Assembly (NCBI GenBank): GCA_964635825.1
Contig: CAZWQJ010000001.1
Location: 12,404 to 76,403, forward strand
Direction: 5' to 3'
Source of the DNA: an uncultured Victivallales bacterium
GTDB lineage: Bacteria; Verrucomicrobiota; Kiritimatiellia; UBA8416; JAIOPI01
Length of the DNA stretch: 64,000 nt
Shown one piece after another: positions 1 through 64,000 of this stretch. The notes below the pieces were generated by a model, which was not told the origin of the DNA, searched no databases, and saw nothing but the letters and a program-made list of their open reading frames with translations. The position numbers were made by a program, and so were the translations under genes. Numbering within the stretch: position 1 is the stretch's first letter; the number at the start of each line of letters is the position of its first letter.

Positions 1-247
1 CACGATCTCCGGCACCAACAACGCCGTGGTGGTGGGCTTTGAGGCGATCCTGGGCGAGCCGGGTTCGGAGGAGCAGGTGCGGTTCTACACGCTGGAAAGC
101 GCCACGGGATTGGCCCGCGCTGCATGGCAGGGCGTGTCCGGCTACACGAATCTGCAGGGCTTGCAGGGTGACGTGCGTGTCACCAACCCCGCGACCCCGG
201 GGCCGACCTTCTATCGCGGTCACGTGTGGCTCGAACCGGTGCCGTGA
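1..247 (+). CDS. 3' end of a secreted protein gene (partial, continues upstream of the window). It ends with the FYR C-terminal module.
   Basis: Open frame from nt 2 to stop at 245-247. Tail ...VRFYTLESATGLARAAWQGVSGYTNLQGLQGDVRVTNPATPGPTFYRGHVWLEPVP matches the C-terminal module found in four other secreted proteins in this window. It is the only convincing + strand coding segment in the first 20 kb. Confidence 0.5.
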   Translation, partial: TISGTNNAVVVGFEAILGEPGSEEQVRFYTLESATGLARAAWQGVSGYTNLQGLQGDVRVTNPATPGPTFYRGHVWLEPVP

Positions 248-935
248 GCGGGGTTCCTCCGTGGTTTCCACTGATTGCCGGCGTTTTTCGCCGTCCTGTC
301 ACGCGCCGTTCGGGCGGAAGGCGGCAAGGGCAAGGCGGCGACGGAAGGATGGGGTGGCAGGCAAGCGGACGTGGCCCCGCGATCCCCGGAATCCGTTCCG
401 CGAAGGAGCATACGCGAAGGCGTTCGACATCATGGCCATGCATCCCGACGGGCTGACGCGCTGAAAGCTGGTTGAGCTTTTGCCATGGCGACGGGCAAAG
501 ACGTCCGCCTCGCCGCCTTTGACGCCCAGGTGCTGCTGAGCGCCCGAGGGGTCACAGGCGAAGGGTTTTGCACATGCCCCGAATCTGCCACCGCCGGCGG
601 GTCTACGCGCGTGGTTCAAATCCCCGTCAGGTTGGCGTGCTGCTGAAACGCACCAACCATGATTAGCCATGCCCGCAAGTGTTTCCACCTGGATCCGGCT
701 GGGCGCGCCATACAAACCCTTGTCGAATCCCCGCCCAAACCGGCAATCCGTTGTCGCTTTCCGACAAGGCTTTGCGACTTCTCGACAATCCTTTGCACGA
801 ATCGCCGCTTTTCGGGGGCGGACGACTCCGGAAGATAATCCGGGAGATAATGCCGTGCGTTGCGGCGGAAAAAGCCAAGCCGGCGTGTTCCATGCCTTTC
901 GTTCCACAAGGCACCCGCGGACGGCATGGGCGATC

Positions 936-2843
936 TCATCCCTTGACCGCGCCCTCGGTCAACCCGCGGACGAACAGCTTCATGGAGAAGACGAATAGCA
1001 GGATGATCGGGATGCTGGCCATGGCGTAGCCGGCCATCAGCGGGCCCCAGAACTTCAGGTATTCGCCGGCCATCCGCAGTAACTGCACCATCACCGGCAA
1101 CTGGTCCCGGTCGCGCATCACAATCAGCGGCAGCACGAACTCGTTCCAGGAGGCGATGAACTGCATGACCCCGACCGTCCCCAGGATGGGCCCAGAAAGC
1201 GGCAGCACCACGTTGCGCAGTTGCTGCAGGTGGCTGGCACCATCGATCTCCGCCGCCTCGTACAGGTCGCCCGGGATGTCCGCCACGAAGTTGCGCAGCA
1301 CGAAGATCGCGAACACCTGGCCGGAGGCGGCCCCTACCAGGATCAACGCGGCAAGCGTGTTGAGGAGGTTCAGGTCGCGGAGCAGACGGAACAGGGGGAC
1401 CAGATTGGCGATCATCGGCATCATCATGAGGATCAGGATGGCATTCCAGAAGAAGCCCGACAGCGGCATCCGCTGCCGGGCAAAGAAGTAGGCGGCCCCG
1501 AGTGCCAGGCAAAGCGTCAGCACCGTGGCGCAGGTGGAGATGAAGATGCTGTTGGAGACGGTCGGCATGACGAGCCTCCAGGCCGCGGCCCAGTTCTCCG
1601 GGTGCAGCGGCTGTGTCAGAACTGCCGGCGCGGCGTAGAACTGCTTGTTCGTCTTGAAGCTGACAATGAGCATCAGGTAGAGGGGCAGAAAAGCGAACGC
1701 CAGGACCGCCCAGATCGTCAGGTGCTTGTTGAGACGCAGCGCGTATCCGCCGAGGGCCCGCAGGCGCAGGCGGGTCGGGGTTGGCAGAGGCGCGGGAAGC
1801 CATGCCCTGCGCCCGGCGAACCCGCGTGCCGCCGATCCCGCCCGACCGTCGGCAATCGCGGGCGCGCGCCGTGCCCGCCGAAGTCGGGGACGGTTCTCGC
1901 TCATGATCCAGGTGAGCAGCTTCTGCAGGGCGATCACAATGATCGTGAGAATGATGCCGACGGCGCAGGCATAGCCCATTTCCTGTTCAATGAACGCCTT
2001 GCGAATCATGAAGAGCGCGGGCACCGTGACCTTGCCGCCGGGGCCCCCGTTCATGCCGGCGAGAGCGAGGATCATGCCGGCGTCCTTGATGGTGTCGATG
2101 ATGACGAAGACCAGGAGCAGGTAGATCGAGCCCATGATCATGGGCAGTTCGATGCGCGTGAACTTGGTCCACCAGTTGACCCCATCGATATCGGCGGCCT
2201 CGTACACGTCCTTGCCGATGCCCTGGAGTTTGGCCAGATGCGTGAGCACCGCGAACGACCCCACCCAGGGGAAACCCCAGACGATGCAGGCAACGAGGAT
2301 CAGGCGCGGATCGCCCAGCCACGCCGGGGATTGCCCCGGCACGAAGATGCCTCCCCAGCCCAGAATCCGGTCGACGTGGACCAGCACGTCAAAGAGGCCG
2401 GTCGCGTACAGGAACCGGTTCAGGTAGCCGGAGGTGGCCTCGAGAAAGAACGAGCGCCAGATCAGGACCACCACCAACCCCGGAATCACCATGGGCACGA
2501 CAAACAACGTCCGGTAGAGGAACTGCAGGCGCAGGCTGCGACAGCGATGGATGCAGACCGCGACCAGCAGGGCCGGGATCATTTTGACCACGTTCCACCC
2601 GCCGAGGATGAAGGCCACTTTGAACGATGCCCAGAACTCGCTCGAGGTCACGAGCCGCTGGTAATTCTCGAACCCCACGAATTCGGAGACATCGGATCCA
2701 TTCCAGCGGAAGAAGCTGTGGAACACGCCGCTCGCCGCCGGATAGTAGAGGAACAGGGCGATGAGCAGCAGCGACGGCAGCACGAAGAGATAGAGATCCC
2801 AGTGGTGCCGGACCTCGCTCCACTTGATGTCGCGGCCCGCCAT
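936..2843 (-). CDS. Fused carbohydrate ABC transporter permease: a MalF/UgpA-like domain and a MalG/UgpE-like domain in one 635-aa polypeptide, joined by an Arg-rich linker.
   Basis: Two complete 6-TM permease halves, each with an EAA loop: EAADIDGVNWWTKFTRIELPMIMGS and EAAEIDGASHLQQLRNVVLPLSGPIL. A linker RPRLRRARRAPAIADGRAGSAARGFAGRR lies between them. Start ATG at 2843 is 3 nt after the stop of the upstream SBP gene. Confidence 0.85.
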   Translation of the reverse strand: MAGRDIKWSEVRHHWDLYLFVLPSLLLIALFLYYPAASGVFHSFFRWNGSDVSEFVGFENYQRLVTSSEFWASFKVAFILGGWNVVKMIPALLVAVCIHRCRSLRLQFLYRTLFVVPMVIPGLVVVLIWRSFFLEATSGYLNRFLYATGLFDVLVHVDRILGWGGIFVPGQSPAWLGDPRLILVACIVWGFPWVGSFAVLTHLAKLQGIGKDVYEAADIDGVNWWTKFTRIELPMIMGSIYLLLVFVIIDTIKDAGMILALAGMNGGPGGKVTVPALFMIRKAFIEQEMGYACAVGIILTIIVIALQKLLTWIMSENRPRLRRARRAPAIADGRAGSAARGFAGRRAWLPAPLPTPTRLRLRALGGYALRLNKHLTIWAVLAFAFLPLYLMLIVSFKTNKQFYAAPAVLTQPLHPENWAAAWRLVMPTVSNSIFISTCATVLTLCLALGAAYFFARQRMPLSGFFWNAILILMMMPMIANLVPLFRLLRDLNLLNTLAALILVGAASGQVFAIFVLRNFVADIPGDLYEAAEIDGASHLQQLRNVVLPLSGPILGTVGVMQFIASWNEFVLPLIVMRDRDQLPVMVQLLRMAGEYLKFWGPLMAGYAMASIPIILLFVFSMKLFVRGLTEGAVKG

Positions 2844-2845
2844 GG

Positions 2846-4549
2846 CTACGGACGCTCCTTTCGCTGCAACCGCTCGCGGACGCGGGCGATCGCCTCGGGC
2901 CCAAATGCATACGGCTCCACCGCGTTCGTCACCGGGCCCAAATCCAACTGCTGTTGCAGCAACGCCGGGCCGAGATCCCGCGTCAGCAGGCGGCTGGTCG
3001 TCATCTGGCGGTACTTCGCCAGCCGCGACGCCGCGGTTGCCCCCTCGGACGCCAGCGCCCGCGCGCGGAAGCCGGCGAGGAACTGCTCGTCGCGGATCAC
3101 CCCGCGCCGGCGGTTACGCTGCATCTCCTCGTACTCAAACTGGCCGTGCTCCCGGTAGAAGGGCTCGAACTCGGCGGCCATCTGCTCATAGCCGATCTGG
3201 TGCACTTGAAACAGGGACACGAGCTGTTGCCACTTGATGATCGTTTCGCCGCCCAACGTCACCGGCATCGCGGCGTAGGTGCCTTCCAGGCGGGGCTCGA
3301 ACGCCTCCAACAAGGGAGCCAGTGAGGTCCCGCTGATCGTGGGAATCCAGCCGATGATCCGGTTGAACTCCTGGTTGCCCTCGCGGCTGCTGAGAAACTG
3401 CAGGAAGTCGATGGCGACCTCCGGATGCTTGGAGGTGCGCGTGATGGCGAAGGGCAGGCCGGCCATCGGGCGCTCGTACGACGGGCCCTCGATGATCGCC
3501 CCGAAGTCCGGGTCATCGGCCGCGGGCACCGGGAAGTCCATGATCCCCAGTTCGAAGCTGCCCCGCGCCTGTTCCTGCAGGCTTCCGGCATCCCAGGTCC
3601 CCGTCGTGATGAACACCGCGCGCTGCTGAGCGAAGAGGAAGACGGCCTCGTCCCGGCCAAGCCCCGTGAAGCCTGGCTGGCATTGGCGGGTCAACTGTTC
3701 CAGCATGCGGAACTTGGCGGCATAGGGAGGAAAGAGCAGGTCTATGCGATCGGTAGTGAGCCCGGCGTAGAACTCGTCATTGCCCACGGTTCCATCGCGA
3801 TTGAAGTCGAGCCGGCGGACGGCGCCGAAGGTGAGCGGGTCGCACATGAACCAGTCCCACATCCCGATGTGATAGCCGGAGCCCGCGATCGGCGTGTACG
3901 GTTGCCCGCGGGCATCGCACTGCTGCTGGATGGTCTCGCAGGCGCGCAGGAACGCGCGATAGTCGTGCGGCGCCTGGTCCAGGCCGGTCAGCCTCTTCAG
4001 CAGGTCCTTGTTATAGAATATTCGCGTCCCGTACTGCGACAGCGGCACCAGCATGTACTCCTGAAGCTCGTCGATGTAGCTGTTGCGCATGGCGTCCTTG
4101 TACGTCGCCCGCCAGGGCGTGCGCTCCAGGTCCGTCCCCTTGTTGTAGGGATTGGGCTGGTTCACGTAGCTGGTCAACGGCATGAAGTACCGGTTGTGAA
4201 AACCCAGCAGCACGTTGTATGGAACGCCGAGCCCCGCCTCGATGATGTCGGGGGCCGTGCCGCCCATCAGTTGCGTGGTCATCCATTGGCCATAGGTGCT
4301 CTCGGGAATCGCGTCCTGGGTGATGAAGACCTCGGGATGGAGCTCCTGGTAGGCGGCCGCCATCTGGTCGAACGCCTCCCGCACGCCCGCTTCCAGTTGC
4401 CAGTGGCCGATGCGCAGGACCACCTTGGTGCCCTCGGGAACCTGCTGGTGCCGGCGCGTGGCGATGGTCACCGTGGCGCCGGCAAACGTCAGCACCACCA
4501 CCAGTACGGGGAATCGCCGGCGCAGAAGATCCCACAGGCGACGGATCAT
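2846..4549 (-). CDS. Extracellular solute-binding protein of a sugar ABC transporter (family 1 SBP), with an N-terminal membrane anchor.
   Basis: 567 aa. N-terminal hydrophobic segment FPVLVVVLTFAGATVTI. Typical length and composition for a sugar SBP. Directly abuts the TPR gene (stop 4546-4548) and the permease gene. Confidence 0.75.
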   Translation of the reverse strand: MIRRLWDLLRRRFPVLVVVLTFAGATVTIATRRHQQVPEGTKVVLRIGHWQLEAGVREAFDQMAAAYQELHPEVFITQDAIPESTYGQWMTTQLMGGTAPDIIEAGLGVPYNVLLGFHNRYFMPLTSYVNQPNPYNKGTDLERTPWRATYKDAMRNSYIDELQEYMLVPLSQYGTRIFYNKDLLKRLTGLDQAPHDYRAFLRACETIQQQCDARGQPYTPIAGSGYHIGMWDWFMCDPLTFGAVRRLDFNRDGTVGNDEFYAGLTTDRIDLLFPPYAAKFRMLEQLTRQCQPGFTGLGRDEAVFLFAQQRAVFITTGTWDAGSLQEQARGSFELGIMDFPVPAADDPDFGAIIEGPSYERPMAGLPFAITRTSKHPEVAIDFLQFLSSREGNQEFNRIIGWIPTISGTSLAPLLEAFEPRLEGTYAAMPVTLGGETIIKWQQLVSLFQVHQIGYEQMAAEFEPFYREHGQFEYEEMQRNRRRGVIRDEQFLAGFRARALASEGATAASRLAKYRQMTTSRLLTRDLGPALLQQQLDLGPVTNAVEPYAFGPEAIARVRERLQRKERP

Positions 4550-5442
4550 GGCGCCACCGCCTTCCGGCTTCCATCCGCCGGGTGGTCACGGAGCTCGGCT
4601 TCCAGTTCATCCATGCGGCGGAGTTCCTGCCGGGCCAGGAAGACGCGCTGCTCCCGCGGGTACTCCGCAATCAGCTTGCGATAGTACTCGCGCGCCAGCT
4701 CGAAATCCTGAGTCTCGAACTCGGCCACCGTCGCGATGCGCCAGTAGGCCCACGACTCATCCTTCACCGGGTTCAGCGGATCGTCCTCGAGTGTCTTCCA
4801 TGACTGGATGGTGGCGGCCAGAAGCTCATCCCGGCGGCCCAGCACCTTGCAGCAGTGCGCCCGCAGTTCATGCGCCGCGCTGCGCCAGGGGCTCGCAGGA
4901 TGCGCCGCGACAAACCGATCGAGCGCCTCCAGCACCGCGCGCGTCCGCTCCGCATCGGGCTGCCGGAGCTGCGCCGCCTGTTGAAAGAGGAAGGCTTCCT
5001 CCCCGGCGGAATGATGGGGAAACCGGTCGATCACGTCTTGGTAGGCGGCTACCAGCACGTCCAGCGCAGGATACTCCCCGCCGACAGGCAGGGCCTTCAT
5101 CCGTGCGAGCGCCAGCGCGCTCCACGCCGCCAAGTCGCTGGTCGGCGCCTGCGCCATGACCTCCCGGTAGAGCGAAGCGGCCTTCTCCGGATCCTCTCCG
5201 GGACGACGCAGGTTCCATGTCGTGGCCAGTCCGTACCGCGCGGCCAGTTGCGTGGGGCTGGACTCCGGCGCGCATGCCAGCGCGTCCTGGAAACTCCGCA
5301 CGGCCGATTGAAATTCGCCTAGGCGGTACTGGTCCCACCCCGTGGCGATAAGCGCTTCCGGCGCCAGCCGGTCCGCCGGTCCGGCGCAGCCCAGCAGCCC
5401 GCAGCACAGGCTGACGCCCCATGTCCGCGCCAACCGTTTCAT
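4546..5442 (-). CDS. TPR-like lipoprotein.
   Basis: Starts MKRLARTWGVSLCCGLLGCAGP, a lipobox L-L-G-C. Helical repeat-rich sequence. ATG at 5442 overlaps the stop of the upstream beta-helix gene by 4 nt (ATGA). The longer 624-aa ORF 4546..6420 is an artefactual N-terminal extension overlapping the beta-helix gene in another frame. Confidence 0.65.
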   Translation of the reverse strand: MKRLARTWGVSLCCGLLGCAGPADRLAPEALIATGWDQYRLGEFQSAVRSFQDALACAPESSPTQLAARYGLATTWNLRRPGEDPEKAASLYREVMAQAPTSDLAAWSALALARMKALPVGGEYPALDVLVAAYQDVIDRFPHHSAGEEAFLFQQAAQLRQPDAERTRAVLEALDRFVAAHPASPWRSAAHELRAHCCKVLGRRDELLAATIQSWKTLEDDPLNPVKDESWAYWRIATVAEFETQDFELAREYYRKLIAEYPREQRVFLARQELRRMDELEAELRDHPADGSRKAVAP

Positions 5443-7121
5443 GGCGGCGGCTCGCGGGGTGGCCCCGCCTCGTGCGCGCCAATGTCGTAGCCTGCACCCG
5501 TGGGTACCGGCAGGCCGAAGAAGTCGTGATCGCAGCGGGCACGGAGCACGCGCGCGGGATCGAGCCCCGCATCGATGGCGGGCGAGCCAGCCTGCAGGCG
5601 GTAGGCGCCGAGTGACGCCAACCGGTTCGGACGCCCCACCGTCCCGCCGCCGCCCGCCGCGGTCAGGTGCGGGTCCGCCAGCAGGCCCACCGGTTCTCCG
5701 GCCAGCATTTCCTGCCCGGTCGCCTGGCGCCAGGCATCGAGGGAGGAGAAGCCCTCCACGTCCACGGTCCCGCCACTGGCCCAGTACAGATTGCCCTGAA
5801 AGCGCGTGATCCCCGCCGGGGTCTTGTTCCAGCTCCACACGAGGGGGTGGTTGTTCGTCGTCACGATGATGTTGTTGAACACGCGCAAACCGGAGGCGTT
5901 GGGCTCCCATGGGGCAAGGAAGGCCGCCCCCACCGAGGTGTAGACGGTGTTGCCGTACACGCTGGCGTCTCGCAGCCCCACCGGTCCCGCCAACGACGAC
6001 AGCGTGATCGCCGCCATGCGCCGCGGGGATCCGGATGCATCGTTCTCGCTCACGTTGTAGCGCACCACGTTGTTCGACCAGGCCTCCGCACCGCTCTGGT
6101 AGAGCAAGTATCCGGCCCCATGATTGTCGTGGGAGTAACAGTACTGGATGACGGAGTCCGTGACGCCCATGTCGAAATCGAACCCGTCTCCGTCCATCTG
6201 CTGCGCCCGGTTGCGATAGGACTCGCAGTGCTGAATCGTCACCCGCTTCGAATGGTAGGCCCAGATGCCGACCGGCCCCGGATGCGCGGGTCCCTGGCCA
6301 CCGTTGTCGTGCGCCACGCAGTGCTCGATAAGCCCGTCTTCCACTCCGCCAAATACGAAACCGCTGCCGGATGGCTTCTTCATCTCGCTCGGGTCGCCGA
6401 GGTTGTGATGGAACCGACAATGTCGCACCACGAAGTCGCGCATGCCGCCCGCCGCCGGCGCGTAGGTCATCCCGCCCCCGTTCAAATTATGATGGAGATC
6501 GCAACCTTCGATCAGCACGTTACTGAATCCGTCGGACGGTCTTTCCCAACTGACCACCTGCAGTCCCTCGAAGAAGCCGGACACGTCGAGGTTGCGGAAC
6601 ACGAGCCTGGAGAATCGCCCCCCCTGCGCCATCGCATTCACGCCAAACGACTTGGGGTTGTTCATGCTCTGGCCCACCAGAATCAGGTTTTCGATCGTGA
6701 CGTCGCCCGCATTGTAGATCGTGACGCCACTCCTGTTGGCCGGAACCACTAGCTTCGCGCGGTTGACGGGATCGGATGTGATGGTGAGCGGCAGGCCGGC
6801 GGTGCCCCCCTTGCCAGGCTGTATGTCGATCCAATCCTGGAAGATAGCGCCAGCGGCCAGCATGATGACATCCCCCGGCCGCGCGCGGCTCAGGGCTGCC
6901 GCCATGGTTCGGAATGCGGTCGCCGGCGTCCGGCCATCGCCGCGGTCGTCCCCGTCAGGGCGGACGTGCATCGTGGGCGTCGGCGGAAGTTCCGCAGCCG
7001 GCGGGGACGGTTCCGCCGGCACACGAGCGGACACAGGCGCACTCGGTTGACGCTTCGTGCAGGACACGAGCCCCAGTGCGCAGGCCAGCGCTACCATCAT
7101 CACAACGCGCACAGGTGCCAT
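5439..7121 (-). CDS. Right-handed parallel beta-helix repeat lipoprotein (polysaccharide lyase/hydrolase-like).
   Basis: Signal peptide plus lipobox MAPVRVVMMVALACALGLVSC. Beta-helix signature blocks CVAHDNGGQGPAHPGPVGIW, DGDGFDFD and IQYCYSHDNHGAGYLLY are shared with three paralogs at 29325, 31675 and 35445. Confidence 0.8.
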   Translation of the reverse strand: MAPVRVVMMVALACALGLVSCTKRQPSAPVSARVPAEPSPPAAELPPTPTMHVRPDGDDRGDGRTPATAFRTMAAALSRARPGDVIMLAAGAIFQDWIDIQPGKGGTAGLPLTITSDPVNRAKLVVPANRSGVTIYNAGDVTIENLILVGQSMNNPKSFGVNAMAQGGRFSRLVFRNLDVSGFFEGLQVVSWERPSDGFSNVLIEGCDLHHNLNGGGMTYAPAAGGMRDFVVRHCRFHHNLGDPSEMKKPSGSGFVFGGVEDGLIEHCVAHDNGGQGPAHPGPVGIWAYHSKRVTIQHCESYRNRAQQMDGDGFDFDMGVTDSVIQYCYSHDNHGAGYLLYQSGAEAWSNNVVRYNVSENDASGSPRRMAAITLSSLAGPVGLRDASVYGNTVYTSVGAAFLAPWEPNASGLRVFNNIIVTTNNHPLVWSWNKTPAGITRFQGNLYWASGGTVDVEGFSSLDAWRQATGQEMLAGEPVGLLADPHLTAAGGGGTVGRPNRLASLGAYRLQAGSPAIDAGLDPARVLRARCDHDFFGLPVPTGAGYDIGAHEAGPPREPPP

Positions 7122-7142
7122 GGTGAATCCCCGTTGATGGAG

Positions 7143-10100
7143 CTACCGCAGTTCGAGGCGGTAGAAACGCCGCGGCCACAGGACCGCATTGGTATCCGTG
7201 TACAAGTAGGTGCCCTCACCGGGCGGCACCTGTGTCGCCAGCCCGATCCAATTCCAAATACTGAAGCCCAGATTCGTGCACGCGTAGACGTCGCAGACCA
7301 TACCACTGGGCCCCGGCAACGCCATTCCAAACGCACCCCCCGGAGCGGTGGCGGCGGCCGCAATCGCGGGCGCGGCCGGGAGCACGATAATTTGCAGATC
7401 GTCGGCTGGCATGTTCCCATGGCCGTCGTCCACCGTCAGGCGCAGCACGTAGGTCCCCGGCAGGCTGAAGACCACCGTGGAGGCGAGCGCGTTCGAGTTT
7501 CCGAAGGTCACCGCGCCGGCGCCACTGAGCTTGGACCAGGCGCTGACGAGTGCATCGCCGTCTCCGTCGGTCGCGCTTCCCGCCAGGTGCGCCACGTCGG
7601 TGACGATGCGCACCTGGTCGGCGCCCGCGCTGATCACCGGCGCCACGTTGATGGCGGTGTTGGTGGTCAGCGCCAGCCACGCCTGGCCCATGCGCTCCCC
7701 GATGGTACGGATGCCGGCGTCGTCGAAATGCAGCGGCGCGTAGTACTGGTTCGTGATCACGTTCAAGCGCACCCCGGCCACCGCGGGCGCTTTGGTCAGT
7801 GCGTGATTAAGTGTCCGTGCCGTCACCCACTCGTGCGACAGCAGGGGCAGATCGGCCGTGTCGATCGTCCGGACGCGCTGCGGATCGTTTGCCGCCGCCG
7901 CGCCCTGGGCATCGCGCACGAGGCTGATGCCATTGGTGCTCCCCGTGTAGTAGATCCCGTAGTTCGAGTTTGTCCATAGGACCTGGTTGGGGAAGTTGGG
8001 GTAGTCGGCGGGATTCTGCCGGGAATCCGGCGGATTCCCGGGGCTGATCTTGGCGATAACGACCGGCAGGTTCGGAACCCCAAAATCCGCGCGGACGCGC
8101 GCAATCAGGTTTGTCAGGTTGGCGTAGTAGTCCGCGGCTCCCGAGGAGATGGCGTCGGACTCGCCCTGCAACCAGAAGAAGCCTGCGATCTCCGCTCCCG
8201 GCTTCTGCTTCAACGCCTCCGCCACCCATTGCTTCATGCCGTTGTAGCATCCGCTCGGGTTGTCGGGGTTCCAGTCGTCGGCCAGGTCCGTGCCGCCGGG
8301 CGCGTACTTGACGATGTTATAGATGCCGGTCGGGTTCGCCGCATGCACGACGTGTGCAACCATGAACTCCGGTCCGTACTCCTGCACCGGCTCGCCCGAA
8401 CTGAAGGACGTCGCATTCGCCCAGGTTTCGCCCGGATTCAGGCCGATGTACCAGAAGCTGGCGGACTTGTTGAAGTCCACCGGGCCGACACGGGTCCAAC
8501 CCGTGTAGCGCTGGCGCCAGTAGGCATACGGGTGCCAACTGCCGCCCGCGTAGGGCACGCCCCGCAGCGCCGCCCCCGCCTTGGACTGGCCATAGCCGGG
8601 CAGCCAGTGCCCGCCCTCATAGCGCGCGCCGTTGGTGGTCGTGGCTGTCGCCCATGTCAGTTGGTTGTAGCCCGGGAAATTCACGTAGACGTAGAGCCCA
8701 TAAGGATCCGGCGTGCCGCCGGGATCGGGCCCACTCGGGATGTTCCCGTCCGTATCGCTGGCGTTTGAATAGAACCCGTACACGTTGGGGATTTCCGCCT
8801 TCTGCCCCGCCGTCAGGTTGGAGGCCGTGTTCGGCGTGCCGTGGCCCTCCATGTTCGACTGTCCCGCAAAGATCAGGATCTTCTCGCCCGTGAACAACCG
8901 GACCGTGATCGGGACATCGCTTGTGACCACGTGGCCTCCAGGCCCGTCGGTCACCCGCAGCCGCAGCACATAGGTTCCGGTGACATTGGTACTGAAGGCC
9001 ACCCACGGAGTCAGCGCATTCGTGTCCGAGAACAGAGCCATGCCCGGGCCGCTCACCTGCGACCACGACACCGCAATCGGATCGCCGTCCGCATCCGCGG
9101 CGACGCCGGCGAGTTGCGTGACCGTGTCCAGGCCGATCGTCTGGCTGGCGCCGGCGCTAACGACCGGCGGCACGTTGGTGCCATCGCGATAGCCCCACAG
9201 CGAGAAGGCATCGACGCCGGTGTACCCCTGCCCCATCGCGAAGCAGGCGGCGGCCCAGAGCGCCCCGGCGGGTGCATTCGTCGCGAAGGCAAACGCCTGC
9301 CACGACCCGTAGTACTGCGTCACACGCGGGGTCATGACATCCTGCCGGACCAGTGCCCCCGCCCCGTTGTACCAGCGCACCTCCGCCAGCACATTGCTCC
9401 CCGGGTTCGACTCCGCGAAAGAGAACTGGTAACGGCGCCCGGCCACGACGGCGGCCCGTCGCGTCGGCGACGTCTCGAGGCTGGTCGTATTCGTGGGCGA
9501 CGGTTGGCCGGGATCCGGCTGCAACGCCGACGCGAACAGGGCCAGCGGGCCGGCATAGGTGGGAGGGTTTCCGCCGCCCGCGGTGTAGATGCTGTTGGAA
9601 ACCGATGTGTACGTGAAGGTGACATCCCACCCGGCCATGCTCGAGTCGGTCGTGGGGCCGCTGGAGGAATCGAGGTAGGCTCCGGGCGAGGCGTCGAAGC
9701 CTGGGTTCGTCAGCAGCAGGTTGGGTGTGGAGTCGAGCACGGTGATCGCCACGTCGTTGCTGGCGCTGGCGGCCCCGGCCGTTACGCCCAGGCGCAGCAC
9801 ATGCGAACCCGCGGCGCTGAAGGTTGCCGAGGCCGTGGGCGAGTTGCCGGGCACATACGCCACGGCCCCCGGCCCGCTCACCGTGGACCATGCATACGTC
9901 AGCGGGCGGTAGTAGTAGTCGAAGCCTGAACCCGCCAACCGCGCACCATCGCCCCGAAAGACCGTCTGCGCATGGCCGGCGCGGACAACGGGCGCCAGGC
10001 CGCCGCCGGCTCCGCCATTGCTGTTGTCCGCCATCGTAATCGAGAACCCGTCCACCTCCGTGTAACCGCGGGTGAACGTGAAGTACGCGGCGACCGAGTC

Positions 10101-10595
10101 GGCATTCGCCGGCGACGAGGCGCCGAACGAAAACCCCTGCCAGCCGGATGCCGCCGTGTAGGTGAATCCGTTGGTGCTCTGGCCCAGGTAGCGGCCCGCG
10201 CTGTCGTACCAGCGCATTCCCGCCACGACACCGCCGCCGCTGGGCTGATAGTGCATCCAGAACGAGAAGGTGCAGACGGTGCCGGGCTGAACCGGCGGCC
10301 GGGTCACCGGATCCGTTTCCAGCCAGAACGTGCCGCTGCTCACCGTCACACCGAACCCGTACGCCCCCGCCTGTGCGGGCGTCGACGGCCACCCCTCATT
10401 CTTGTTCGGGCTGGCGCCGGTCGGACTCGACCAGTAGCACTGCCACCCCGGAACAGAGTTCGTTCCCGGACCGGCGGGATAGCCGACACTGGTGTCGAAA
10501 CCGGGGTTGCTGTTATTCAGAAGGCTGACCGTCGCCGCGTGCGCGCCCACGCCGCACGCCAGCAAGATGCAAACCGCCCGTGTTGCTGTCTTCAT
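7143..10595 (-). CDS. Secreted 1150-aa multidomain carbohydrate esterase of the SASA/DUF303 (sialate-O-acetylesterase-like) family. It has CBM-like and PKD/Ig-like repeat modules and the FYR C-terminal module.
   Basis: Signal peptide MKTATRAVCILLACGVGAHA. SASA motifs ILIFAGQSNMEGHGT and FFWLQGESD. Repeated PKD-like modules (PPVVSAGASQ...WSQVSGPG...LRVTDG) and CBM-like blocks (MRWYDSAG, VRWYNGAG). Ends WPRRFYRLELR. Its ATG at 10593-10595 immediately follows the TGA of the upstream paralog in the same frame. Confidence 0.8.
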   Translation of the reverse strand: MKTATRAVCILLACGVGAHAATVSLLNNSNPGFDTSVGYPAGPGTNSVPGWQCYWSSPTGASPNKNEGWPSTPAQAGAYGFGVTVSSGTFWLETDPVTRPPVQPGTVCTFSFWMHYQPSGGGVVAGMRWYDSAGRYLGQSTNGFTYTAASGWQGFSFGASSPANADSVAAYFTFTRGYTEVDGFSITMADNSNGGAGGGLAPVVRAGHAQTVFRGDGARLAGSGFDYYYRPLTYAWSTVSGPGAVAYVPGNSPTASATFSAAGSHVLRLGVTAGAASASNDVAITVLDSTPNLLLTNPGFDASPGAYLDSSSGPTTDSSMAGWDVTFTYTSVSNSIYTAGGGNPPTYAGPLALFASALQPDPGQPSPTNTTSLETSPTRRAAVVAGRRYQFSFAESNPGSNVLAEVRWYNGAGALVRQDVMTPRVTQYYGSWQAFAFATNAPAGALWAAACFAMGQGYTGVDAFSLWGYRDGTNVPPVVSAGASQTIGLDTVTQLAGVAADADGDPIAVSWSQVSGPGMALFSDTNALTPWVAFSTNVTGTYVLRLRVTDGPGGHVVTSDVPITVRLFTGEKILIFAGQSNMEGHGTPNTASNLTAGQKAEIPNVYGFYSNASDTDGNIPSGPDPGGTPDPYGLYVYVNFPGYNQLTWATATTTNGARYEGGHWLPGYGQSKAGAALRGVPYAGGSWHPYAYWRQRYTGWTRVGPVDFNKSASFWYIGLNPGETWANATSFSSGEPVQEYGPEFMVAHVVHAANPTGIYNIVKYAPGGTDLADDWNPDNPSGCYNGMKQWVAEALKQKPGAEIAGFFWLQGESDAISSGAADYYANLTNLIARVRADFGVPNLPVVIAKISPGNPPDSRQNPADYPNFPNQVLWTNSNYGIYYTGSTNGISLVRDAQGAAAANDPQRVRTIDTADLPLLSHEWVTARTLNHALTKAPAVAGVRLNVITNQYYAPLHFDDAGIRTIGERMGQAWLALTTNTAINVAPVISAGADQVRIVTDVAHLAGSATDGDGDALVSAWSKLSGAGAVTFGNSNALASTVVFSLPGTYVLRLTVDDGHGNMPADDLQIIVLPAAPAIAAAATAPGGAFGMALPGPSGMVCDVYACTNLGFSIWNWIGLATQVPPGEGTYLYTDTNAVLWPRRFYRLELR

Positions 10596-13500
10596 TCACC
10601 GCTTCTGCAGTTTGTAGAACCGGCGCGGCCAGCTCACCGTGTTCGGATCCGTGAACGAGAACTCGCCCGAGGCCGGTGGCGATTGCGTCGCAACGCCGAC
10701 GTAGGTCCAGTTGGTCTGGGTGAGGTCCGGCAAGGCATAGACCTCATACATGGCGTTACTGGAGCCGGAGCCGCTGAATCCGAAGCTGAAACGCCCGCCC
10801 GCCAGCAGACTCGCGCTGTCGATCAGCGGCCGGGTATTGTCGTCGAGACTCAGCCATGCCTGCGCCATCCGCGTGCCAATGGCCTGAATGGCGTCATCGC
10901 CAAAATGCACTGGAGCCCAGTTCGCGTTTGTGACGACGTTGAAGTGAACCGCGTTGTTCCGGACGTCACCGTTCAAGTTGCGGTTGTGTGCGGAGGCCTG
11001 ATGCCACTCGAAGGTCAGCAACCGGAAGTCGTCGGCGTTCACCGTCATGACCCCCGGGATGGTGCTGGCGGCATCCAGCTGGGCCTTTCGGACCTTGTAG
11101 ATGCCGTTCGTGCCTCCGAACCACACGACGCCGTAGTTGCTGTTCGTCCAATACCGTACATCCGGACCTGGGTCTTGCGGGTTGCCGGGATGGATCTGGC
11201 CGATGACCACGGGGAGCGTGGGGACCGCGAAATCGGCGCGCACCCTCCCGATCAGGTTCGTCAGATCCTGGTAGTACCGGCTGCCGGACCCGCAGTCGGA
11301 CTCGCCCTGCAGCCAGAAGAAGCCGGCCAACTGGGCGCCCGGTCGTTCCGCCAGCGCGCACTCCACCCACTCGCTCATTCCCGCATAGCTCCCGCTCTGC
11401 CGATCCGGATTCCAGTTGCCGGCGAGGCTCGTGCCGCCCGGGGCATACTTCACGATCCAGAACTTCTCGTTCGGGCGGCTTCCATGCAGGGTCCACGCCG
11501 CCGTCAGTTCGGGCCCGTAGACCATGTTCGGCTCGCCCGAGGTGAATGTCCACGCATTCGCCCACGGTTCGCCGGGATTGAGACCGGCGGGCCAGTACAG
11601 TAGGTTCGTCGTCCCCTTGGCGATGGTGAAGGGTTTCCGCGTGGGGTCGGTGGGGCTGGTCCGGCTGTACCCCACCCAGTTGGTCTTGAAGAACGCATAG
11701 GGTTGATAGGTTCCGCCGGCCAGGTAGTAGCCGTTGGTGACGCCACCGTAGACGATGTTGGTTTTCATCGAGGCCCAGTGATAGAGGACACCGTCATCGT
11801 AGACACGATCACCTTTGGTTTCCGGCAACCCGCCAATCCAGTCCATCTCGTTGGCGTAGAATCCGTAGACGTTCGTGATCTCGTTGCGCAGATGCGCCGG
11901 CAGATTGGTGATCGTATTCGGCGTTCCGTGGCCTTCCATGTTCGACTGGCCGCAGAAGACCAACACCCGCTCGCCGGTCGGGTTGACGATGTGCACCTTG
12001 ACCTCGCGGGCGAGAACGTGACCGTGCTGGTCGTCCACCGTCAGGCGGAGCACATAGTCGCCTAACGCACCGAAGGACACCCCGGTGCGCAACGCGCCGG
12101 CATTCGCGAAGGTGACGGTGCCGGGCCCGCTGACCTTCGACCAGGCGATCAGCAGCACATCGAGGGGATCGCCGTCCGACGCCAGTCCCGCCAGCACGAT
12201 CGGAGCCCCCATCACACGCGTCATCTCGCCCCCGGCGTAGACCAGCGGAGGTTCATTGCCGGTGGACAGGGAAATCGAGAATGCATCCACCATGCCGAAG
12301 CCGCCCGTCGAGGGATAGTAGACCCCGGCCCATGCCGCATTCGCGGGCGAGACGAACTTGGCGGACGTCGGCGCGTAGTTCGGGTATCCGGCGCCCGTCG
12401 GCACAAACGAGCCGGAACTGATGTACACGCCCGCACTCGTGAACCAGCGGACTTCCGCCTCGCACCCATCGGGCACCGCCGACTGCTGCAGGGCCAGCTT
12501 GTAGACGGATCCCGGCGACGCAATCGGAGCGCGACAGTTGGGTGCGGTCTCGATGCTGACCACTCCACCCGCGTAGCAGTCCATGTACAGCCCATTGTTC
12601 CCGCCGTTGGATTGCAGGCCGACGTTGTTCCCGAGCTTCGGGTTGACCGTCGGAACCGTGAACGTCACCACCCAGCCCGGCATGGAGTAGTCCGTCTGTC
12701 CGGACGATTCGATGTAGATCGGCGCGTTCGTGGCCTCGAAGCCGCAGTTGTACCCCAGCAGATTCCCCAGCGGGTCCAGGTACCCGACATACACATCGCT
12801 GAACACGGAGTACGTTCCGTCCGATGCCGTCAGGCGCAACACATAGGTGCCGATCGTGCTGAGCGTCACGGCGGAGTTCAACGCGTTCGGATTCGCCAGG
12901 GTCGCGCTGCCGGGGCCATCAATGACGGACCAGGTGTACGTGAGCGCATCCCCATTGGGATCGGACACCGCCCCTGCCAGCGTCACCCGGTTGGTGAAGC
13001 CCGCGATCTGCGGGCCGGCATACACCACGGGCGGGTTGTTGGTCCGGATCGCGAAGTTGTCCAGTTCCACATAGCCGGCTACGTCTTTCGCCTGGCCGGA
13101 TGAGTACGAAATGTTCCCGACGGCGTAGTAGTAGGCGGAGGCGGTCGCGGCGCCGGGCGGAGAATACGCATTCAGGTAAAAGGGTTGGAAGTTCCCGCTC
13201 AGGGCATCGGCGTAGAACGAGTTGGTGCTCGCGCCGATCAAGGCGCCCCCGCTGTCATACCAGCGAATGCCTTCCACCTGGGTCTTCATCGCGTACTTCA
13301 TGGCGAAGGAGAGCGTGTAATACGTGTTGGGCGTGACGGGTGCGCGCGCGTCCGGGAGGGTTTCGAGCCACATCGTCCCGGTCGCGCTCAGGCCGAGGGC
13401 ATTGGTGCCGTCGGCCGGACTGGGATAAGCCGTCGCCGAGCCCGCACAGTAGGCGTTGTTGTTCGTGGGCGAATCGCCGTTCGGCTGCGTGAGAACCAGT

Positions 13501-14522
13501 TGCCAGCCGGGGATGGAACTGCTATCCGCAACCGGCCCCGCCACCCACAGGGAGCGCGGCACCGACTCGAACCCGGCGTTGTTTCCCAGCAGGTTTCCGG
13601 AGGTGCTGATGAAGACGTCGCTCGCCACCGTGTAGGTTCCATCCCGGACGGTCAGCCGCAACTGGTAGACCCCGATGGCGCTGAATCCCGTGGCCGTGGT
13701 GTTCAGCGCGCCGGGGCTCGCGAAGTTCACGGTGGCGGGGCCGCTCACCTGCGACCAGGCGTAGGTCAGGGTGTCGCCGTTGGGATCCGTCGCCGAACCC
13801 GCGAGCGAAATGGTGGCGCCCACCGGCTTCACCTGGGTGGCCCCCGCATTGACCACCGGCGGGTTGTTCGTACTCAGGCTGAAGTTGTCCAGTTCCACGT
13901 ACCCGGCCACGAATCGCCCCTGTCCCGACGACCAGGAGATATCGCCAATTCCGTTGTAGTAGGCCGAGGCCTTCGATGCGCCGGCCGGGGCCGTCGCCGT
14001 CACCACGTTGGTTTGCCAGCCCATGGTGGCGGCATACGCATTGGTGCTGCGCCCGACCAAGGTACCGGCGCCGTTGTACCAGCCGATGCCCGCCACCTGG
14101 CTGCGCAGGCCGTAGTTCAGGGCGAACTGCATCGTGTATACCCGGCCGGCGGAGATGGTCGGCCGCGACGCCGCCAGGGTCTCGAGCGACATGGCGCCGG
14201 TGGCGCTGATCCCGAGGGCATTGGTCCCTTCCGCCGCCGGGGTCGCGCGGTACACATTGTTGTTCGTCGGCGCGCTGCCCTGCGCCTGGGTGAAGACGAT
14301 CTGCCAGCCGGGGATGGAGCTGCTGTCGCTGACCGGCCCTGTCACCCACAGAGCGGACGTCACCGACTCAAACCCGGGATCATTCGCCAGCAGGTTCGCC
14401 CCATGCGCGGCGGACCCGACAACGAGCAGTGCCAGCCACGCCGGTCCCAGGCGCGTGCCGATGCGTGCAGCGCCGGAACCTTGTGCGAATCGGATACGTG
14501 ATCCCGTGCGAGCGGCGGGCAT
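10596..14522 (-). CDS. Secreted ~1300-aa SASA-family carbohydrate esterase, a tandem paralog of 7143..10595.
   Basis: Motifs VLVFCGQSNMEGHGT and FFWLQGESD. Same CBM-like and PKD-like modular N-terminus. Ends WPRRFYKLQKR. The ATG at 14522 is preceded by GGAGG at 7-nt spacing. The longest ORF extends to 14540 but lacks an SD. Confidence 0.8.
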   Translation of the reverse strand: MPAARTGSRIRFAQGSGAARIGTRLGPAWLALLVVGSAAHGANLLANDPGFESVTSALWVTGPVSDSSSIPGWQIVFTQAQGSAPTNNNVYRATPAAEGTNALGISATGAMSLETLAASRPTISAGRVYTMQFALNYGLRSQVAGIGWYNGAGTLVGRSTNAYAATMGWQTNVVTATAPAGASKASAYYNGIGDISWSSGQGRFVAGYVELDNFSLSTNNPPVVNAGATQVKPVGATISLAGSATDPNGDTLTYAWSQVSGPATVNFASPGALNTTATGFSAIGVYQLRLTVRDGTYTVASDVFISTSGNLLGNNAGFESVPRSLWVAGPVADSSSIPGWQLVLTQPNGDSPTNNNAYCAGSATAYPSPADGTNALGLSATGTMWLETLPDARAPVTPNTYYTLSFAMKYAMKTQVEGIRWYDSGGALIGASTNSFYADALSGNFQPFYLNAYSPPGAATASAYYYAVGNISYSSGQAKDVAGYVELDNFAIRTNNPPVVYAGPQIAGFTNRVTLAGAVSDPNGDALTYTWSVIDGPGSATLANPNALNSAVTLSTIGTYVLRLTASDGTYSVFSDVYVGYLDPLGNLLGYNCGFEATNAPIYIESSGQTDYSMPGWVVTFTVPTVNPKLGNNVGLQSNGGNNGLYMDCYAGGVVSIETAPNCRAPIASPGSVYKLALQQSAVPDGCEAEVRWFTSAGVYISSGSFVPTGAGYPNYAPTSAKFVSPANAAWAGVYYPSTGGFGMVDAFSISLSTGNEPPLVYAGGEMTRVMGAPIVLAGLASDGDPLDVLLIAWSKVSGPGTVTFANAGALRTGVSFGALGDYVLRLTVDDQHGHVLAREVKVHIVNPTGERVLVFCGQSNMEGHGTPNTITNLPAHLRNEITNVYGFYANEMDWIGGLPETKGDRVYDDGVLYHWASMKTNIVYGGVTNGYYLAGGTYQPYAFFKTNWVGYSRTSPTDPTRKPFTIAKGTTNLLYWPAGLNPGEPWANAWTFTSGEPNMVYGPELTAAWTLHGSRPNEKFWIVKYAPGGTSLAGNWNPDRQSGSYAGMSEWVECALAERPGAQLAGFFWLQGESDCGSGSRYYQDLTNLIGRVRADFAVPTLPVVIGQIHPGNPQDPGPDVRYWTNSNYGVVWFGGTNGIYKVRKAQLDAASTIPGVMTVNADDFRLLTFEWHQASAHNRNLNGDVRNNAVHFNVVTNANWAPVHFGDDAIQAIGTRMAQAWLSLDDNTRPLIDSASLLAGGRFSFGFSGSGSSNAMYEVYALPDLTQTNWTYVGVATQSPPASGEFSFTDPNTVSWPRRFYKLQKR

Positions 14523-14570
14523 GAACAACCTCCAAACCATCTGCCATTCATGCTAGCGCCGGCGGTGCAC

Positions 14571-14598
14571 ACCCGCAATCGTATCACTTTGGTATCAT
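14571..14598 (-). promoter_or_regulatory. Conserved upstream element, copy 1. Plus-strand sequence: acccgcaatcGTATCACTTTGGTATCAT.
   Basis: Lies 49-76 nt upstream of the SASA esterase gene start (14522), in the 14541-14629 intergenic region. Confidence 0.6.
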
Positions 14599-14629
14599 GC
14601 GCCGCAGACGCTCGGATCGCGGGCGCGCG

Positions 14630-17600
14630 TCACTGCAACCGTGCACTGCCGCGGAAGGCGCGTGGCCCCGGGCCATTGGTCACGAGAAGCAGGGGGAACC
14701 CGCTGGCGGGCACATTCGTCAAGCCTGGCAGGCCGCCCCAGCCGCCGGTGAGCAGGTTCGTGGTTTCCTCCAGACGGTAGAAGCGTGAGCGCCCTGCGTG
14801 GTACGTCGCGGTCGCAATGCGGGTGGGGAGCCGGATCCACGCCTGTTCATTAGACCATACCAGGTCGAGCCGGAGGAAGTCGGCCCCGTTCGTGGGATCG
14901 GTGCCGGCGGTGTACTCGGCCCCGTTGGCCAGACCGTCTCCATCCCAATCGTCGTTCGGATCCCCGGCCGGCGCGTTGGTGCTGCCGAAATAGGCGCGCT
15001 CCCAGTTGTCCGGCACCCCATCGCCATCGCCATCGTCAAGGGCAGGCACCCAGTCGGCCACGGTGCCGTACTGGGAGAAAGTGGCCGCATTCATCAGCAT
15101 GGCATACTCGGCCCGGCTCCAGGCGGCCGGGCGCACCACCGCGGAAAGCCTCAACTCATCGAGCCGGCCGGAGAAGGGGCTGCCCCCCCCCTGGCGGCGC
15201 CCCAGGACCGGCGCGAGTGCCGGGCGAAAGTCCGGCACATCGCCCAGTCGCCGGCGCGGGCCGTTGTCGACGCTCCCATACGCCACGCCGTTGCTGAGCA
15301 CGACCGTCACCAGTTGCCACCCATTGGTGCGGTAGGGGTCGATCGCCCAGTCGGCCGTGCCCAGGTTCGCCTGCCACTTGGCCACGCGTGGATTAATATT
15401 CATACTCACGTAGAAATTCATCCCCGTACTCTGCGCGCCGAACGGGGTGCCGCCGTATGTTTCCGCCGCCACGTTCGCCCAGAAGCTGAGGGTGAAGTGG
15501 TTGCGGGCTCCGACGTACCAGGCCAGCGGAACATGAGGATCGACGACGGCATTGGTGTCCGCGAACTGCAGTCCGCCCGCCACCAACCCCGCCGCCGCCA
15601 CCGCACCGGCGTTCGCCACCGCACCGTAGTAGCCCGAAGCATCGACCAGGTCCGGTTCCAGGTGCCAGACCCCGACGAAGTCATCCCGCCAGACTGAGCC
15701 ATCGGTGGTATAGGGCGGCGGCGAGGTGGCCGCCGGGTTTCCCCAGATCGCCCGCAGACAGGCGCCATTTGTGAGCAACGCCAGGCGCACCCAGAACTGC
15801 GAGAACCCATTCGTGTCCCAGCGTTGCGGCTCATAGACCAGCAGTCTTCCCGCATCATCCAGGAACCGCAGGCTGGCCCAACTGCCGCCGACGTCCGCGT
15901 ACGAGAAACCCGCCATGTTGGTACTCACCGACACCAGCACCGGGAACCCGGCAAGGTCGTCGGCCTCCGTGAATCCCGGCAGGCAGATCGACACCTGCCG
16001 GGTCCAGTTGGTGTACGCACTCGTCCGGAACGATCCCGTCGCCGGCGCCCAGGCCATCGGCGTCCCCCGGCGCGCAAAGGCGCGGTACCAGTAGGTCCAA
16101 TTCGGATTCAGCGGCCCCACCCTGGCGGAAAACACTCCCCCGCTTTGCGTGCCACACGTCTCCACATGCGCCCAGCGTTCGGCATTGGTGCCGCCATCTG
16201 CTTCACCCCAACACAGGCCCACATCGGCCACGCCGGCGCCCAGCAGGGTCCCGCGAAGCGTGGCCGCATCCGCGCTGAACTCCTCAACCGGCAGGTTGTC
16301 CACCGCCATGGCATCGATCCGCACCACGCCTGACGTGGCGACCCCGGACGCATCGCGCAGTTCCGCACGCAGCGCGAGCCGTGCCGGTGCTGTTAGCGCA
16401 ACCGAACAGGTGTAGGGCGCGGATGTGGCCGTGCCCAGGAGGTTGGAGCCGTCCAGGAAGGCAACCTGTTCCACCGGACCCGCCACCTGCGATTCATCCA
16501 GCCGCGCACGCAGGATCACCTCGGACGGCACGAAGTAAACCGCACCGGCACGGGGCTCGGACAGCGCCACCTTGGCGCCGGGCAGGCCCGGCGTGGGGAA
16601 AAGGGCCGCCAGCCAGTTGGCGGGGTCATTGCCGCTTTGTCCCGCCCACTGCCGTTGTAGCGACATGCCGGTACCATCCGCTTCCGCCGGCCAGGGATCG
16701 CGATCGAAGTAGAGGACCTCGTCCACGATGACCCAGGAGACGGCTTCGTTCTCCACGTCCGGCAACAGCGGGCGTTCGAGCGCCACGCGTTCCCCGTGGT
16801 TGCCGAGCTGCCCCTGCCAGGGGCCCAGAAGTCGGATCTGGCCGTTCGTGAGCCCGTGCTGCTGAAGGAACGCCCCGCAGGCCGCCGCGTCCGCCGCCGG
16901 GTCGAAACCCACCAGAACCAGCCGCTCCGCCGCCGCCATCACCAGGTTGCTCGGAAACGTGAACGTCACAGCCCCATCCAGCCGCCAGGGGCCCGCTTCC
17001 CCCATCAGAATCACCGCATTCGTTCGCGGGTTCAGCAGCTCGACGAATTCGTCCCGCGTATTATCGTCGGGTTTCGATACCGTGGGCGCAGGGTGGTACA
17101 TGAGCTCGTCGATGACGACATCCTGCAGCGGCAGCCCGTTGGCGCCGCCCGGCGTCCGAAGTTGCGCGTACCACCACGCCCCCCCATCGCCATGGCGCCC
17201 CAGCGAACACTCGTTCTCCTGCGCCTTGTAACGCACGCTGTCGGCCACGCGGTCCGCCGCGGTCCCGGGCAGGTGGGAGAGGTAGAGCGACTCCCCTCCC
17301 TTGTTCAGGCCGAAGCCGGCCGTGATCGGAGCGTGGAATCCGCTGACTTCATCGAACACGCGCCACTCGCCGCCATTCAACGCGGGCGCCGCGGGAAGGG
17401 CCCACTTCTTCAGGTTCGAGGCACTGTCGCTCAGGTACCAGTGCTCGAGGGACACGGGCGCCCCGCCCGCATGGTAGATCTCGATTTGATCGTTGGAATC
17501 GTATTCCGGATGCCCCGCATTCGTGTAGTCCGTGTGCGCGATGATCTCGTTGAGGACCACGTCGCGCGGGGGCGGCGGGTCGGGTTGGCCGGGAGATCCC

Positions 17601-20600
17601 CCGCGAAAGGCGCTCGCCCGCCAGTTGCCGCCGTAGTCCAGCCGGCCGTCGTCCTGGTGCGTCATGGCCAGCGGCACCAGCGAGTGCCCGGCCCCATCCA
17701 CGGACGCGGGCCAGCCACGCCCGTCGCCGTACGTGCAGTCGGCAACGACGGCCTCGTCGCCGCGGCTGACCAGGGTCAGTGAGTCGCCGGCGTTGGCCAG
17801 CGCGCCCGTGTAGACCCCGGCCACCAGCGCGGCGGCCCCGCCGTAGCGGTTGGTGAAGGCGGAGAGGCTGCGCACGAGCACGGCATAGCCATCCGGCGGC
17901 AGCACGGGTGTCGCGGATTCCCGGAAATCGAAGCTGATGCCGCCCATCAGCAGCAACCCGCTGAGGCTCGCGGCGGAGGCGCCGCCGTTGTGGAGCTCCA
18001 GGAATTCCGAGTCGCCGTCGGCCGGGGCGTACATGACCTCGCTGATCGAAAGCGCGCCACCATACGCATTGGTGTACCCAACATAGGTGACGGCATCCAC
18101 CACGACGCCCGCGCGGTTGCGTAATTCAAGCGCCTCGCCGCGCGGCGAAAGGCGTCCCTTGAAGTTGCCCTGCACATAGCGGTTCTCATTCGTGGTGGGA
18201 CTGACCGCACGGCGGCGAAATTCCCGCACCGATGGCGACACGAAGAGGCTCTGGCCGGGAGCCAGCACCGTGCCCGCGTAGAACGTGTGCGACACCCCGC
18301 CGCCCAGCGTCCACCCCGAAATGTCCAGGTCGTACGCATTCGTGTTGATCACTTCGACATACTGCTGATCCTCCGCGCCATTCCCCGGCAGGAACTCGAT
18401 GGCGCCGAAGCGCAGCCGCGCATCGGGCGGCTGGCTGTCGGGAATCTCGCCCCCATTCGCCACACTCAGCGTGGTGCCCAAGTAGTTCCGACGCCCCGGA
18501 AGGTACTGGTCGACGATCCGCACCACGCCCTGGCGCATCGTGTCCCCGTTTCCCCAGGTGCCCCACTTGGCCCGGTCGAGATCGGCATCCGAAATCCCGG
18601 GGTCCGGATCGATCTGCTCCGCCAGCGCCGCCAACCGGGGCTCGAAGTACAGGGCATTGGTGGGCGAGCCGGCCGGCTTCAGGTACTCATCCACCAGCGT
18701 GCGCACCCGCCGCATCACCATCGCCCGCAGCTCGGGATGCTGGTAGACCACCTGGTAGTAGGGGTTGTTCGCAGTTGCGTAGATGATGCTGCTCGCCGTG
18801 TAGATCGTATCGTCGAAGTAGCCGCCGGTCCAGACGTGCCCATACGTCAGGTCCACGTCCTGCGGCAGGATGGTCCAGATGCCGCCCCCATCCGTATCGC
18901 AGTAGAGGTAGTAATTCTTATGACCGTGGTCGGTGTTGTTCACGATCGCCTGCATGGCCAGGTAATGGACCGTGCGGGGCAACTCCGTGTGGTCGTACGC
19001 ATAGCGCATGGCGGCGGCACCGGCGGGATTCGACAGGCCGGCGATCAGGGCCTGCAGGTCGCTGTTGGCTTCATCCCGGCGGGTCTTCTTCTCCACGCCC
19101 ACCATTGCGGACGTCAGGCCGTTGTACAGCTTGTAGAGCGCCCCATCGGGGTCCAGCCCCACGCGGTCCAGGAACACGTCATCCGCGTCCTCCACCATGT
19201 CGGCCACGCTGAAGAAGGCCCCGTTCTGCTGGACCCGCACGGGAAACCCGAAATGCGCGGGGTGCCCCGAGTCCGCAAAGAAGCCGTAGGCCAGCGTGTT
19301 GCGGCACTTCGACTTGTCGGCCCAGTTGGTCAGCAGATCGATGTCCTTGGCGGGCTTGGCTCCTTCCCGGTACGCAAACCGTGCGCCTCGGTTGAAGTCG
19401 AAGTTGTAGCTGCCCTTGATGAAACCCAGCGTGCTTTGCCCGTGCTGGGTCACCTGCACGTTGTCGTAGAAGCGGTCCAGGAACCAGACACTGCAGCGGG
19501 TGCCCAGCGCGGTGTCGGCCGACGACGGGCTCTGAATGAACCAGTGAACCACCGGCAGCCGCGACACGATCGCCGTATCCAGCGCCACCGTCCCGCAGTA
19601 CTGCGGCGAATCGAACGGATCGAGATACGCCGGCAACCGCGTGGACTGGCCATGGCTGTCCACCGCCTCGAAGCGCCAGCGCAGCATCTGACCCGCAGCC
19701 ACGTTCGTCGTCGCCAGCGTTCCGGAGTAGACCCCGTCCCCGCCCGCCGCGTCGCCGTCCACCCCGCTGTCATTCAGGTTCAAAATCGTCTCTCCATCGA
19801 ACATCCGGCGCGAGCAGAGGCGTACGGCGCTCACCGGGTACAGCGTGGCCTCGACGCGCGCGGTCACCACAAGAGACGCGCCCGGCACAAAGGCGGGCGC
19901 ATAGTCTGTCACCGCCCGCAGGCCGGGACCGAGGACGGGAAGTCCGCCGCCATTGATCGATGCGGGTGTGGGTGTGGTGAGGTACGCGGGGGCAAAGGCG
20001 GGCGGATTGGTGCCGACATCGCCCGCCAGCACCGGCGCCATCAGAAGGTCCATGCTGTGCGGCGACACATTCAGGACCTGGATGGCCAGGATGTTGGTTC
20101 CCACCACCAACGGTCCGGAGGGGTTGGCAACCGGGAATATCTCCCATGCAGTCGCGGCGTGCGGTGCGGTCGCGTACGAGTCCCACGCGGGCGTGGTCGG
20201 CGCATTCGTGCGGGCCACCTCCGAGCCATTGATCCAGGCCACGAAGCCGTCGTTGTAGCGCGCCTGAACCTGGAGCGCGCTCACGCCGGACACGGCGTTG
20301 AGCACGAACGGCTGCCGCAGGTAGAGACTGGGCCCGGCCATCTGCGCGCTCACGTCGGTCGCAATGAACGGCTGCGCGTTGGTGGTGGAGTCGAACCCCA
20401 GCCCCGTCGCACCGGCCGACCAACCGCTGTCGTCGAATTCGGGCAGCCGCCAGGAGGTCCCCAGCGCGTCATCCGCGGGCGAGTGGTATCGCGCCGCGGC
20501 CCCCGCGGCGATCACCGGCTCGATGACCGGGTTCAGCACCAGCCCGTAGGCGATGTCCTCCGCCTGGGGGAGATAGGTCGGTGCATACCGCGTGGCGACC

Positions 20601-20983
20601 GTCGTGCCATCCGGTTCCACCAACGCCAGGAACTCGCCGCCGGCGTCGAGCTTGAAGTTCGTGTGCAGCTCGCGACCGGACACGGCGCGGTTCTTGTTGG
20701 AGGCAAACACGATCACGAAGCCCCCACCGGCAAGCGGCGTATCCGGAAACCGCCACTTGGTCAGGTTCCCGCCGGCATCCGTCAGGTACCACCCTGCCAG
20801 ATTCACGGCGCCGGTGGAGGTGTTCTGAATCTCAATCCAATCGGAGTAGGCGCCGTCCTCATCCTGAAGCGTGCTCCCGTTGGACGCCATGAATTCGCTC
20901 AGGACCACCTGCGCCGGCGATGCCGGCCCCAGGCTCAGCGCCAGCGCGGCCGACAAAAGCCAGCGGTGATGTGCCATGCTCAT
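14630..20983 (-). CDS. Giant 2117-aa secreted protein with at least five lamin-tail domains (LTD), a CotH kinase-like domain, a LamG/ConA-like domain, Ca-binding Asp-rich repeats and a C-terminal FYR-type module.
   Basis: Signal peptide MSMAHHRWLLSAALALSLGPASPA. Five LTD signatures (VVLSEFMASNGS...WIEIQNTS...LAGWYLTD, VVLNEIIAHTDY...IEIYHAG, VVIDELMYHP...FVELLNP, LSISEVMYAPADGDSEFLELHNGG, IEFLPGNGAEDQQYVEVINT). CotH-like block HGHKNYYLYCDTDGGGIWTILPQDVDLTYGHVW. LamG-like region. DDGDGDGVPDNWE...DDWDGDGLANGAEY repeats. RFYRLEE...W tail. Confidence 0.8.
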   Translation of the reverse strand: MSMAHHRWLLSAALALSLGPASPAQVVLSEFMASNGSTLQDEDGAYSDWIEIQNTSTGAVNLAGWYLTDAGGNLTKWRFPDTPLAGGGFVIVFASNKNRAVSGRELHTNFKLDAGGEFLALVEPDGTTVATRYAPTYLPQAEDIAYGLVLNPVIEPVIAAGAAARYHSPADDALGTSWRLPEFDDSGWSAGATGLGFDSTTNAQPFIATDVSAQMAGPSLYLRQPFVLNAVSGVSALQVQARYNDGFVAWINGSEVARTNAPTTPAWDSYATAPHAATAWEIFPVANPSGPLVVGTNILAIQVLNVSPHSMDLLMAPVLAGDVGTNPPAFAPAYLTTPTPASINGGGLPVLGPGLRAVTDYAPAFVPGASLVVTARVEATLYPVSAVRLCSRRMFDGETILNLNDSGVDGDAAGGDGVYSGTLATTNVAAGQMLRWRFEAVDSHGQSTRLPAYLDPFDSPQYCGTVALDTAIVSRLPVVHWFIQSPSSADTALGTRCSVWFLDRFYDNVQVTQHGQSTLGFIKGSYNFDFNRGARFAYREGAKPAKDIDLLTNWADKSKCRNTLAYGFFADSGHPAHFGFPVRVQQNGAFFSVADMVEDADDVFLDRVGLDPDGALYKLYNGLTSAMVGVEKKTRRDEANSDLQALIAGLSNPAGAAAMRYAYDHTELPRTVHYLAMQAIVNNTDHGHKNYYLYCDTDGGGIWTILPQDVDLTYGHVWTGGYFDDTIYTASSIIYATANNPYYQVVYQHPELRAMVMRRVRTLVDEYLKPAGSPTNALYFEPRLAALAEQIDPDPGISDADLDRAKWGTWGNGDTMRQGVVRIVDQYLPGRRNYLGTTLSVANGGEIPDSQPPDARLRFGAIEFLPGNGAEDQQYVEVINTNAYDLDISGWTLGGGVSHTFYAGTVLAPGQSLFVSPSVREFRRRAVSPTTNENRYVQGNFKGRLSPRGEALELRNRAGVVVDAVTYVGYTNAYGGALSISEVMYAPADGDSEFLELHNGGASAASLSGLLLMGGISFDFRESATPVLPPDGYAVLVRSLSAFTNRYGGAAALVAGVYTGALANAGDSLTLVSRGDEAVVADCTYGDGRGWPASVDGAGHSLVPLAMTHQDDGRLDYGGNWRASAFRGGSPGQPDPPPPRDVVLNEIIAHTDYTNAGHPEYDSNDQIEIYHAGGAPVSLEHWYLSDSASNLKKWALPAAPALNGGEWRVFDEVSGFHAPITAGFGLNKGGESLYLSHLPGTAADRVADSVRYKAQENECSLGRHGDGGAWWYAQLRTPGGANGLPLQDVVIDELMYHPAPTVSKPDDNTRDEFVELLNPRTNAVILMGEAGPWRLDGAVTFTFPSNLVMAAAERLVLVGFDPAADAAACGAFLQQHGLTNGQIRLLGPWQGQLGNHGERVALERPLLPDVENEAVSWVIVDEVLYFDRDPWPAEADGTGMSLQRQWAGQSGNDPANWLAALFPTPGLPGAKVALSEPRAGAVYFVPSEVILRARLDESQVAGPVEQVAFLDGSNLLGTATSAPYTCSVALTAPARLALRAELRDASGVATSGVVRIDAMAVDNLPVEEFSADAATLRGTLLGAGVADVGLCWGEADGGTNAERWAHVETCGTQSGGVFSARVGPLNPNWTYWYRAFARRGTPMAWAPATGSFRTSAYTNWTRQVSICLPGFTEADDLAGFPVLVSVSTNMAGFSYADVGGSWASLRFLDDAGRLLVYEPQRWDTNGFSQFWVRLALLTNGACLRAIWGNPAATSPPPYTTDGSVWRDDFVGVWHLEPDLVDASGYYGAVANAGAVAAAGLVAGGLQFADTNAVVDPHVPLAWYVGARNHFTLSFWANVAAETYGGTPFGAQSTGMNFYVSMNINPRVAKWQANLGTADWAIDPYRTNGWQLVTVVLSNGVAYGSVDNGPRRRLGDVPDFRPALAPVLGRRQGGGSPFSGRLDELRLSAVVRPAAWSRAEYAMLMNAATFSQYGTVADWVPALDDGDGDGVPDNWERAYFGSTNAPAGDPNDDWDGDGLANGAEYTAGTDPTNGADFLRLDLVWSNEQAWIRLPTRIATATYHAGRSRFYRLEETTNLLTGGWGGLPGLTNVPASGFPLLLVTNGPGPRAFRGSARLQ

Positions 20984-21077
20984 GCCGCGTTCCCCACCCT
21001 TCTGCTATTGTAGCAAGCGGACGGAGAAGATGCCACGCCGGCACGGCGCGCACGCCGTTCGCACTCGGACACGGCGG

Positions 21078-22592
21078 TTACGCCGTCAGGCCGCTGCGCA
21101 GGGCGTGGTAGACTTCGTTGTTGCGAAGGTTCTGCTGAAACTCGCGCAGGGTGGTTCTTTTGTCGATGATCGCCAGCTCGATGTCGGCCATGCCGGCGAA
21201 GTCCTCGATCATCTCGGTGGTCACGGCCTGGCTGAAGCCGGTGTGATGCGCCCCGCCCGCATGGATCCAGGCCGCACAGGCATCCTCGAAATTCGGCCGG
21301 CACTGCCAGACCGCCCGCGCCACCGGCAGCTTCGGCATCGCCTGCTCCGGCGCCACGCAGTCTACTTCGTTCACCAGCAGGCGGAACCGGTTGCCGAGAT
21401 CGATCAACGACGCGTTCAGCGCGGCGCCCGCCGGCGTGCCGAACACCAGCCGCGCCGGATCGGCCTTGCCACCGATCCCCAACGGGTGCACCTGCAGCGA
21501 CGCCCGGCCGTCGGCGATGGACGGACAGATCTCCAGCATGTGCGAGCCAAGAACACATGGCCCGGCGGGGTTCAAGTGGTACGTGTAGTCCTCCATGAAC
21601 GATGTGCCGCCCGCCAGTCCGCTGGCCATGACCTTCAATGCCCGCACCAGCGCCGCCGTCTTCCAATCGCCCTCGGCCGCAAAGCCGTAGCCATCCGCCA
21701 TCAAGCGCTGCGGGGCCAGCCCGGGCAACTGCACCAGGCCATGCAGGTCCTCGAAGGTGGTCGTGAAGCCCTTGAACCCACCATCGGACAGGAACGCCCG
21801 CATCCCCAGCTCGATTCGCGCCGTTTCGCGGACGGACTTGTGGCGCTTGCCGCCCCGGCGCAGGTCGGCGGCAACGTCGTAGACGGCCTCGTACGTGTCG
21901 CACAGCGCGCCGATCTCCTTGTCCGACACCGCCCGGACTCGGTTCGCGAGGTCGCCGACCCCGTAGCCGTTGACGGAGAACCCGAACTTGATCTGCGCGG
22001 CCACCTTGTCGCCTTCGGTCACCGCCACGTCCCGCATGTTGTCGCCAAAGCGGCAGAACTTCGCGCCCTGCCAATCCGCCCACGCGGCCGCGGCCCGCGC
22101 CCACGCCCCCAGCTTCGCCTGCACCGCCTCGTCCTGCCAGAACCCGACCACAACCTTACGGTTCTTGCGCAGGCGGGACCAGATGAAGCCGTGCTCGCGG
22201 TCGCCGTGCGCGGCCTGGTTCATGTTCATGAAGTCCATGTCGATGGTGGACCAGGGGATGTCGCGGTTGTACTGCGTGTGCAGGTGGGCAACGGGCTTGC
22301 GCAGTTGCTTCAGCCCGTTGATCCACATCTTCGAGGGCGAGAAGGTGTGGCACCAGGTGATCAGGCCGACACAGCGGGGCGCGTTGTTGGCCGCCATGCA
22401 CAGCGCCGTGATGGCGTCGGGCGAGACAAGCACGGGCTTGAACACGACCTTCACCGGCATCGCCGGGGCCCCGTTGAGCGTCCGCGCGATTTCCTGCGAG
22501 TGCCGGGCCACCGCCTTGAGCGTCTCCGGGCCATACAGATGCTGGCTGCCGGTGACGAACCAGACTTCATTCGACTTCAGATTGATCTTCAT
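21078..22592 (-). CDS. araA: L-arabinose isomerase.
   Basis: 505 aa. Near-colinear with E. coli AraA: [25 protein letters not shown]..., [62 protein letters not shown]. The listed 646-aa ORF is an upstream extension; the real start is MKINLK at 22592. Confidence 0.95.
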
Positions 22593-22596
22593 GGCG

Positions 22597-23901
22597 TTAG
22601 TCCCCTGGTTGTGGCGATGGCCGCAGATAGTACTGATTTCCCCAGCAAAAGTCTTCCTTGAGCAGAAACCCGTATCCGCCGTGGAAGTGTCCGCCTCCAT
22701 CGAGATACTGCCCCACGGCCTTTTGCAGAGAGGTTCGGCGCGGCACATCGCGGATGTCGGTGACGCCCCAGCCGAAGACGCGCGCGTAGATCTGCTGGTT
22801 GTCGCCCTGAAGTCCCGGGTACAGATACAGCTCGCGCTGCAGACGAACAATGTTGGACTCCGGCGCCAGCATCGTCTGGAGGCGCGAGTCCAGGAGCCAC
22901 GATGCCGTCCAGAAACCGCGGAAGCGGAGGTCCGGGAAGTACCGCGGGAACACCTCCAGCGCGCGGCGGAACGAGTCCCCGCAATCCTCGAACGCCAGGC
23001 GCCCGCCCGCCGAGACATGGAAGGTCAGCATGGGGTCGTCGGGTGCCAATGCCGGCTCCCACTCGTCGAGCGCGAGCGACCGCCGCCGCCGGCTCGCCAG
23101 CCCCGTGGCGTGCACCGGATGGCCGACGACGGCGCGATCCGTCATGTCCAGTGTGCTGGTCCACGCTCCATCCGGGTTGCCGCACCGCTCGCACCAGGCA
23201 TGGCCATCGGAGCCATACCGGATGCCCGCTTCCGCAAGTGCCAGCACCTCGCGCCGCTCCTTGTGGCGGTAGGCGCGCAGCCGCCCGGGGAACGTGCTGG
23301 CGCTGAACTGCAGCCGGCCGAGTTGCAGCAGCTTCCCCTGCCAGTGCTTGCACAACCAGCGCGCAATCCACGGCGTGATGCCCCAGCGCTGAAAACGGTT
23401 GTAGTAGAGATCCGTCTCCATCCACAGCCGCAGATCCGAAACCGTGTCGCGGACGATGTCGGCGGGAATGCCGAGGCGGCGGTATGTCGCCTTCATTTCC
23501 GGCACGACGGCGAGCATGACGAGGACGTTGAGCAGCCCCGCCTCCGGCCCCAGGTAGTCATCCAGCGGCGGCCACTGTTCCTCCCACGACTGGACCAGCG
23601 TGGGGTCGTGCAGCATCCGATGCCGGCAGTACCAGAAGAAGGCGACCAGCTCCGCGTCCGCCGCCACACGACCGGCGAACGCGACCAGTTCCTGAATCAT
23701 AGGTTCGGTCAGGAACACATCCTGTCCGGCTTGCGACACGTAAGCCGGCGCAAGAAAGGCCAACCCCTGTGCGGGAGGATCGTCCATGGCCGCGTCCCAG
23801 GCCGTACAAAGCGCCCTGCCGGCATCGGAAATCCGCAGCTTGCCCGCGACCTGCTCCAGATCAGTGAAGCAGCAGTCCTTCGCATCCACGATCGCGTCCA
23901 T
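22597..23901 (-). CDS. Conserved hypothetical cytoplasmic protein (434 aa, function unknown). Its stop is 4 nt upstream of araA.
   Basis: Long ORF with non-repetitive composition. It lies immediately downstream of one copy of the conserved upstream element (23962-23978). No catalytic motif recognised by eye. Confidence 0.6.
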
Positions 23902-23961
23902 GAATCTCCACGTCGGGGTTCAGCGTGTGTCACGGCGAATCGTAGTGCCCGCCACCGCCAA

Positions 23962-23978
23962 TGGCAACGCGATCACAT
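23962..23978 (-). promoter_or_regulatory. Conserved upstream element, copy 5 (most degenerate): GATCACATTGATATCAT.
   Basis: Lies 61-77 nt upstream of the start (23901) of the hypothetical-araA operon, in the region divergent from the RAYT gene. Confidence 0.45.
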
Positions 23979-24203
23979 TGATATCATTCCCATCCGGACA
24001 CCAACTTACCGGCCACATACAGTCGCCCATCCATGCACCCCGCGCGACCCGAATTGCGTGCGCCATGGACGGTCAAGATGCATCTGTTATGCTTGCGCAA
24101 CGTTCTTGACAGATCACCGGTGGAAGAATCAGCAGACGTTGGCCAAGGTCAAGGGGATCGTTCTGGTGAGCCACGCGCAAGTTGCGGAAGCCGAGGTGGG
24201 CCC

Positions 24204-25187
24204 ATGAATGCACCATCCTCCATATCCTTGGCGCCACGGCATGCCGCGGCGCCACTGAAAGCACGCAAACACTTGCGCATGCAGGGCTGGGATTTCACCA
24301 GCCCCGGCTGGTATTTCCTCACCATCTGCACCAAGAGCATGCGCTCCGAGTTCGGCACTGTTGTAAACGGCCGCATGACCCTGAACGACGCCGGCCGCCT
24401 TGCCGACCAGTTCTGGCGCGAGATCCATGAGCACTTCCCGCGCGCCGTCGTGGACGAACACGTCGTAATGCCCAACCATGTGCATGGCTTGCTGCACCTC
24501 ACGCCAGACGGCTGGACCATCAATGGCCTCACGGCACGCCGTGAAGCGTTCGGCAGACCGGTCGCCGGCTCCGTGCCCACCATCGTGCGCTCGTACAAAG
24601 GCGCCGTCACGCGTGCGCTGGGCTGCAACCCCTGGCATCGCCGATTCTACGAGGTCCGGGCGCGCGACGAGCGGGCGCGGTTCAACATCCGCAACTACAT
24701 CCGCCGCAACCCTGAGAATTTCGATGCCGTCATGAATGGAGGCGAACCGCAATGCCTGGGCAACAAGGCGTTGTTGAACATGCCCAAGGTCGGGTTCCTG
24801 GCCTCGCGCGGGCAGGCAAGTCTGCATGGCAACCTGCCAATCAAACCCGGCGAGGCCATTGTTTCGGGCTTTCTCTCGCCTATGGAGCGCGCCGTATTCC
24901 GGGCCGGGCTGGCCCACAAACGCCCCATGATTTGGATCTTGCCGGCAGGGCTCGACGCCATCCATGGCAGCACGGCATGCCGTGCTGCTATCGAGGAGGG
25001 CTGGTTGCTTGTGCTCTCACCCTTCGACATTGCCCTCGAAGCCCCCAACGCTCGCCGCGCGGTGTGGTGCAACCAGTACGTGCTCGCTCACTGCAACCGC
25101 GCGGTGGTGGGCCACCTCAACCCCGACGGCATGCTCGCCTGCATCCTCCACGAGGCCGACCCCAACACAGAGGTCACCCACCTATGA
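24204..25187 (+). CDS. REP-associated tyrosine transposase-like HuH (Y1) domain fused to a C-terminal DprA/SMF-like Rossmann (SLOG) domain.
   Basis: N-terminal half shows RAYT/IS200-like blocks: GWDFTSPGWYFLTICT, HuH motif MPNHVHGLLHL, SYKGAVTRALG, WHRRFYEVRARDE...NYIRRNPENF. C-terminal ~150 aa align to the DprA Rossmann core: VGFLASRGQASLHG (~vGsRkaSxyG), EAIVSGFLSPMERAVFRAGLA...IWILPAGLDAIHG (~vvSGlAxGIDaaAHxgAL...tiAVLGtGLDviYP), then ...NARRAVWCNQYVL...VVGHLNPDGMLACILHEA. SD-like GAGGTGGG lies upstream of the ATG at 24204. It is the only complete + strand gene. Confidence 0.75.
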   Translation: MNAPSSISLAPRHAAAPLKARKHLRMQGWDFTSPGWYFLTICTKSMRSEFGTVVNGRMTLNDAGRLADQFWREIHEHFPRAVVDEHVVMPNHVHGLLHLTPDGWTINGLTARREAFGRPVAGSVPTIVRSYKGAVTRALGCNPWHRRFYEVRARDERARFNIRNYIRRNPENFDAVMNGGEPQCLGNKALLNMPKVGFLASRGQASLHGNLPIKPGEAIVSGFLSPMERAVFRAGLAHKRPMIWILPAGLDAIHGSTACRAAIEEGWLLVLSPFDIALEAPNARRAVWCNQYVLAHCNRAVVGHLNPDGMLACILHEADPNTEVTHL

Positions 25188-25283
25188 CCGCCATATCCAA
25201 AGCAGCAAGACCGGCATCGCACCGGAAGCGTTCCTGACCGACCTGCTTGAACTGCTCATCTTCGTGACAGAAAGACAATGCCC

Positions 25284-28200
25284 TCAGCGCACGCTCATCA
25301 GCAGGCCCGTGTTGGGCAGGAAGGTTGTCAGCGCGGTCAACGTAATGGATGCCGGCCCGTAGTCGATCGCGAAGGCGTAGCCATCGGCCGTGAACACGGC
25401 CCCATCGGGCAGATTACGAAACCGGGTGCCACTGATGGGGCCTGACACAATGGTGTAGAGCTGCCCGTGCCGCATCTCCGTCCCCCGCCGCACATGCACG
25501 GCGAGCGCCACCGCGTCCTGGCCAAACGCAAACGCATTTCCGCCGAGGACGCGCAACTGGTCATGCCCCAGCATCGCGGCGCCCGCCGTCGGGCCCCGAA
25601 TGTCCACGTCCAGAACGGAGTTGGTCTCCATGGTGACGTGGTTGGAGACGGTGAACCGGCCCGTTGCGCTTGCGCCGCCGGGCGCCAGGGTGCCGCCACC
25701 GTACACGATCACGGGGCGGGCCACCGTCCCCGAGCCACCCAGCGTGGCGCCATGGCCAACCGAGAAAGTTCCCTCCGCTGCCTCATGCATGCCGTCGACC
25801 AACAGGGTGCCCCCGGACACGGTCGTGTCGCCACGATGCGCGCTGGCGCCCACCAGTGTCTGCGTGCCCGTGCCAACCTTGATGACCACCAGGTCCTGCC
25901 CCGAATTCAGCAACGCCCCGGAAAACGACCCGCTCCCGCCGCCGGCTCCCAGTGTCAGAACGGGCACCCAGCCATCCGCGTCGAGCGTACCTGCCCCCGT
26001 GAGAGCACCCACGGTAAGCGCGTTCGGCGCCACGGACAGGGCCGGCATCGTGACCGTCGCACCGGCCGCAATGTGGAGCACGGCCTTGTTGGCGCTCCAG
26101 TCGGGCGTCGCCGCCGCATCGCCAGCGGTCGCCGCAAAGGTCCCTGCCAGGACCTCCATCCGGCCACCATCCATGGCGAACGTGAGTTGGGCGTGGTCGT
26201 TCCCCGCGTCGAACCTGCCACCGCCGGATTTCACCAGGGTCCCGCGGCCGCTCAGCACCGCGCTCCGCTCCGGGGTGTAGTTCCGCGTGGCGCTGCGAAA
26301 CTCCATCACGGCATTGCTGCCGATGACGAAGCCTCCGGCGGGCATCCACGCATCGGGGCTCTCTAACAGCAGGAGCCCGTCCAGGATTCGCCCGGTTCCG
26401 GAAAGGGTGTTGGCTCCGGAAAGCGTGAGCGTGCCTCCCCCGGTCTTCGTGAATCCGTTGGCGCCGGCCAGCGCGGACGCGATGGTGGCATCGTGCCTCG
26501 CAACAACGCTCGGGGACGTGCCGGCGAGAGCGATGGTGCCGCCCGCCAGCGTGTAGGCGCCCTCACGGGGCGGCTCGAACACGATGCCGCTCGCGATCAC
26601 GGAGTCAACGTGGACCGTGGCGGCCGCTCCGCTGCCCGCGCCAAAGACCGCCACGTTGTTGGTGGTGTTCGGCCAGGCGATGTCCGTCGTGTCCGTCCAG
26701 AAGTTCCGGTTGGTTCTATTCCACCCGGCCCCCGCGCCATCCTGCGGTCCGGCCGCGTTCGTGTCGGCATCATAGTGCAACGTCACGGCATCCCACGGAG
26801 GCACGGCGGTGGCCATGAAGAGGACCGGGCTGCCGGTCAACCCGGCTGCCGCCGCCGATACCGTGTAGGCGCCGAGGCCGTCTCCGAGTGTCGGGATGCT
26901 TGAGGCATGGCCGTCTTCGCTGGTCACGGTATTGGTCACGCTGAGCGCCTGCCCCGTCGCACCAACCGGCGTGGTGACAAACACGAAATCCACAGAAACT
27001 CCGGGCACGCCGTTCGCGTAGGCATCCAGGGCCGCCACGACAAGTGGGCCGGGCAGCGCCGTCTCCGGAGTTCCGAATTGGCGATCGCCGGCCGTGGCCG
27101 CCAGGGCGATGGCGGCCGCCGGGACAATCACCACCCGCTGCGTCGCGTCCGCCACGAAGGCGGCGTGTGCCCGCAGAGTCGCCGCACCAGCCCGGGTGTC
27201 CGTATAGGTGAACCGGGCGACACTCTCGCCAAGCGGGATACGGACGAATGCCGGGTCAAAGACCATCGTTCCGCTCGAATCGCTGGACAAGCCCACGACG
27301 AGGTCGGGATCTGACGTGACCGGCATGCCACGCTCGTCCTGGCGTTGCACCGTGATCATGGCGGAGACCACGCCGGCGGTCGCAACCGCCGGAGCGGTCG
27401 TGAACGCGAGAGACTTCGCGGTCAGGCCCGAAACCGTGTAGACCACATCGATCGACTGCACGCCGTAGACGATGGTTGGCGCCCCATGGATGTTCGCGTC
27501 CACGGCACCCACCTTCAGGCCGCCGGCAATCCCGTGGCTCGCAGGCGTCAGGCCCGCATCGGCGTAGAAGCGAAACATGCGGCCCGTGTAGGTGCCCGTC
27601 ACCGGAGTCCCGGCCAGCGCGAGGTCCACCGCGTTGTCGTTCAGCGCCAGATCGCCCGAGGCGTAGTTCCAGAAGTCCACGCTTGTCGGGGCTCCCCCGC
27701 CGGCATCCAGTGTAAAGCGGAACGCCGCTCCTTCCTCCATCGTCACGTACGGTTCGCCCAAGGCGCCGCCGTCGAGTTTCAGCGAGGTGCCGGGGCCGTC
27801 GCCGGGCGCGATCATGCCGCCGGCGTGTACGGTGAGCGGCCCCGCAATCCGGATCCGCCCGCTGCCGCCCAGGACACCGCTGCGCCTGATGTGGTAGGGC
27901 CCCCAGATGCTGGTGGAGACATGCGCCCCGTTCACCAGCAGCGTCCCCGCATTGACCGTCGTTGGGCCACCCCACGTGCCGGTCGCGCCGGAAAGCGTCA
28001 GCACCCCCAATCCGCTCTTGGTCAGGGCGGTGGATGACCAGTCCAGCAGGGGCGTCTCAATCCGAAGCACGTCGTCCGGGTGGTCGCAACGGATGACGAA
28101 GTCCCCGCTGCCCCCCCATGTGCCCTCCAGCCCCGTTCCGCCACGGATCACAGCGACGCCGCCTCCCGTCTTCAGGATCGCCCCCGTGTTTACGCCGCCG

Positions 28201-29306
28201 TCCTTGTTGCAGCGCAGTGTGTGACCATCGGCGATCGTCACCATGTTCGTGGCCCCCAGGCGCAAGGACGCGATCTTCTCGGTGGTGGCGCCCGTGACGC
28301 AGCCCGAGATCCCCAGATCCACATCCTTGCCGACGGCGCCCGCGGACGCGAAGCTCGCGACGCTGTTGGTGATGCCGATGGCATTGGCATCGGCGGCGTA
28401 GTTGAGTTCCCGCACATAGCCATTGGTGTCGTACGCGGCGAAGGACGCGCCGTTGAAGAACGTGTACTGGTCGAGGCGCCGCGCGGTGGCCGGCCGGGCC
28501 GTAAAGGAAATCGCGGCGTCCGTTCCGTTGGTCCCCGGCGCCCCGCTGATCGCGTAGTTCACCGTCGTGTAGCGAGCCGGCGCGCGGGAGGCGAAGCTCA
28601 GACGCGCGGCGTGCGGCGCCGTCCGCGCGAGTTCCACAGTTCCCTCGCCCGCGGTCGACGTCAGCGCCCCCAGCGATAGCGCCCTGACGCCCGCCGCGGT
28701 CGTGTTGCCGTAGCGGAACGTCGCGGTCTCGCCGAAGGTCAAGGCGGAGTTCGTATGCAGGGCGCCGCCCGCTCCCGCATCCACTTCAACCGTCCCGCCA
28801 CACAGCTCAAGGGTGCCCTCATCGCCGTTCGCGCCACGAAGGGCGAGCATCCCCGCCCCGGCCTTGGTCAGGCCGAAGCCCGGCCCGACGATCGCGCCCC
28901 CCAGCGTGAGGGCGCCGCCGTCAACCGTGATCGTCCGGCCGGCTGACAGCACCACGTCGGCATTCACCACGACGGAGGCAACCCCCGTGCCGACGGCGAT
29001 GTTCCCGCCCAGGGTCATGCCGTTTCCGCCGATGACAAACGCGCCCGCCGCGTCGCCAAAGGTCAGGCCTGAGAATTCCGTGGCCGCGGCGAGATCGTTG
29101 TAGAGATGAACGCCGCTGCCGCCCGCCGCCCCGAAGAACAGCGCGTCATTCGCGACCGGCGCGCCCACCGGCGACCAGTTCGCGCCCGTGCTCCAGTTGG
29201 TGTCCGTGTTGCCGACCCAGAGCTTGTCGGCCGCCATCGCCGATCCACGCATCCAGACGGTGCCGACAAACACCACACGAAACACGAAACGGCGCGTGTC
29301 TTTCAT
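25284..29306 (-). CDS. 1340-aa secreted PATR (autotransporter-associated beta-strand repeat) surface protein with a C-terminal GLLMSVR module.
   Basis: Signal peptide MKDTRRFVFRVVFVGTVWMRGSAMA. N-terminal W-x-G...NW...A motif typical of PATR proteins. Many repeats of G.G.L.K.G.GTLTLSG.N. Ends ...ADGYAFAIDYGPASITLTALTTFLPNTGLLMSVR. Confidence 0.8.
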   Translation of the reverse strand: MKDTRRFVFRVVFVGTVWMRGSAMAADKLWVGNTDTNWSTGANWSPVGAPVANDALFFGAAGGSGVHLYNDLAAATEFSGLTFGDAAGAFVIGGNGMTLGGNIAVGTGVASVVVNADVVLSAGRTITVDGGALTLGGAIVGPGFGLTKAGAGMLALRGANGDEGTLELCGGTVEVDAGAGGALHTNSALTFGETATFRYGNTTAAGVRALSLGALTSTAGEGTVELARTAPHAARLSFASRAPARYTTVNYAISGAPGTNGTDAAISFTARPATARRLDQYTFFNGASFAAYDTNGYVRELNYAADANAIGITNSVASFASAGAVGKDVDLGISGCVTGATTEKIASLRLGATNMVTIADGHTLRCNKDGGVNTGAILKTGGGVAVIRGGTGLEGTWGGSGDFVIRCDHPDDVLRIETPLLDWSSTALTKSGLGVLTLSGATGTWGGPTTVNAGTLLVNGAHVSTSIWGPYHIRRSGVLGGSGRIRIAGPLTVHAGGMIAPGDGPGTSLKLDGGALGEPYVTMEEGAAFRFTLDAGGGAPTSVDFWNYASGDLALNDNAVDLALAGTPVTGTYTGRMFRFYADAGLTPASHGIAGGLKVGAVDANIHGAPTIVYGVQSIDVVYTVSGLTAKSLAFTTAPAVATAGVVSAMITVQRQDERGMPVTSDPDLVVGLSSDSSGTMVFDPAFVRIPLGESVARFTYTDTRAGAATLRAHAAFVADATQRVVIVPAAAIALAATAGDRQFGTPETALPGPLVVAALDAYANGVPGVSVDFVFVTTPVGATGQALSVTNTVTSEDGHASSIPTLGDGLGAYTVSAAAAGLTGSPVLFMATAVPPWDAVTLHYDADTNAAGPQDGAGAGWNRTNRNFWTDTTDIAWPNTTNNVAVFGAGSGAAATVHVDSVIASGIVFEPPREGAYTLAGGTIALAGTSPSVVARHDATIASALAGANGFTKTGGGTLTLSGANTLSGTGRILDGLLLLESPDAWMPAGGFVIGSNAVMEFRSATRNYTPERSAVLSGRGTLVKSGGGRFDAGNDHAQLTFAMDGGRMEVLAGTFAATAGDAAATPDWSANKAVLHIAAGATVTMPALSVAPNALTVGALTGAGTLDADGWVPVLTLGAGGGSGSFSGALLNSGQDLVVIKVGTGTQTLVGASAHRGDTTVSGGTLLVDGMHEAAEGTFSVGHGATLGGSGTVARPVIVYGGGTLAPGGASATGRFTVSNHVTMETNSVLDVDIRGPTAGAAMLGHDQLRVLGGNAFAFGQDAVALAVHVRRGTEMRHGQLYTIVSGPISGTRFRNLPDGAVFTADGYAFAIDYGPASITLTALTTFLPNTGLLMSVR

Positions 29307-29324
29307 GACGGCCAGCCTCGCTCT

Positions 29325-31667
29325 TCAGAAGCCCCAGCGTACCCGGTAGAAGCCGCCATGCGTGGCGGCATTGGTGGGCGTCATCGCCAACAACCCATTT
29401 GTTCCGGCCACCGGTTCCGGGCCGGTCAGTGTCTCCCACGAAGCCGTTGGCGCCATTGCCGCCGTGAACTCCACCCAATACCGGCCCACATTCGTCCCCG
29501 GCCAGGCCAACGTTAGTCCGCCGGCACCCCAGTGAAGACCCGCTATCACGGGCGGCGGCGCGGAGACGAGCTCGGCAGCGCCCACGTCCAGTCCTCCGAG
29601 CTGCGGAACCGCGGTGCCGAAAAAATCGCTTGGGCCTGGCGTCAGTCCAAACAGCGCCGCCAGATCCAACCCGGCATCGATGAGCGGCGAGTTCGTCCTC
29701 GGCTGGTAGACCGCAAGCGTCTGCAGCGCCCGCGGGTTGCCGTTTGTTCCGGCGCTGCCCGCCAACGTGAGCAGCGGATCGGCACAGAAGCCCACGTTGG
29801 TGCCGTTGAGCGTCTCCTGTCCTGTTGCCGCACGCCAGGCATCGAGCGATGCGTAGCCGGCGATGCGGTGCGTGGCGCCGCCGGTCCAGTAGCAGTTTCC
29901 CTGAAAGCGCGCCTGCTGAGGCGTCGGCGAGCTCGCGGGCGACTGGGCCCACCACATCAGCGCATTCGTGCCCCCGGCCCAGAACACGTTGTTCCGCAGC
30001 GCGACACCCACCATGTTGCCGATGTAGAACCCAACCACGGGGCTGACGCGGCTGTAGATCGTGTTGCCGTAGACGTGGCTGTTCATCAGGGCCGCCGCGG
30101 CGCCGCCCGAGTAGAAGTGCAGCGCCCCCATCCGTCCGCCATAGGCGTCGTTCTCGCTGATGTTGTAGCGCACGACGTTGTTGGTCCACCAGTGTCCGGC
30201 AACACCATCCGTGTTCAGCAAGTACCCCGCGCCGAAGTTGTCGTGCGCATAACAGTACTGGATCGTCGAGTCGGTGGTGTTCAGGTCCAGGTCGAAGCCG
30301 TCCCCGTCCTGATTCGTGGCCCGTGTGTTGTAGGCCTCGCAGGATTGAATGGTGATCCGCCTGCAGTGGTAGGTCATGAAGCCGACCGGCCCGGCATCCG
30401 CCGGACCCGCGCCTCCATTATCGTGGGCCACGCAGCGCTCGACCACGCCGTCGACGGTGCCGCCAAGCACCAGGCCGAACCCGGACGGGTCGAACCAGGC
30501 GGCGGGATCCCCAGGGTTGTGGCTGAAGACGCTGTCCCGCACGACGATGTTGCTGACCCCTCCAATGGACGTGGCGGAGGTCTCGAAGCCCGCGTGCAGA
30601 TTGTAGTACCCCACGCAGTTCTCCACCCGCACATCGGAGCAGACACTTCCCGCGCCGGCGGCATAGATGTGGAAGCCCTCGCGAAAACCGGACACCGCCA
30701 CATGGCGCAGGGTCAACCCCGCGACCGTCCCGCCGCTGACGCCCGCCGCCACGCCCTCCTGCGTCGTGAACGCCGTCCCCATCCCGACGACGACCAGGTT
30801 CTCCAGCGTGATGTGCCCCACGTTATAGAGCAAAACGCCCGGTTGCTGCGCATTGGTCTGCACGAGGGTCGCCCGATTCGTGGGGTCGGACGTGAGCACC
30901 ACGGGATACCCTGCGGCACCGCCCGTCCCGATGCTGACGTTCTCCCGGAACACCGCGCCCCCCTGCAGATGAATCGTCACCCCCGGCGCCACCGCCTGCG
31001 ACGCCCGCGCCAGCGTCCGCCATGGCTGCCCCAACGTGCCGGCGTTGGTGTCGTTGCCGCTGGAGCTCACGTAGTAATCCACTTGCGAATAGGTGTTGCT
31101 GCCGTCCCCGGAGCCCGGCTCGAGCACAACCTTGTCCAGCGCCAGCGGCCCGACATTGAGCGTGAAGGAAGCCGCCGCGGTCACCGCACTCGCCGGGGCA
31201 TTCGTCCGGAACTGAAACGATTGAAACTGCGGCGACAAGCCGTCGACACTGGGCGCGAACGTGTCCTGCCCCAGTAGCGTTCCCGCCTGGTCGTACCAGC
31301 GGATCCCGGCGCGGAAACCGCTCGCCGGGTAGTCCGCCAGAAACGACAGCGTGTACAGGTGGCCCCCCGCCACGGGGGCACGCGCATCGACGCTCGTTTG
31401 CAGCGAAAGCGGTCCGCCGGCCGCATAGAGATAGCGCGCGCCGTCAATGCCGGTGGCCGGGGACAGCGTGTAGAGCCCGGCGTAGTCGAAGACCCCGCCG
31501 CTCGTGAAGCTGATGGCCCAGCCCGGAATCGGGATCCAGGCGGAGGTTTCGTCCACGTAGCCGTTGGTCGGGGTCTCGAAGCTCGTGTTGACGGTCAGCA
31601 GATTCGCAGCCCTGGCGCCGCTCACCGCGAGTAGCAGCATCAGCAAGACCGTCTTCCCGTTTGTCAT
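29325..31667 (-). CDS. Secreted 780-aa protein: N-terminal CBM-like domain, parallel beta-helix domain, and the FYR C-terminal module.
   Basis: Start MTNGKTVLLMLLLAVSGARA at 31667. The longer ORF to 31823 would overlap the upstream gene's end. Has the CBM-like IRWYDQAG block shared with the SASA proteins. Beta-helix blocks CVAHDNGGAGPADAGPVGFM and IQYCYAHDNFGAGYLL. Tail ...YWVEFTAAMAPTASWETLTGPEP...GGFYRVRWGF. Confidence 0.8.
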   Translation of the reverse strand: MTNGKTVLLMLLLAVSGARAANLLTVNTSFETPTNGYVDETSAWIPIPGWAISFTSGGVFDYAGLYTLSPATGIDGARYLYAAGGPLSLQTSVDARAPVAGGHLYTLSFLADYPASGFRAGIRWYDQAGTLLGQDTFAPSVDGLSPQFQSFQFRTNAPASAVTAAASFTLNVGPLALDKVVLEPGSGDGSNTYSQVDYYVSSSGNDTNAGTLGQPWRTLARASQAVAPGVTIHLQGGAVFRENVSIGTGGAAGYPVVLTSDPTNRATLVQTNAQQPGVLLYNVGHITLENLVVVGMGTAFTTQEGVAAGVSGGTVAGLTLRHVAVSGFREGFHIYAAGAGSVCSDVRVENCVGYYNLHAGFETSATSIGGVSNIVVRDSVFSHNPGDPAAWFDPSGFGLVLGGTVDGVVERCVAHDNGGAGPADAGPVGFMTYHCRRITIQSCEAYNTRATNQDGDGFDLDLNTTDSTIQYCYAHDNFGAGYLLNTDGVAGHWWTNNVVRYNISENDAYGGRMGALHFYSGGAAAALMNSHVYGNTIYSRVSPVVGFYIGNMVGVALRNNVFWAGGTNALMWWAQSPASSPTPQQARFQGNCYWTGGATHRIAGYASLDAWRAATGQETLNGTNVGFCADPLLTLAGSAGTNGNPRALQTLAVYQPRTNSPLIDAGLDLAALFGLTPGPSDFFGTAVPQLGGLDVGAAELVSAPPPVIAGLHWGAGGLTLAWPGTNVGRYWVEFTAAMAPTASWETLTGPEPVAGTNGLLAMTPTNAATHGGFYRVRWGF

Positions 31668-31674
31668 GGAGAGC

Positions 31675-33249
31675 TCACGGCGCACGACCGGTTCGGCCCG
31701 GAACCGCCCCGCGGAATTCCACGGCGCCCATGTCACGACCGCGCAACTGTGGAACCGGCGTGCCAAAGAAGTCGGTGGCGCCGGGATCCACACCGAGGCA
31801 CGTGCGGAGGTTAAGCCCGGCATCGATCACCGGAGAACCACGCTGCGGGTGGACGGCGCTGGGGACTGCCCCGCGGGCCGCTTGCAGCCGAGGATCGGCG
31901 CTGACTCCGAGGCCCTTGCCATCGAGCGTTTCCTGGCCGGTGCCCCGCCGCCAGGCGTTAAGGCTGTCATAGCCGGCGATGGCGCAGGCCCCGCCGCCGG
32001 CCCAATAGGTATTATTCTGAAAGCGCACCTGCGTCGCCGCCGGCGAGCCCTCCAGGACCGGCCTGCCGGCCGCCGTCACGAACACGTTGTTCCCGAGCCA
32101 CAGGTTCTCGATCGTTTCGTACTCGTGGCACCAGACGGCGGGGCTGACGCGGCTCAGGATGGTGTTGTGGTAGACGTGGCTGTCCCGTAGCGGGGCAGAG
32201 CCGGCGGGCGAGTACACATGCAGCCCGCCCATCTTGCCGCCGATGCCGTCGTTCTCGCTGATGCAGTAGCGAAACGTGTTGTTGGTCCATGCGCCGGTCG
32301 TGCCGTCCGTACTCAGCAGGAAGCCCGCGCCGAAGTTGTCGTGCGCATAGCAGTACTGAATCCGCGAGTCGCAGGTGTTCAAGTCGAGATCGAAACCGTC
32401 GCCGTCCATGTGGATGGCCTGGGTCCGATACGCCTCGCAGTGCTGAACGACAATTCGCCGGCTGTTGTAAACCATAAAGCCCACCGGCCCCGCCCGCGCC
32501 GCCCCCTGGCCTCCGTTGTCATGCGCCACGCAGCGCTCGATCAAACCGTCTACGGCATGCGAGAGCGAAACGCCGAACCCGGAGGGGCGAGCCTCCAGCT
32601 CCGGGTCGCCAAGGTTGTAGGCGAAGACGCAGTCGCGCAACACGATGTTGCTGATGCCTCCGACGGCGTCGGCGTACGTTTCGATGCCGGCATTCCGGTT
32701 CTGGCTGGCGGCGCACTTCTCGATCAACACGTCGTCGATCCCGTTCGCGGCGCCCCCCGCGGCGTACAGGTGAAACCCCTGGCGGAATCCCGACACATCG
32801 AGGTTGCGGAACGTCAGCCCGGCATAGCGACCTGCATCGGCGCCGAGGGCGATCCCTTCCTTGTCCGTCGCTCGCGCCCCGCTGCCCACCACCACGAGAT
32901 TCTCGATGATGAGGTGGCCCGCGTTGTAGATCAACAGCCCCGGCTGCGAGGCGTCCGCTTGCCTCACGGTGGCACGCCTGACCGGGTCCGAGGTCAGGGT
33001 GACCGGTCGCCGCACCTCCCCGCCGGTCCCCATGTACACATTCTCGTTGAACGTGGCGCCCGCCTGCAGATGGACCGTGTCTCCCGGAGCGGCGCGGCTC
33101 AGCGCCCCGGAGATGCTTCGCCACGGCCGTCCGGCACTGCCGGTGTTCGAATCGACGCCATCGGGGCTGACGTAGTAGTCAGCACCAACGGCCGGGATCG
33201 CCACGAGCAACAACAACCGTGGAAGCACGTGCTCCATCCAGCTCCCCAT
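31675..33249 (-). CDS. Parallel beta-helix repeat protein (paralog of 5439..7121).
   Basis: Start MGSWMEHVLPRLLLLVAIPAVGADYYVSPDG (signal peptide). Blocks CVAHDNGGQGAARAGPVGFM, DGDGFDLD and IQYCYAHDNFGAGFLL. Confidence 0.75.
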   Translation of the reverse strand: MGSWMEHVLPRLLLLVAIPAVGADYYVSPDGVDSNTGSAGRPWRSISGALSRAAPGDTVHLQAGATFNENVYMGTGGEVRRPVTLTSDPVRRATVRQADASQPGLLIYNAGHLIIENLVVVGSGARATDKEGIALGADAGRYAGLTFRNLDVSGFRQGFHLYAAGGAANGIDDVLIEKCAASQNRNAGIETYADAVGGISNIVLRDCVFAYNLGDPELEARPSGFGVSLSHAVDGLIERCVAHDNGGQGAARAGPVGFMVYNSRRIVVQHCEAYRTQAIHMDGDGFDLDLNTCDSRIQYCYAHDNFGAGFLLSTDGTTGAWTNNTFRYCISENDGIGGKMGGLHVYSPAGSAPLRDSHVYHNTILSRVSPAVWCHEYETIENLWLGNNVFVTAAGRPVLEGSPAATQVRFQNNTYWAGGGACAIAGYDSLNAWRRGTGQETLDGKGLGVSADPRLQAARGAVPSAVHPQRGSPVIDAGLNLRTCLGVDPGATDFFGTPVPQLRGRDMGAVEFRGAVPGRTGRAP

Positions 33250-33397
33250 GCGAACGGCCTCCGTCGCCGGCGACTCTACTTCGCCGTCGCGCTGGCCTGG
33301 TTCGAGTTCGGGCTCTCGCCGCCCGCGTTGACTATGGCCACGTCCTCCCATATCGCCAACAATCCGGGCTCCAGTTTACCGCGCGCGGTCACCCCCT

Positions 33398-33421
33398 GCA
33401 AAACGATCACTGTGGTATCAC
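33398..33421 (-). promoter_or_regulatory. Conserved upstream element, copy 2: CAAAACGATCACTGTGGTATCAC.
   Basis: Lies immediately after the stop of 33424..34716 and ~150 nt upstream of the beta-helix gene start (33249). Shares the extended flank ACCCCCTgCAAAAC with copy 3. Confidence 0.55.
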
Positions 33422-33423
33422 AT

Positions 33424-34716
33424 TCAGGGTATTGGCTGAATCCGGATGGTGTGGGTGACGGGAACGAAGGCGCGGCGGATCTGCGCAAGAAGCTCCGCAC
33501 GCCGGGCCTCGGCTTCCGCCAGTCCGGCGGCAGCGTCCTTCTGTTCCCGCTCCCAGCCGTGCCAAACCTCATGCGCTTCGATGGCTTGCTTCTGGGCGAT
33601 CAGATCCTCGACCCGATGGAAGACGGCCGAGAACGGGTTCTGATGGAAATCCGCGGCCAGGTTGACGCCCCGCTCCAGTTGCTCGCGCGTGTAGACGTGC
33701 CACTCTTCGAGCATGGCCGAGTGGTTCATCCAGTCGATCCGGTAACGCGGGGCCGTGGCGCCGGTCACCTTGAGGATCAGGCGGTTCAAGTCCCGGTCGA
33801 ACGGCACCAGCGTCAGGCCGGAGCGCACGGACCAGTCCTTGTCGGGCACGCCGCGTGCGCAGAAGGGGTACCGCGTGCTCACGAACCCATAGACGTCTTC
33901 CCTCGCAATGGGTGTGAAGGCGTGCCCCCCCTCACCGGTCCCCGTCCTGGCGGCCAGATCGATCGTCAGCGACCCCAGGTTTCCGTCGAACCCGAGTGTG
34001 CGCAGCCATCCATGCGCCAGCACCACGTGCCCGGCCCAGGACGGATGGACGCCATCGTCGAGGCCGCACACCGCGTAGTCGCGCCCGTAGCGGTGCTCGG
34101 ACTCCAGCCGCGCGCGGTACAGGTTCCAGAAGTGGTCGCAGAACGGCAGCCCCTGCGCCTGCGCCAGCGCGGCGGCCTCGTTGCGGATCGCGAGCAGGGT
34201 GCCGTTGATGCCGTCCAGCGTGCACCCGCACTCGGCGATGAACGGCCACGGCGGGAGCCGGCCGATGCAGGTCACGGAACCCATCACGACGCGCGCGCCG
34301 GCGGCCTGTAGGTTCTGCACCACCACCGCCATGGCCGTGCGGAACCGCTCGACCGCCGCCGTGTTGTGATTCAGATAGCCGGAATCGTTCATGCCGTAAC
34401 CCAGCGTGGCCACGGTGGGACGGTAATTCAGGCATTCCGTCTCGATTCGCTTCAAGAAGCCCTCGGCGGTCTCCCCGCACTTGCCGATGTTGCGAACCTC
34501 CACGTTGAGCTCGGGCGCGCAGACGGCCAGATACGTTTCGAGCATCAGCGCATAGCGCCGCGCCTCGGTGATGGAGGCTCCGACCAGCAGCAACCGATCG
34601 CCCCGCTGAAGCGCAAAGGGCTCTTGCGGCGGAAGCAGCACTTCAGGGTGGAACTGCGCGAAGAAGGCATCGTGCAGCCTGGCGTCGTCGGCGGGTGAAT
34701 TCGTCACGTCATTCAT
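33424..34716 (-). CDS. SGNH/GDSL-family hydrolase (acetylesterase-like). No signal peptide.
   Basis: Block I LLLVGASITE (a GDS-type motif) and block III GYGMNDSG. 430 aa with a C-terminal extension. Confidence 0.7.
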   Translation of the reverse strand: MNDVTNSPADDARLHDAFFAQFHPEVLLPPQEPFALQRGDRLLLVGASITEARRYALMLETYLAVCAPELNVEVRNIGKCGETAEGFLKRIETECLNYRPTVATLGYGMNDSGYLNHNTAAVERFRTAMAVVVQNLQAAGARVVMGSVTCIGRLPPWPFIAECGCTLDGINGTLLAIRNEAAALAQAQGLPFCDHFWNLYRARLESEHRYGRDYAVCGLDDGVHPSWAGHVVLAHGWLRTLGFDGNLGSLTIDLAARTGTGEGGHAFTPIAREDVYGFVSTRYPFCARGVPDKDWSVRSGLTLVPFDRDLNRLILKVTGATAPRYRIDWMNHSAMLEEWHVYTREQLERGVNLAADFHQNPFSAVFHRVEDLIAQKQAIEAHEVWHGWEREQKDAAAGLAEAEARRAELLAQIRRAFVPVTHTIRIQPIP

Positions 34717-34743
34717 TAAGCGGGCCTTTCCCCATCACACCTC

Positions 34744-35448
34744 TCATGCTGTCTGCCGCGCCACGGCCTCCAGCACCGTCACAGCCTCCAGCCAGGCGCG
34801 CTGGCCGGCAATCCAATCGATCAGGCGCTGGTGTTCGGCGGCCTCCATGAAGTTGTTGTGCGTGCCGGCGCCGACACCGTGCCCTGCCGCCACGATCCAG
34901 GAGCCAGCTCGCTCGCGCATGCCGACCAGGATGGGAATGAGGTCGTCGGCGCGCCGGCCATCCATGATCAGCGCCGGCACGACAAACGGCGCCGGGCCCG
35001 TCAGCGGGATGCGCGTATGTCCCGCCCGCACCACCGTGAACAGGTCGCGGACATCCTCCAGGAACGACACCCCCTCCCCAGGCCCGCACGTGGTGTCCCC
35101 GCAGGTTGCCCCGTAGCTGCGTTCCGTGCGGCCATCGATCAGGTGCAGGACGCGGTTCGCCATCAGCAACTCGTCGCGAACGCGGGCGCGGTCGTACTCC
35201 TCCAGTCGATACGGCGGCTTCCAATCCCATTGCGGCCGGGTGCGGCAGGGATGCCAGCAGGAGTGGTTCCCCAGCTCGTGGCCCGCCGCCGCAACGGCGC
35301 GCCAGCCTTCAAGCCATTGGTGCAGATCATCACGCGCGGCGGGCACGTAGAACGTCCCACGTATGCCGCGCTCCGCCAACGCCGGGGCCACCAGCTCCCG
35401 GTGCACCGGCAAGGCGTCATCGTAGGTCAGACAGATCAGAGCCTTCAT
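34744..35448 (-). CDS. Polysaccharide deacetylase (CE4 NodB-fold). No signal peptide.
   Basis: MKALICLTYDDA (TFDDG-type motif 1) and GHELGNHSCWH (motif 2). ATG at 35448 overlaps the upstream stop (ATGA). Confidence 0.8.
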   Translation of the reverse strand: MKALICLTYDDALPVHRELVAPALAERGIRGTFYVPAARDDLHQWLEGWRAVAAAGHELGNHSCWHPCRTRPQWDWKPPYRLEEYDRARVRDELLMANRVLHLIDGRTERSYGATCGDTTCGPGEGVSFLEDVRDLFTVVRAGHTRIPLTGPAPFVVPALIMDGRRADDLIPILVGMRERAGSWIVAAGHGVGAGTHNNFMEAAEHQRLIDWIAGQRAWLEAVTVLEAVARQTA

Positions 35449-36830
35449 AGCGGCTCCAACGCACCCGCGGCACCGACCACCGGCTGGTCGGCGCATGGCT
35501 CGCCGGGGTCGGCGAAGTGCTGCCCGTCGCCCCGCACGCGGGCGTTAAAGGCATCGAACGATGTGACGACCTGGCCGTCGAAATCGAAGCGGGCTTCACC
35601 GCCCGCACGCCAGAATTGGTTGTTCTGAAAGCGATTCTCCTGGACCGCGGATTCCCATTTGACGAGGGGCGTGTCGTCCAAGGCGTCGACAACAAAGAGG
35701 TTGTTGGCGATGTGGTTGCCGCGGTTCTCATCCACAAACCGGAGACTCGCCCCTCCTCGCCGCGTGATCACCGTGTTGTTGTGGACCTTGAAATTCGAGG
35801 CCTGCCAGAACTCGATGCCGCCGTAGCCGTTGGCCAGGCCGTCGTTGATCGACACGTTGAATCGTCCGATGTTGCCTTCGCACGGGAACTGCTCCGGGTT
35901 CCAGGTGCAGAACAGGAACCCCGCCCCGGCGTTGTCGTGGGCGTAGTTGTACTGCAGCGTGCAGTCCTTGCACCCGCCATCGATGTCAAACCCGCCGCCA
36001 TCCTTGTTGCGCCCGCCGGTTTGGTTTTGAAAAGACTCGCAATGCTGGATGACCACATTGCGCGCGAAGCAGACCCAGATTCCAACGGGCGAGTGATCGA
36101 TCGTGGGATCCGGGCTCACGCCCAGGCCGGTGCGCCACGCCCTGCAGTACTCCACGACCCCGTTGTTTGAGCAGAACGGAACGACGCCATCGCCGCCGAT
36201 GTCGTGAACCTGGCACCGTGCAATCCGGAAGCGCTCGAAGTAGGCCGTGCGGTCGCCCGCGCCGCCGTCGGCGTCAAATTGGATGCCGCAACTGCTGTCG
36301 TGGACTACGCAATTCTCGATGACGGAGTCGAAGTAGACGGCGTGGGGCGGTCCCTCGGCATGGAGGAAGATCCCCGGTCCGCTGGTGTCATGGATCAGGC
36401 AGTCCGCGATGCACAGGCGCTCGCATGCATCCGCCTGGCTGACATGGATTCCACAGGTCCCGCCCTTGATACGGCGGTTCGGGTTCTTGTGGTTCGTACT
36501 GGTGAGTTCCAGTCCGGATATCCGCCACTGGCTGATGGACGACGCGGCGCTAATCGCATGGTTCTCCAGCCCGTGGATGATCGGCCTTGATCCTTGCGCA
36601 TAGGTCGCCAGCATGATCGGCGCCGCGACGGACCCCCGCCCCCGCAACGTCAGGCCGCCATGAAAGACCGATCCGCGCTTCAGCAGAAGTTGGTCTCCGG
36701 GGCCGTACTCCCGCACCGACGCTCTCTGCAGCGTTTTCCATGCACGTTCGGGCGAACAGCCGTCCTCGGAGTCCGAGCCCGCTTCCGCATCCACGTAGTA
36801 CGCCTTCGCCGGCGCAACCGCTGCGGTCAT
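35445..36830 (-). CDS. Parallel beta-helix repeat protein (cytoplasmic paralog).
   Basis: Start MTAAVAPAKAYYVDAEAGSD at 36830, forming an ATGA overlap with the upstream SGNH gene stop. Repeated beta-helix rungs (CVVHDSSCGIQFDADGG, YNYAHDNAGAGFLF). The longer ORF to 37511 is an artefact. Confidence 0.75.
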   Translation of the reverse strand: MTAAVAPAKAYYVDAEAGSDSEDGCSPERAWKTLQRASVREYGPGDQLLLKRGSVFHGGLTLRGRGSVAAPIMLATYAQGSRPIIHGLENHAISAASSISQWRISGLELTSTNHKNPNRRIKGGTCGIHVSQADACERLCIADCLIHDTSGPGIFLHAEGPPHAVYFDSVIENCVVHDSSCGIQFDADGGAGDRTAYFERFRIARCQVHDIGGDGVVPFCSNNGVVEYCRAWRTGLGVSPDPTIDHSPVGIWVCFARNVVIQHCESFQNQTGGRNKDGGGFDIDGGCKDCTLQYNYAHDNAGAGFLFCTWNPEQFPCEGNIGRFNVSINDGLANGYGGIEFWQASNFKVHNNTVITRRGGASLRFVDENRGNHIANNLFVVDALDDTPLVKWESAVQENRFQNNQFWRAGGEARFDFDGQVVTSFDAFNARVRGDGQHFADPGEPCADQPVVGAAGALEPL

Positions 36831-37732
36831 GACGCCGGCCTCTCCGACGTGCGCGCGGAGGGCGCGGCGGCGGTTCGTTGACTCACCGCGTGGGCGGTCT
36901 CGCGCAACAAGGCGGCATAGCCGGCATCCACGCCGGCCGGGACGAACGTCACCGCCCGCGCGTCCTGCCCGGTCAGGACGTCGAACCAGACGCAGCCGGT
37001 CAGATAGCATCCGGCGGCATTGAGGTGGTTGGTGTCGAGGCGCAATTCCGGGATGCCGTCGGCGCTGTCGTTGAAGATCCAGTACCAGCCGATGGAGAGC
37101 GAGTGTTCCTGCTTCGGCAGCGCCGGCGCTTCCGCATGCTGGTAGTCGAAGTCCGGGTCCGGCCACGCGAACGTCCGCCCTGGAAGCCGCCGGACCGCCT
37201 GGATCGCCTCCCCGGTCGGGATCACCCGGCAGCCCAGTTCGGTGGCAAAATGTGCGAAGTTGGCCTCGATGCGTGCGAACATGGACTCCGAGGTCAGGCC
37301 ATTGTCGATCAGGTAGGAGGCGTCCTCCCGGTAGGCCCACGTCTGGTGCAGCACCACCTCCGCCTGTGGTGCCCGCTCCCGCACGAGCCCGTGCAAGAGC
37401 CCGAGGTACGGCTGATAGCTTTCCCGCCGCGGCGCCACGAGACTGGCATGATTGATGGTGACGAAATCCCAGGGTACCGCCACCAGGGCGTCCTGCAGAT
37501 TCACCATGCACGGCCCGCCATCCGCGTTCACGCGCAGCATGTAGATCTTCTGTTCCGGATGCTTGCGCGTGTACTCGGCAAGATTCCAGTGCTTCTTCAG
37601 CGAGCAGCCTCCGAGGTTCGCGCGGCCGATTTCGAAACGCACGTGCCCCTCGCTCGCGGCGATGTCGCTCAGATAGGTCAGCGGGGTGTCGGCAAGGCTG
37701 TTGCCGATCGTAAGCAGGCGGATGGTCTTCAT
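36827..37732 (-). CDS. SGNH-like hydrolase of the DUF4886 type. No signal peptide.
   Basis: Starts MKTIRLLTIGNSLADTPLTYLSD, the IGNS(F/L) block typical of this SGNH-related family. 301 aa. Real start at 37732 inside the 455-aa ORF. Confidence 0.65.
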   Translation of the reverse strand: MKTIRLLTIGNSLADTPLTYLSDIAASEGHVRFEIGRANLGGCSLKKHWNLAEYTRKHPEQKIYMLRVNADGGPCMVNLQDALVAVPWDFVTINHASLVAPRRESYQPYLGLLHGLVRERAPQAEVVLHQTWAYREDASYLIDNGLTSESMFARIEANFAHFATELGCRVIPTGEAIQAVRRLPGRTFAWPDPDFDYQHAEAPALPKQEHSLSIGWYWIFNDSADGIPELRLDTNHLNAAGCYLTGCVWFDVLTGQDARAVTFVPAGVDAGYAALLRETAHAVSQRTAAAPSARTSERPAS

Positions 37733-37772
37733 GCGGGTCCCCGTTGGGTGTGGTTCTGTCGGGTCGGGTTCT

Positions 37773-40700
37773 TCAGCATTCCAACTCCTCCCCGGCCCGC
37801 AGCGGGCGCAGCCACAGACGGAAGCGATAGCAGCTGGGGGGCAGGCGGTATTCGGGATGCACATTGCGGCTCCAGCCCGTGTCGCCGCCAACGCCCATGT
37901 GAAAGCCATCGAGATGCAGCTCGGTCTCGTCGCGCAACCGCAGATCCGCAAGGTTCGGGCAGGCAGCCAGATCCTCCGTCCGTACCGGGAGCGCCGAACA
38001 GTGCAGGAACGGCTCGCCCTGGAAGAGAAGCCCGCCAGCCGCGCCCGTGAGCGCGCCGCGCCGCACGTCGCAGCGCAGCCCGCACTCCTGGGGATAGACA
38101 TAGGGGGTGAGCAGGTCGCGCACATGCGCGCGATGCAGGCCGACAAGCGCGCTCTCCCCACGATCCGGGTAGTTCTCGTGCGGCCCTCGGCCATACCAGA
38201 TCAGCTCACGGTTGGCGGAATGGAGTGAACATACCAACCCCACTCGTGGGAACGATTCAACCGGCGCCGCAACCTCCATCCGGACGTCGCCGATCATCCA
38301 TCCATCGCCGCCGATGGTCCATTCCTGCCAGACCTGCACGCGTGCCGCGCAGCCGTTGCGCTCCAATGCGCCTTCAACCCGTACCCGGGCATGAGCAGAA
38401 TCGATGCGATCAACGGCAACCCGCCCCGGCGTCCACACCAGCCGGTCGAGCCCGCAAGCCGCCCAGTCCCAGGCATACCCGAAATCTCCCTCCGCCCGGT
38501 CGATGTCGGTCGGGGCCCGCATCACGGTCGGCAACAGCGGCCGCGACAAAAGCGCCCGGCCCTCGATCGTCAGTTGGGAGACGCCACCGCATGCCGGATC
38601 GACGAGGACGCTGGAACCTGCGCCGTCGAACCGCCAGGCTCCATCAACCATGGACATCGACAACGGTGTTGTCGCCGACGGCGTGACGTCGCGGGGGGCT
38701 GGGATGACCGGGTACGCGAACTGTTCCCGGCACAACTCATGACCGGCATCGGCCCAGTCCGTGGCGGCCGCGAGCACGAAGCCCACATCCAGAAAGCGTT
38801 CGGCACCGGTCGCCGGCGGTCGTGTGGGCAGCGGCAGCACGACCTCGCCTTCTTCGCCGGGCCCGAGGTCCGGCAGCGCGCAATGCCCCTCGGCAAGCAG
38901 GCGGCCCTCTTCGTGGACGCTCCAGCGGCACTGCAAATGGGAAAGGCGCAGGAACTGGTGCCGGTTCTGAACCCGGATCTGCCCGGCGGCCAGTCCCTCC
39001 TCCGCGGCCATCGCACGCACCGGGGACTGCTGTTGCTTGAGCTCCCACGCGCCGGGATGCGGAACGAGGTCCGGCCCCACGACGCCGTTCAGGCACATGC
39101 GTTCCACGCCGGCCTGCTCCCAACGCGGCTCGCCGTATCGCCAACGCACGCCGTTGATCGCGGTGGGCTCGTCGCATTCGAGCGCCTTGTCGCGCCAATC
39201 CCAGACGAAGCCCCCCTGGAATCGCGGGTGGGCCTGTATCCGGTCCCAGTACTTGCAGGCGTTGCCGGTCGAGTTGCCCTTGGCATAGGCGTACTCGCAC
39301 AGGATTAACGGCCGGTTGTCGCCGGCGTCTGCCAGAAACTCGTCGATCCAGGCAAAGGACGGATACATCGGGGCCACGATATCGCTGACAAAGGCGGGCG
39401 GGCGCCCGTTCTCGTATTGCACGGGCCGCGTGGGATCGCAGGCCCGGACCCAGTTCGCCATCGCCGCGTGGCTCGGCCCCCAGTGGGACTCGTTGCCGAG
39501 GGACCAGCCGATGACACACGGGTGGTTGCGGTCGCGCAGGACCATCCGTATCGCGCGCTCGAGATAGGCCGGCGCCCACAGCGGATCGCGCGAGGTCAAC
39601 GCCTCGATCCCATGCGTCTCCAGATTCGCTTCGTCGAGCACATACATTCCCAACTCGTCGCACAGATCGTACCACTCCTCCGCATCCGGATAGTGACAGG
39701 TGCGCACCGCATTGAAGTTCAGGCGCTTCATCGCCACCAGATCCTCGCGCATGTCTTCACGCGTCACGGCACGCCCGCGCCGCGGATGGAATTCGTGGCG
39801 GTTGACGCCGCGCACGACAAGCCGCTCGCCGTTGATCCGCACCACCCCGTCGACAATCTCGATCTGGCGGATGCCGAACGAGGTCCGCTCCCAGTCCATG
39901 GCCAGGCCATCCGGGTTACGCAGTTCCAGCAGCAGCGTGTACAGGTTCGGCGTCTCGGCCGTCCACGCCAGCGCGTCCGGCACCACCAGTTCCGCGGCGG
40001 CGCTGAACGCCTCCTCATGCAGGCGCGGATCCGCTTCTCCATACATCGGGCTGCGCGTGGCGATGTCCGCCACGGCGGTGGCGACGTCCTCACCGTCGGG
40101 GGTCACAAGGGTCATGGCCACCCGCCAACCTTCCGCCGCGGGGAAGATGACCTGGCCGTTCTCGCGCATGCCGGCCGGCCCGGGCATCCGGTTCGTCCAG
40201 GCGCGCACCAGAACCGAGGCGGCGCGCGAGGTCCTGTCGAGCCGCGTCTGCACCGACCAGTCGCGCAGGTGCACCTCCGGCTTGGCAAACAGGCGCACGC
40301 TGCGCTGGATGCCCGACAGGTGCCAGTAGTCCTGCTTCTCCAGGTAGGCGGAGGCACCCCAACGGCACACCTTGACGGCAAGCAGATTCGTCCCCGGCTC
40401 CACAACATCGGTGATCTCGAAGGCGGCGGGGAGCTTGCTGTCGGTCGACCAGCCGATCTCGTGACCATTCACCCAGAACTGAAACGCGGAATCGACCGAG
40501 CCGAACTCGATGAAGATCCGACGCCCCCACCACGCCGGCGGAATCGCGAACGCGGTGCGATAGCATCCGGTCGGGTTTTCGGCAGGCGCCCGCGGCGGAT
40601 CGGCCGGGAACGGATAGGCCTTGTTGCAGTAAAGCGCCTCGCCATGCCCATGGAGTTCCCAGTTGGCCGGAACCGGAATTCGCGCCCAGCTCGCACTGTC

Positions 40701-41054
40701 GAACCCGGGGGCCTCGAAGCCCGGCGGACAGGCGCCGGGCCGCGGCGCCAGGAAGAACGCCCAGAGCCCATCGAGTCGGCGTTGCCATGGCGATGCGGTA
40801 CCGGCGCGGGCATCGCCGGCGCTGGCACAGGCCTGCCAGGGGGCGTGCATCAGCTCGCGGTTGCGCTCGATCGCTCGCGGATCGTCCCACGGTGCGCCGG
40901 GGCCGCGGGGTTCCGCCACCGCCGCCGGGACGAGCCCCGAAGCAGGCGACGCTTCCGGTGGCACGGGCGCGACCACGGGACTCAAGGCGGTGGCGGCGGC
41001 ACGGCGTGCTCCTGGCATCGAACTCTCGCGTCTCGTGGTTGCCTTCGATTTCAT
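37773..41054 (-). CDS. Glycoside hydrolase family 2 beta-galactosidase (LacZ-like, with C-terminal domain 5).
   Basis: Colinear with LacZ: [18 protein letters not shown] (~WENPGVTQLNRLAAHPPF), [36 protein letters not shown], acid/base region, ~1090 aa. N-terminal ~50-aa extension. The start could be a downstream Met. Confidence 0.9.
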   Translation of the reverse strand: [1093 protein letters not shown]

Positions 41055-41064
41055 GCGGGGTGGC

Positions 41065-44000
41065 TCAGCGGACGACCATCAATACGCCGCCCCCACCCGC
41101 CGCGGTCGCGGTGAGCGTGATGGCTCTTCCGGCATGGTCATAGTGGATCAGGAAGGCGTAGTCTCCCGTCTTCACCGTGCGCCCCTCCGGCAAGCCCTGG
41201 AACTGCGTCCCGCTGAAATCGCCGGACACAATCGTGAACACCTGCCCAACCTGCACACCGGCGCCGTTTGGCACGCGCACGTTCAGTGCGGCGGTCCCCT
41301 CGCCCAGCGCGAAACGGCGCCCCGGGGCAATCAGCACCTGATCGTATCCGTTGGCGGCCGAGCCGCCGCCCGGTCCCTGGATATCGATATCCAGCGTCGA
41401 GCCGGCCAGCATCGTCACGTCGTTCAGCACGCTGAGCGAACCGGTCCCGCCGACGCCGCCGGGGGCGAGTGTCCCCGCATTCGTGATGGTCCCGCTGACG
41501 GTCACGGAGCCGCCAAACGTCGCGTTGGACGAAACCGCGACGGACGGGGACGCCAGCGCGTAGCGAACGAAGAGCGTGCCACCGGCCACCACCGTGGGGC
41601 CAAGATACTGGCTGATGCCGGCGAGCGTCTGCGTCCCCGATCCCACCTTGGTCAAGGCCACGCCGCCGCCGGTCCCATCCAGCAGCCCGTTGAAGGTGCC
41701 GGAGCCGTTATTCACGCCCACGGTCAGCACCGCTGGCTGGCGCGTCTGCGCCGACTGCCACTGGCACTGCACGGTCCCCAGCCCCGTGAGCGCGTCCACC
41801 CACATGTAACCGAACTGCCAGTGCGCCAGCTTCACCAGCGCTCCAGCGGCGATGTGCATGGAAGCCTTGTTGCTGCCGAACGCGCGCGGCGCTTCCGGAA
41901 TCCAGGGAAATCCGTTCTCCTCGCCACTGTCGTAATCGTGGAAGAGCGTTCCGTCCTGGATGTCCAGCAGGCCCCCGGACATGGCGTACTGGAAGTAGGC
42001 GTAGTGCGTGCAATCCCAGTCGAACGGGTCCGCCCCGCCACCGCAGAACCAGCGGCTCTCGTAATCGAACCCGCGCGGACCACTCTTCACGTAGGTACCG
42101 TTTCCCGTCAGCACGACCCGCTTGCGGATGATCTTATAGTCGCGCGTCACGGTGCTGAGTTCGACAACCGCATTGCTGCTCACATGGATGTTGGTGACGG
42201 ACAGTACGTCGAGGTCCCGCAGCACGACGCGCCCTTCCTCAATGGCCAGGACGCCGGAGAAGGCGTTGAACCCCGTGCCGGAGAAGGTCACGCTTCCCGG
42301 GCCGCGCTTCGTGAGGCCCTGGCTGCCCGACATCACCGCCGTGATCGTGCCATTGGTGTTGGCGGTGACAACCGACGGACCACTCACCGGGCTGCCCACC
42401 AGGGAGAGCGTGCCGCCGGCCAGCGTGTACTCGCCCGCGCCGGTCGGATCGAAACGCAGATCCTGCGCCAGCACGCTGCCTACACTCACCGTGCCCGCCG
42501 TGCCCTGGCCTCCGCCGAAGATTGCGAGCGCGTACCCGTTCGGCCAGGCGATGTTGTTGGTGTCCGCCCAGAAGTTCACATTGGTCGCGTTCCACCCGGC
42601 TCCGGCGCCGTCCTGTGGGCCGTACACGCCGGTGTTCGCATCGTAGATACCCCAGGTCCCGTCCCAAGGCGCGCGGGCGGTGGCGGTGAACGTCACCGGC
42701 GCCAGCGCCCCCGCACTGGCGCTCACCGTGTAGGTCCCGATCGCATCCCCCAGCGTCAGCGTGGTCGCCGCGAGCCCGAGCCCGTCGGAGATGGCGTTGG
42801 TAACGCCGAGTGACTGACCCGTGGCGCCGGGCGGCGTGGAGGCAATCGCGAAGCCGACCGTGACTCCCGGCACCGAATTCGTGAAGGCGTCGATCACCGA
42901 CACGACCAGCGGGTTGAGCAACGTCTGTCCCGCCAGTCGGCTCTGGTTGTTGCCCGCGCTCACCTGCAGGCGCGCGGCGGGCCCTGGGTTGACCGTGAAG
43001 GCGCCACTGGTCCCTGGCGTCATCGGGTCGCCGCCGGTGCCGCTCAGCGCCAGCACCACCCCGCTCTCGGCCCGCGTATAGGTGACGCCGGTGATGGTCG
43101 TGGTGTTGCCTCCCGCCGGAATCGTGCCCGCCAGGGTGCCGCTCAGCGCCCCGGTACCGGTGTGCAAGGTCAGCGCAACCGACGTATTCGTCGTGACCGC
43201 CAGCGGCTGGTTCAGCGCGTTCTGCGCCCGCACGACCACGCTGAACCCCAGGCCCGCCGTGGGGTTGGACCCGCCGTTCACAAAGAGAATCGCCAGCCGC
43301 CCGGCTCCGGTCGCGGTGAAGTGCACGGGACTGCCCGCCAGTCCAGTCCCGACGGCCGACACGGCATAGAGCCCGGGCTTGTCCCCCAGGGTGAGCGTGG
43401 CCGAGGCCTGTCCATTGGCGGCAGTGAAGACGTTGGTCGCGCTCAACGCCTGGCCGGCCGCCCCGCCCGGCGCGCCATCAAGGGTGAACGCGACCGGATA
43501 ACCCGGCACCGCATTGCCGTTCGCATCCCGCACCGTCACCACCATCGGACTCGCCAACGCCGTGGCCACCGTATTCGTCTGGGCGTCTCCCGTGGTCAGC
43601 GTCAGAGAGGAGGCTGGCCCGGGGTCAACGGTGAACGCCGCGCTATCTCCGGCCAGCATGAAGTCGCCGGCGGTTTGCGAGGCCATCAGTCGCACGCCGC
43701 TCTCGGCCTTCGTGTACGTCAGGCCGCTGACCGTGACGGCATTGCTGCCCGCCGGGATGGTCCCCGAGAGGGTGCCGCCCAGCACGCCGGCACCGGTCTT
43801 GAGGCTCAGCGCAAAGGACGTGTCCTGCGAAACCGGCGCCAGTTGGCCACCTCCATCGGCAGCCCCCACCAGAATGCCAAATGGCGCACCCGCAACCGGA
43901 TTCGTGCCGCCGTTCACAGACACGATCACGAGGTGGGGCGGAAGGTCCAGCGTGATGGTCTGCGCGTTGTAGTGCACCAACGCCGCGCCGGCCGGCTCCA

Positions 44001-47000
44001 CCCGCACCCCGCGGAAGGTTCCAACGATGCCGCCGCTCGCCCGCGCAACCTGCACGATCGGCGCCCCGAATACATCTCCCGTCAGCCCGGTGATATCCAC
44101 GACGAGTTCAAGTCCCGCGCAGCGGAAGACCGCGCCCGTATTCGCGAGGTTGACCAGGTCCGGCACGCTGCTCGGCGCCCGGATCCGCAGCGTCGTGTTC
44201 GTGGCGATGCTGGGAGCGGTGGCGCTGAGCAGGGTCAGCGTGCCGCTGTCCCCCGTCAGCGTCGGTTGCAGCGTGCCGCCGCTCTGCATGACCACCGCCC
44301 CGCCAAGCGTACCCCGCCCTCCCAGCGTCGCGTTCGTCTTCACCGTCAGCGAACCGGCACATGCCGTGTGGTCTCCATCCACCAGCAACACGCCGCCATT
44401 GATGGTGGTGGCGCCGGAGTAGTAATTCGTTCCGCTCAGGATCTGCGTGCCGGTGCCGTTCTTCGTGAACGCCAGGGACTGCCCGCTCGAGTTCGTTATC
44501 ACCCCCGCGAACGTGCCGGAGCCGTCGTTCGCGCCAACCGTGAACGCACCACCAAAGCCGGTGATGATGAGCTGCCCCGTGCCGGTGAGCGCATCCACCG
44601 TGAAGTTGTTGCCCGCCACCGATTGCGCCGACATCGTGACCCGCGCACCCGCCTCAATGTTCAGTGCCGCCCGGTTGTTCACCCAGTTGGGCGCCGCACC
44701 GGCCGTGCTCGCCGTGGCCGCAAACGTCCCAGCCTGGACATCGACCACTCCGCCCGTCATGGCGAAGGTCAACATGCCGGCTCCGCTGCCCGCGTTGAAC
44801 GTGCCGGCGCCCGATTTCGCCAACGTCCCTCCACCGCCGATCGTCGCCCCGTTCGCGGGTGTGTAGGTGCCCGTGTTGTTGAACTCGAGCGTCGCGCCGA
44901 CATCGATCGTGATCCCCGCGGCCGGCATCCAACTGCCGTAGTTGTTCAGGAGCAACCGCCCAGCCCCCATGCGCGCGCTTCCGCTGACGCTGTTGCCACC
45001 CGACAGCGTCAGGTCCGCTCCGCCGGCTTTCGTCAGCCCGGCCGTTCCCGCCAGCGCAGACTGGATGACGGCCGCACTGTTGGCCGTGAGCGTGGGCGCG
45101 GCACCAACGAGCGTGATGGTCCCGTTCGTCAGGGCGTACGCGCCCGATCCCGGCGGGTTGAACACGAGCCCATTCGCGTTCACCGTCCCAACCGTCACCA
45201 GCCCGGCGGCGCCAGTCCCTGCGCCGAAAACAGCCACATTCGTCGTCCCGTTCGGCCACGCGATGTTGCGGACGCCGTTCCAGAAATTGGAGCTCGCCGT
45301 ATTCCAGCCCGTACCGGTGCCGTCCTGCGCGCCCGGTGTACCGGTGTCGGCGTCATACGTCGCGGTCATGCCATCCCAGGGCGGCACCGCCATGGCCAGG
45401 AACGTCACCGGGCTGCCGCTCAACCCCGCCGCACTCGCCACGACGGCGTACGTGCCCGTGGCGTTGCCCAGTGTCAGCGTGCTCGACGCCTGCCCGCTCC
45501 CCGTCGTCGTGGCGTTCGTGCTGCTCAACGCCTGTCCCGTCGCGCCCGGCGGCGTCGCGGCAATCGCATACGCCACGTCGACGCCCGGCACCGCGTTGGT
45601 GTGCGCGTCCGTCACCGTCACCACCAAGGGCCCGAGCACCGTCCCCGCACCCCCGGTCTGGTTGTTGCCGGACGTCATGGCCAGCGCGGCGGCCGCCCCC
45701 GCATCGACGGTGAAGGCCGCACTCGTGCCGGCAGACAACGCATCGCCGCTCGTGCGCGTCGCCGTCAACACCACGCCGCTCTCGGCCTTCGTGTAGGTGA
45801 CGCCGGAAATGGAAACGGAATTGCTGCCGTTGGTGATGGTGCCCGTGAGCGTCCCGCCCAGCGTTCCGCTGCCCGCCGAGCGGCTGAGCACAACCGCCGT
45901 ATCGGACAGCACATGGCGCGGTACCCCGCCCGCATCCTGAGCCTGAACGACGACGCCAAAGCCGGTGCCCGCGCTCGGATTCGATCCACCGTTCACCAGC
46001 GTGATCGCCAGCGTCGTCGGCGGAATGGACGCGCCGGTGGCATTAAACGTCACCGGGCTGCCGCTGAGCCCGGCCGCACTCGCCGCCACCGTGTAGGCCC
46101 CCGTCACGCTGCCGATCGTTAACAGGCTCGATGCATGGCCATTCGCCAGCGTCGTCGCGTTGGTGAAGCTGAGCGATTGCCCCGTCGCCCCGGGCGGCGT
46201 GCCCGTGATCGCATAGGCAACCGCCGTACCGGACACCGGATTCGTGTGCGCATCCGTCACCGTCACCACAAACGGACTCGCCAGCGCCGTCAGCACGTCG
46301 CCGACCTGGCCATTTCCCGAGGTCAGCGAAAGCGTGGCGGGATCCCCCGCGACCACGGTAAACGCCGCACTGTCACCCGCCGCCAGCAAGTCCCCACTCG
46401 TCCGTGTGGCAGTGATGACCACGTTGGACTCGGCCTTGGTGTACGTCACGCTGCTGACGGTCACCTCGCTGGTGCCCGCGGCAATGGTGCCGTTCGTGGT
46501 TCCGCCCAGGGCGCCGCTGCCGCTCTTGAGAGTCAGCGCGAAGGCCGTATCCGCCGCCACGTTGGTCGCCCCGCTCAGCCCATCCTGCGCCTGCACCACC
46601 ACGCTGAACCCCACGCCGGAAACCGCATTCGTGCCGCCGTTCACGGACACGATCGCCAGGTTCGCGGCTTTGATCAGATCGACGGTGACGTTCGTAGGCG
46701 AGTACGCGAGCGTCGCCCGATACGAGCCCACCACGTTGGTGGTGTTGAACTTGCCGGCAACCCCGATCGCATTGGCCGTTTGCACGATCGTCGCACCCAT
46801 GACGTTGTTGGAGAGCGCCGTCGCGTCAAGGACCAGGTTGAGCGAGTTGCACCCGAAGACCGGCGTCGCGCTGCTCAAGGCCACCCTGTCCGTCGCACCG
46901 TCCGTCGCCCGGATCTTCAGCGTGGCGTATGCGCCGAATGTCGGCGCGGTATCGCTGGATAGTGTCAGGGTGCCGGGTGTACCCGACATCGTTGGCTGGA

Positions 47001-48129
47001 TCGTGCCGCCAGCGCTCACCGTCACGGCGCCATGGATCGTGCCCGATCCCCCGAGGGTACCTGTGCCCGCCACCGTGACCGCGCTGTTTGCTGGGAGCGA
47101 GCCGGGACTGTTCACCAGCAGCACGCCATTGCTGACCGTCGTCGAGCCGCCCAGCGTGTTGGTTCCGGAAAGCACCCAGGTGCCGGTGCCGTTCTTGATC
47201 AGCGACAGGGTGTTCCCGGAAATGGCGCCGGAAATCTTGCCGATCCCAGCCGTCGATCCCTGCAGTTGAAGTTGCTTGGCGCTGACAACCCCGGTCGCCA
47301 GTCCAACACTCCCCGACAACTCCAGTGTCCCGCCGGCGCCGGATTGGTCGAGAATGGACATGCTGCCCGGAAATGAGGCCGCCCCGTAGATCTTGATCGT
47401 GCGGTCCGTCGTTTCGCCGGCGCCGGTATACAGCACCTTGCCCGCGCTGCCCCCGAGGGTGCCCAGCGTGATGGTGCCGTTCGCCACCGTCGTGGGCCTG
47501 CCCAGGTTGCTGCTGGCGACAGGGGCGGAAACACGGTTCATCGACGCAACGCTCAGGGTACCCGGCCCACCGCTCGTGCCGCCGATCGTCACCGGACCGT
47601 CGAAGGTGTTCGCGCCTGACAAGACCAACGATCCCACGCCGGTGGTAATCAACCCTCGCCCCGCCGTTCCGCTGACAACGCCGCCGAGCGTCAGCGAACC
47701 GCTACCGAGCGTGACGGTCCGCGTCCCCGAGAGCGCTACATCGAGATTGACGGATTCCGCCACAACTCCCGTGCCGACGCTGATGTCGCCACCCAGCGTG
47801 ATCCCGTTGCCAAGGATGGTGTAGGCGTCGGCGCCGTTGTTGAACGCGATGCCGGCCACGGTGGTGCCGGCCGTGTCGTTCGTCAGCGTGGCGCCGCTGG
47901 CCCCGGCCGCGCCAAACGTGGGTGTATTCGTGGCGCCGAGCACACCTTCATTCCAGTTGGCGGCGGTGCCCCAAAGTGCATCGCCACCGTTGCCGTTCCA
48001 CGTCCGCGTGGCCGCCCGCGCCGCCCCGGCCGCCACCGCCAACCACACCGCTGCCCCAACCCGCACGCACGCGCGGACATGTGTTCGGCTCTTGGTTGCC
48101 CCCCTGCTTTCCATCCTATCCTCCGCCAC
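41065..48129 (-). CDS. 2354-aa secreted PATR surface protein with four large tandem Ig-like (BIG/invasin-like) modules and a C-terminal VLMVVR module.
   Basis: Signal peptide ...VRVGAAVWLAVAAGAARAATRTWNGNGGDALWGTAANWN. Numerous PATR repeats. ~230-aa modules repeated four times: VNGGTN...TYTKAESxVV...TSGNxQ...VVTVTDAHTN...AAGLSGSPVTF. Ends GDYAFLIHYDHAGRAITLTATAAGGGGVLMVVR. Confidence 0.8.
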   Translation of the reverse strand: MAEDRMESRGATKSRTHVRACVRVGAAVWLAVAAGAARAATRTWNGNGGDALWGTAANWNEGVLGATNTPTFGAAGASGATLTNDTAGTTVAGIAFNNGADAYTILGNGITLGGDISVGTGVVAESVNLDVALSGTRTVTLGSGSLTLGGVVSGTAGRGLITTGVGSLVLSGANTFDGPVTIGGTSGGPGTLSVASMNRVSAPVASSNLGRPTTVANGTITLGTLGGSAGKVLYTGAGETTDRTIKIYGAASFPGSMSILDQSGAGGTLELSGSVGLATGVVSAKQLQLQGSTAGIGKISGAISGNTLSLIKNGTGTWVLSGTNTLGGSTTVSNGVLLVNSPGSLPANSAVTVAGTGTLGGSGTIHGAVTVSAGGTIQPTMSGTPGTLTLSSDTAPTFGAYATLKIRATDGATDRVALSSATPVFGCNSLNLVLDATALSNNVMGATIVQTANAIGVAGKFNTTNVVGSYRATLAYSPTNVTVDLIKAANLAIVSVNGGTNAVSGVGFSVVVQAQDGLSGATNVAADTAFALTLKSGSGALGGTTNGTIAAGTSEVTVSSVTYTKAESNVVITATRTSGDLLAAGDSAAFTVVAGDPATLSLTSGNGQVGDVLTALASPFVVTVTDAHTNPVSGTAVAYAITGTPPGATGQSLSFTNATTLANGHASSLLTIGSVTGAYTVAASAAGLSGSPVTFNATGASIPPTTLAITLVNGGSNPSAGTGFGVVVQAQDAGGVPRHVLSDTAVVLSRSAGSGTLGGTLTGTITNGSNSVSISGVTYTKAESGVVLTATRTSGDALSAGTSAAFTVDAGAAAALAMTSGNNQTGGAGTVLGPLVVTVTDAHTNAVPGVDVAYAIAATPPGATGQALSSTNATTTGSGQASSTLTLGNATGTYAVVASAAGLSGSPVTFLAMAVPPWDGMTATYDADTGTPGAQDGTGTGWNTASSNFWNGVRNIAWPNGTTNVAVFGAGTGAAGLVTVGTVNANGLVFNPPGSGAYALTNGTITLVGAAPTLTANSAAVIQSALAGTAGLTKAGGADLTLSGGNSVSGSARMGAGRLLLNNYGSWMPAAGITIDVGATLEFNNTGTYTPANGATIGGGGTLAKSGAGTFNAGSGAGMLTFAMTGGVVDVQAGTFAATASTAGAAPNWVNNRAALNIEAGARVTMSAQSVAGNNFTVDALTGTGQLIITGFGGAFTVGANDGSGTFAGVITNSSGQSLAFTKNGTGTQILSGTNYYSGATTINGGVLLVDGDHTACAGSLTVKTNATLGGRGTLGGAVVMQSGGTLQPTLTGDSGTLTLLSATAPSIATNTTLRIRAPSSVPDLVNLANTGAVFRCAGLELVVDITGLTGDVFGAPIVQVARASGGIVGTFRGVRVEPAGAALVHYNAQTITLDLPPHLVIVSVNGGTNPVAGAPFGILVGAADGGGQLAPVSQDTSFALSLKTGAGVLGGTLSGTIPAGSNAVTVSGLTYTKAESGVRLMASQTAGDFMLAGDSAAFTVDPGPASSLTLTTGDAQTNTVATALASPMVVTVRDANGNAVPGYPVAFTLDGAPGGAAGQALSATNVFTAANGQASATLTLGDKPGLYAVSAVGTGLAGSPVHFTATGAGRLAILFVNGGSNPTAGLGFSVVVRAQNALNQPLAVTTNTSVALTLHTGTGALSGTLAGTIPAGGNTTTITGVTYTRAESGVVLALSGTGGDPMTPGTSGAFTVNPGPAARLQVSAGNNQSRLAGQTLLNPLVVSVIDAFTNSVPGVTVGFAIASTPPGATGQSLGVTNAISDGLGLAATTLTLGDAIGTYTVSASAGALAPVTFTATARAPWDGTWGIYDANTGVYGPQDGAGAGWNATNVNFWADTNNIAWPNGYALAIFGGGQGTAGTVSVGSVLAQDLRFDPTGAGEYTLAGGTLSLVGSPVSGPSVVTANTNGTITAVMSGSQGLTKRGPGSVTFSGTGFNAFSGVLAIEEGRVVLRDLDVLSVTNIHVSSNAVVELSTVTRDYKIIRKRVVLTGNGTYVKSGPRGFDYESRWFCGGGADPFDWDCTHYAYFQYAMSGGLLDIQDGTLFHDYDSGEENGFPWIPEAPRAFGSNKASMHIAAGALVKLAHWQFGYMWVDALTGLGTVQCQWQSAQTRQPAVLTVGVNNGSGTFNGLLDGTGGGVALTKVGSGTQTLAGISQYLGPTVVAGGTLFVRYALASPSVAVSSNATFGGSVTVSGTITNAGTLAPGGVGGTGSLSVLNDVTMLAGSTLDIDIQGPGGGSAANGYDQVLIAPGRRFALGEGTAALNVRVPNGAGVQVGQVFTIVSGDFSGTQFQGLPEGRTVKTGDYAFLIHYDHAGRAITLTATAAGGGGVLMVVR

Positions 48130-48144
48130 CCGCTCACTCCGTCG

Positions 48145-49866
48145 CTATCGCACGCTCATCAGCAGGCCGGTACTGTTGAACCCCGCCGATCGCGACGTGA
48201 GCACCACATTCCAGCCGCCCCCGTAGCTGATCACGAAGCGGTAAGGCCCCACGGCAATCTCCGCTCCTTCCGGCAGGTTGTGAAATGTCTCGCCCGTCAC
48301 GGCGCCGGAAACGATGGTCAGGGGTTGACCGTACGGAATGTTCACCCCGGCCGGCACCCGCACATTGAGCGTGATGACGCTGCCGCCGAGCTGCAGCGTC
48401 TTCCCTGGCATCACCACCAACTGATCGTATCCGCCCTCCGCCGCGCCCGCCGTCGTGCCGCGGATGTCGATGTCCAGCGTCGTCCCGCCGTTCATGAACA
48501 CGTTTTCCACGCCGAAGCGCCCTGTGGCTCCAATACCACCCGGCGCCAGCGTGCCGCCCGCCGCCACCGTCACCAGCGTGGTCAGGGCACCCACCCCGCC
48601 CAGGGTCGCTTTGTTCGCCACGTAGTACCACCCGCCTGCCGCATTGGTCGTGTGGTGCGCCCCGTTCACCAACAGCGTTCCCGCATTGACCGTCGTCGAA
48701 CCAAGATACGTATTCGTCGCGGCATTCAGGCTCCAGGTGCCGGCGCCGTCCTTGATCAGATTGCCGGACCCGCCGAACATGGCGTTCAGGGCGCCGTTCC
48801 CCGCCCCCGACAGCGTCAGATTGTGGCCATGGTCATGGATCACGTCCCAGCGGTTGGTGCCCGGAGGCGGAGTGCCCACGTTGAATACCTGCGGCCCGCT
48901 CGACTCGAGGGTCGCACCCGCCGGACCGATGGCGATCTGCCGGTCCAGGCGCCCTGCATCGCGGTTCCACCCGTTGTAACGCAGCGTGCCGCCGTCCAGC
49001 GTCAGGCTGGCTTCGAACCCAAGCTGCCCCAGCCCGAACCCGGCCTGCCCCCGCTGGTCGCCCCACGCATTCACCTCGAGCACCGCGCCTGTGCTCACCA
49101 GCACGGCCGGCGTCGTGCTCCACCCCAGGTCGCTGTACAACCCACCGTAGCCGTAGCCCTGCACCGCCAGCGTCCCAAATTCCACCCGCGTGTCGCCGGT
49201 GTACGTGTTGGTGACCGTCAGTTCCAGCGTGCCAAGCCCTTCTTTCGTGAGACTCGAACGCAACCAGTTCGTCCCACCGTCCGGATACGTCTCGTCCCGC
49301 AAGGGCGCCATCACCGTGAAGTCCGAGTCCGCGTTGCCCGTGACCTCATCCACCCAGAAGGTCGTGCTGGTTGCCAGATTCACGAAGTTGTGGTCCACCT
49401 CCGTGCGGCTCGTGATGCGGGACCCGGCCGGATTCGTGCCGACCACATAGACGTCGTGCGGCAACGAGAGCGCGCCGAAGTTGTTCAAATGGAACAGGCG
49501 ATTCATGAAGATCGTGCCGCCGTTTGTGAACGTCAGCAGGCGGGGCTGGTTCATGTAGGCGTAGTCGCTGCTCTGCAAGGTGCCGCTCTCGCCGACGTAC
49601 AATAGGAGCCGCTGCTGCTCGTTGTTGGTCGTCGCGATGACCGTACCGCTGTAGATCCGCGCGGCATCGAAGCTCTCGGATCTCGGGTAGGAATTCGTGG
49701 GCAGCAGTGAGCCGGTCAGATGCCAATTGGTCGTCGAGGTCCAGGAGTTGCTCACGCTCCCGTCCCACGTGTAGTCCGCATACTCGGACCGGCCGAGATG
49801 GGATGTCGCCACCGCCACCATGGCGACAGCAACCGCAGTCCGCCGCCATCCACGTCCTGTGTTCAT
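48145..49866 (-). CDS. 573-aa secreted PATR protein with the GLLMSVR C-terminal module.
   Basis: Preferred start MNTGRGWRRTAVAVAMVAVATSHLG at 49866: a signal peptide, with AGGGGG 8 nt upstream. The longest ORF extends to 50109 with a non-protein-like N-terminus. Ends ...VGPYRFVISYGGGWNVVLTSRSAGFNSTGLLMSVR. Paralogous N-terminal half with 50160..51308. Confidence 0.7.
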   Translation of the reverse strand: MNTGRGWRRTAVAVAMVAVATSHLGRSEYADYTWDGSVSNSWTSTTNWHLTGSLLPTNSYPRSESFDAARIYSGTVIATTNNEQQRLLLYVGESGTLQSSDYAYMNQPRLLTFTNGGTIFMNRLFHLNNFGALSLPHDVYVVGTNPAGSRITSRTEVDHNFVNLATSTTFWVDEVTGNADSDFTVMAPLRDETYPDGGTNWLRSSLTKEGLGTLELTVTNTYTGDTRVEFGTLAVQGYGYGGLYSDLGWSTTPAVLVSTGAVLEVNAWGDQRGQAGFGLGQLGFEASLTLDGGTLRYNGWNRDAGRLDRQIAIGPAGATLESSGPQVFNVGTPPPGTNRWDVIHDHGHNLTLSGAGNGALNAMFGGSGNLIKDGAGTWSLNAATNTYLGSTTVNAGTLLVNGAHHTTNAAGGWYYVANKATLGGVGALTTLVTVAAGGTLAPGGIGATGRFGVENVFMNGGTTLDIDIRGTTAGAAEGGYDQLVVMPGKTLQLGGSVITLNVRVPAGVNIPYGQPLTIVSGAVTGETFHNLPEGAEIAVGPYRFVISYGGGWNVVLTSRSAGFNSTGLLMSVR

Positions 49867-49882
49867 CGTCCGGCGCCCCCTG

Positions 49883-50030
49883 TTGATTCCTGCAGTAGTG
49901 CGTACCGTACCCGGACCGTCCACCATCGAAGGCTGGGGGGCAACCTTCATCACGCGGTACTGGGCGTACAGCGGGTTTCCTCGCTGCGGGATCAATCCCG
50001 GATCGCGGAACGCACTACTGCAGGAATCAA
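49883..50030 (-). promoter_or_regulatory. Perfect 20-bp inverted repeat, TTGATTCCTGCAGTAGTGCG (49883-49902) and CGCACTACTGCAGGAATCAA (50011-50030), enclosing 108 nt in the 5' leader of the PATR gene 48145..49866.
   Basis: The 3' arm of the predicted stem ends 16 nt before the ATG, directly abutting the GGGGG Shine-Dalgarno. The enclosed 108 nt contain a small hairpin, CGGGATCAATCCCG. Confidence 0.5.
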
Positions 50031-50137
50031 CGCAAGCCTTCTCCATTCCTTCGCGTCCCGTACGCCCCATCCCTGCACAACAACGGACCGCCCCGGAACG
50101 GCGATACATGAAATCTACCGCAAGCCGGCCACCCCCT

Positions 50138-50160
50138 CAAAACTATCAGTTTGGTATCAT
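50138..50160 (-). promoter_or_regulatory. Conserved upstream element, copy 3: CAAAACTATCAGTTTGGTATCAT.
   Basis: Overlaps the stop codon of 50160..51308. Lies upstream of the PATR operon 48145..49866 and 41065..48129. Confidence 0.6.
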
Positions 50161-51308
50161 CATTGGCCGGCGGTCGCGGCGGACACCAGCAGCGTGACGG
50201 CGGTCGGGGTGAGCTTCACCTCCCAACTCAGGCCCGGCGCCAGCACGGGCAAATTGGTGGCTGCGAACGCGCCGGTCACCTCCGCCCCCGTCAGGATGGT
50301 GAATCGATCACCAGCGACCGGCGCGTAACCGCGTGTCCGGACCGTCAGCGTCCCCCCGAGCGCGACCGCTCCGCTCGCCGCCAGGACGTCATACCCGCTC
50401 GCCGGCGTAGTCCCGAGAATATCCACCTCCAGAGTTCCCCCGGCATTCTGAGTGTAGCGCTTCTGGATGGAGAGCCGCCCGGCCCCGTCGCCAGGGCCGA
50501 CGATTCCATCCGAAACCACCTCGCCGCCGATGGTCCCATCCCCGCACAGCGTGGCACCGGAGGCCACCGTCACGCCGCCGGCCCCAAGCGAACCGCGAAC
50601 CAACAGGGCTCCCGCGCGAACGGTCGTGGTCCCGCTGTATGCGTTCGCGGCCGCCAGTTCCAGCGTTCCCGGCCCGTCCTTCACCAAGCTCGCCGGAACC
50701 CACGTCGTCCCCTGCCCCAAATCGGCGCCATCCGCCAGCGGCGCCGCGATCCTCAGATCCGGCTTCGCGTCGCCGGTCAGGTCGTAAACCTGCAACGTCG
50801 CCGTCGCCGGCAGATTGATGAAGTTGTGTTCGGTCGCTCCCCTCGCTTCGATCAAGGCCGGCTGCCAGTGCCGCCCGGTGACCCAAACCGTGGCCGGCAG
50901 CAGCAGCGCGCCGTAGTTGTTGTAGTGTGCATTGCGGACGAGCGCGAGCGCGCCGCCGCCGGAGAACGTCAGCAACGCCGGTTGTCCCATGTAGTTCATT
51001 TCGTTGCACGCCACCGTGCCATTGGTGCCGATGATGAGGAACAGCCCCTTCACCTGGTCCTTGTGATCGCAGGTTGCCGTGCCGCTGTACACGCAGGCAA
51101 TGTCACCGGGCACCGGCGCCGGGCCGTTCCACCCGACCGCGGTCCCGTCGCCCCAGGTGCTCGTCCCCCCGTTCCATGTCAGGCTGGCCGCCGCGGCCAA
51201 CTGGACACCCAGGGCGGCCATCCACACACCAACCCAACACCCCACAACCCGCATTGCCCGGAACGCGTACGGACGTGAATGGCTTGTCATGCGACTATTC
51301 TCCTGCAT
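50160..51308 (-). CDS. 382-aa secreted PATR protein (paralog of 48145..49866, lacking the LLMSVR tail).
   Basis: Signal-like MRVVGCWVGVWMAALGVQLAAAASLTWNGGTSTWGDG. PATR repeats (KDGPGTLELAAANAYSGTTTVRAGALLV). Its stop codon overlaps a copy of the conserved upstream element. Confidence 0.7.
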   Translation of the reverse strand: MQENSRMTSHSRPYAFRAMRVVGCWVGVWMAALGVQLAAAASLTWNGGTSTWGDGTAVGWNGPAPVPGDIACVYSGTATCDHKDQVKGLFLIIGTNGTVACNEMNYMGQPALLTFSGGGALALVRNAHYNNYGALLLPATVWVTGRHWQPALIEARGATEHNFINLPATATLQVYDLTGDAKPDLRIAAPLADGADLGQGTTWVPASLVKDGPGTLELAAANAYSGTTTVRAGALLVRGSLGAGGVTVASGATLCGDGTIGGEVVSDGIVGPGDGAGRLSIQKRYTQNAGGTLEVDILGTTPASGYDVLAASGAVALGGTLTVRTRGYAPVAGDRFTILTGAEVTGAFAATNLPVLAPGLSWEVKLTPTAVTLLVSAATAGQ

Positions 51309-51318
51309 GTCGAATTCC

Positions 51319-54300
51319 CTACTCGAACGTGATAATGGTCGTCAGCGGCAGCAACACGGTGAAGACCGCACTCCCCGACTGGCCTGCGCCCGTCACGATG
51401 AACGATTGCGCGCCACCGGTCACGGACGGTGTCACGCTGACACCTGACAACACGCCCGCCGTGAAGGCCCCCGAGGTGCCCGTGATCCCGGCCGTGCCGC
51501 TGTAGGTCACTGTGCCGCCGAAACCGGTGACGGTGTTGTTGAACGCATCCTGCGCCGTCAGCATGATGCCGGTGATGGGCGTGCCCGCCCGCTGCGGCGA
51601 CGCGATCGCCGAAATGGCAAAGTGGTCCAGCGGCCCGGGCGTGTAGCTGACGACCGACGCCGACGCCCCCACCGCCGTCCCCACCGCGGTCCCATTCATC
51701 GTGGCCACGAACGTCCCCGCCCCCGTCGCCGTCGGCGCCGTCACGGTCGCCGTGTACGTCCCGTCGCCATTGTCCGTCGTGGCGCCGACAGTGCCCGTCC
51801 CCGATTGCTTCGCAATCACCACGGTCTCGCCGCCGGCGGTCACGTTGACGTCATGGATATCCCGCCCCTGAACGGTGAGGACCGCCGTGCTGACCCCATC
51901 CGCCGCGATCAACGCCGGCGCCGCCGAGACGGTCGAATGCGCCGCATCCGCCGCAGACAGATCGAGGGTGATTGTGCCGCCGGCCGCGTTGTAGCTCACC
52001 GTGCCTCGGTAGCTCGTGTTCCCGATCACGGTGACGCTGCGGAACGCGCCACTGACGCCGCCGTTGCCGTGAGCCGAGGCGTCGACGATCGTCGCTCCCG
52101 CTATCGTGCCGCTGAGACCGGTCGTGTCGATAACCAAGTCCAGGTTGCCGCACGCGAAGGTGGCCGCGCCGTTGCTCAGGAGCACCTTGTCCGCGTAGGC
52201 GGTGCCCGTGATCGTCGTCGCACGGATGCGCAGGCTGCTGGCCGCGCCAAATGCGGGTGCGGTGGCGCTCGACAGCGTGAGCGTTCCAGGCTGCCCCGAC
52301 AGCGTGGGCTGAAGCGTGCTGCCGGCGCTGAATGCGACGGGGTTGGCGACCGTGCCGTTGCCGCCCAGCGTGCCACCACGGCGAACGGTCATGGTGCCGC
52401 CATCAAAGTTGTACGTGCCCGTGTTGAACAGCACAGCCCCCGCGTTGATGGTGAAGCTGTTGTAGCCGCCGCTGCCCGTGGTACCGCCGCTCAACACCAC
52501 CGTCCCCGGCCCGGCTTTCACGTAGTAGGCCGTGTAGGCACGCAATGCGGACCCGATCTCCAGCGCATTCGCCGTGTTCCACTGCTGGATGTAGACCGTG
52601 CCCAGATACCCCGCCTGCAGCGTGCCCCCGGCGATCCGGCTGAGGTTGTTCCCGACGTTCGGACTCACGAGGATGCCGCCGTTGCTGCCGTCGCCCACCG
52701 TGCACGTCCCCGACAAGGTCAGCGTCCGCGCCGCGGCCGCGTGGAAGCGCAGGCTCTCGCACGTCGCACCGGACACGGAGTTGTCGGCCGTCACATTCAC
52801 GTTGTTGCCCGACGCCCAGGTGTTGTTGACGTAACCCGCGTACGCCGTCACAGCGGTGTCGCTCGCCGAGGCCGCCGTCGCGGCCCAGTCCGTACCCGCC
52901 ACCGTCGCCCAGCCGCCCAGGATCCCCGAACTCTTGTTGGCCGTATCGCTGTCTGCCAGGCTCGCCACACCGAAGTCCACCGTCCCGCCATTGCTGGTGG
53001 AAACCCCGTTCATCCGCAGCGTGGCGGAGCCGCCGGATCGCACCACGCGATTCGCCCCGGACCCGAGTTGCGCCGAACCCACTGCCTCGGTGTGGGAGCC
53101 GCCGGCGAGGGTCAGCGCCGTGCCGTTCAGCGTCAGCGTCGAGGCGTCCGCCAGCTTCGAGCTATTCTGGTTTGCGAAATCCAGCGTGAACGCCCCGTCG
53201 CTGACGGTTGTGGCCCCGCTATACGTGTTCGCGCCCGACAGCACGAGCGTACCCGCGCCGGCCTTGGTCAGCCCCGCCGAACCCGCGATCGCCGCGCTGA
53301 TCGTTACGGCCTTCGTCCCTCCCAGCGCGTTCACCGTGAGCGTCGGCGTGCCGCCCGCCAGGGTCACCGTGTTGGCGGCGTTGCCGTCGTTGTCCAGGGT
53401 CCAGCCCGCCGCCGTGTTGGTGTCTACATCACCAAAGGCGAGGTCCTCGACGGTCACGGGAACGTCCACATGCACGGTGTTGTCCGCGGTCAGGTTTAGT
53501 GTGCCAAAGTACGCCGTGCGACCGGATCCGTAAGCCACATTGCCACCGCTCCAGTTGCCGGTGGCCATCCAGCTGCCGCCGCTGCCGGTGCGCGTCCAGG
53601 TGCCATCGCTCGTCGCCGGCACGCCGTACGCCGTGAACGTCACCGGACTGCCGCTCAGCCCCGCCGCCGTCGCCGTCACCGTGTAGGTCCCCAACTTGTC
53701 CCCCAGCGTCAGCGTGCTCGCGGCCTGCCCATTGCCCCCCGTCTGCGGACTCGACGCGCTGAGCGATTGCCCCACCGCACCGCCCGGAACCGTGCCGATC
53801 GCGATGCTCACCGTCGTCCCGCTCACCGGGTTGCCATGCTCGTCCGTCACCGTCACCACAAGCGGGCTGGCCAGCGCCGTGCTCATCGTCGTGCTCTGGT
53901 TGTTGCCCGATGTCAACGCCATGGCGTGCGCCGCGCCGGCGTTCACCGTGGTAATGGTCGCGGAACCGTTGTGACTGGAGCCATCCGTGACCGTGATCGT
54001 CTTCCCGCTGCCGGCGCTGGTCGCGGTCACACTCGGGCTGCTCAGCACCCCGCCCGAGAATGCGGCCGAAGTTCCCGTAACCCCCGCCGTGCCCCCGTAC
54101 GTCACGGTGCCCGCAAACGCGTTCGGCCCCGTGCTGCACGCGTTACCGTAGGCGTCCTTGGCCGTGATGCTCGTGAGCGCAAACGGCGTCCCCGCCGTCG
54201 CTGAGGCCACCGTCGCGGGTGCAATCGTGAACTGGCTCACCGGCCCCGGGTTGATGGTCGTGATCGTGGCGCTGCCGGTGTGACCAGCCCCGTCGTTCAT

Positions 54301-57018
54301 CGTGATGGTCAGACTGCTGCCCGCGTTCGTGGGCGTTACCGAGGCATTGCAGATGCCGCTCGCGAAGGCCGGCGACGCCCCCGTCACACCCGCCGTGCCG
54401 CCGAAGGTCACGGTGGCGCCGGTGTAGTCGGTCACCGTGCTGCCGCCGCCATTCTTGGCCGTGATCGTAATCGCCACCGGCGTGCCCGCCGTCTGCGGCG
54501 AGCCGATCGCATCGATGTCGAAGTGGTCCACGGCACCCACTAGCGTGATGACGCACTGCGACGCACCCACCGCCGTCCCCACCGCCGTGCCGCCCAGCGT
54601 CGCCGTCACCGTCGCGCTGCCGGACCCGACCGAAGAAGGCGCCGTCCATGTGGCCGTGTACGTCCCGTCGCCGTTGTCCGTGGCGCTGCCCACGGATCCC
54701 TCGGTCGCGCTGAAGACCACGGCGTCGCCGCCGATGCCGCGGTTGTTGTCGCTCGCGTCGCGCGCCGTCACCGTCACCGCGAGCGTGCTCACGCCACCCG
54801 CGCTCTTGACCGCCGTCACCGGATTGAGGGTGGAATGCGCGGCGTTCACCGCTCCGACCAGATCCAGCGTGATCGTGCCGGCGGCCGTGTTGTAGTGCAC
54901 CGTCGCCTCGTAGGACCCGCCATTCTGCAGCGTGACGCTGTGGAAGGTGCCGCTGACCCCGCCATTGCCATGCGCCGACGCGTCGACGATCGTCTTCCCC
55001 GCAAACCCGCCTGAAAGACCCGCCGCATCGATCACCAGGTCCACGTTGCCACAGGCAAACGCCGCGCCGGCGTGGCTCAGCACCACCTTGTCCGGCGTGC
55101 TCGACGGCGCGCGAATCTTCAACGTGCTGTAGGCGCCAAAGGCGGGCGACGAGGAACTCGCGAGGGTCAGCGCCGCGGCCGCGCCGGAGAGCGACGGCTG
55201 GATCGTCCCGCCGGCGTCCACCGTCACCGCATCCCTGTACGTCCCGTTGCCGCCCATGATGGCGCCGCTGCGAACGGTCAGCGGCCCGTTGTAGTAGCTG
55301 CTGGTGTTGAACAGCACCGCGCCCTGGTTGATGCGGAACCCATTGTAGTAATCGTACAGATCGGGAGCCCCGCCGCTGAGCAGCAGCGTTCCAGGCCCCG
55401 TCTTGACGTAGGTGATTTGGTTGTTGTTGAGCGCGCTGGCAATCTGCAGCACGTTGGCGGTGTTCCACTGCTGCAGATAGACGGCGGAGTCGGTGGTGCC
55501 CAGATCGCTGCCGCTGATGAGGCAGAGGTTGTTGCCGACTGCCGGCGTCACAAGGATGCCGCCCGCCGTGGAACTCGAACCGGCCCCCAGACTGCAGCGC
55601 CCCGTAAGCGTCAGCGTATAGGCGCCGGCGCTGTTGAACCGCAGCGTGTTGGGTGACGCCGCGCCGATCGTCTGGCTACTGACGATGTCGACATTCTGCC
55701 CGGCATAGTTCGCCGCCGTGTCGCCGCCGCTGGTTGAGGGATAGTACGTCGCCAGCGCCGTCACCGGCGTGTCGCCGGCCGAGGACGCCGTCACCGCCCA
55801 GTCCGCGCCCGCCACCGTCGCCCAGCCGCCCACGATCCCGTAGCCGTTGTTCGCGGTGTCGCTTTCCGCGATGCCCGCCGCGCCGAAGTCCACCGTGGCA
55901 TCGCCGCTCACCGCCAGCGCATTCAGCCGCAGCACGCTGCCCCCACTCGACCGCGTCACGGCACTCGCCCCGGCGTTGACCGTGAGGCCGTTGACGACTT
56001 CGGTGTACGTCCCGCCGCTCAGATCCAGCGTCGCCCGCGTCAGGCTCAACGCCGATCCCGATGCCAGCTTCGCGTTGTTCTGGCTCGCGTAGTCCAGCCG
56101 CAGCGTGCCCGCATGTACCGCCGCCGCGCCGCTTAACGTGTTGGCTCCGGCCAGCACCAGCGTGCCCGCGCCGGCCTTGGTCAAGCCTGCCGAGCCCCCC
56201 ACCGCCGCGCTGATGGTCGCGCTCATCGTCCCGCCCAGCGCGTTCACCGTGACCGTCGGCGTCGTCCCCGCCAGCGTCACCGTGTTCGCGGCGTTGCCGT
56301 TGTTGTCCAGCGTCCACCCCGCTGCCGTGGCCGTGGCGGCATCGCCAAAGGTCAGGCTGCCGATCGTCACCGGCTGATTCAGGTGAACCGTGTTATCCGC
56401 CGTCAGGTCCAGCGTGCTGAAGTCCGCCGTGCTGCCGGAGCCGTACGCGATGGCGCTTGCGCTCCAGTTCCCGGCCGTGAACCAGTCCCCGCCACTCGCC
56501 GTCTGCGTCCAGGTCCCGCTCGCGGACGCCGGCACCGCATACGCCGTGAACGTCACCGGGCTGCCGCTCAACCCCGCCGCCGTCGCCGTCACCGTGTACA
56601 TCCCCAACTTGTCGCCCAGCGTCAATCGGCTGGACGCCTGCCCGTTTGCGCCGGTCGTCGGGGCGGCAGCGCTCAGCGCCTGCCCCGACGCCCCGCCGGG
56701 CACCGTGTCGATCGCGTAGTTCACCGTCGTGCCGCTCACCGGGTTGCCATAGACATCCGTGACCGTCGCCACAAACGACGAACCCAACTGCGCGCCCGTG
56801 GTGCCGTTCTGGTTGTTGCCCGAGGTCAGGGCGATGGCGTGGGCCGACGCGGAACTCACCGTCGTGATCGTGGCCGAACCCGTATGGCCGGAGCCGTCAT
56901 CCACCGTGATCGTCTTGCCGCTGCCCGCGCTCGTTGCCGTCACGCTCGGGCTGCTCAACACGCCCGCCGAGAACGCGGCCGAGGTTCCCGTCATCCCCGC
57001 CGTCCCACCGTACGTCAC
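51319..57018 (-). CDS. C-terminal 1899 codons of the same giant PATR gene. Open frame with no credible own start or signal peptide.
   Basis: Same reading frame as 57115..62790: both ORF 3' coordinates are 0 mod 3. The 'M' at 57018 is a GTG inside continuous repeat sequence. Translation through 57019-57114 gives ATAGTPFALTSITAKDVYGNACDSGANEFTGTVTYGGTAG, which continues the repeat seamlessly. Confidence 0.6.
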   Translation of the reverse strand: MTYGGTAGMTGTSAAFSAGVLSSPSVTATSAGSGKTITVDDGSGHTGSATITTVSSASAHAIALTSGNNQNGTTGAQLGSSFVATVTDVYGNPVSGTTVNYAIDTVPGGASGQALSAAAPTTGANGQASSRLTLGDKLGMYTVTATAAGLSGSPVTFTAYAVPASASGTWTQTASGGDWFTAGNWSASAIAYGSGSTADFSTLDLTADNTVHLNQPVTIGSLTFGDAATATAAGWTLDNNGNAANTVTLAGTTPTVTVNALGGTMSATISAAVGGSAGLTKAGAGTLVLAGANTLSGAAAVHAGTLRLDYASQNNAKLASGSALSLTRATLDLSGGTYTEVVNGLTVNAGASAVTRSSGGSVLRLNALAVSGDATVDFGAAGIAESDTANNGYGIVGGWATVAGADWAVTASSAGDTPVTALATYYPSTSGGDTAANYAGQNVDIVSSQTIGAASPNTLRFNSAGAYTLTLTGRCSLGAGSSSTAGGILVTPAVGNNLCLISGSDLGTTDSAVYLQQWNTANVLQIASALNNNQITYVKTGPGTLLLSGGAPDLYDYYNGFRINQGAVLFNTSSYYNGPLTVRSGAIMGGNGTYRDAVTVDAGGTIQPSLSGAAAALTLASSSSPAFGAYSTLKIRAPSSTPDKVVLSHAGAAFACGNVDLVIDAAGLSGGFAGKTIVDASAHGNGGVSGTFHSVTLQNGGSYEATVHYNTAAGTITLDLVGAVNAAHSTLNPVTAVKSAGGVSTLAVTVTARDASDNNRGIGGDAVVFSATEGSVGSATDNGDGTYTATWTAPSSVGSGSATVTATLGGTAVGTAVGASQCVITLVGAVDHFDIDAIGSPQTAGTPVAITITAKNGGGSTVTDYTGATVTFGGTAGVTGASPAFASGICNASVTPTNAGSSLTITMNDGAGHTGSATITTINPGPVSQFTIAPATVASATAGTPFALTSITAKDAYGNACSTGPNAFAGTVTYGGTAGVTGTSAAFSGGVLSSPSVTATSAGSGKTITVTDGSSHNGSATITTVNAGAAHAMALTSGNNQSTTMSTALASPLVVTVTDEHGNPVSGTTVSIAIGTVPGGAVGQSLSASSPQTGGNGQAASTLTLGDKLGTYTVTATAAGLSGSPVTFTAYGVPATSDGTWTRTGSGGSWMATGNWSGGNVAYGSGRTAYFGTLNLTADNTVHVDVPVTVEDLAFGDVDTNTAAGWTLDNDGNAANTVTLAGGTPTLTVNALGGTKAVTISAAIAGSAGLTKAGAGTLVLSGANTYSGATTVSDGAFTLDFANQNSSKLADASTLTLNGTALTLAGGSHTEAVGSAQLGSGANRVVRSGGSATLRMNGVSTSNGGTVDFGVASLADSDTANKSSGILGGWATVAGTDWAATAASASDTAVTAYAGYVNNTWASGNNVNVTADNSVSGATCESLRFHAAAARTLTLSGTCTVGDGSNGGILVSPNVGNNLSRIAGGTLQAGYLGTVYIQQWNTANALEIGSALRAYTAYYVKAGPGTVVLSGGTTGSGGYNSFTINAGAVLFNTGTYNFDGGTMTVRRGGTLGGNGTVANPVAFSAGSTLQPTLSGQPGTLTLSSATAPAFGAASSLRIRATTITGTAYADKVLLSNGAATFACGNLDLVIDTTGLSGTIAGATIVDASAHGNGGVSGAFRSVTVIGNTSYRGTVSYNAAGGTITLDLSAADAAHSTVSAAPALIAADGVSTAVLTVQGRDIHDVNVTAGGETVVIAKQSGTGTVGATTDNGDGTYTATVTAPTATGAGTFVATMNGTAVGTAVGASASVVSYTPGPLDHFAISAIASPQRAGTPITGIMLTAQDAFNNTVTGFGGTVTYSGTAGITGTSGAFTAGVLSGVSVTPSVTGGAQSFIVTGAGQSGSAVFTVLLPLTTIITFE

Positions 57019-59930
57019 CGTGCCCGTGAACTCATTCGCGCCCGAGTCGCAGGCGTTGCCATAAACGTCCTTCGCCGTGATGCTCGTCAGCGCAAACGGC
57101 GTCCCCGCCGTGGCCTAGGCGACGGGATTCGGCGCGATCGTGAACTGGCTGACCGGCCCTGGCCGGATCAGGCCGATCGTCACCGACCCCGTGTGCTCCA
57201 CCGGCGTCGCGCCGTCGCTGACCGTGACATGCAGGCTCATCCCCGCCACAGTAGGTGTCACGCTGGCATTGCACACGCCGGCGAGGAACAGCGGCGAGGT
57301 GCCGGTCACGCCCGCGTCACCGCCGAACACGACCGTCAGGCCTGTGTAGTCGGTCACCGTCGCGTTGCTCGCGTTCTTGGCCGTGATTGTGATGGCAATG
57401 GGCGTCCCGGCCGTCTGCGGCGACGCGATCGCGTCGATGTCGAAATGATCCACCGCCGGCACAAGCGTGATCACGCATTCGTCCGCGCCCACGGCCGTGC
57501 CCACCGCCGTGCCGCCCAGAGTGGCCGTGACCGTCGCGCTGCCCGCCCCCACCGACGACGGCGCCGTCCACGTCGCCGTGTAGGTTCCGTCGCCGTGATC
57601 GGTCGTCGCGCCCATCGATCCCGCCGTCGCGTCGAAGACCACCGTGTCGCCGCCGCTGCTGCGCGGGTTGCCGTCGGCGTCGCGCGCCTGCACGGTCACC
57701 ACCTGCGTGATGGTGCCGTCCGCCGCCTTCGTCGCCGTGGCCGGGCTGAGCGTCGAATGCGCGGCCTCCGCGGCACCGGCGAGATCCAGCGTGATCGTGC
57801 CCGCGGCGGTGTTGTAATGCAGCGTCGCCTGGTACGTTCCGATTACGGTCATCGTGTGGAACGTCCCTCCGACGCCGCCGCTGCCGTGCGCCGACGCGTC
57901 CACAATCGTCGCCCCCGTGCATCCGCTGCTGAGCCCGGTGGTGTCGATCACCAGGTCCACGTTGCCGCAGGCAAACGTCGCGCCGCTGTTGCTCAGCACC
58001 ACCTTGTCCGGCGTGCTCGCCGGCGCGCGGATCTTCAGCGTGGCGTAAGCACCAAAGGACGGCGAGGTGGAACTCGCGAGTGTCAGCGTCGCGGACGCAC
58101 CGGCAAGCGATGGCTGCATCGTGCCCCCGGCGTTCACCGTCACGTCGTCCATGTAGGTCCCGCTGCCACCTAGGGTGCCGCCGTCGCGCACCGTCAGCGG
58201 CCCGTTGTAGTAGCTGCCGGCGTTGAACAGGATCGCGCCTTGATTGATCCAGAATCCGTTGTAGTAATCGTAACCGCTCGGCGCGCCGCCCGAGAGCACC
58301 ACCGTGCCGGGGCCCGTCTTCACATAGTGGTGCTGGGCGTTGTCGAGCGCGCTTTCAATTTCCAGCACATTCGCCGTGTTCCACTGCTGCAGGTACACCG
58401 CGCGCTGGTAGCCCGCGGAGAGCGTCGCACCGGCGATCTTGCTCAAGTAGTTCCCCACCGCCGGCGTCACCAGAATGCCGCCCACCACGGCGGCATCGCC
58501 GGCGCCCAACGTGCAGGTCCCGGTCAGCGTCAGGGTGTAGGCTCCCGCGCTGTTGAACCGCAGCGTGTTGGGATGCGCCGCGCCGATCGTCTGGCTGCTG
58601 ACGATGTCGGCGTTCTTGTTGTTGTAGTTCGCGGCGGTATCGCCACCGCTGCTGGACGGGTAGTAGGTCGCCAGCGCGGTGACGGGGGTGTCGCCTGCCG
58701 AGGACGCGGTCACCGCCCAGTCCGCTCCCGCCACCGTGGCCCAGCCGCCGAGGATGTTGTAGGCGTTGTTCGCGGTGTCGCTGTCCGCGATGCCGGCCGC
58801 GCCAACGTCCACCGTGGCGTAACCGCTTTCGGTCAGCGCATTCAGCCTCAGCACGCTGCCGCCGCCCGTGCGCGTCACCGCGCAAGCCCCACCGCTGACC
58901 GTCACCCCGTTGACCGCCTCCGTGTGCGATCCGCCACTGAGGTCCAGCGTGGCCCGCGTCAGCGTCAAGGCGGAGCCGGACGCCAGCTTGGCATTGTTCT
59001 GGCCGGTGTAGTCCAACCGCAGCGTGCCCGCGTTGACCGCCGCCGCCCCGCTGAACGTGTTCGCGCCCGCCAGCACGAGCGTGCCCGCGCCCGCCTTGGT
59101 CAAGCCGGCCGCCCCCCCCACCGCCGCGTTGACGGTCACCGCTTTCGTCCCGCCCAACCCGCCCACCGTGATCGTGGGCGTCGTCCCTGCCAGCGTGATG
59201 ATGTTGGCCGCGTTCCCGTTGTCGTCCAGCGTCCACCCCGCCGCCGTGCCCGTGGCCGTGTCGCCGAACGCCACACTGTTGATCGTCAGCGGAAAGTCGA
59301 GGTGCACCGTGTTGTCCCCCGTCAGATCCAGCGTGCTGAAGTTCGCCGTCCGCGTGGACCCGTACGCCACCATACCGCCGCTCCAGTTGCCAGGCGTGCC
59401 CCAGTTGCCGCCGCTGGTCGACTGCGTCCACGTCCCGTTATTGGAAGCCGGCACGGCCGCCGCCGTGAACGTCACGGGACTGCCGCTCAGCCCCGCCGCC
59501 GTCGCCGTCACCGTGTAGGTCCCCGCCACGTTGCCCAGTGTCAGCGTGCTCGACGCCTGCCCGCTGCCGGCCGTCGTCGGGCCGGTGGCGCTCAAGCCTT
59601 GACCGGACGCGCCGCCCGGGACCGCGCCAATCGCGAAGGTCACGGTCGTGCCGCTGACCGGGTTCCCGTAGCCATCCGTCACCGTCACCACAAACGGGCT
59701 CGCCAGCGCCGCGCTCAGGCTTCCGCTCTGGTTGTTCCCCGACGTGTAGGCGATGGCCGCCGCCGTGGTCGCCGAGACCGTCACGGACAACCGGTCGCTG
59801 CCACTGGAACTGATCGAACCGTCCGAGACACTGATCGTCGCCGATTCGGCCTTGTACAGCGTCATCACCCCGTTGTTGCCACTGGAGACCGTGGCCACGC
59901 CGCTGCCGAACGTGATCGGCGTCGCCGTTT
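51319..59930 (-). repeat. Three tandem ~2.9-kb (about 970-codon) repeat units inside the giant PATR gene. Units are approximately 57115-59930, 54202-57114 and 51319-54201.
   Basis: Protein segments such as AGLTKAGAGTLVLAGANTFSGAAAVNAGTLRLDY..., GGWATVAGADWAVTASSAGDTPVTALATYYPS... and PGGASGQ.LSA..PTTG.NGQASS.LTLG recur three times with ~80-90% identity. Antisense shadow ORFs recur with a 2913-2919 nt offset. Confidence 0.75.
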
Positions 59931-62790
59931 GGAATGCGACCACCGCGCCACCGCTATCCTTGACCGTCGGATCCGTCACCGGGTTGGACGAACTGCCGGC
60001 GCCCGAGAACGTCAGGTTCTTCGACCCGGCATAGGCCGGATCCGTGTTGCCATAGGGATCTTTCGCCGTGATCGTCAGGTTCTGGCCAACCCCGGCCGTT
60101 TGCGTGCCGCTGCCCGTGATCGCCAGTTTGACCGCCGTCGCCGGGCCGACCGTCAGGCTCAGCCCCGAGGCGCCCGTGCCGCTGGAACTCGATTTACCGC
60201 CGTTGTCCGTCAGATGCACCGTGACCGGCCCTTCCGCCTTCTTCGGCACCAACGCCCCGCCGGCCGTGCACACGCCATCCAGGAACGTGAGCGTCTCCAC
60301 CGTGCCGAAATTCTGCGCCGCCCCGTTCTTGTCCGTCACGGTCGGATGGCTCCCGTCCGGTGAATCCGCCAGCCCGCTGAAGGTGACGTTCACGTCGCCG
60401 TCGTAATCCATCGTGTTGCCATCGCCACTCAGCGCGGTGATGGTCAGGCTCTGGCTGGCGCCCGCGGTCTGCGTGGCGCTGCCCTCGATCTTGTAGGCGC
60501 TCGGACCGGTACTGACCGTCAGGTTCACGGACCCACCGCTGACCGCGATGATCGCGGTCCCGCCGGCGGCGATCCCCGATCCCGTCACATTCACCGTGTA
60601 CGACGGCGACCCCGCCTGGTTGATCGTCCCGCCCGCCACCTCGATCAGCCGGTACGTCCCACTGCCCAGCGGCGTGCCGCCCGCGTTGTTGACCGTAAAG
60701 GCGTTGTTGTTCAGCGTAAGCGCACCCTGCGAGATGCAGAGCGAGGGATGCGTGGTGTCGCCGCTGAACCCGGTCGGCGTGAACTTCAGGTTGACCGGCC
60801 GGCTGCCCAGGCTGACGGTCGTGTTCCCTTTGATCGTCGCGGCGGTGGTCCCGGCGCTGGTGCCGGTGCCTCGCGCGTCCAGCGTGGCGCTGGTTCCAAG
60901 CGTGTAAGTGGCCGCCGCTGCGGACACATCCAGGGTGCCGCCCGCCTCAATTCGGACATCCGACCCCGCCGGCAGCGCGCAGCTCGCGCCCGAGAGCGCC
61001 AGCGTCCCGGAACTCAGCGTCGTCGTCCCGCTGTAGGCCTCGGTCCCGTTATAGCTCAGTGTCAGCGTCCCGCTGCCCAGCTTCGTCAGCCCACCGGACT
61101 GAGTGGACGTCAGTTGGGTGGCGAACGTAATGCTCTCGCCCGCCGTGTCGATCTTGATGGCACTCGCGCTGGTGCCCGAGGCAATCCGCGATGACGGATC
61201 CCACGCCGCGCTGGCCGCACTGAACTGCAGCGTGCCGCCTCCGAACACGATATTGCCGCTCGCGCCTAGGGGGCCATCGGTCGTGCCGTTCTGCGCCCGT
61301 CCCGCATTGAGCACCCCATCATTGATCGTCGTGCCGCCCGTGTACGTACTCGCGCCGGACAGCGTCCATGTGCCGCTGCCGGACTTGATCACCGCGGTCT
61401 TGTTGCCGCTGGAGTTGTTGACAATCGCCGCGTTGATCTCGCCCGTGCCCGCCGTCGAGCCCTTCAGCGTCAAATCCTTGCTCCCGGCGCCCCCCGCCGT
61501 AAACGCGCTCGTGAATTTCAGCAGCCCCGAGCCGGACTGATCCAGCGTCGCGCTTCCGCTCGTGCCCGCCAGGTTGATCACCCGGTCGCTCGTCTCGCCC
61601 GCCCCCGTGTACACCAGCGTCCCCGCCGTCGTGGAGTTGCCGAGCGCAATCGTGCCGTTCCCAGAGGTGGTTGGCTTCCCAAGACTGCTGCTGGTGTTGG
61701 GACTAAGGCTGCCGCTGGTGATGTAGTTCAGCGACGCCACGCTCAGCGTGCCCTCGTTGACCTTCGTGGGCCCGGTGTAAACGTTGGCGCCCGACAAGGT
61801 CCACGTGCCGCTGCCGCTCTTGGTGATGCCGCTGCCGGAGGACCCGGCGCCGATCGCACCGCTGATTTCGCCATACCCCGTGCCGGTTAGGGCGATGTGT
61901 ATCGTGTTGCCGTACGAGTAGGAAACCGCGCCCGTGAACTTCAGCGGCGAACCGGATGTCGTGGTGCCCGATGCCTCAATGCCGGCGGCGGCCGCACTCA
62001 GATATCCCCCGATCTTCAGCAGCCGGTCGCTCGTTTCCCCCGCACCGGTGTACTTCAGAAGGCCTGCCGCCGTCCCGCCGGAGGAACCAATGTTGATCGT
62101 CCCATTTGCCGAACTCGTCGGGTGACCAAGGTTGCTGCTCGCACTCCCACTCACGCTGTTGACCGTAGTCACGCTCAGCGTCGCCGCGCTCGACAGGGAT
62201 GTGCCGCCGGAGACCGTCACCGGTCCGTCAAACGTGTTCGCGCCGGACATGACCGTCGTTGCGCTGGACCCACCTACCGTCACGCCCCGCCCCGACGTCC
62301 CCCCGTCGCTGATCGTCCCCCCCAACGTCAGCGTCCCGCTGCTGACCGTGAACGTCCGCGTCGCCGACAGGATCATGTCGACGTTGATGTTCTCCGCCGT
62401 GATTCCCGTGCCGACGGTGATGTTGCCGCCGAGCGTGATGCGGTTGCCGGAGATCGTGTACGAGGCGGCGCTGTTGTTGAACGCGATGGCCGTGGCGCTC
62501 GCTAAGTTGATGTCGGCGGTCAGGTTGTTGTTGAGGCTGGTCCCGCTCGAGCCGGCCGCGCCGAAAACCAGGTTGTCGCCACCCACCGGCGCCGTGCCGC
62601 CCCAGTTGGCGCCGGTGTTCCAGTTGACATCGTTGTTGCCGCTCCAGGTCTTGGCGGCCGCCAGCGCCTCGCCCGCCGTCAGTAGCGGCAGCGCCACCAG
62701 CAGGGCCAGCACCAAAACGCCACCCCTCGACCGCATGACCGGACACCGTGCCGCGTCATGGGCCTTGACCCAATCGTTGCGTGCTTGCAT
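57115..62790 (-). CDS. N-terminal 1891 codons of a giant PATR surface-protein gene, terminated by an in-frame TAG at 57115-57117.
   Basis: Signal peptide MRSRGGVLVLALLVALPLLTAGEALAAAKTWSGNNDVNWNTGANW. An alternative ATG at 62736 is likely the true start. PATR repeats throughout. The last ~940 aa form repeat unit 1 of the 2.9-kb tandem repeat. Confidence 0.75.
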   Translation of the reverse strand: MQARNDWVKAHDAARCPVMRSRGGVLVLALLVALPLLTAGEALAAAKTWSGNNDVNWNTGANWGGTAPVGGDNLVFGAAGSSGTSLNNNLTADINLASATAIAFNNSAASYTISGNRITLGGNITVGTGITAENINVDMILSATRTFTVSSGTLTLGGTISDGGTSGRGVTVGGSSATTVMSGANTFDGPVTVSGGTSLSSAATLSVTTVNSVSGSASSNLGHPTSSANGTINIGSSGGTAAGLLKYTGAGETSDRLLKIGGYLSAAAAGIEASGTTTSGSPLKFTGAVSYSYGNTIHIALTGTGYGEISGAIGAGSSGSGITKSGSGTWTLSGANVYTGPTKVNEGTLSVASLNYITSGSLSPNTSSSLGKPTTSGNGTIALGNSTTAGTLVYTGAGETSDRVINLAGTSGSATLDQSGSGLLKFTSAFTAGGAGSKDLTLKGSTAGTGEINAAIVNNSSGNKTAVIKSGSGTWTLSGASTYTGGTTINDGVLNAGRAQNGTTDGPLGASGNIVFGGGTLQFSAASAAWDPSSRIASGTSASAIKIDTAGESITFATQLTSTQSGGLTKLGSGTLTLSYNGTEAYSGTTTLSSGTLALSGASCALPAGSDVRIEAGGTLDVSAAAATYTLGTSATLDARGTGTSAGTTAATIKGNTTVSLGSRPVNLKFTPTGFSGDTTHPSLCISQGALTLNNNAFTVNNAGGTPLGSGTYRLIEVAGGTINQAGSPSYTVNVTGSGIAAGGTAIIAVSGGSVNLTVSTGPSAYKIEGSATQTAGASQSLTITALSGDGNTMDYDGDVNVTFSGLADSPDGSHPTVTDKNGAAQNFGTVETLTFLDGVCTAGGALVPKKAEGPVTVHLTDNGGKSSSSGTGASGLSLTVGPATAVKLAITGSGTQTAGVGQNLTITAKDPYGNTDPAYAGSKNLTFSGAGSSSNPVTDPTVKDSGGAVVAFQTATPITFGSGVATVSSGNNGVMTLYKAESATISVSDGSISSSGSDRLSVTVSATTAAAIAYTSGNNQSGSLSAALASPFVVTVTDGYGNPVSGTTVTFAIGAVPGGASGQGLSATGPTTAGSGQASSTLTLGNVAGTYTVTATAAGLSGSPVTFTAAAVPASNNGTWTQSTSGGNWGTPGNWSGGMVAYGSTRTANFSTLDLTGDNTVHLDFPLTINSVAFGDTATGTAAGWTLDDNGNAANIITLAGTTPTITVGGLGGTKAVTVNAAVGGAAGLTKAGAGTLVLAGANTFSGAAAVNAGTLRLDYTGQNNAKLASGSALTLTRATLDLSGGSHTEAVNGVTVSGGACAVTRTGGGSVLRLNALTESGYATVDVGAAGIADSDTANNAYNILGGWATVAGADWAVTASSAGDTPVTALATYYPSSSGGDTAANYNNKNADIVSSQTIGAAHPNTLRFNSAGAYTLTLTGTCTLGAGDAAVVGGILVTPAVGNYLSKIAGATLSAGYQRAVYLQQWNTANVLEIESALDNAQHHYVKTGPGTVVLSGGAPSGYDYYNGFWINQGAILFNAGSYYNGPLTVRDGGTLGGSGTYMDDVTVNAGGTMQPSLAGASATLTLASSTSPSFGAYATLKIRAPASTPDKVVLSNSGATFACGNVDLVIDTTGLSSGCTGATIVDASAHGSGGVGGTFHTMTVIGTYQATLHYNTAAGTITLDLAGAAEAAHSTLSPATATKAADGTITQVVTVQARDADGNPRSSGGDTVVFDATAGSMGATTDHGDGTYTATWTAPSSVGAGSATVTATLGGTAVGTAVGADECVITLVPAVDHFDIDAIASPQTAGTPIAITITAKNASNATVTDYTGLTVVFGGDAGVTGTSPLFLAGVCNASVTPTVAGMSLHVTVSDGATPVEHTGSVTIGLIRPGPVSQFTIAPNPVA

Positions 62791-62908
62791 GCACCCCTCC
62801 CGACAGGCTACCCCGGCTTGCCGCTACGACCGCTTGCGCAGATTCCCCCGAATCCTCATGCGCCCCCAATACATCATCGGAATGGTACCGGAGCGTGTCC
62901 AGACCTCG

Positions 62909-62931
62909 CAAAACTATCACTTTGGTATCAT
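62909..62931 (-). promoter_or_regulatory. Conserved upstream element, copy 4: CAAAACTATCACTTTGGTATCAT.
   Basis: Lies in the divergent intergenic region between the giant PATR gene (start 62790/62736) and the GntR-type regulator gene (start 62986). Confidence 0.6.
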
Positions 62932-62985
62932 GACGCGCTTCCCACCCTTGCAAAATGCGCGCATGGGTCGCATGCTGCTGGCCGC

Positions 62986-64000
62986 ATGAGCATGATTCGC
63001 ACGCCGCACGCCCTGCCGCCGCTGGCGCCGCACGCCGCGGAGTTCCTGCGCCTGGCGCAGACCCGCACCCAGACCGCCGCGCTGCTTGACCTTCTGCGCC
63101 GCATCGCCCGTGACGCCCGCCGCGGCGACCGCCAGCGCTTCTACCCCGCCCGCGCCGTGGGCGACGCCTTCCGCGTTCCCCTGCCAACCGTGCTCCGCGT
63201 CTTTGCCGAACTGGAGAAGGAGGGCATCCTGCTGCGCGTCCGCGGGTCCGGCACCCTGCTCCAGCCGCGCCAGGCCAAACCATCCGCCTCCGTCCGCGGC
63301 GTCGTCGGGCTGCCCCTCTGGCAATACGGCTACTGCAACCTCACAGATTGGCGCCTCTTCGTGGCGGCCCTCTCGGACGCCCTGCGCCATCGCGGCTACG
63401 TCGCGGACCTCATCTTCTTCCAGTCCGGCGAACAGCCCCGCCTGCTGGATCAGTTGATGGCGCACCACCTCGACTGGATCGTCTGGTTCAAACCGCGGCA
63501 GGAGCACAGTATGATCGCGCAGATGCTAGCCGATCGCGGCGTGCACACCGCGGTCGTCATGCAGCGCTACGTCAACCTCTCCCTCCCCTCCTACCATCTG
63601 CGCTTCGATAACGCCATCCGCCGCGCCTTCGCGGCCTGGCGGCGCGACGGAATCCGCTCGGTCGTCGTCGCCCAACCCTGGCCCCTGGATCCGGACTCCG
63701 AGTGGCCGAGCTGGCTGCGCTGGCGCCTGAAGGAGGCGCGCATGGACTGCCATTTCGAGTTCCTGCCCGACTGGCAGCACTTCCCGACACTCTGCGCGCA
63801 CCTTACACGCCGCGCGACCAGCGGCATCTGGCTACCGGATGACTGGTTTGGCGGCTTTGCCTCTGAGGACCACGCCAGGCGCATGGCGAACCTCCTCCAG
63901 CGCAAGCGGGTGCTCATCGGGGGGCGCCTTGAAATGCCCGCCGTCTACCTGGCGGGCTGCCGGATCGATGCCACGGTCCAGGACTGGCCGGCGATCACGT
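62986..64000 (+). CDS. GntR-family HTH transcriptional regulator fused to a LacI/periplasmic-binding-protein-type sugar-binding domain (AraR-like architecture). Partial, runs off the window end.
   Basis: Starts MSMIRTPHALPPLAP at 62986. GntR wHTH block FYPARAVGDAFRVPLPTVLRVFAELEKEGILLRVRGSGTLL. A PBP-like C-terminal region follows. Open to nt 64000 without a stop. It is divergent from the giant PATR gene, and the shared intergenic region holds a copy of the conserved element. Confidence 0.8.
   Translation, partial: MSMIRTPHALPPLAPHAAEFLRLAQTRTQTAALLDLLRRIARDARRGDRQRFYPARAVGDAFRVPLPTVLRVFAELEKEGILLRVRGSGTLLQPRQAKPSASVRGVVGLPLWQYGYCNLTDWRLFVAALSDALRHRGYVADLIFFQSGEQPRLLDQLMAHHLDWIVWFKPRQEHSMIAQMLADRGVHTAVVMQRYVNLSLPSYHLRFDNAIRRAFAAWRRDGIRSVVVAQPWPLDPDSEWPSWLRWRLKEARMDCHFEFLPDWQHFPTLCAHLTRRATSGIWLPDDWFGGFASEDHARRMANLLQRKRVLIGGRLEMPAVYLAGCRIDATVQDWPAIT

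Follow-up and report, generated by a model that had tools for sequence, protein, structure and literature searches.

One in-frame TAG in the frame of an 11.5-kb PATR/Ig-like surface-protein gene of an uncultured bacterium

Giant surface-protein genes that appear as two reading frames

The closest described counterpart of the locus analyzed here is ebh of Staphylococcus aureus. Most strains have it as one giant gene; in Mu50 and N315, one mutation has led to its annotation as two genes, ebhA and ebhB (PMC3868527). Both loci share the principle that a giant, repetitive surface-protein gene is turned by a single small change into two adjacent ORFs on the same strand, in the case of ebh in some strains. 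The differences concern the lesion, the modules and the host: in ebh, the lesion is a reported frameshift that is fixed in named clinical lineages, whereas here it is a nonsense substitution found in one assembly, and while ebh is composed of FIVAR/GA modules, the protein described here consists of PATR beta-helix and Ig-like modules and belongs to an uncultured environmental bacterium.

Not only mutations produce such pairs of frames. Local assembly errors can also break a giant gene into two neighboring ORFs, which curation joins again (West-Roberts et al., bioRxiv 10.1101/2023.11.21.568195). As in those cases, the adjacent giant ORFs on one contig are here a single gene, but most of those splits went back to indels or local misassemblies of long-read or Illumina contigs, whereas here the window differs from independent contigs by one substitution and no indel.

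With respect to its domains, the encoded protein belongs to the PATR (“autotransporter-associated beta strand repeat”) proteins, which are common in the PVC superphylum; it combines PF12951 repeats with Big_1 and Invasin_D3 Ig-like domains. The source names of its homologs include Verrucomicrobia, Limisphaerales, Luteolibacter, Opitutaceae and Phycisphaerae, and several paralogs are encoded in the same stretch of DNA. A 973-aa super-repeat with one beta-helix per unit is a particular architecture in comparison with the PATR proteins of the PVC superphylum, and no claim of novelty rests on it.

A third group of systems in which a long open frame follows a stop codon is programmed read-through and amber recoding, for which the A1 protein of phage Q-beta and pyrrolysine are examples. 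The likeness is superficial only and consists in an in-frame stop that is followed by a long, open and homologous frame. Unlike in these systems, the stop is here not conserved and lacks a stimulatory element, and TAG is a true terminator nearby. The finding is an ordinary one, with no signal for programmed recoding.

A single gene with one internal stop

All coordinates are positions of the window, i.e. of the whole 64-kb stretch of DNA that was analyzed, and the features of the locus are compiled in Table 1. Two ORFs, 57115..62790 (1891 aa, beginning with ATG) and 51319..57018 (1899 aa, beginning with GTG), lie on the minus strand, and the sequence-only reading that preceded this analysis had claimed that they share one frame and are parted by the TAG at 57115-57117 alone. 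Translation of 51319..62790 bears this out, as the 11.5 kb yield 3824 codons, among which codon 1892 (of 3823) is the only stop besides the terminal one. On the gene strand, the internal stop stands in the context GTC GCC TAG GCC ACG. Below it, the open frame continues throughout 51319..57114, which gives 1931 codons without a stop and agrees with the earlier statement that the downstream ORF is fully open; the longest open stretch in the window measures 1932 codons. The GC3 value of the downstream part is 0.89, compared with 0.88 in the upstream part.

Table 1. Features of the giant gene and its surroundings (window coordinates)
Feature	Position	Strand	Remarks
Conserved 21-nt motif TGATACCAAAGTGATAGTTTT, likely shared promoter or operator	62910..62930	minus	about 120 nt 5' of the giant-gene ATG
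Shine-Dalgarno-like GGAGGGG	62794..62800	minus	3 nt 5' of the ATG at 62790; read directly
Upstream part, codons 1-1891	57118..62790	minus	signal peptide, N-terminal PATR beta-helix module, Ig-like stalk, super-repeat unit 1 to its fourth domain
Super-repeat unit 1, codons 1012-1984	56839..59757	minus	self-BLAST and three-unit alignment; TAG 14 codons into domain B
Premature TAG, codon 1892	57115..57117	minus	TCG (Ser) in the sibling allele; differing base at 57116
Downstream part, codons 1893-3823	51322..57114	minus	remainder of spacer domain B, then units 2 and 3; fully open, frame as upstream
Super-repeat unit 2, codons 1985-2957	53920..56838	minus	77% aa and 73% nt identity to unit 1
Super-repeat unit 3, codons 2958-3823	51322..53919	minus	without spacer domain B; three-unit alignment
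Natural stop (TAG) of the giant gene	51319..51321	minus	C-terminus shared by a 95%-identical strain
Next gene, 376-aa PATR protein (P0091) with its own signal peptide	50160..51290	minus	28 nt below the giant gene; anchor for retrieving independent assemblies

The domain composition is the same on both sides of the TAG. Pfam recognizes PATR, Big_1 and Invasin_D3 in the upstream part, with PATR in five stretches, and finds all three domains also beyond the stop; the scores for PATR (PF12951) are 104.3 and 59.8 bits, compared with the Pfam gathering cut-off of 27. The upstream part carries a typical signal peptide (MRSRGGVLVLALLVALPLLTAGEALA/AAKTW, codons 19-44). The autotransporter beta-barrel (PF03797) was not detected by Pfam in the giant protein, and as there is no C-terminal beta-barrel translocator, the protein is not a classical type V autotransporter.

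Self-BLAST resolves the region behind the first ~1000 residues, which comprise a PATR beta-helix and an Ig-like stalk, into three super-repeats with a period of 2919 nt, or 973 codons. In each super-repeat, a Big_1 Ig domain is followed by a PATR beta-helix, an Invasin_D3 Ig domain and an Ig-like domain A, and the whole protein contains four PATR beta-helix modules that are spaced by Ig-like domains. The alignment of the three units places a further Ig-like spacer domain B behind domain A in units 1 and 2, and the protein ends 8 residues past domain A of unit 3 (...VLLPLTTIITFE). The units are by no means the three nearly identical 2.9-kb copies that had been assumed before, as their identities are just 73% and 68% at the DNA level and 77%, 61% and 59% at the protein level. 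The position of the stop exactly at a tandem-repeat junction likewise holds in a loose sense only: the TAG is found in spacer domain B, which links units 1 and 2, at 14 codons from the beginning of this domain, and the alignment of unit 2 to the start of unit 1 sets in 93 codons after the TAG. What was seen correctly is that the repeat runs on across the stop, with ...NPVA, the stop and then ATAGTPFALTSITAKDVYGNAC in unit 1 corresponding to ...TVASATAGTPFALTSITAKDAYGNAC in unit 2.

Could the downstream half nevertheless be a gene of its own, so that two genuine genes lie next to each other and the second is expressed from an internal start? The existence of two long ORFs speaks for this, and nothing else does. 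Neither a start preceded by a Shine-Dalgarno sequence nor a signal peptide is present within 300 codons of the TAG, in line with the initial observation that the downstream ORF has no start signals of its own, and the first in-frame candidates below the TAG, a GTG at +33 codons and an ATG at +41 codons, both lack a Shine-Dalgarno sequence as well as an ensuing signal peptide. In the region 56600..57600, there is neither a sigma-70-like promoter site nor a minus-strand terminator-like site. The TGATACCAAAGTGATAGTTTT motif occurs in four copies in the window (14577, 33400, 50139 and 62910; 0 expected by chance), every one of which sits just 5' of a minus-strand gene start, and no copy is found near the TAG. 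The TAG moreover interrupts an Ig-like domain that runs unbroken in its homologs, and in the sibling allele described below the two frames are one ORF, so that two separate genes are in practice refuted. The region 51319..62790 is one gene for a giant PATR/Ig-like surface protein.

There is also no sign that the downstream part drifts as a long-standing pseudogene. With unit 3 as outgroup, 71 lineage-specific amino acid changes are counted in unit 2 and 58 in unit 1, a difference that is not significant (chi2 1.3), and the dN/dS ratio between units 1 and 2 is 0.26.

An intact sibling allele and the nature of the base change

A comparison with orthologous loci, including a check of the base at 57116, had been proposed for this locus, and it gave the answer. 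The strain occurs in several public metagenomes, and the samples that contain it are JGI 3300045131, 3300059473, 3300044990 and 3300044991 as well as SRA SRR35365923, SRR35365870, SRR21424283, SRR21424284 and SRR21799897. A protein search of genome and metagenome contigs returned no ortholog but only matches of 30-61% identity, mostly to the conserved PATR lead module, and a junction-spanning search in a set of 5.8 billion proteins, in which very long proteins may not be indexed, returned no near-identical protein, all 90 matches being at most 1400 aa long. The route that succeeded went through the neighboring gene to its homolog cluster P0091, from there to the members of the cluster, and finally to the contigs that encode them.

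The decisive contig obtained in this way is Ga0485169_0000775 of the JGI metagenome 3300045131 (L066; 31.8 kb). It can be aligned without any gap to 61221..46156 of the window, and 21 of the 22 mismatches fall in the neighboring 2354-aa PATR gene. L066 covers 9.9 kb of the giant gene, and the sole mismatch there is window position 57116, where the TAG of our sequence is TCG (Ser) in L066. All 3300 covered codons of the giant gene are open in this contig, and the gene is called as one product of 3798 aa, which has matches to PATR, Big_1 and Invasin_D3. A second assembly, JGI/NCBI 3300059473, contains a 15,260-bp contig on which P0091 is preceded by a gene whose called product is an uninterrupted partial protein of 3358 aa that extends to the contig end. 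A third contig (L063) comes from a 95%-identical strain; the last 1120 codons are intact there, the C-terminus is shared, and the dN/dS ratio is 0.19. In this strain, purifying selection acts on the downstream half.

The TAG is a private one-base difference from an otherwise identical intact allele. In the closest domain homologs, Ser, Thr or Ala occupies the position of the TAG, and the alignments pass through it unbroken. Ser is found exactly at this position in P0009 (...NPVASATAGTPFALTSITAK; ...DPNPVASATAGTPFALTSITAK) and in P0024 (...APATIASATAGTPFALTSITAK), and it is the ancestral residue at codon 1892. The locus thus has what characterizes a gene disrupted by a nonsense change, namely one in-frame stop, homology across this stop, and an intact allele with a sense codon in a close relative. 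The change is C>A on the gene strand, or G>T on the plus strand, at window position 57116. The TAG is one step from TCG, the codon of the sibling allele, but not from the internal copy, as the homologous codon of unit 2 is TCA. For the same reason, gene conversion from unit 2 was rejected as a source of the TAG.

We consider it probable, at roughly 0.6, that the TAG is a real nonsense variant at the strain level. The gene encodes a secreted protein of ~3800 aa, and on this reading a very recent nonsense substitution has changed TCG (Ser) to TAG at codon 1892. The intact TCG allele exists in the same natural population, and the complete openness of the downstream 5.8 kb has its simple explanation in the recency of the change. 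The very recent nonsense mutation that had been named among the possible explanations is fully compatible with the data, since an otherwise identical TCG allele exists. The quality of the window sequence argues for a real variant. Two independent contigs (L054 and L055) match window 23424..44716 with 100% identity, and the comparison of the window with independent contigs shows neither a difference nor a gap over 21.3, 20.4 and 6.7 kb. Outside one strain-variable patch, the window has no other substitution or indel against ~48 kb of independent contigs, and from this agreement it follows that the consensus of the window is accurate. Co-existing strain alleles can moreover be demonstrated near the giant gene. 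For the hypervariable patch nearby, no donor copy was found in the window that would indicate a DGR-like or paralog-templated origin.

Two observations point in the opposite direction. The products truncated by the TAG (ORF1 with three starts, ORF2 with two starts) have no exact record in the public gene collection, and as they are nowhere on record, the TAG allele is seen in this window only; two neighboring genes with first-ATG starts have no exact record in this collection either. In addition, the exchange of G by T is the classic artefact of oxidative damage, and the G>T on the plus strand fits such an artefact.

The TAG could accordingly have arisen by error in the consensus or in base calling, or the assembler may have picked a minor allele, and the real gene would then be intact with TCG and encode ~3800 aa. 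We regard this as possible but less likely. It would agree with a single base being off over 9.9 kb in comparison with an independent assembly that has the expected Ser codon, with the second assembly being uninterrupted as well, with the lack of a truncated product in any other record, and with the documented splitting of giant genes by local assembly errors (bioRxiv 10.1101/2023.11.21.568195). Against it stands the absence of any other substitution or indel in the comparison with the ~48 kb of independent contigs outside the strain-variable patch. The repeats offer no explanation for an erroneous base either: with 68-73% identity, the units are too divergent for mis-mapped repeat reads to generate it, and the TCA codon of unit 2 has no A to donate at the second codon position. 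From the earlier suggestion of a sequencing or assembly error, it is hence the single-base error that is compatible with the data, whereas a misassembly through collapse of the repeats was rejected on the grounds of the 68-73% unit identity and the gapless colinearity with independent contigs.

Other properties of the site do not discriminate. The change creates a CTAG, a tetranucleotide that is strongly avoided in the window (observed/expected 0.04), which suits any very recent change, be it real or artefactual. Only 1.8% of the possible substitutions in the giant gene create a stop, and this fraction is equal for errors and mutations. In 574 kb of related loci, no comparable single in-frame stop in PATR/Ig genes was recognized by eye; the output consists mostly of off-frame ORFs of GC-rich DNA and gives no clean base rate.

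Termination at the TAG and its possible consequences

What would happen to a ribosome at this codon? A genome-wide reassignment of TAG is ruled out, as TAG ends other genes at conserved C-termini. At 7143, TAG closes a PKD/SASA protein with the C-terminus ...PRRFYRLELR; its paralog has ...PRRFYKLQKR and uses TGA. At 48145, TAG closes a PATR protein with ...GLLMSVR, and a paralog with the same C-terminus again uses TGA. Behind each of these two TAGs, the next gene begins with an ATG and a signal peptide. Together with the natural stop of the giant gene, the gene-ending TAGs in the window are those at 7143, 48145 and 51319.

Alternatively, ribosomes might pass the UAG, be it through a programmed context or through a tRNA of the amber-suppressor or pyrrolysine type, and in such a case an 1891-aa form would be made alongside the full 3823-aa form. 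The 1931 perfectly open downstream codons with their coding GC3 of 0.89 would suit this, as would the closeness of the stop to a domain boundary resembling that at the natural C-terminus, whereby both products would be structurally sensible. Nevertheless, such a read-through is very improbable. The stop codon is not conserved at this site, which has TCG in the sibling and Ser, Thr or Ala in homologs, and an allele that is otherwise identical over 9.9 kb simply has a Ser codon; TAG terminates other genes of the window at conserved C-termini. There is no stimulatory RNA structure: the 121 nt that begin 3 nt 5' of the TAG and extend downward do not fold better than shuffled sequences (z = +1.04), and the sequence below the TAG is nearly the same as in unit 2, where the codon is a sense codon. 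No tRNA gene is present in the 64-kb window. The suggestion of a programmed or suppressor read-through thus finds no support in these data, and phase variation, which had been considered as well, lacks a mechanistic basis, as the site has no simple or tandem repeat and no invertible element but a plain substitution.

A combined view would be that the TAG allele is real and that its UAG is partly read through or suppressed, resulting in a short adhesin with one unit and a long adhesin with three units. In a milder version, the nonsense SNP would be a selected length-variation allele, because it cuts the protein almost at a natural C-terminal domain boundary. We hold this to be speculative and only slightly less improbable than read-through as such.

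If the variant is real, which is the reading that we prefer, release at the UAG after residue 1891 would result in a secreted protein that consists of the N-terminal module and one super-repeat, and units 2 and 3 would not be made. As unit 3 has no domain B and its C-terminus lies 8 residues past domain A, such a truncated product would end at nearly the same structural position, namely 14 residues past an Ig-like domain, which is close to equivalent to the natural C-terminus after unit 3. The truncated product would probably be stable. The remaining 5.8 kb would be an untranslated remnant that is too young to have decayed. Premature termination far ahead of the natural stop can lower downstream expression by transcriptional polarity, and a stop located 5.8 kb before the natural end could in this way reduce the expression of the downstream 376-aa PATR gene.

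With regard to recoding or phase variation, the locus raises no new question. For the annotation, it means that the two “genes” of 1.9 kaa each are to be replaced by one gene of ~3800 aa, or by a single entry as a pseudogene or truncation allele. A real SNP would be a small case of standing loss-of-function or length variation of a giant surface protein in a natural population of a PVC-type bacterium, and such variation is expected for targets that are large, non-essential and surface-exposed.

An upstream motif and the gene neighbourhood

The genes around the giant PATR surface-protein gene (window 1-48000) form a glycan-utilisation-type neighbourhood, in which an ABC sugar-binding protein and permease, an L-arabinose isomerase, a GH2 beta-galactosidase, SASA-type and GDSL esterases and a polysaccharide deacetylase are encoded together with several right-handed beta-helix proteins and a CotH/LTD protein of 2117 aa. 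The 21-nt motif TGATACCA(A/C)A(G/C)TGAT(A/C)G(T/A)TTT occurs four times in the window, with zero copies expected by chance, and every copy is found a short distance before the point at which a minus-strand gene or a cluster of such genes begins. The genes behind these copies encode secreted PATR or carbohydrate-active proteins, and the motif is probably a promoter or operator that is common to them; its 3' half (TAGTTTTG) resembles a TAnnTTTG-type -7 element.

Positions of the discussed features in the window
Feature	Position	Strand
21-nt motif	14577-14597	minus
21-nt motif	33400-33420	minus
21-nt motif	50139-50159	minus
21-nt motif	62910-62930	minus
C-termini, PATR paralogs	25284, 41065, 48145	
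C-termini, PKD/SASA esterase-like proteins	7143, 10596	
2354-aa PATR gene	41065..48129	
Variable patch, within 2354-aa PATR gene	46901-46993	
Further variable stretch	46234-46463	
CTAG sites	5319, 6749, 14553, 54540, 57115, 58170, 61266, 63526	

C-terminal tails and strain variation

PATR paralogs in the window have the tail G(L/V)LM(S/V)VR-stop in common, and two PKD/SASA esterase-like proteins end on PRRFY(R/K)L(E/Q)(L/K)R-stop. These tails may act as signals for sorting or anchoring. The C-terminus of the giant gene is a different one (LLPLTTIITFE-stop).

The window differs from the metagenome contig L066 at 22 positions, 17 of which are packed into 93 nt of the 2354-aa PATR gene; these 17 are mostly A in the window and G in L066, and alter six residues of the translation. 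A further variable stretch was noted alongside. Contigs of three further assemblies stop at 46156, 46500 and 46994; these ends suggest that strain alleles co-exist and break short-read assemblies. No donor copy for the patch was found in the window.

CTAG scarcity and protein length

CTAG is extremely under-represented, with 8 sites in the whole window versus about 195 expected (ratio 0.04). Half of the eight are CCTAGG, three of these four being inside the giant gene, where GCCTAGGC arises from the premature stop itself.

All 90 matches of the large protein search with the junction-spanning query had at most 1400 aa, even though PATR proteins of giant size are common. Very long proteins may not be returned by the word-indexed protein search, in which case intact orthologs of giant genes would be hidden.
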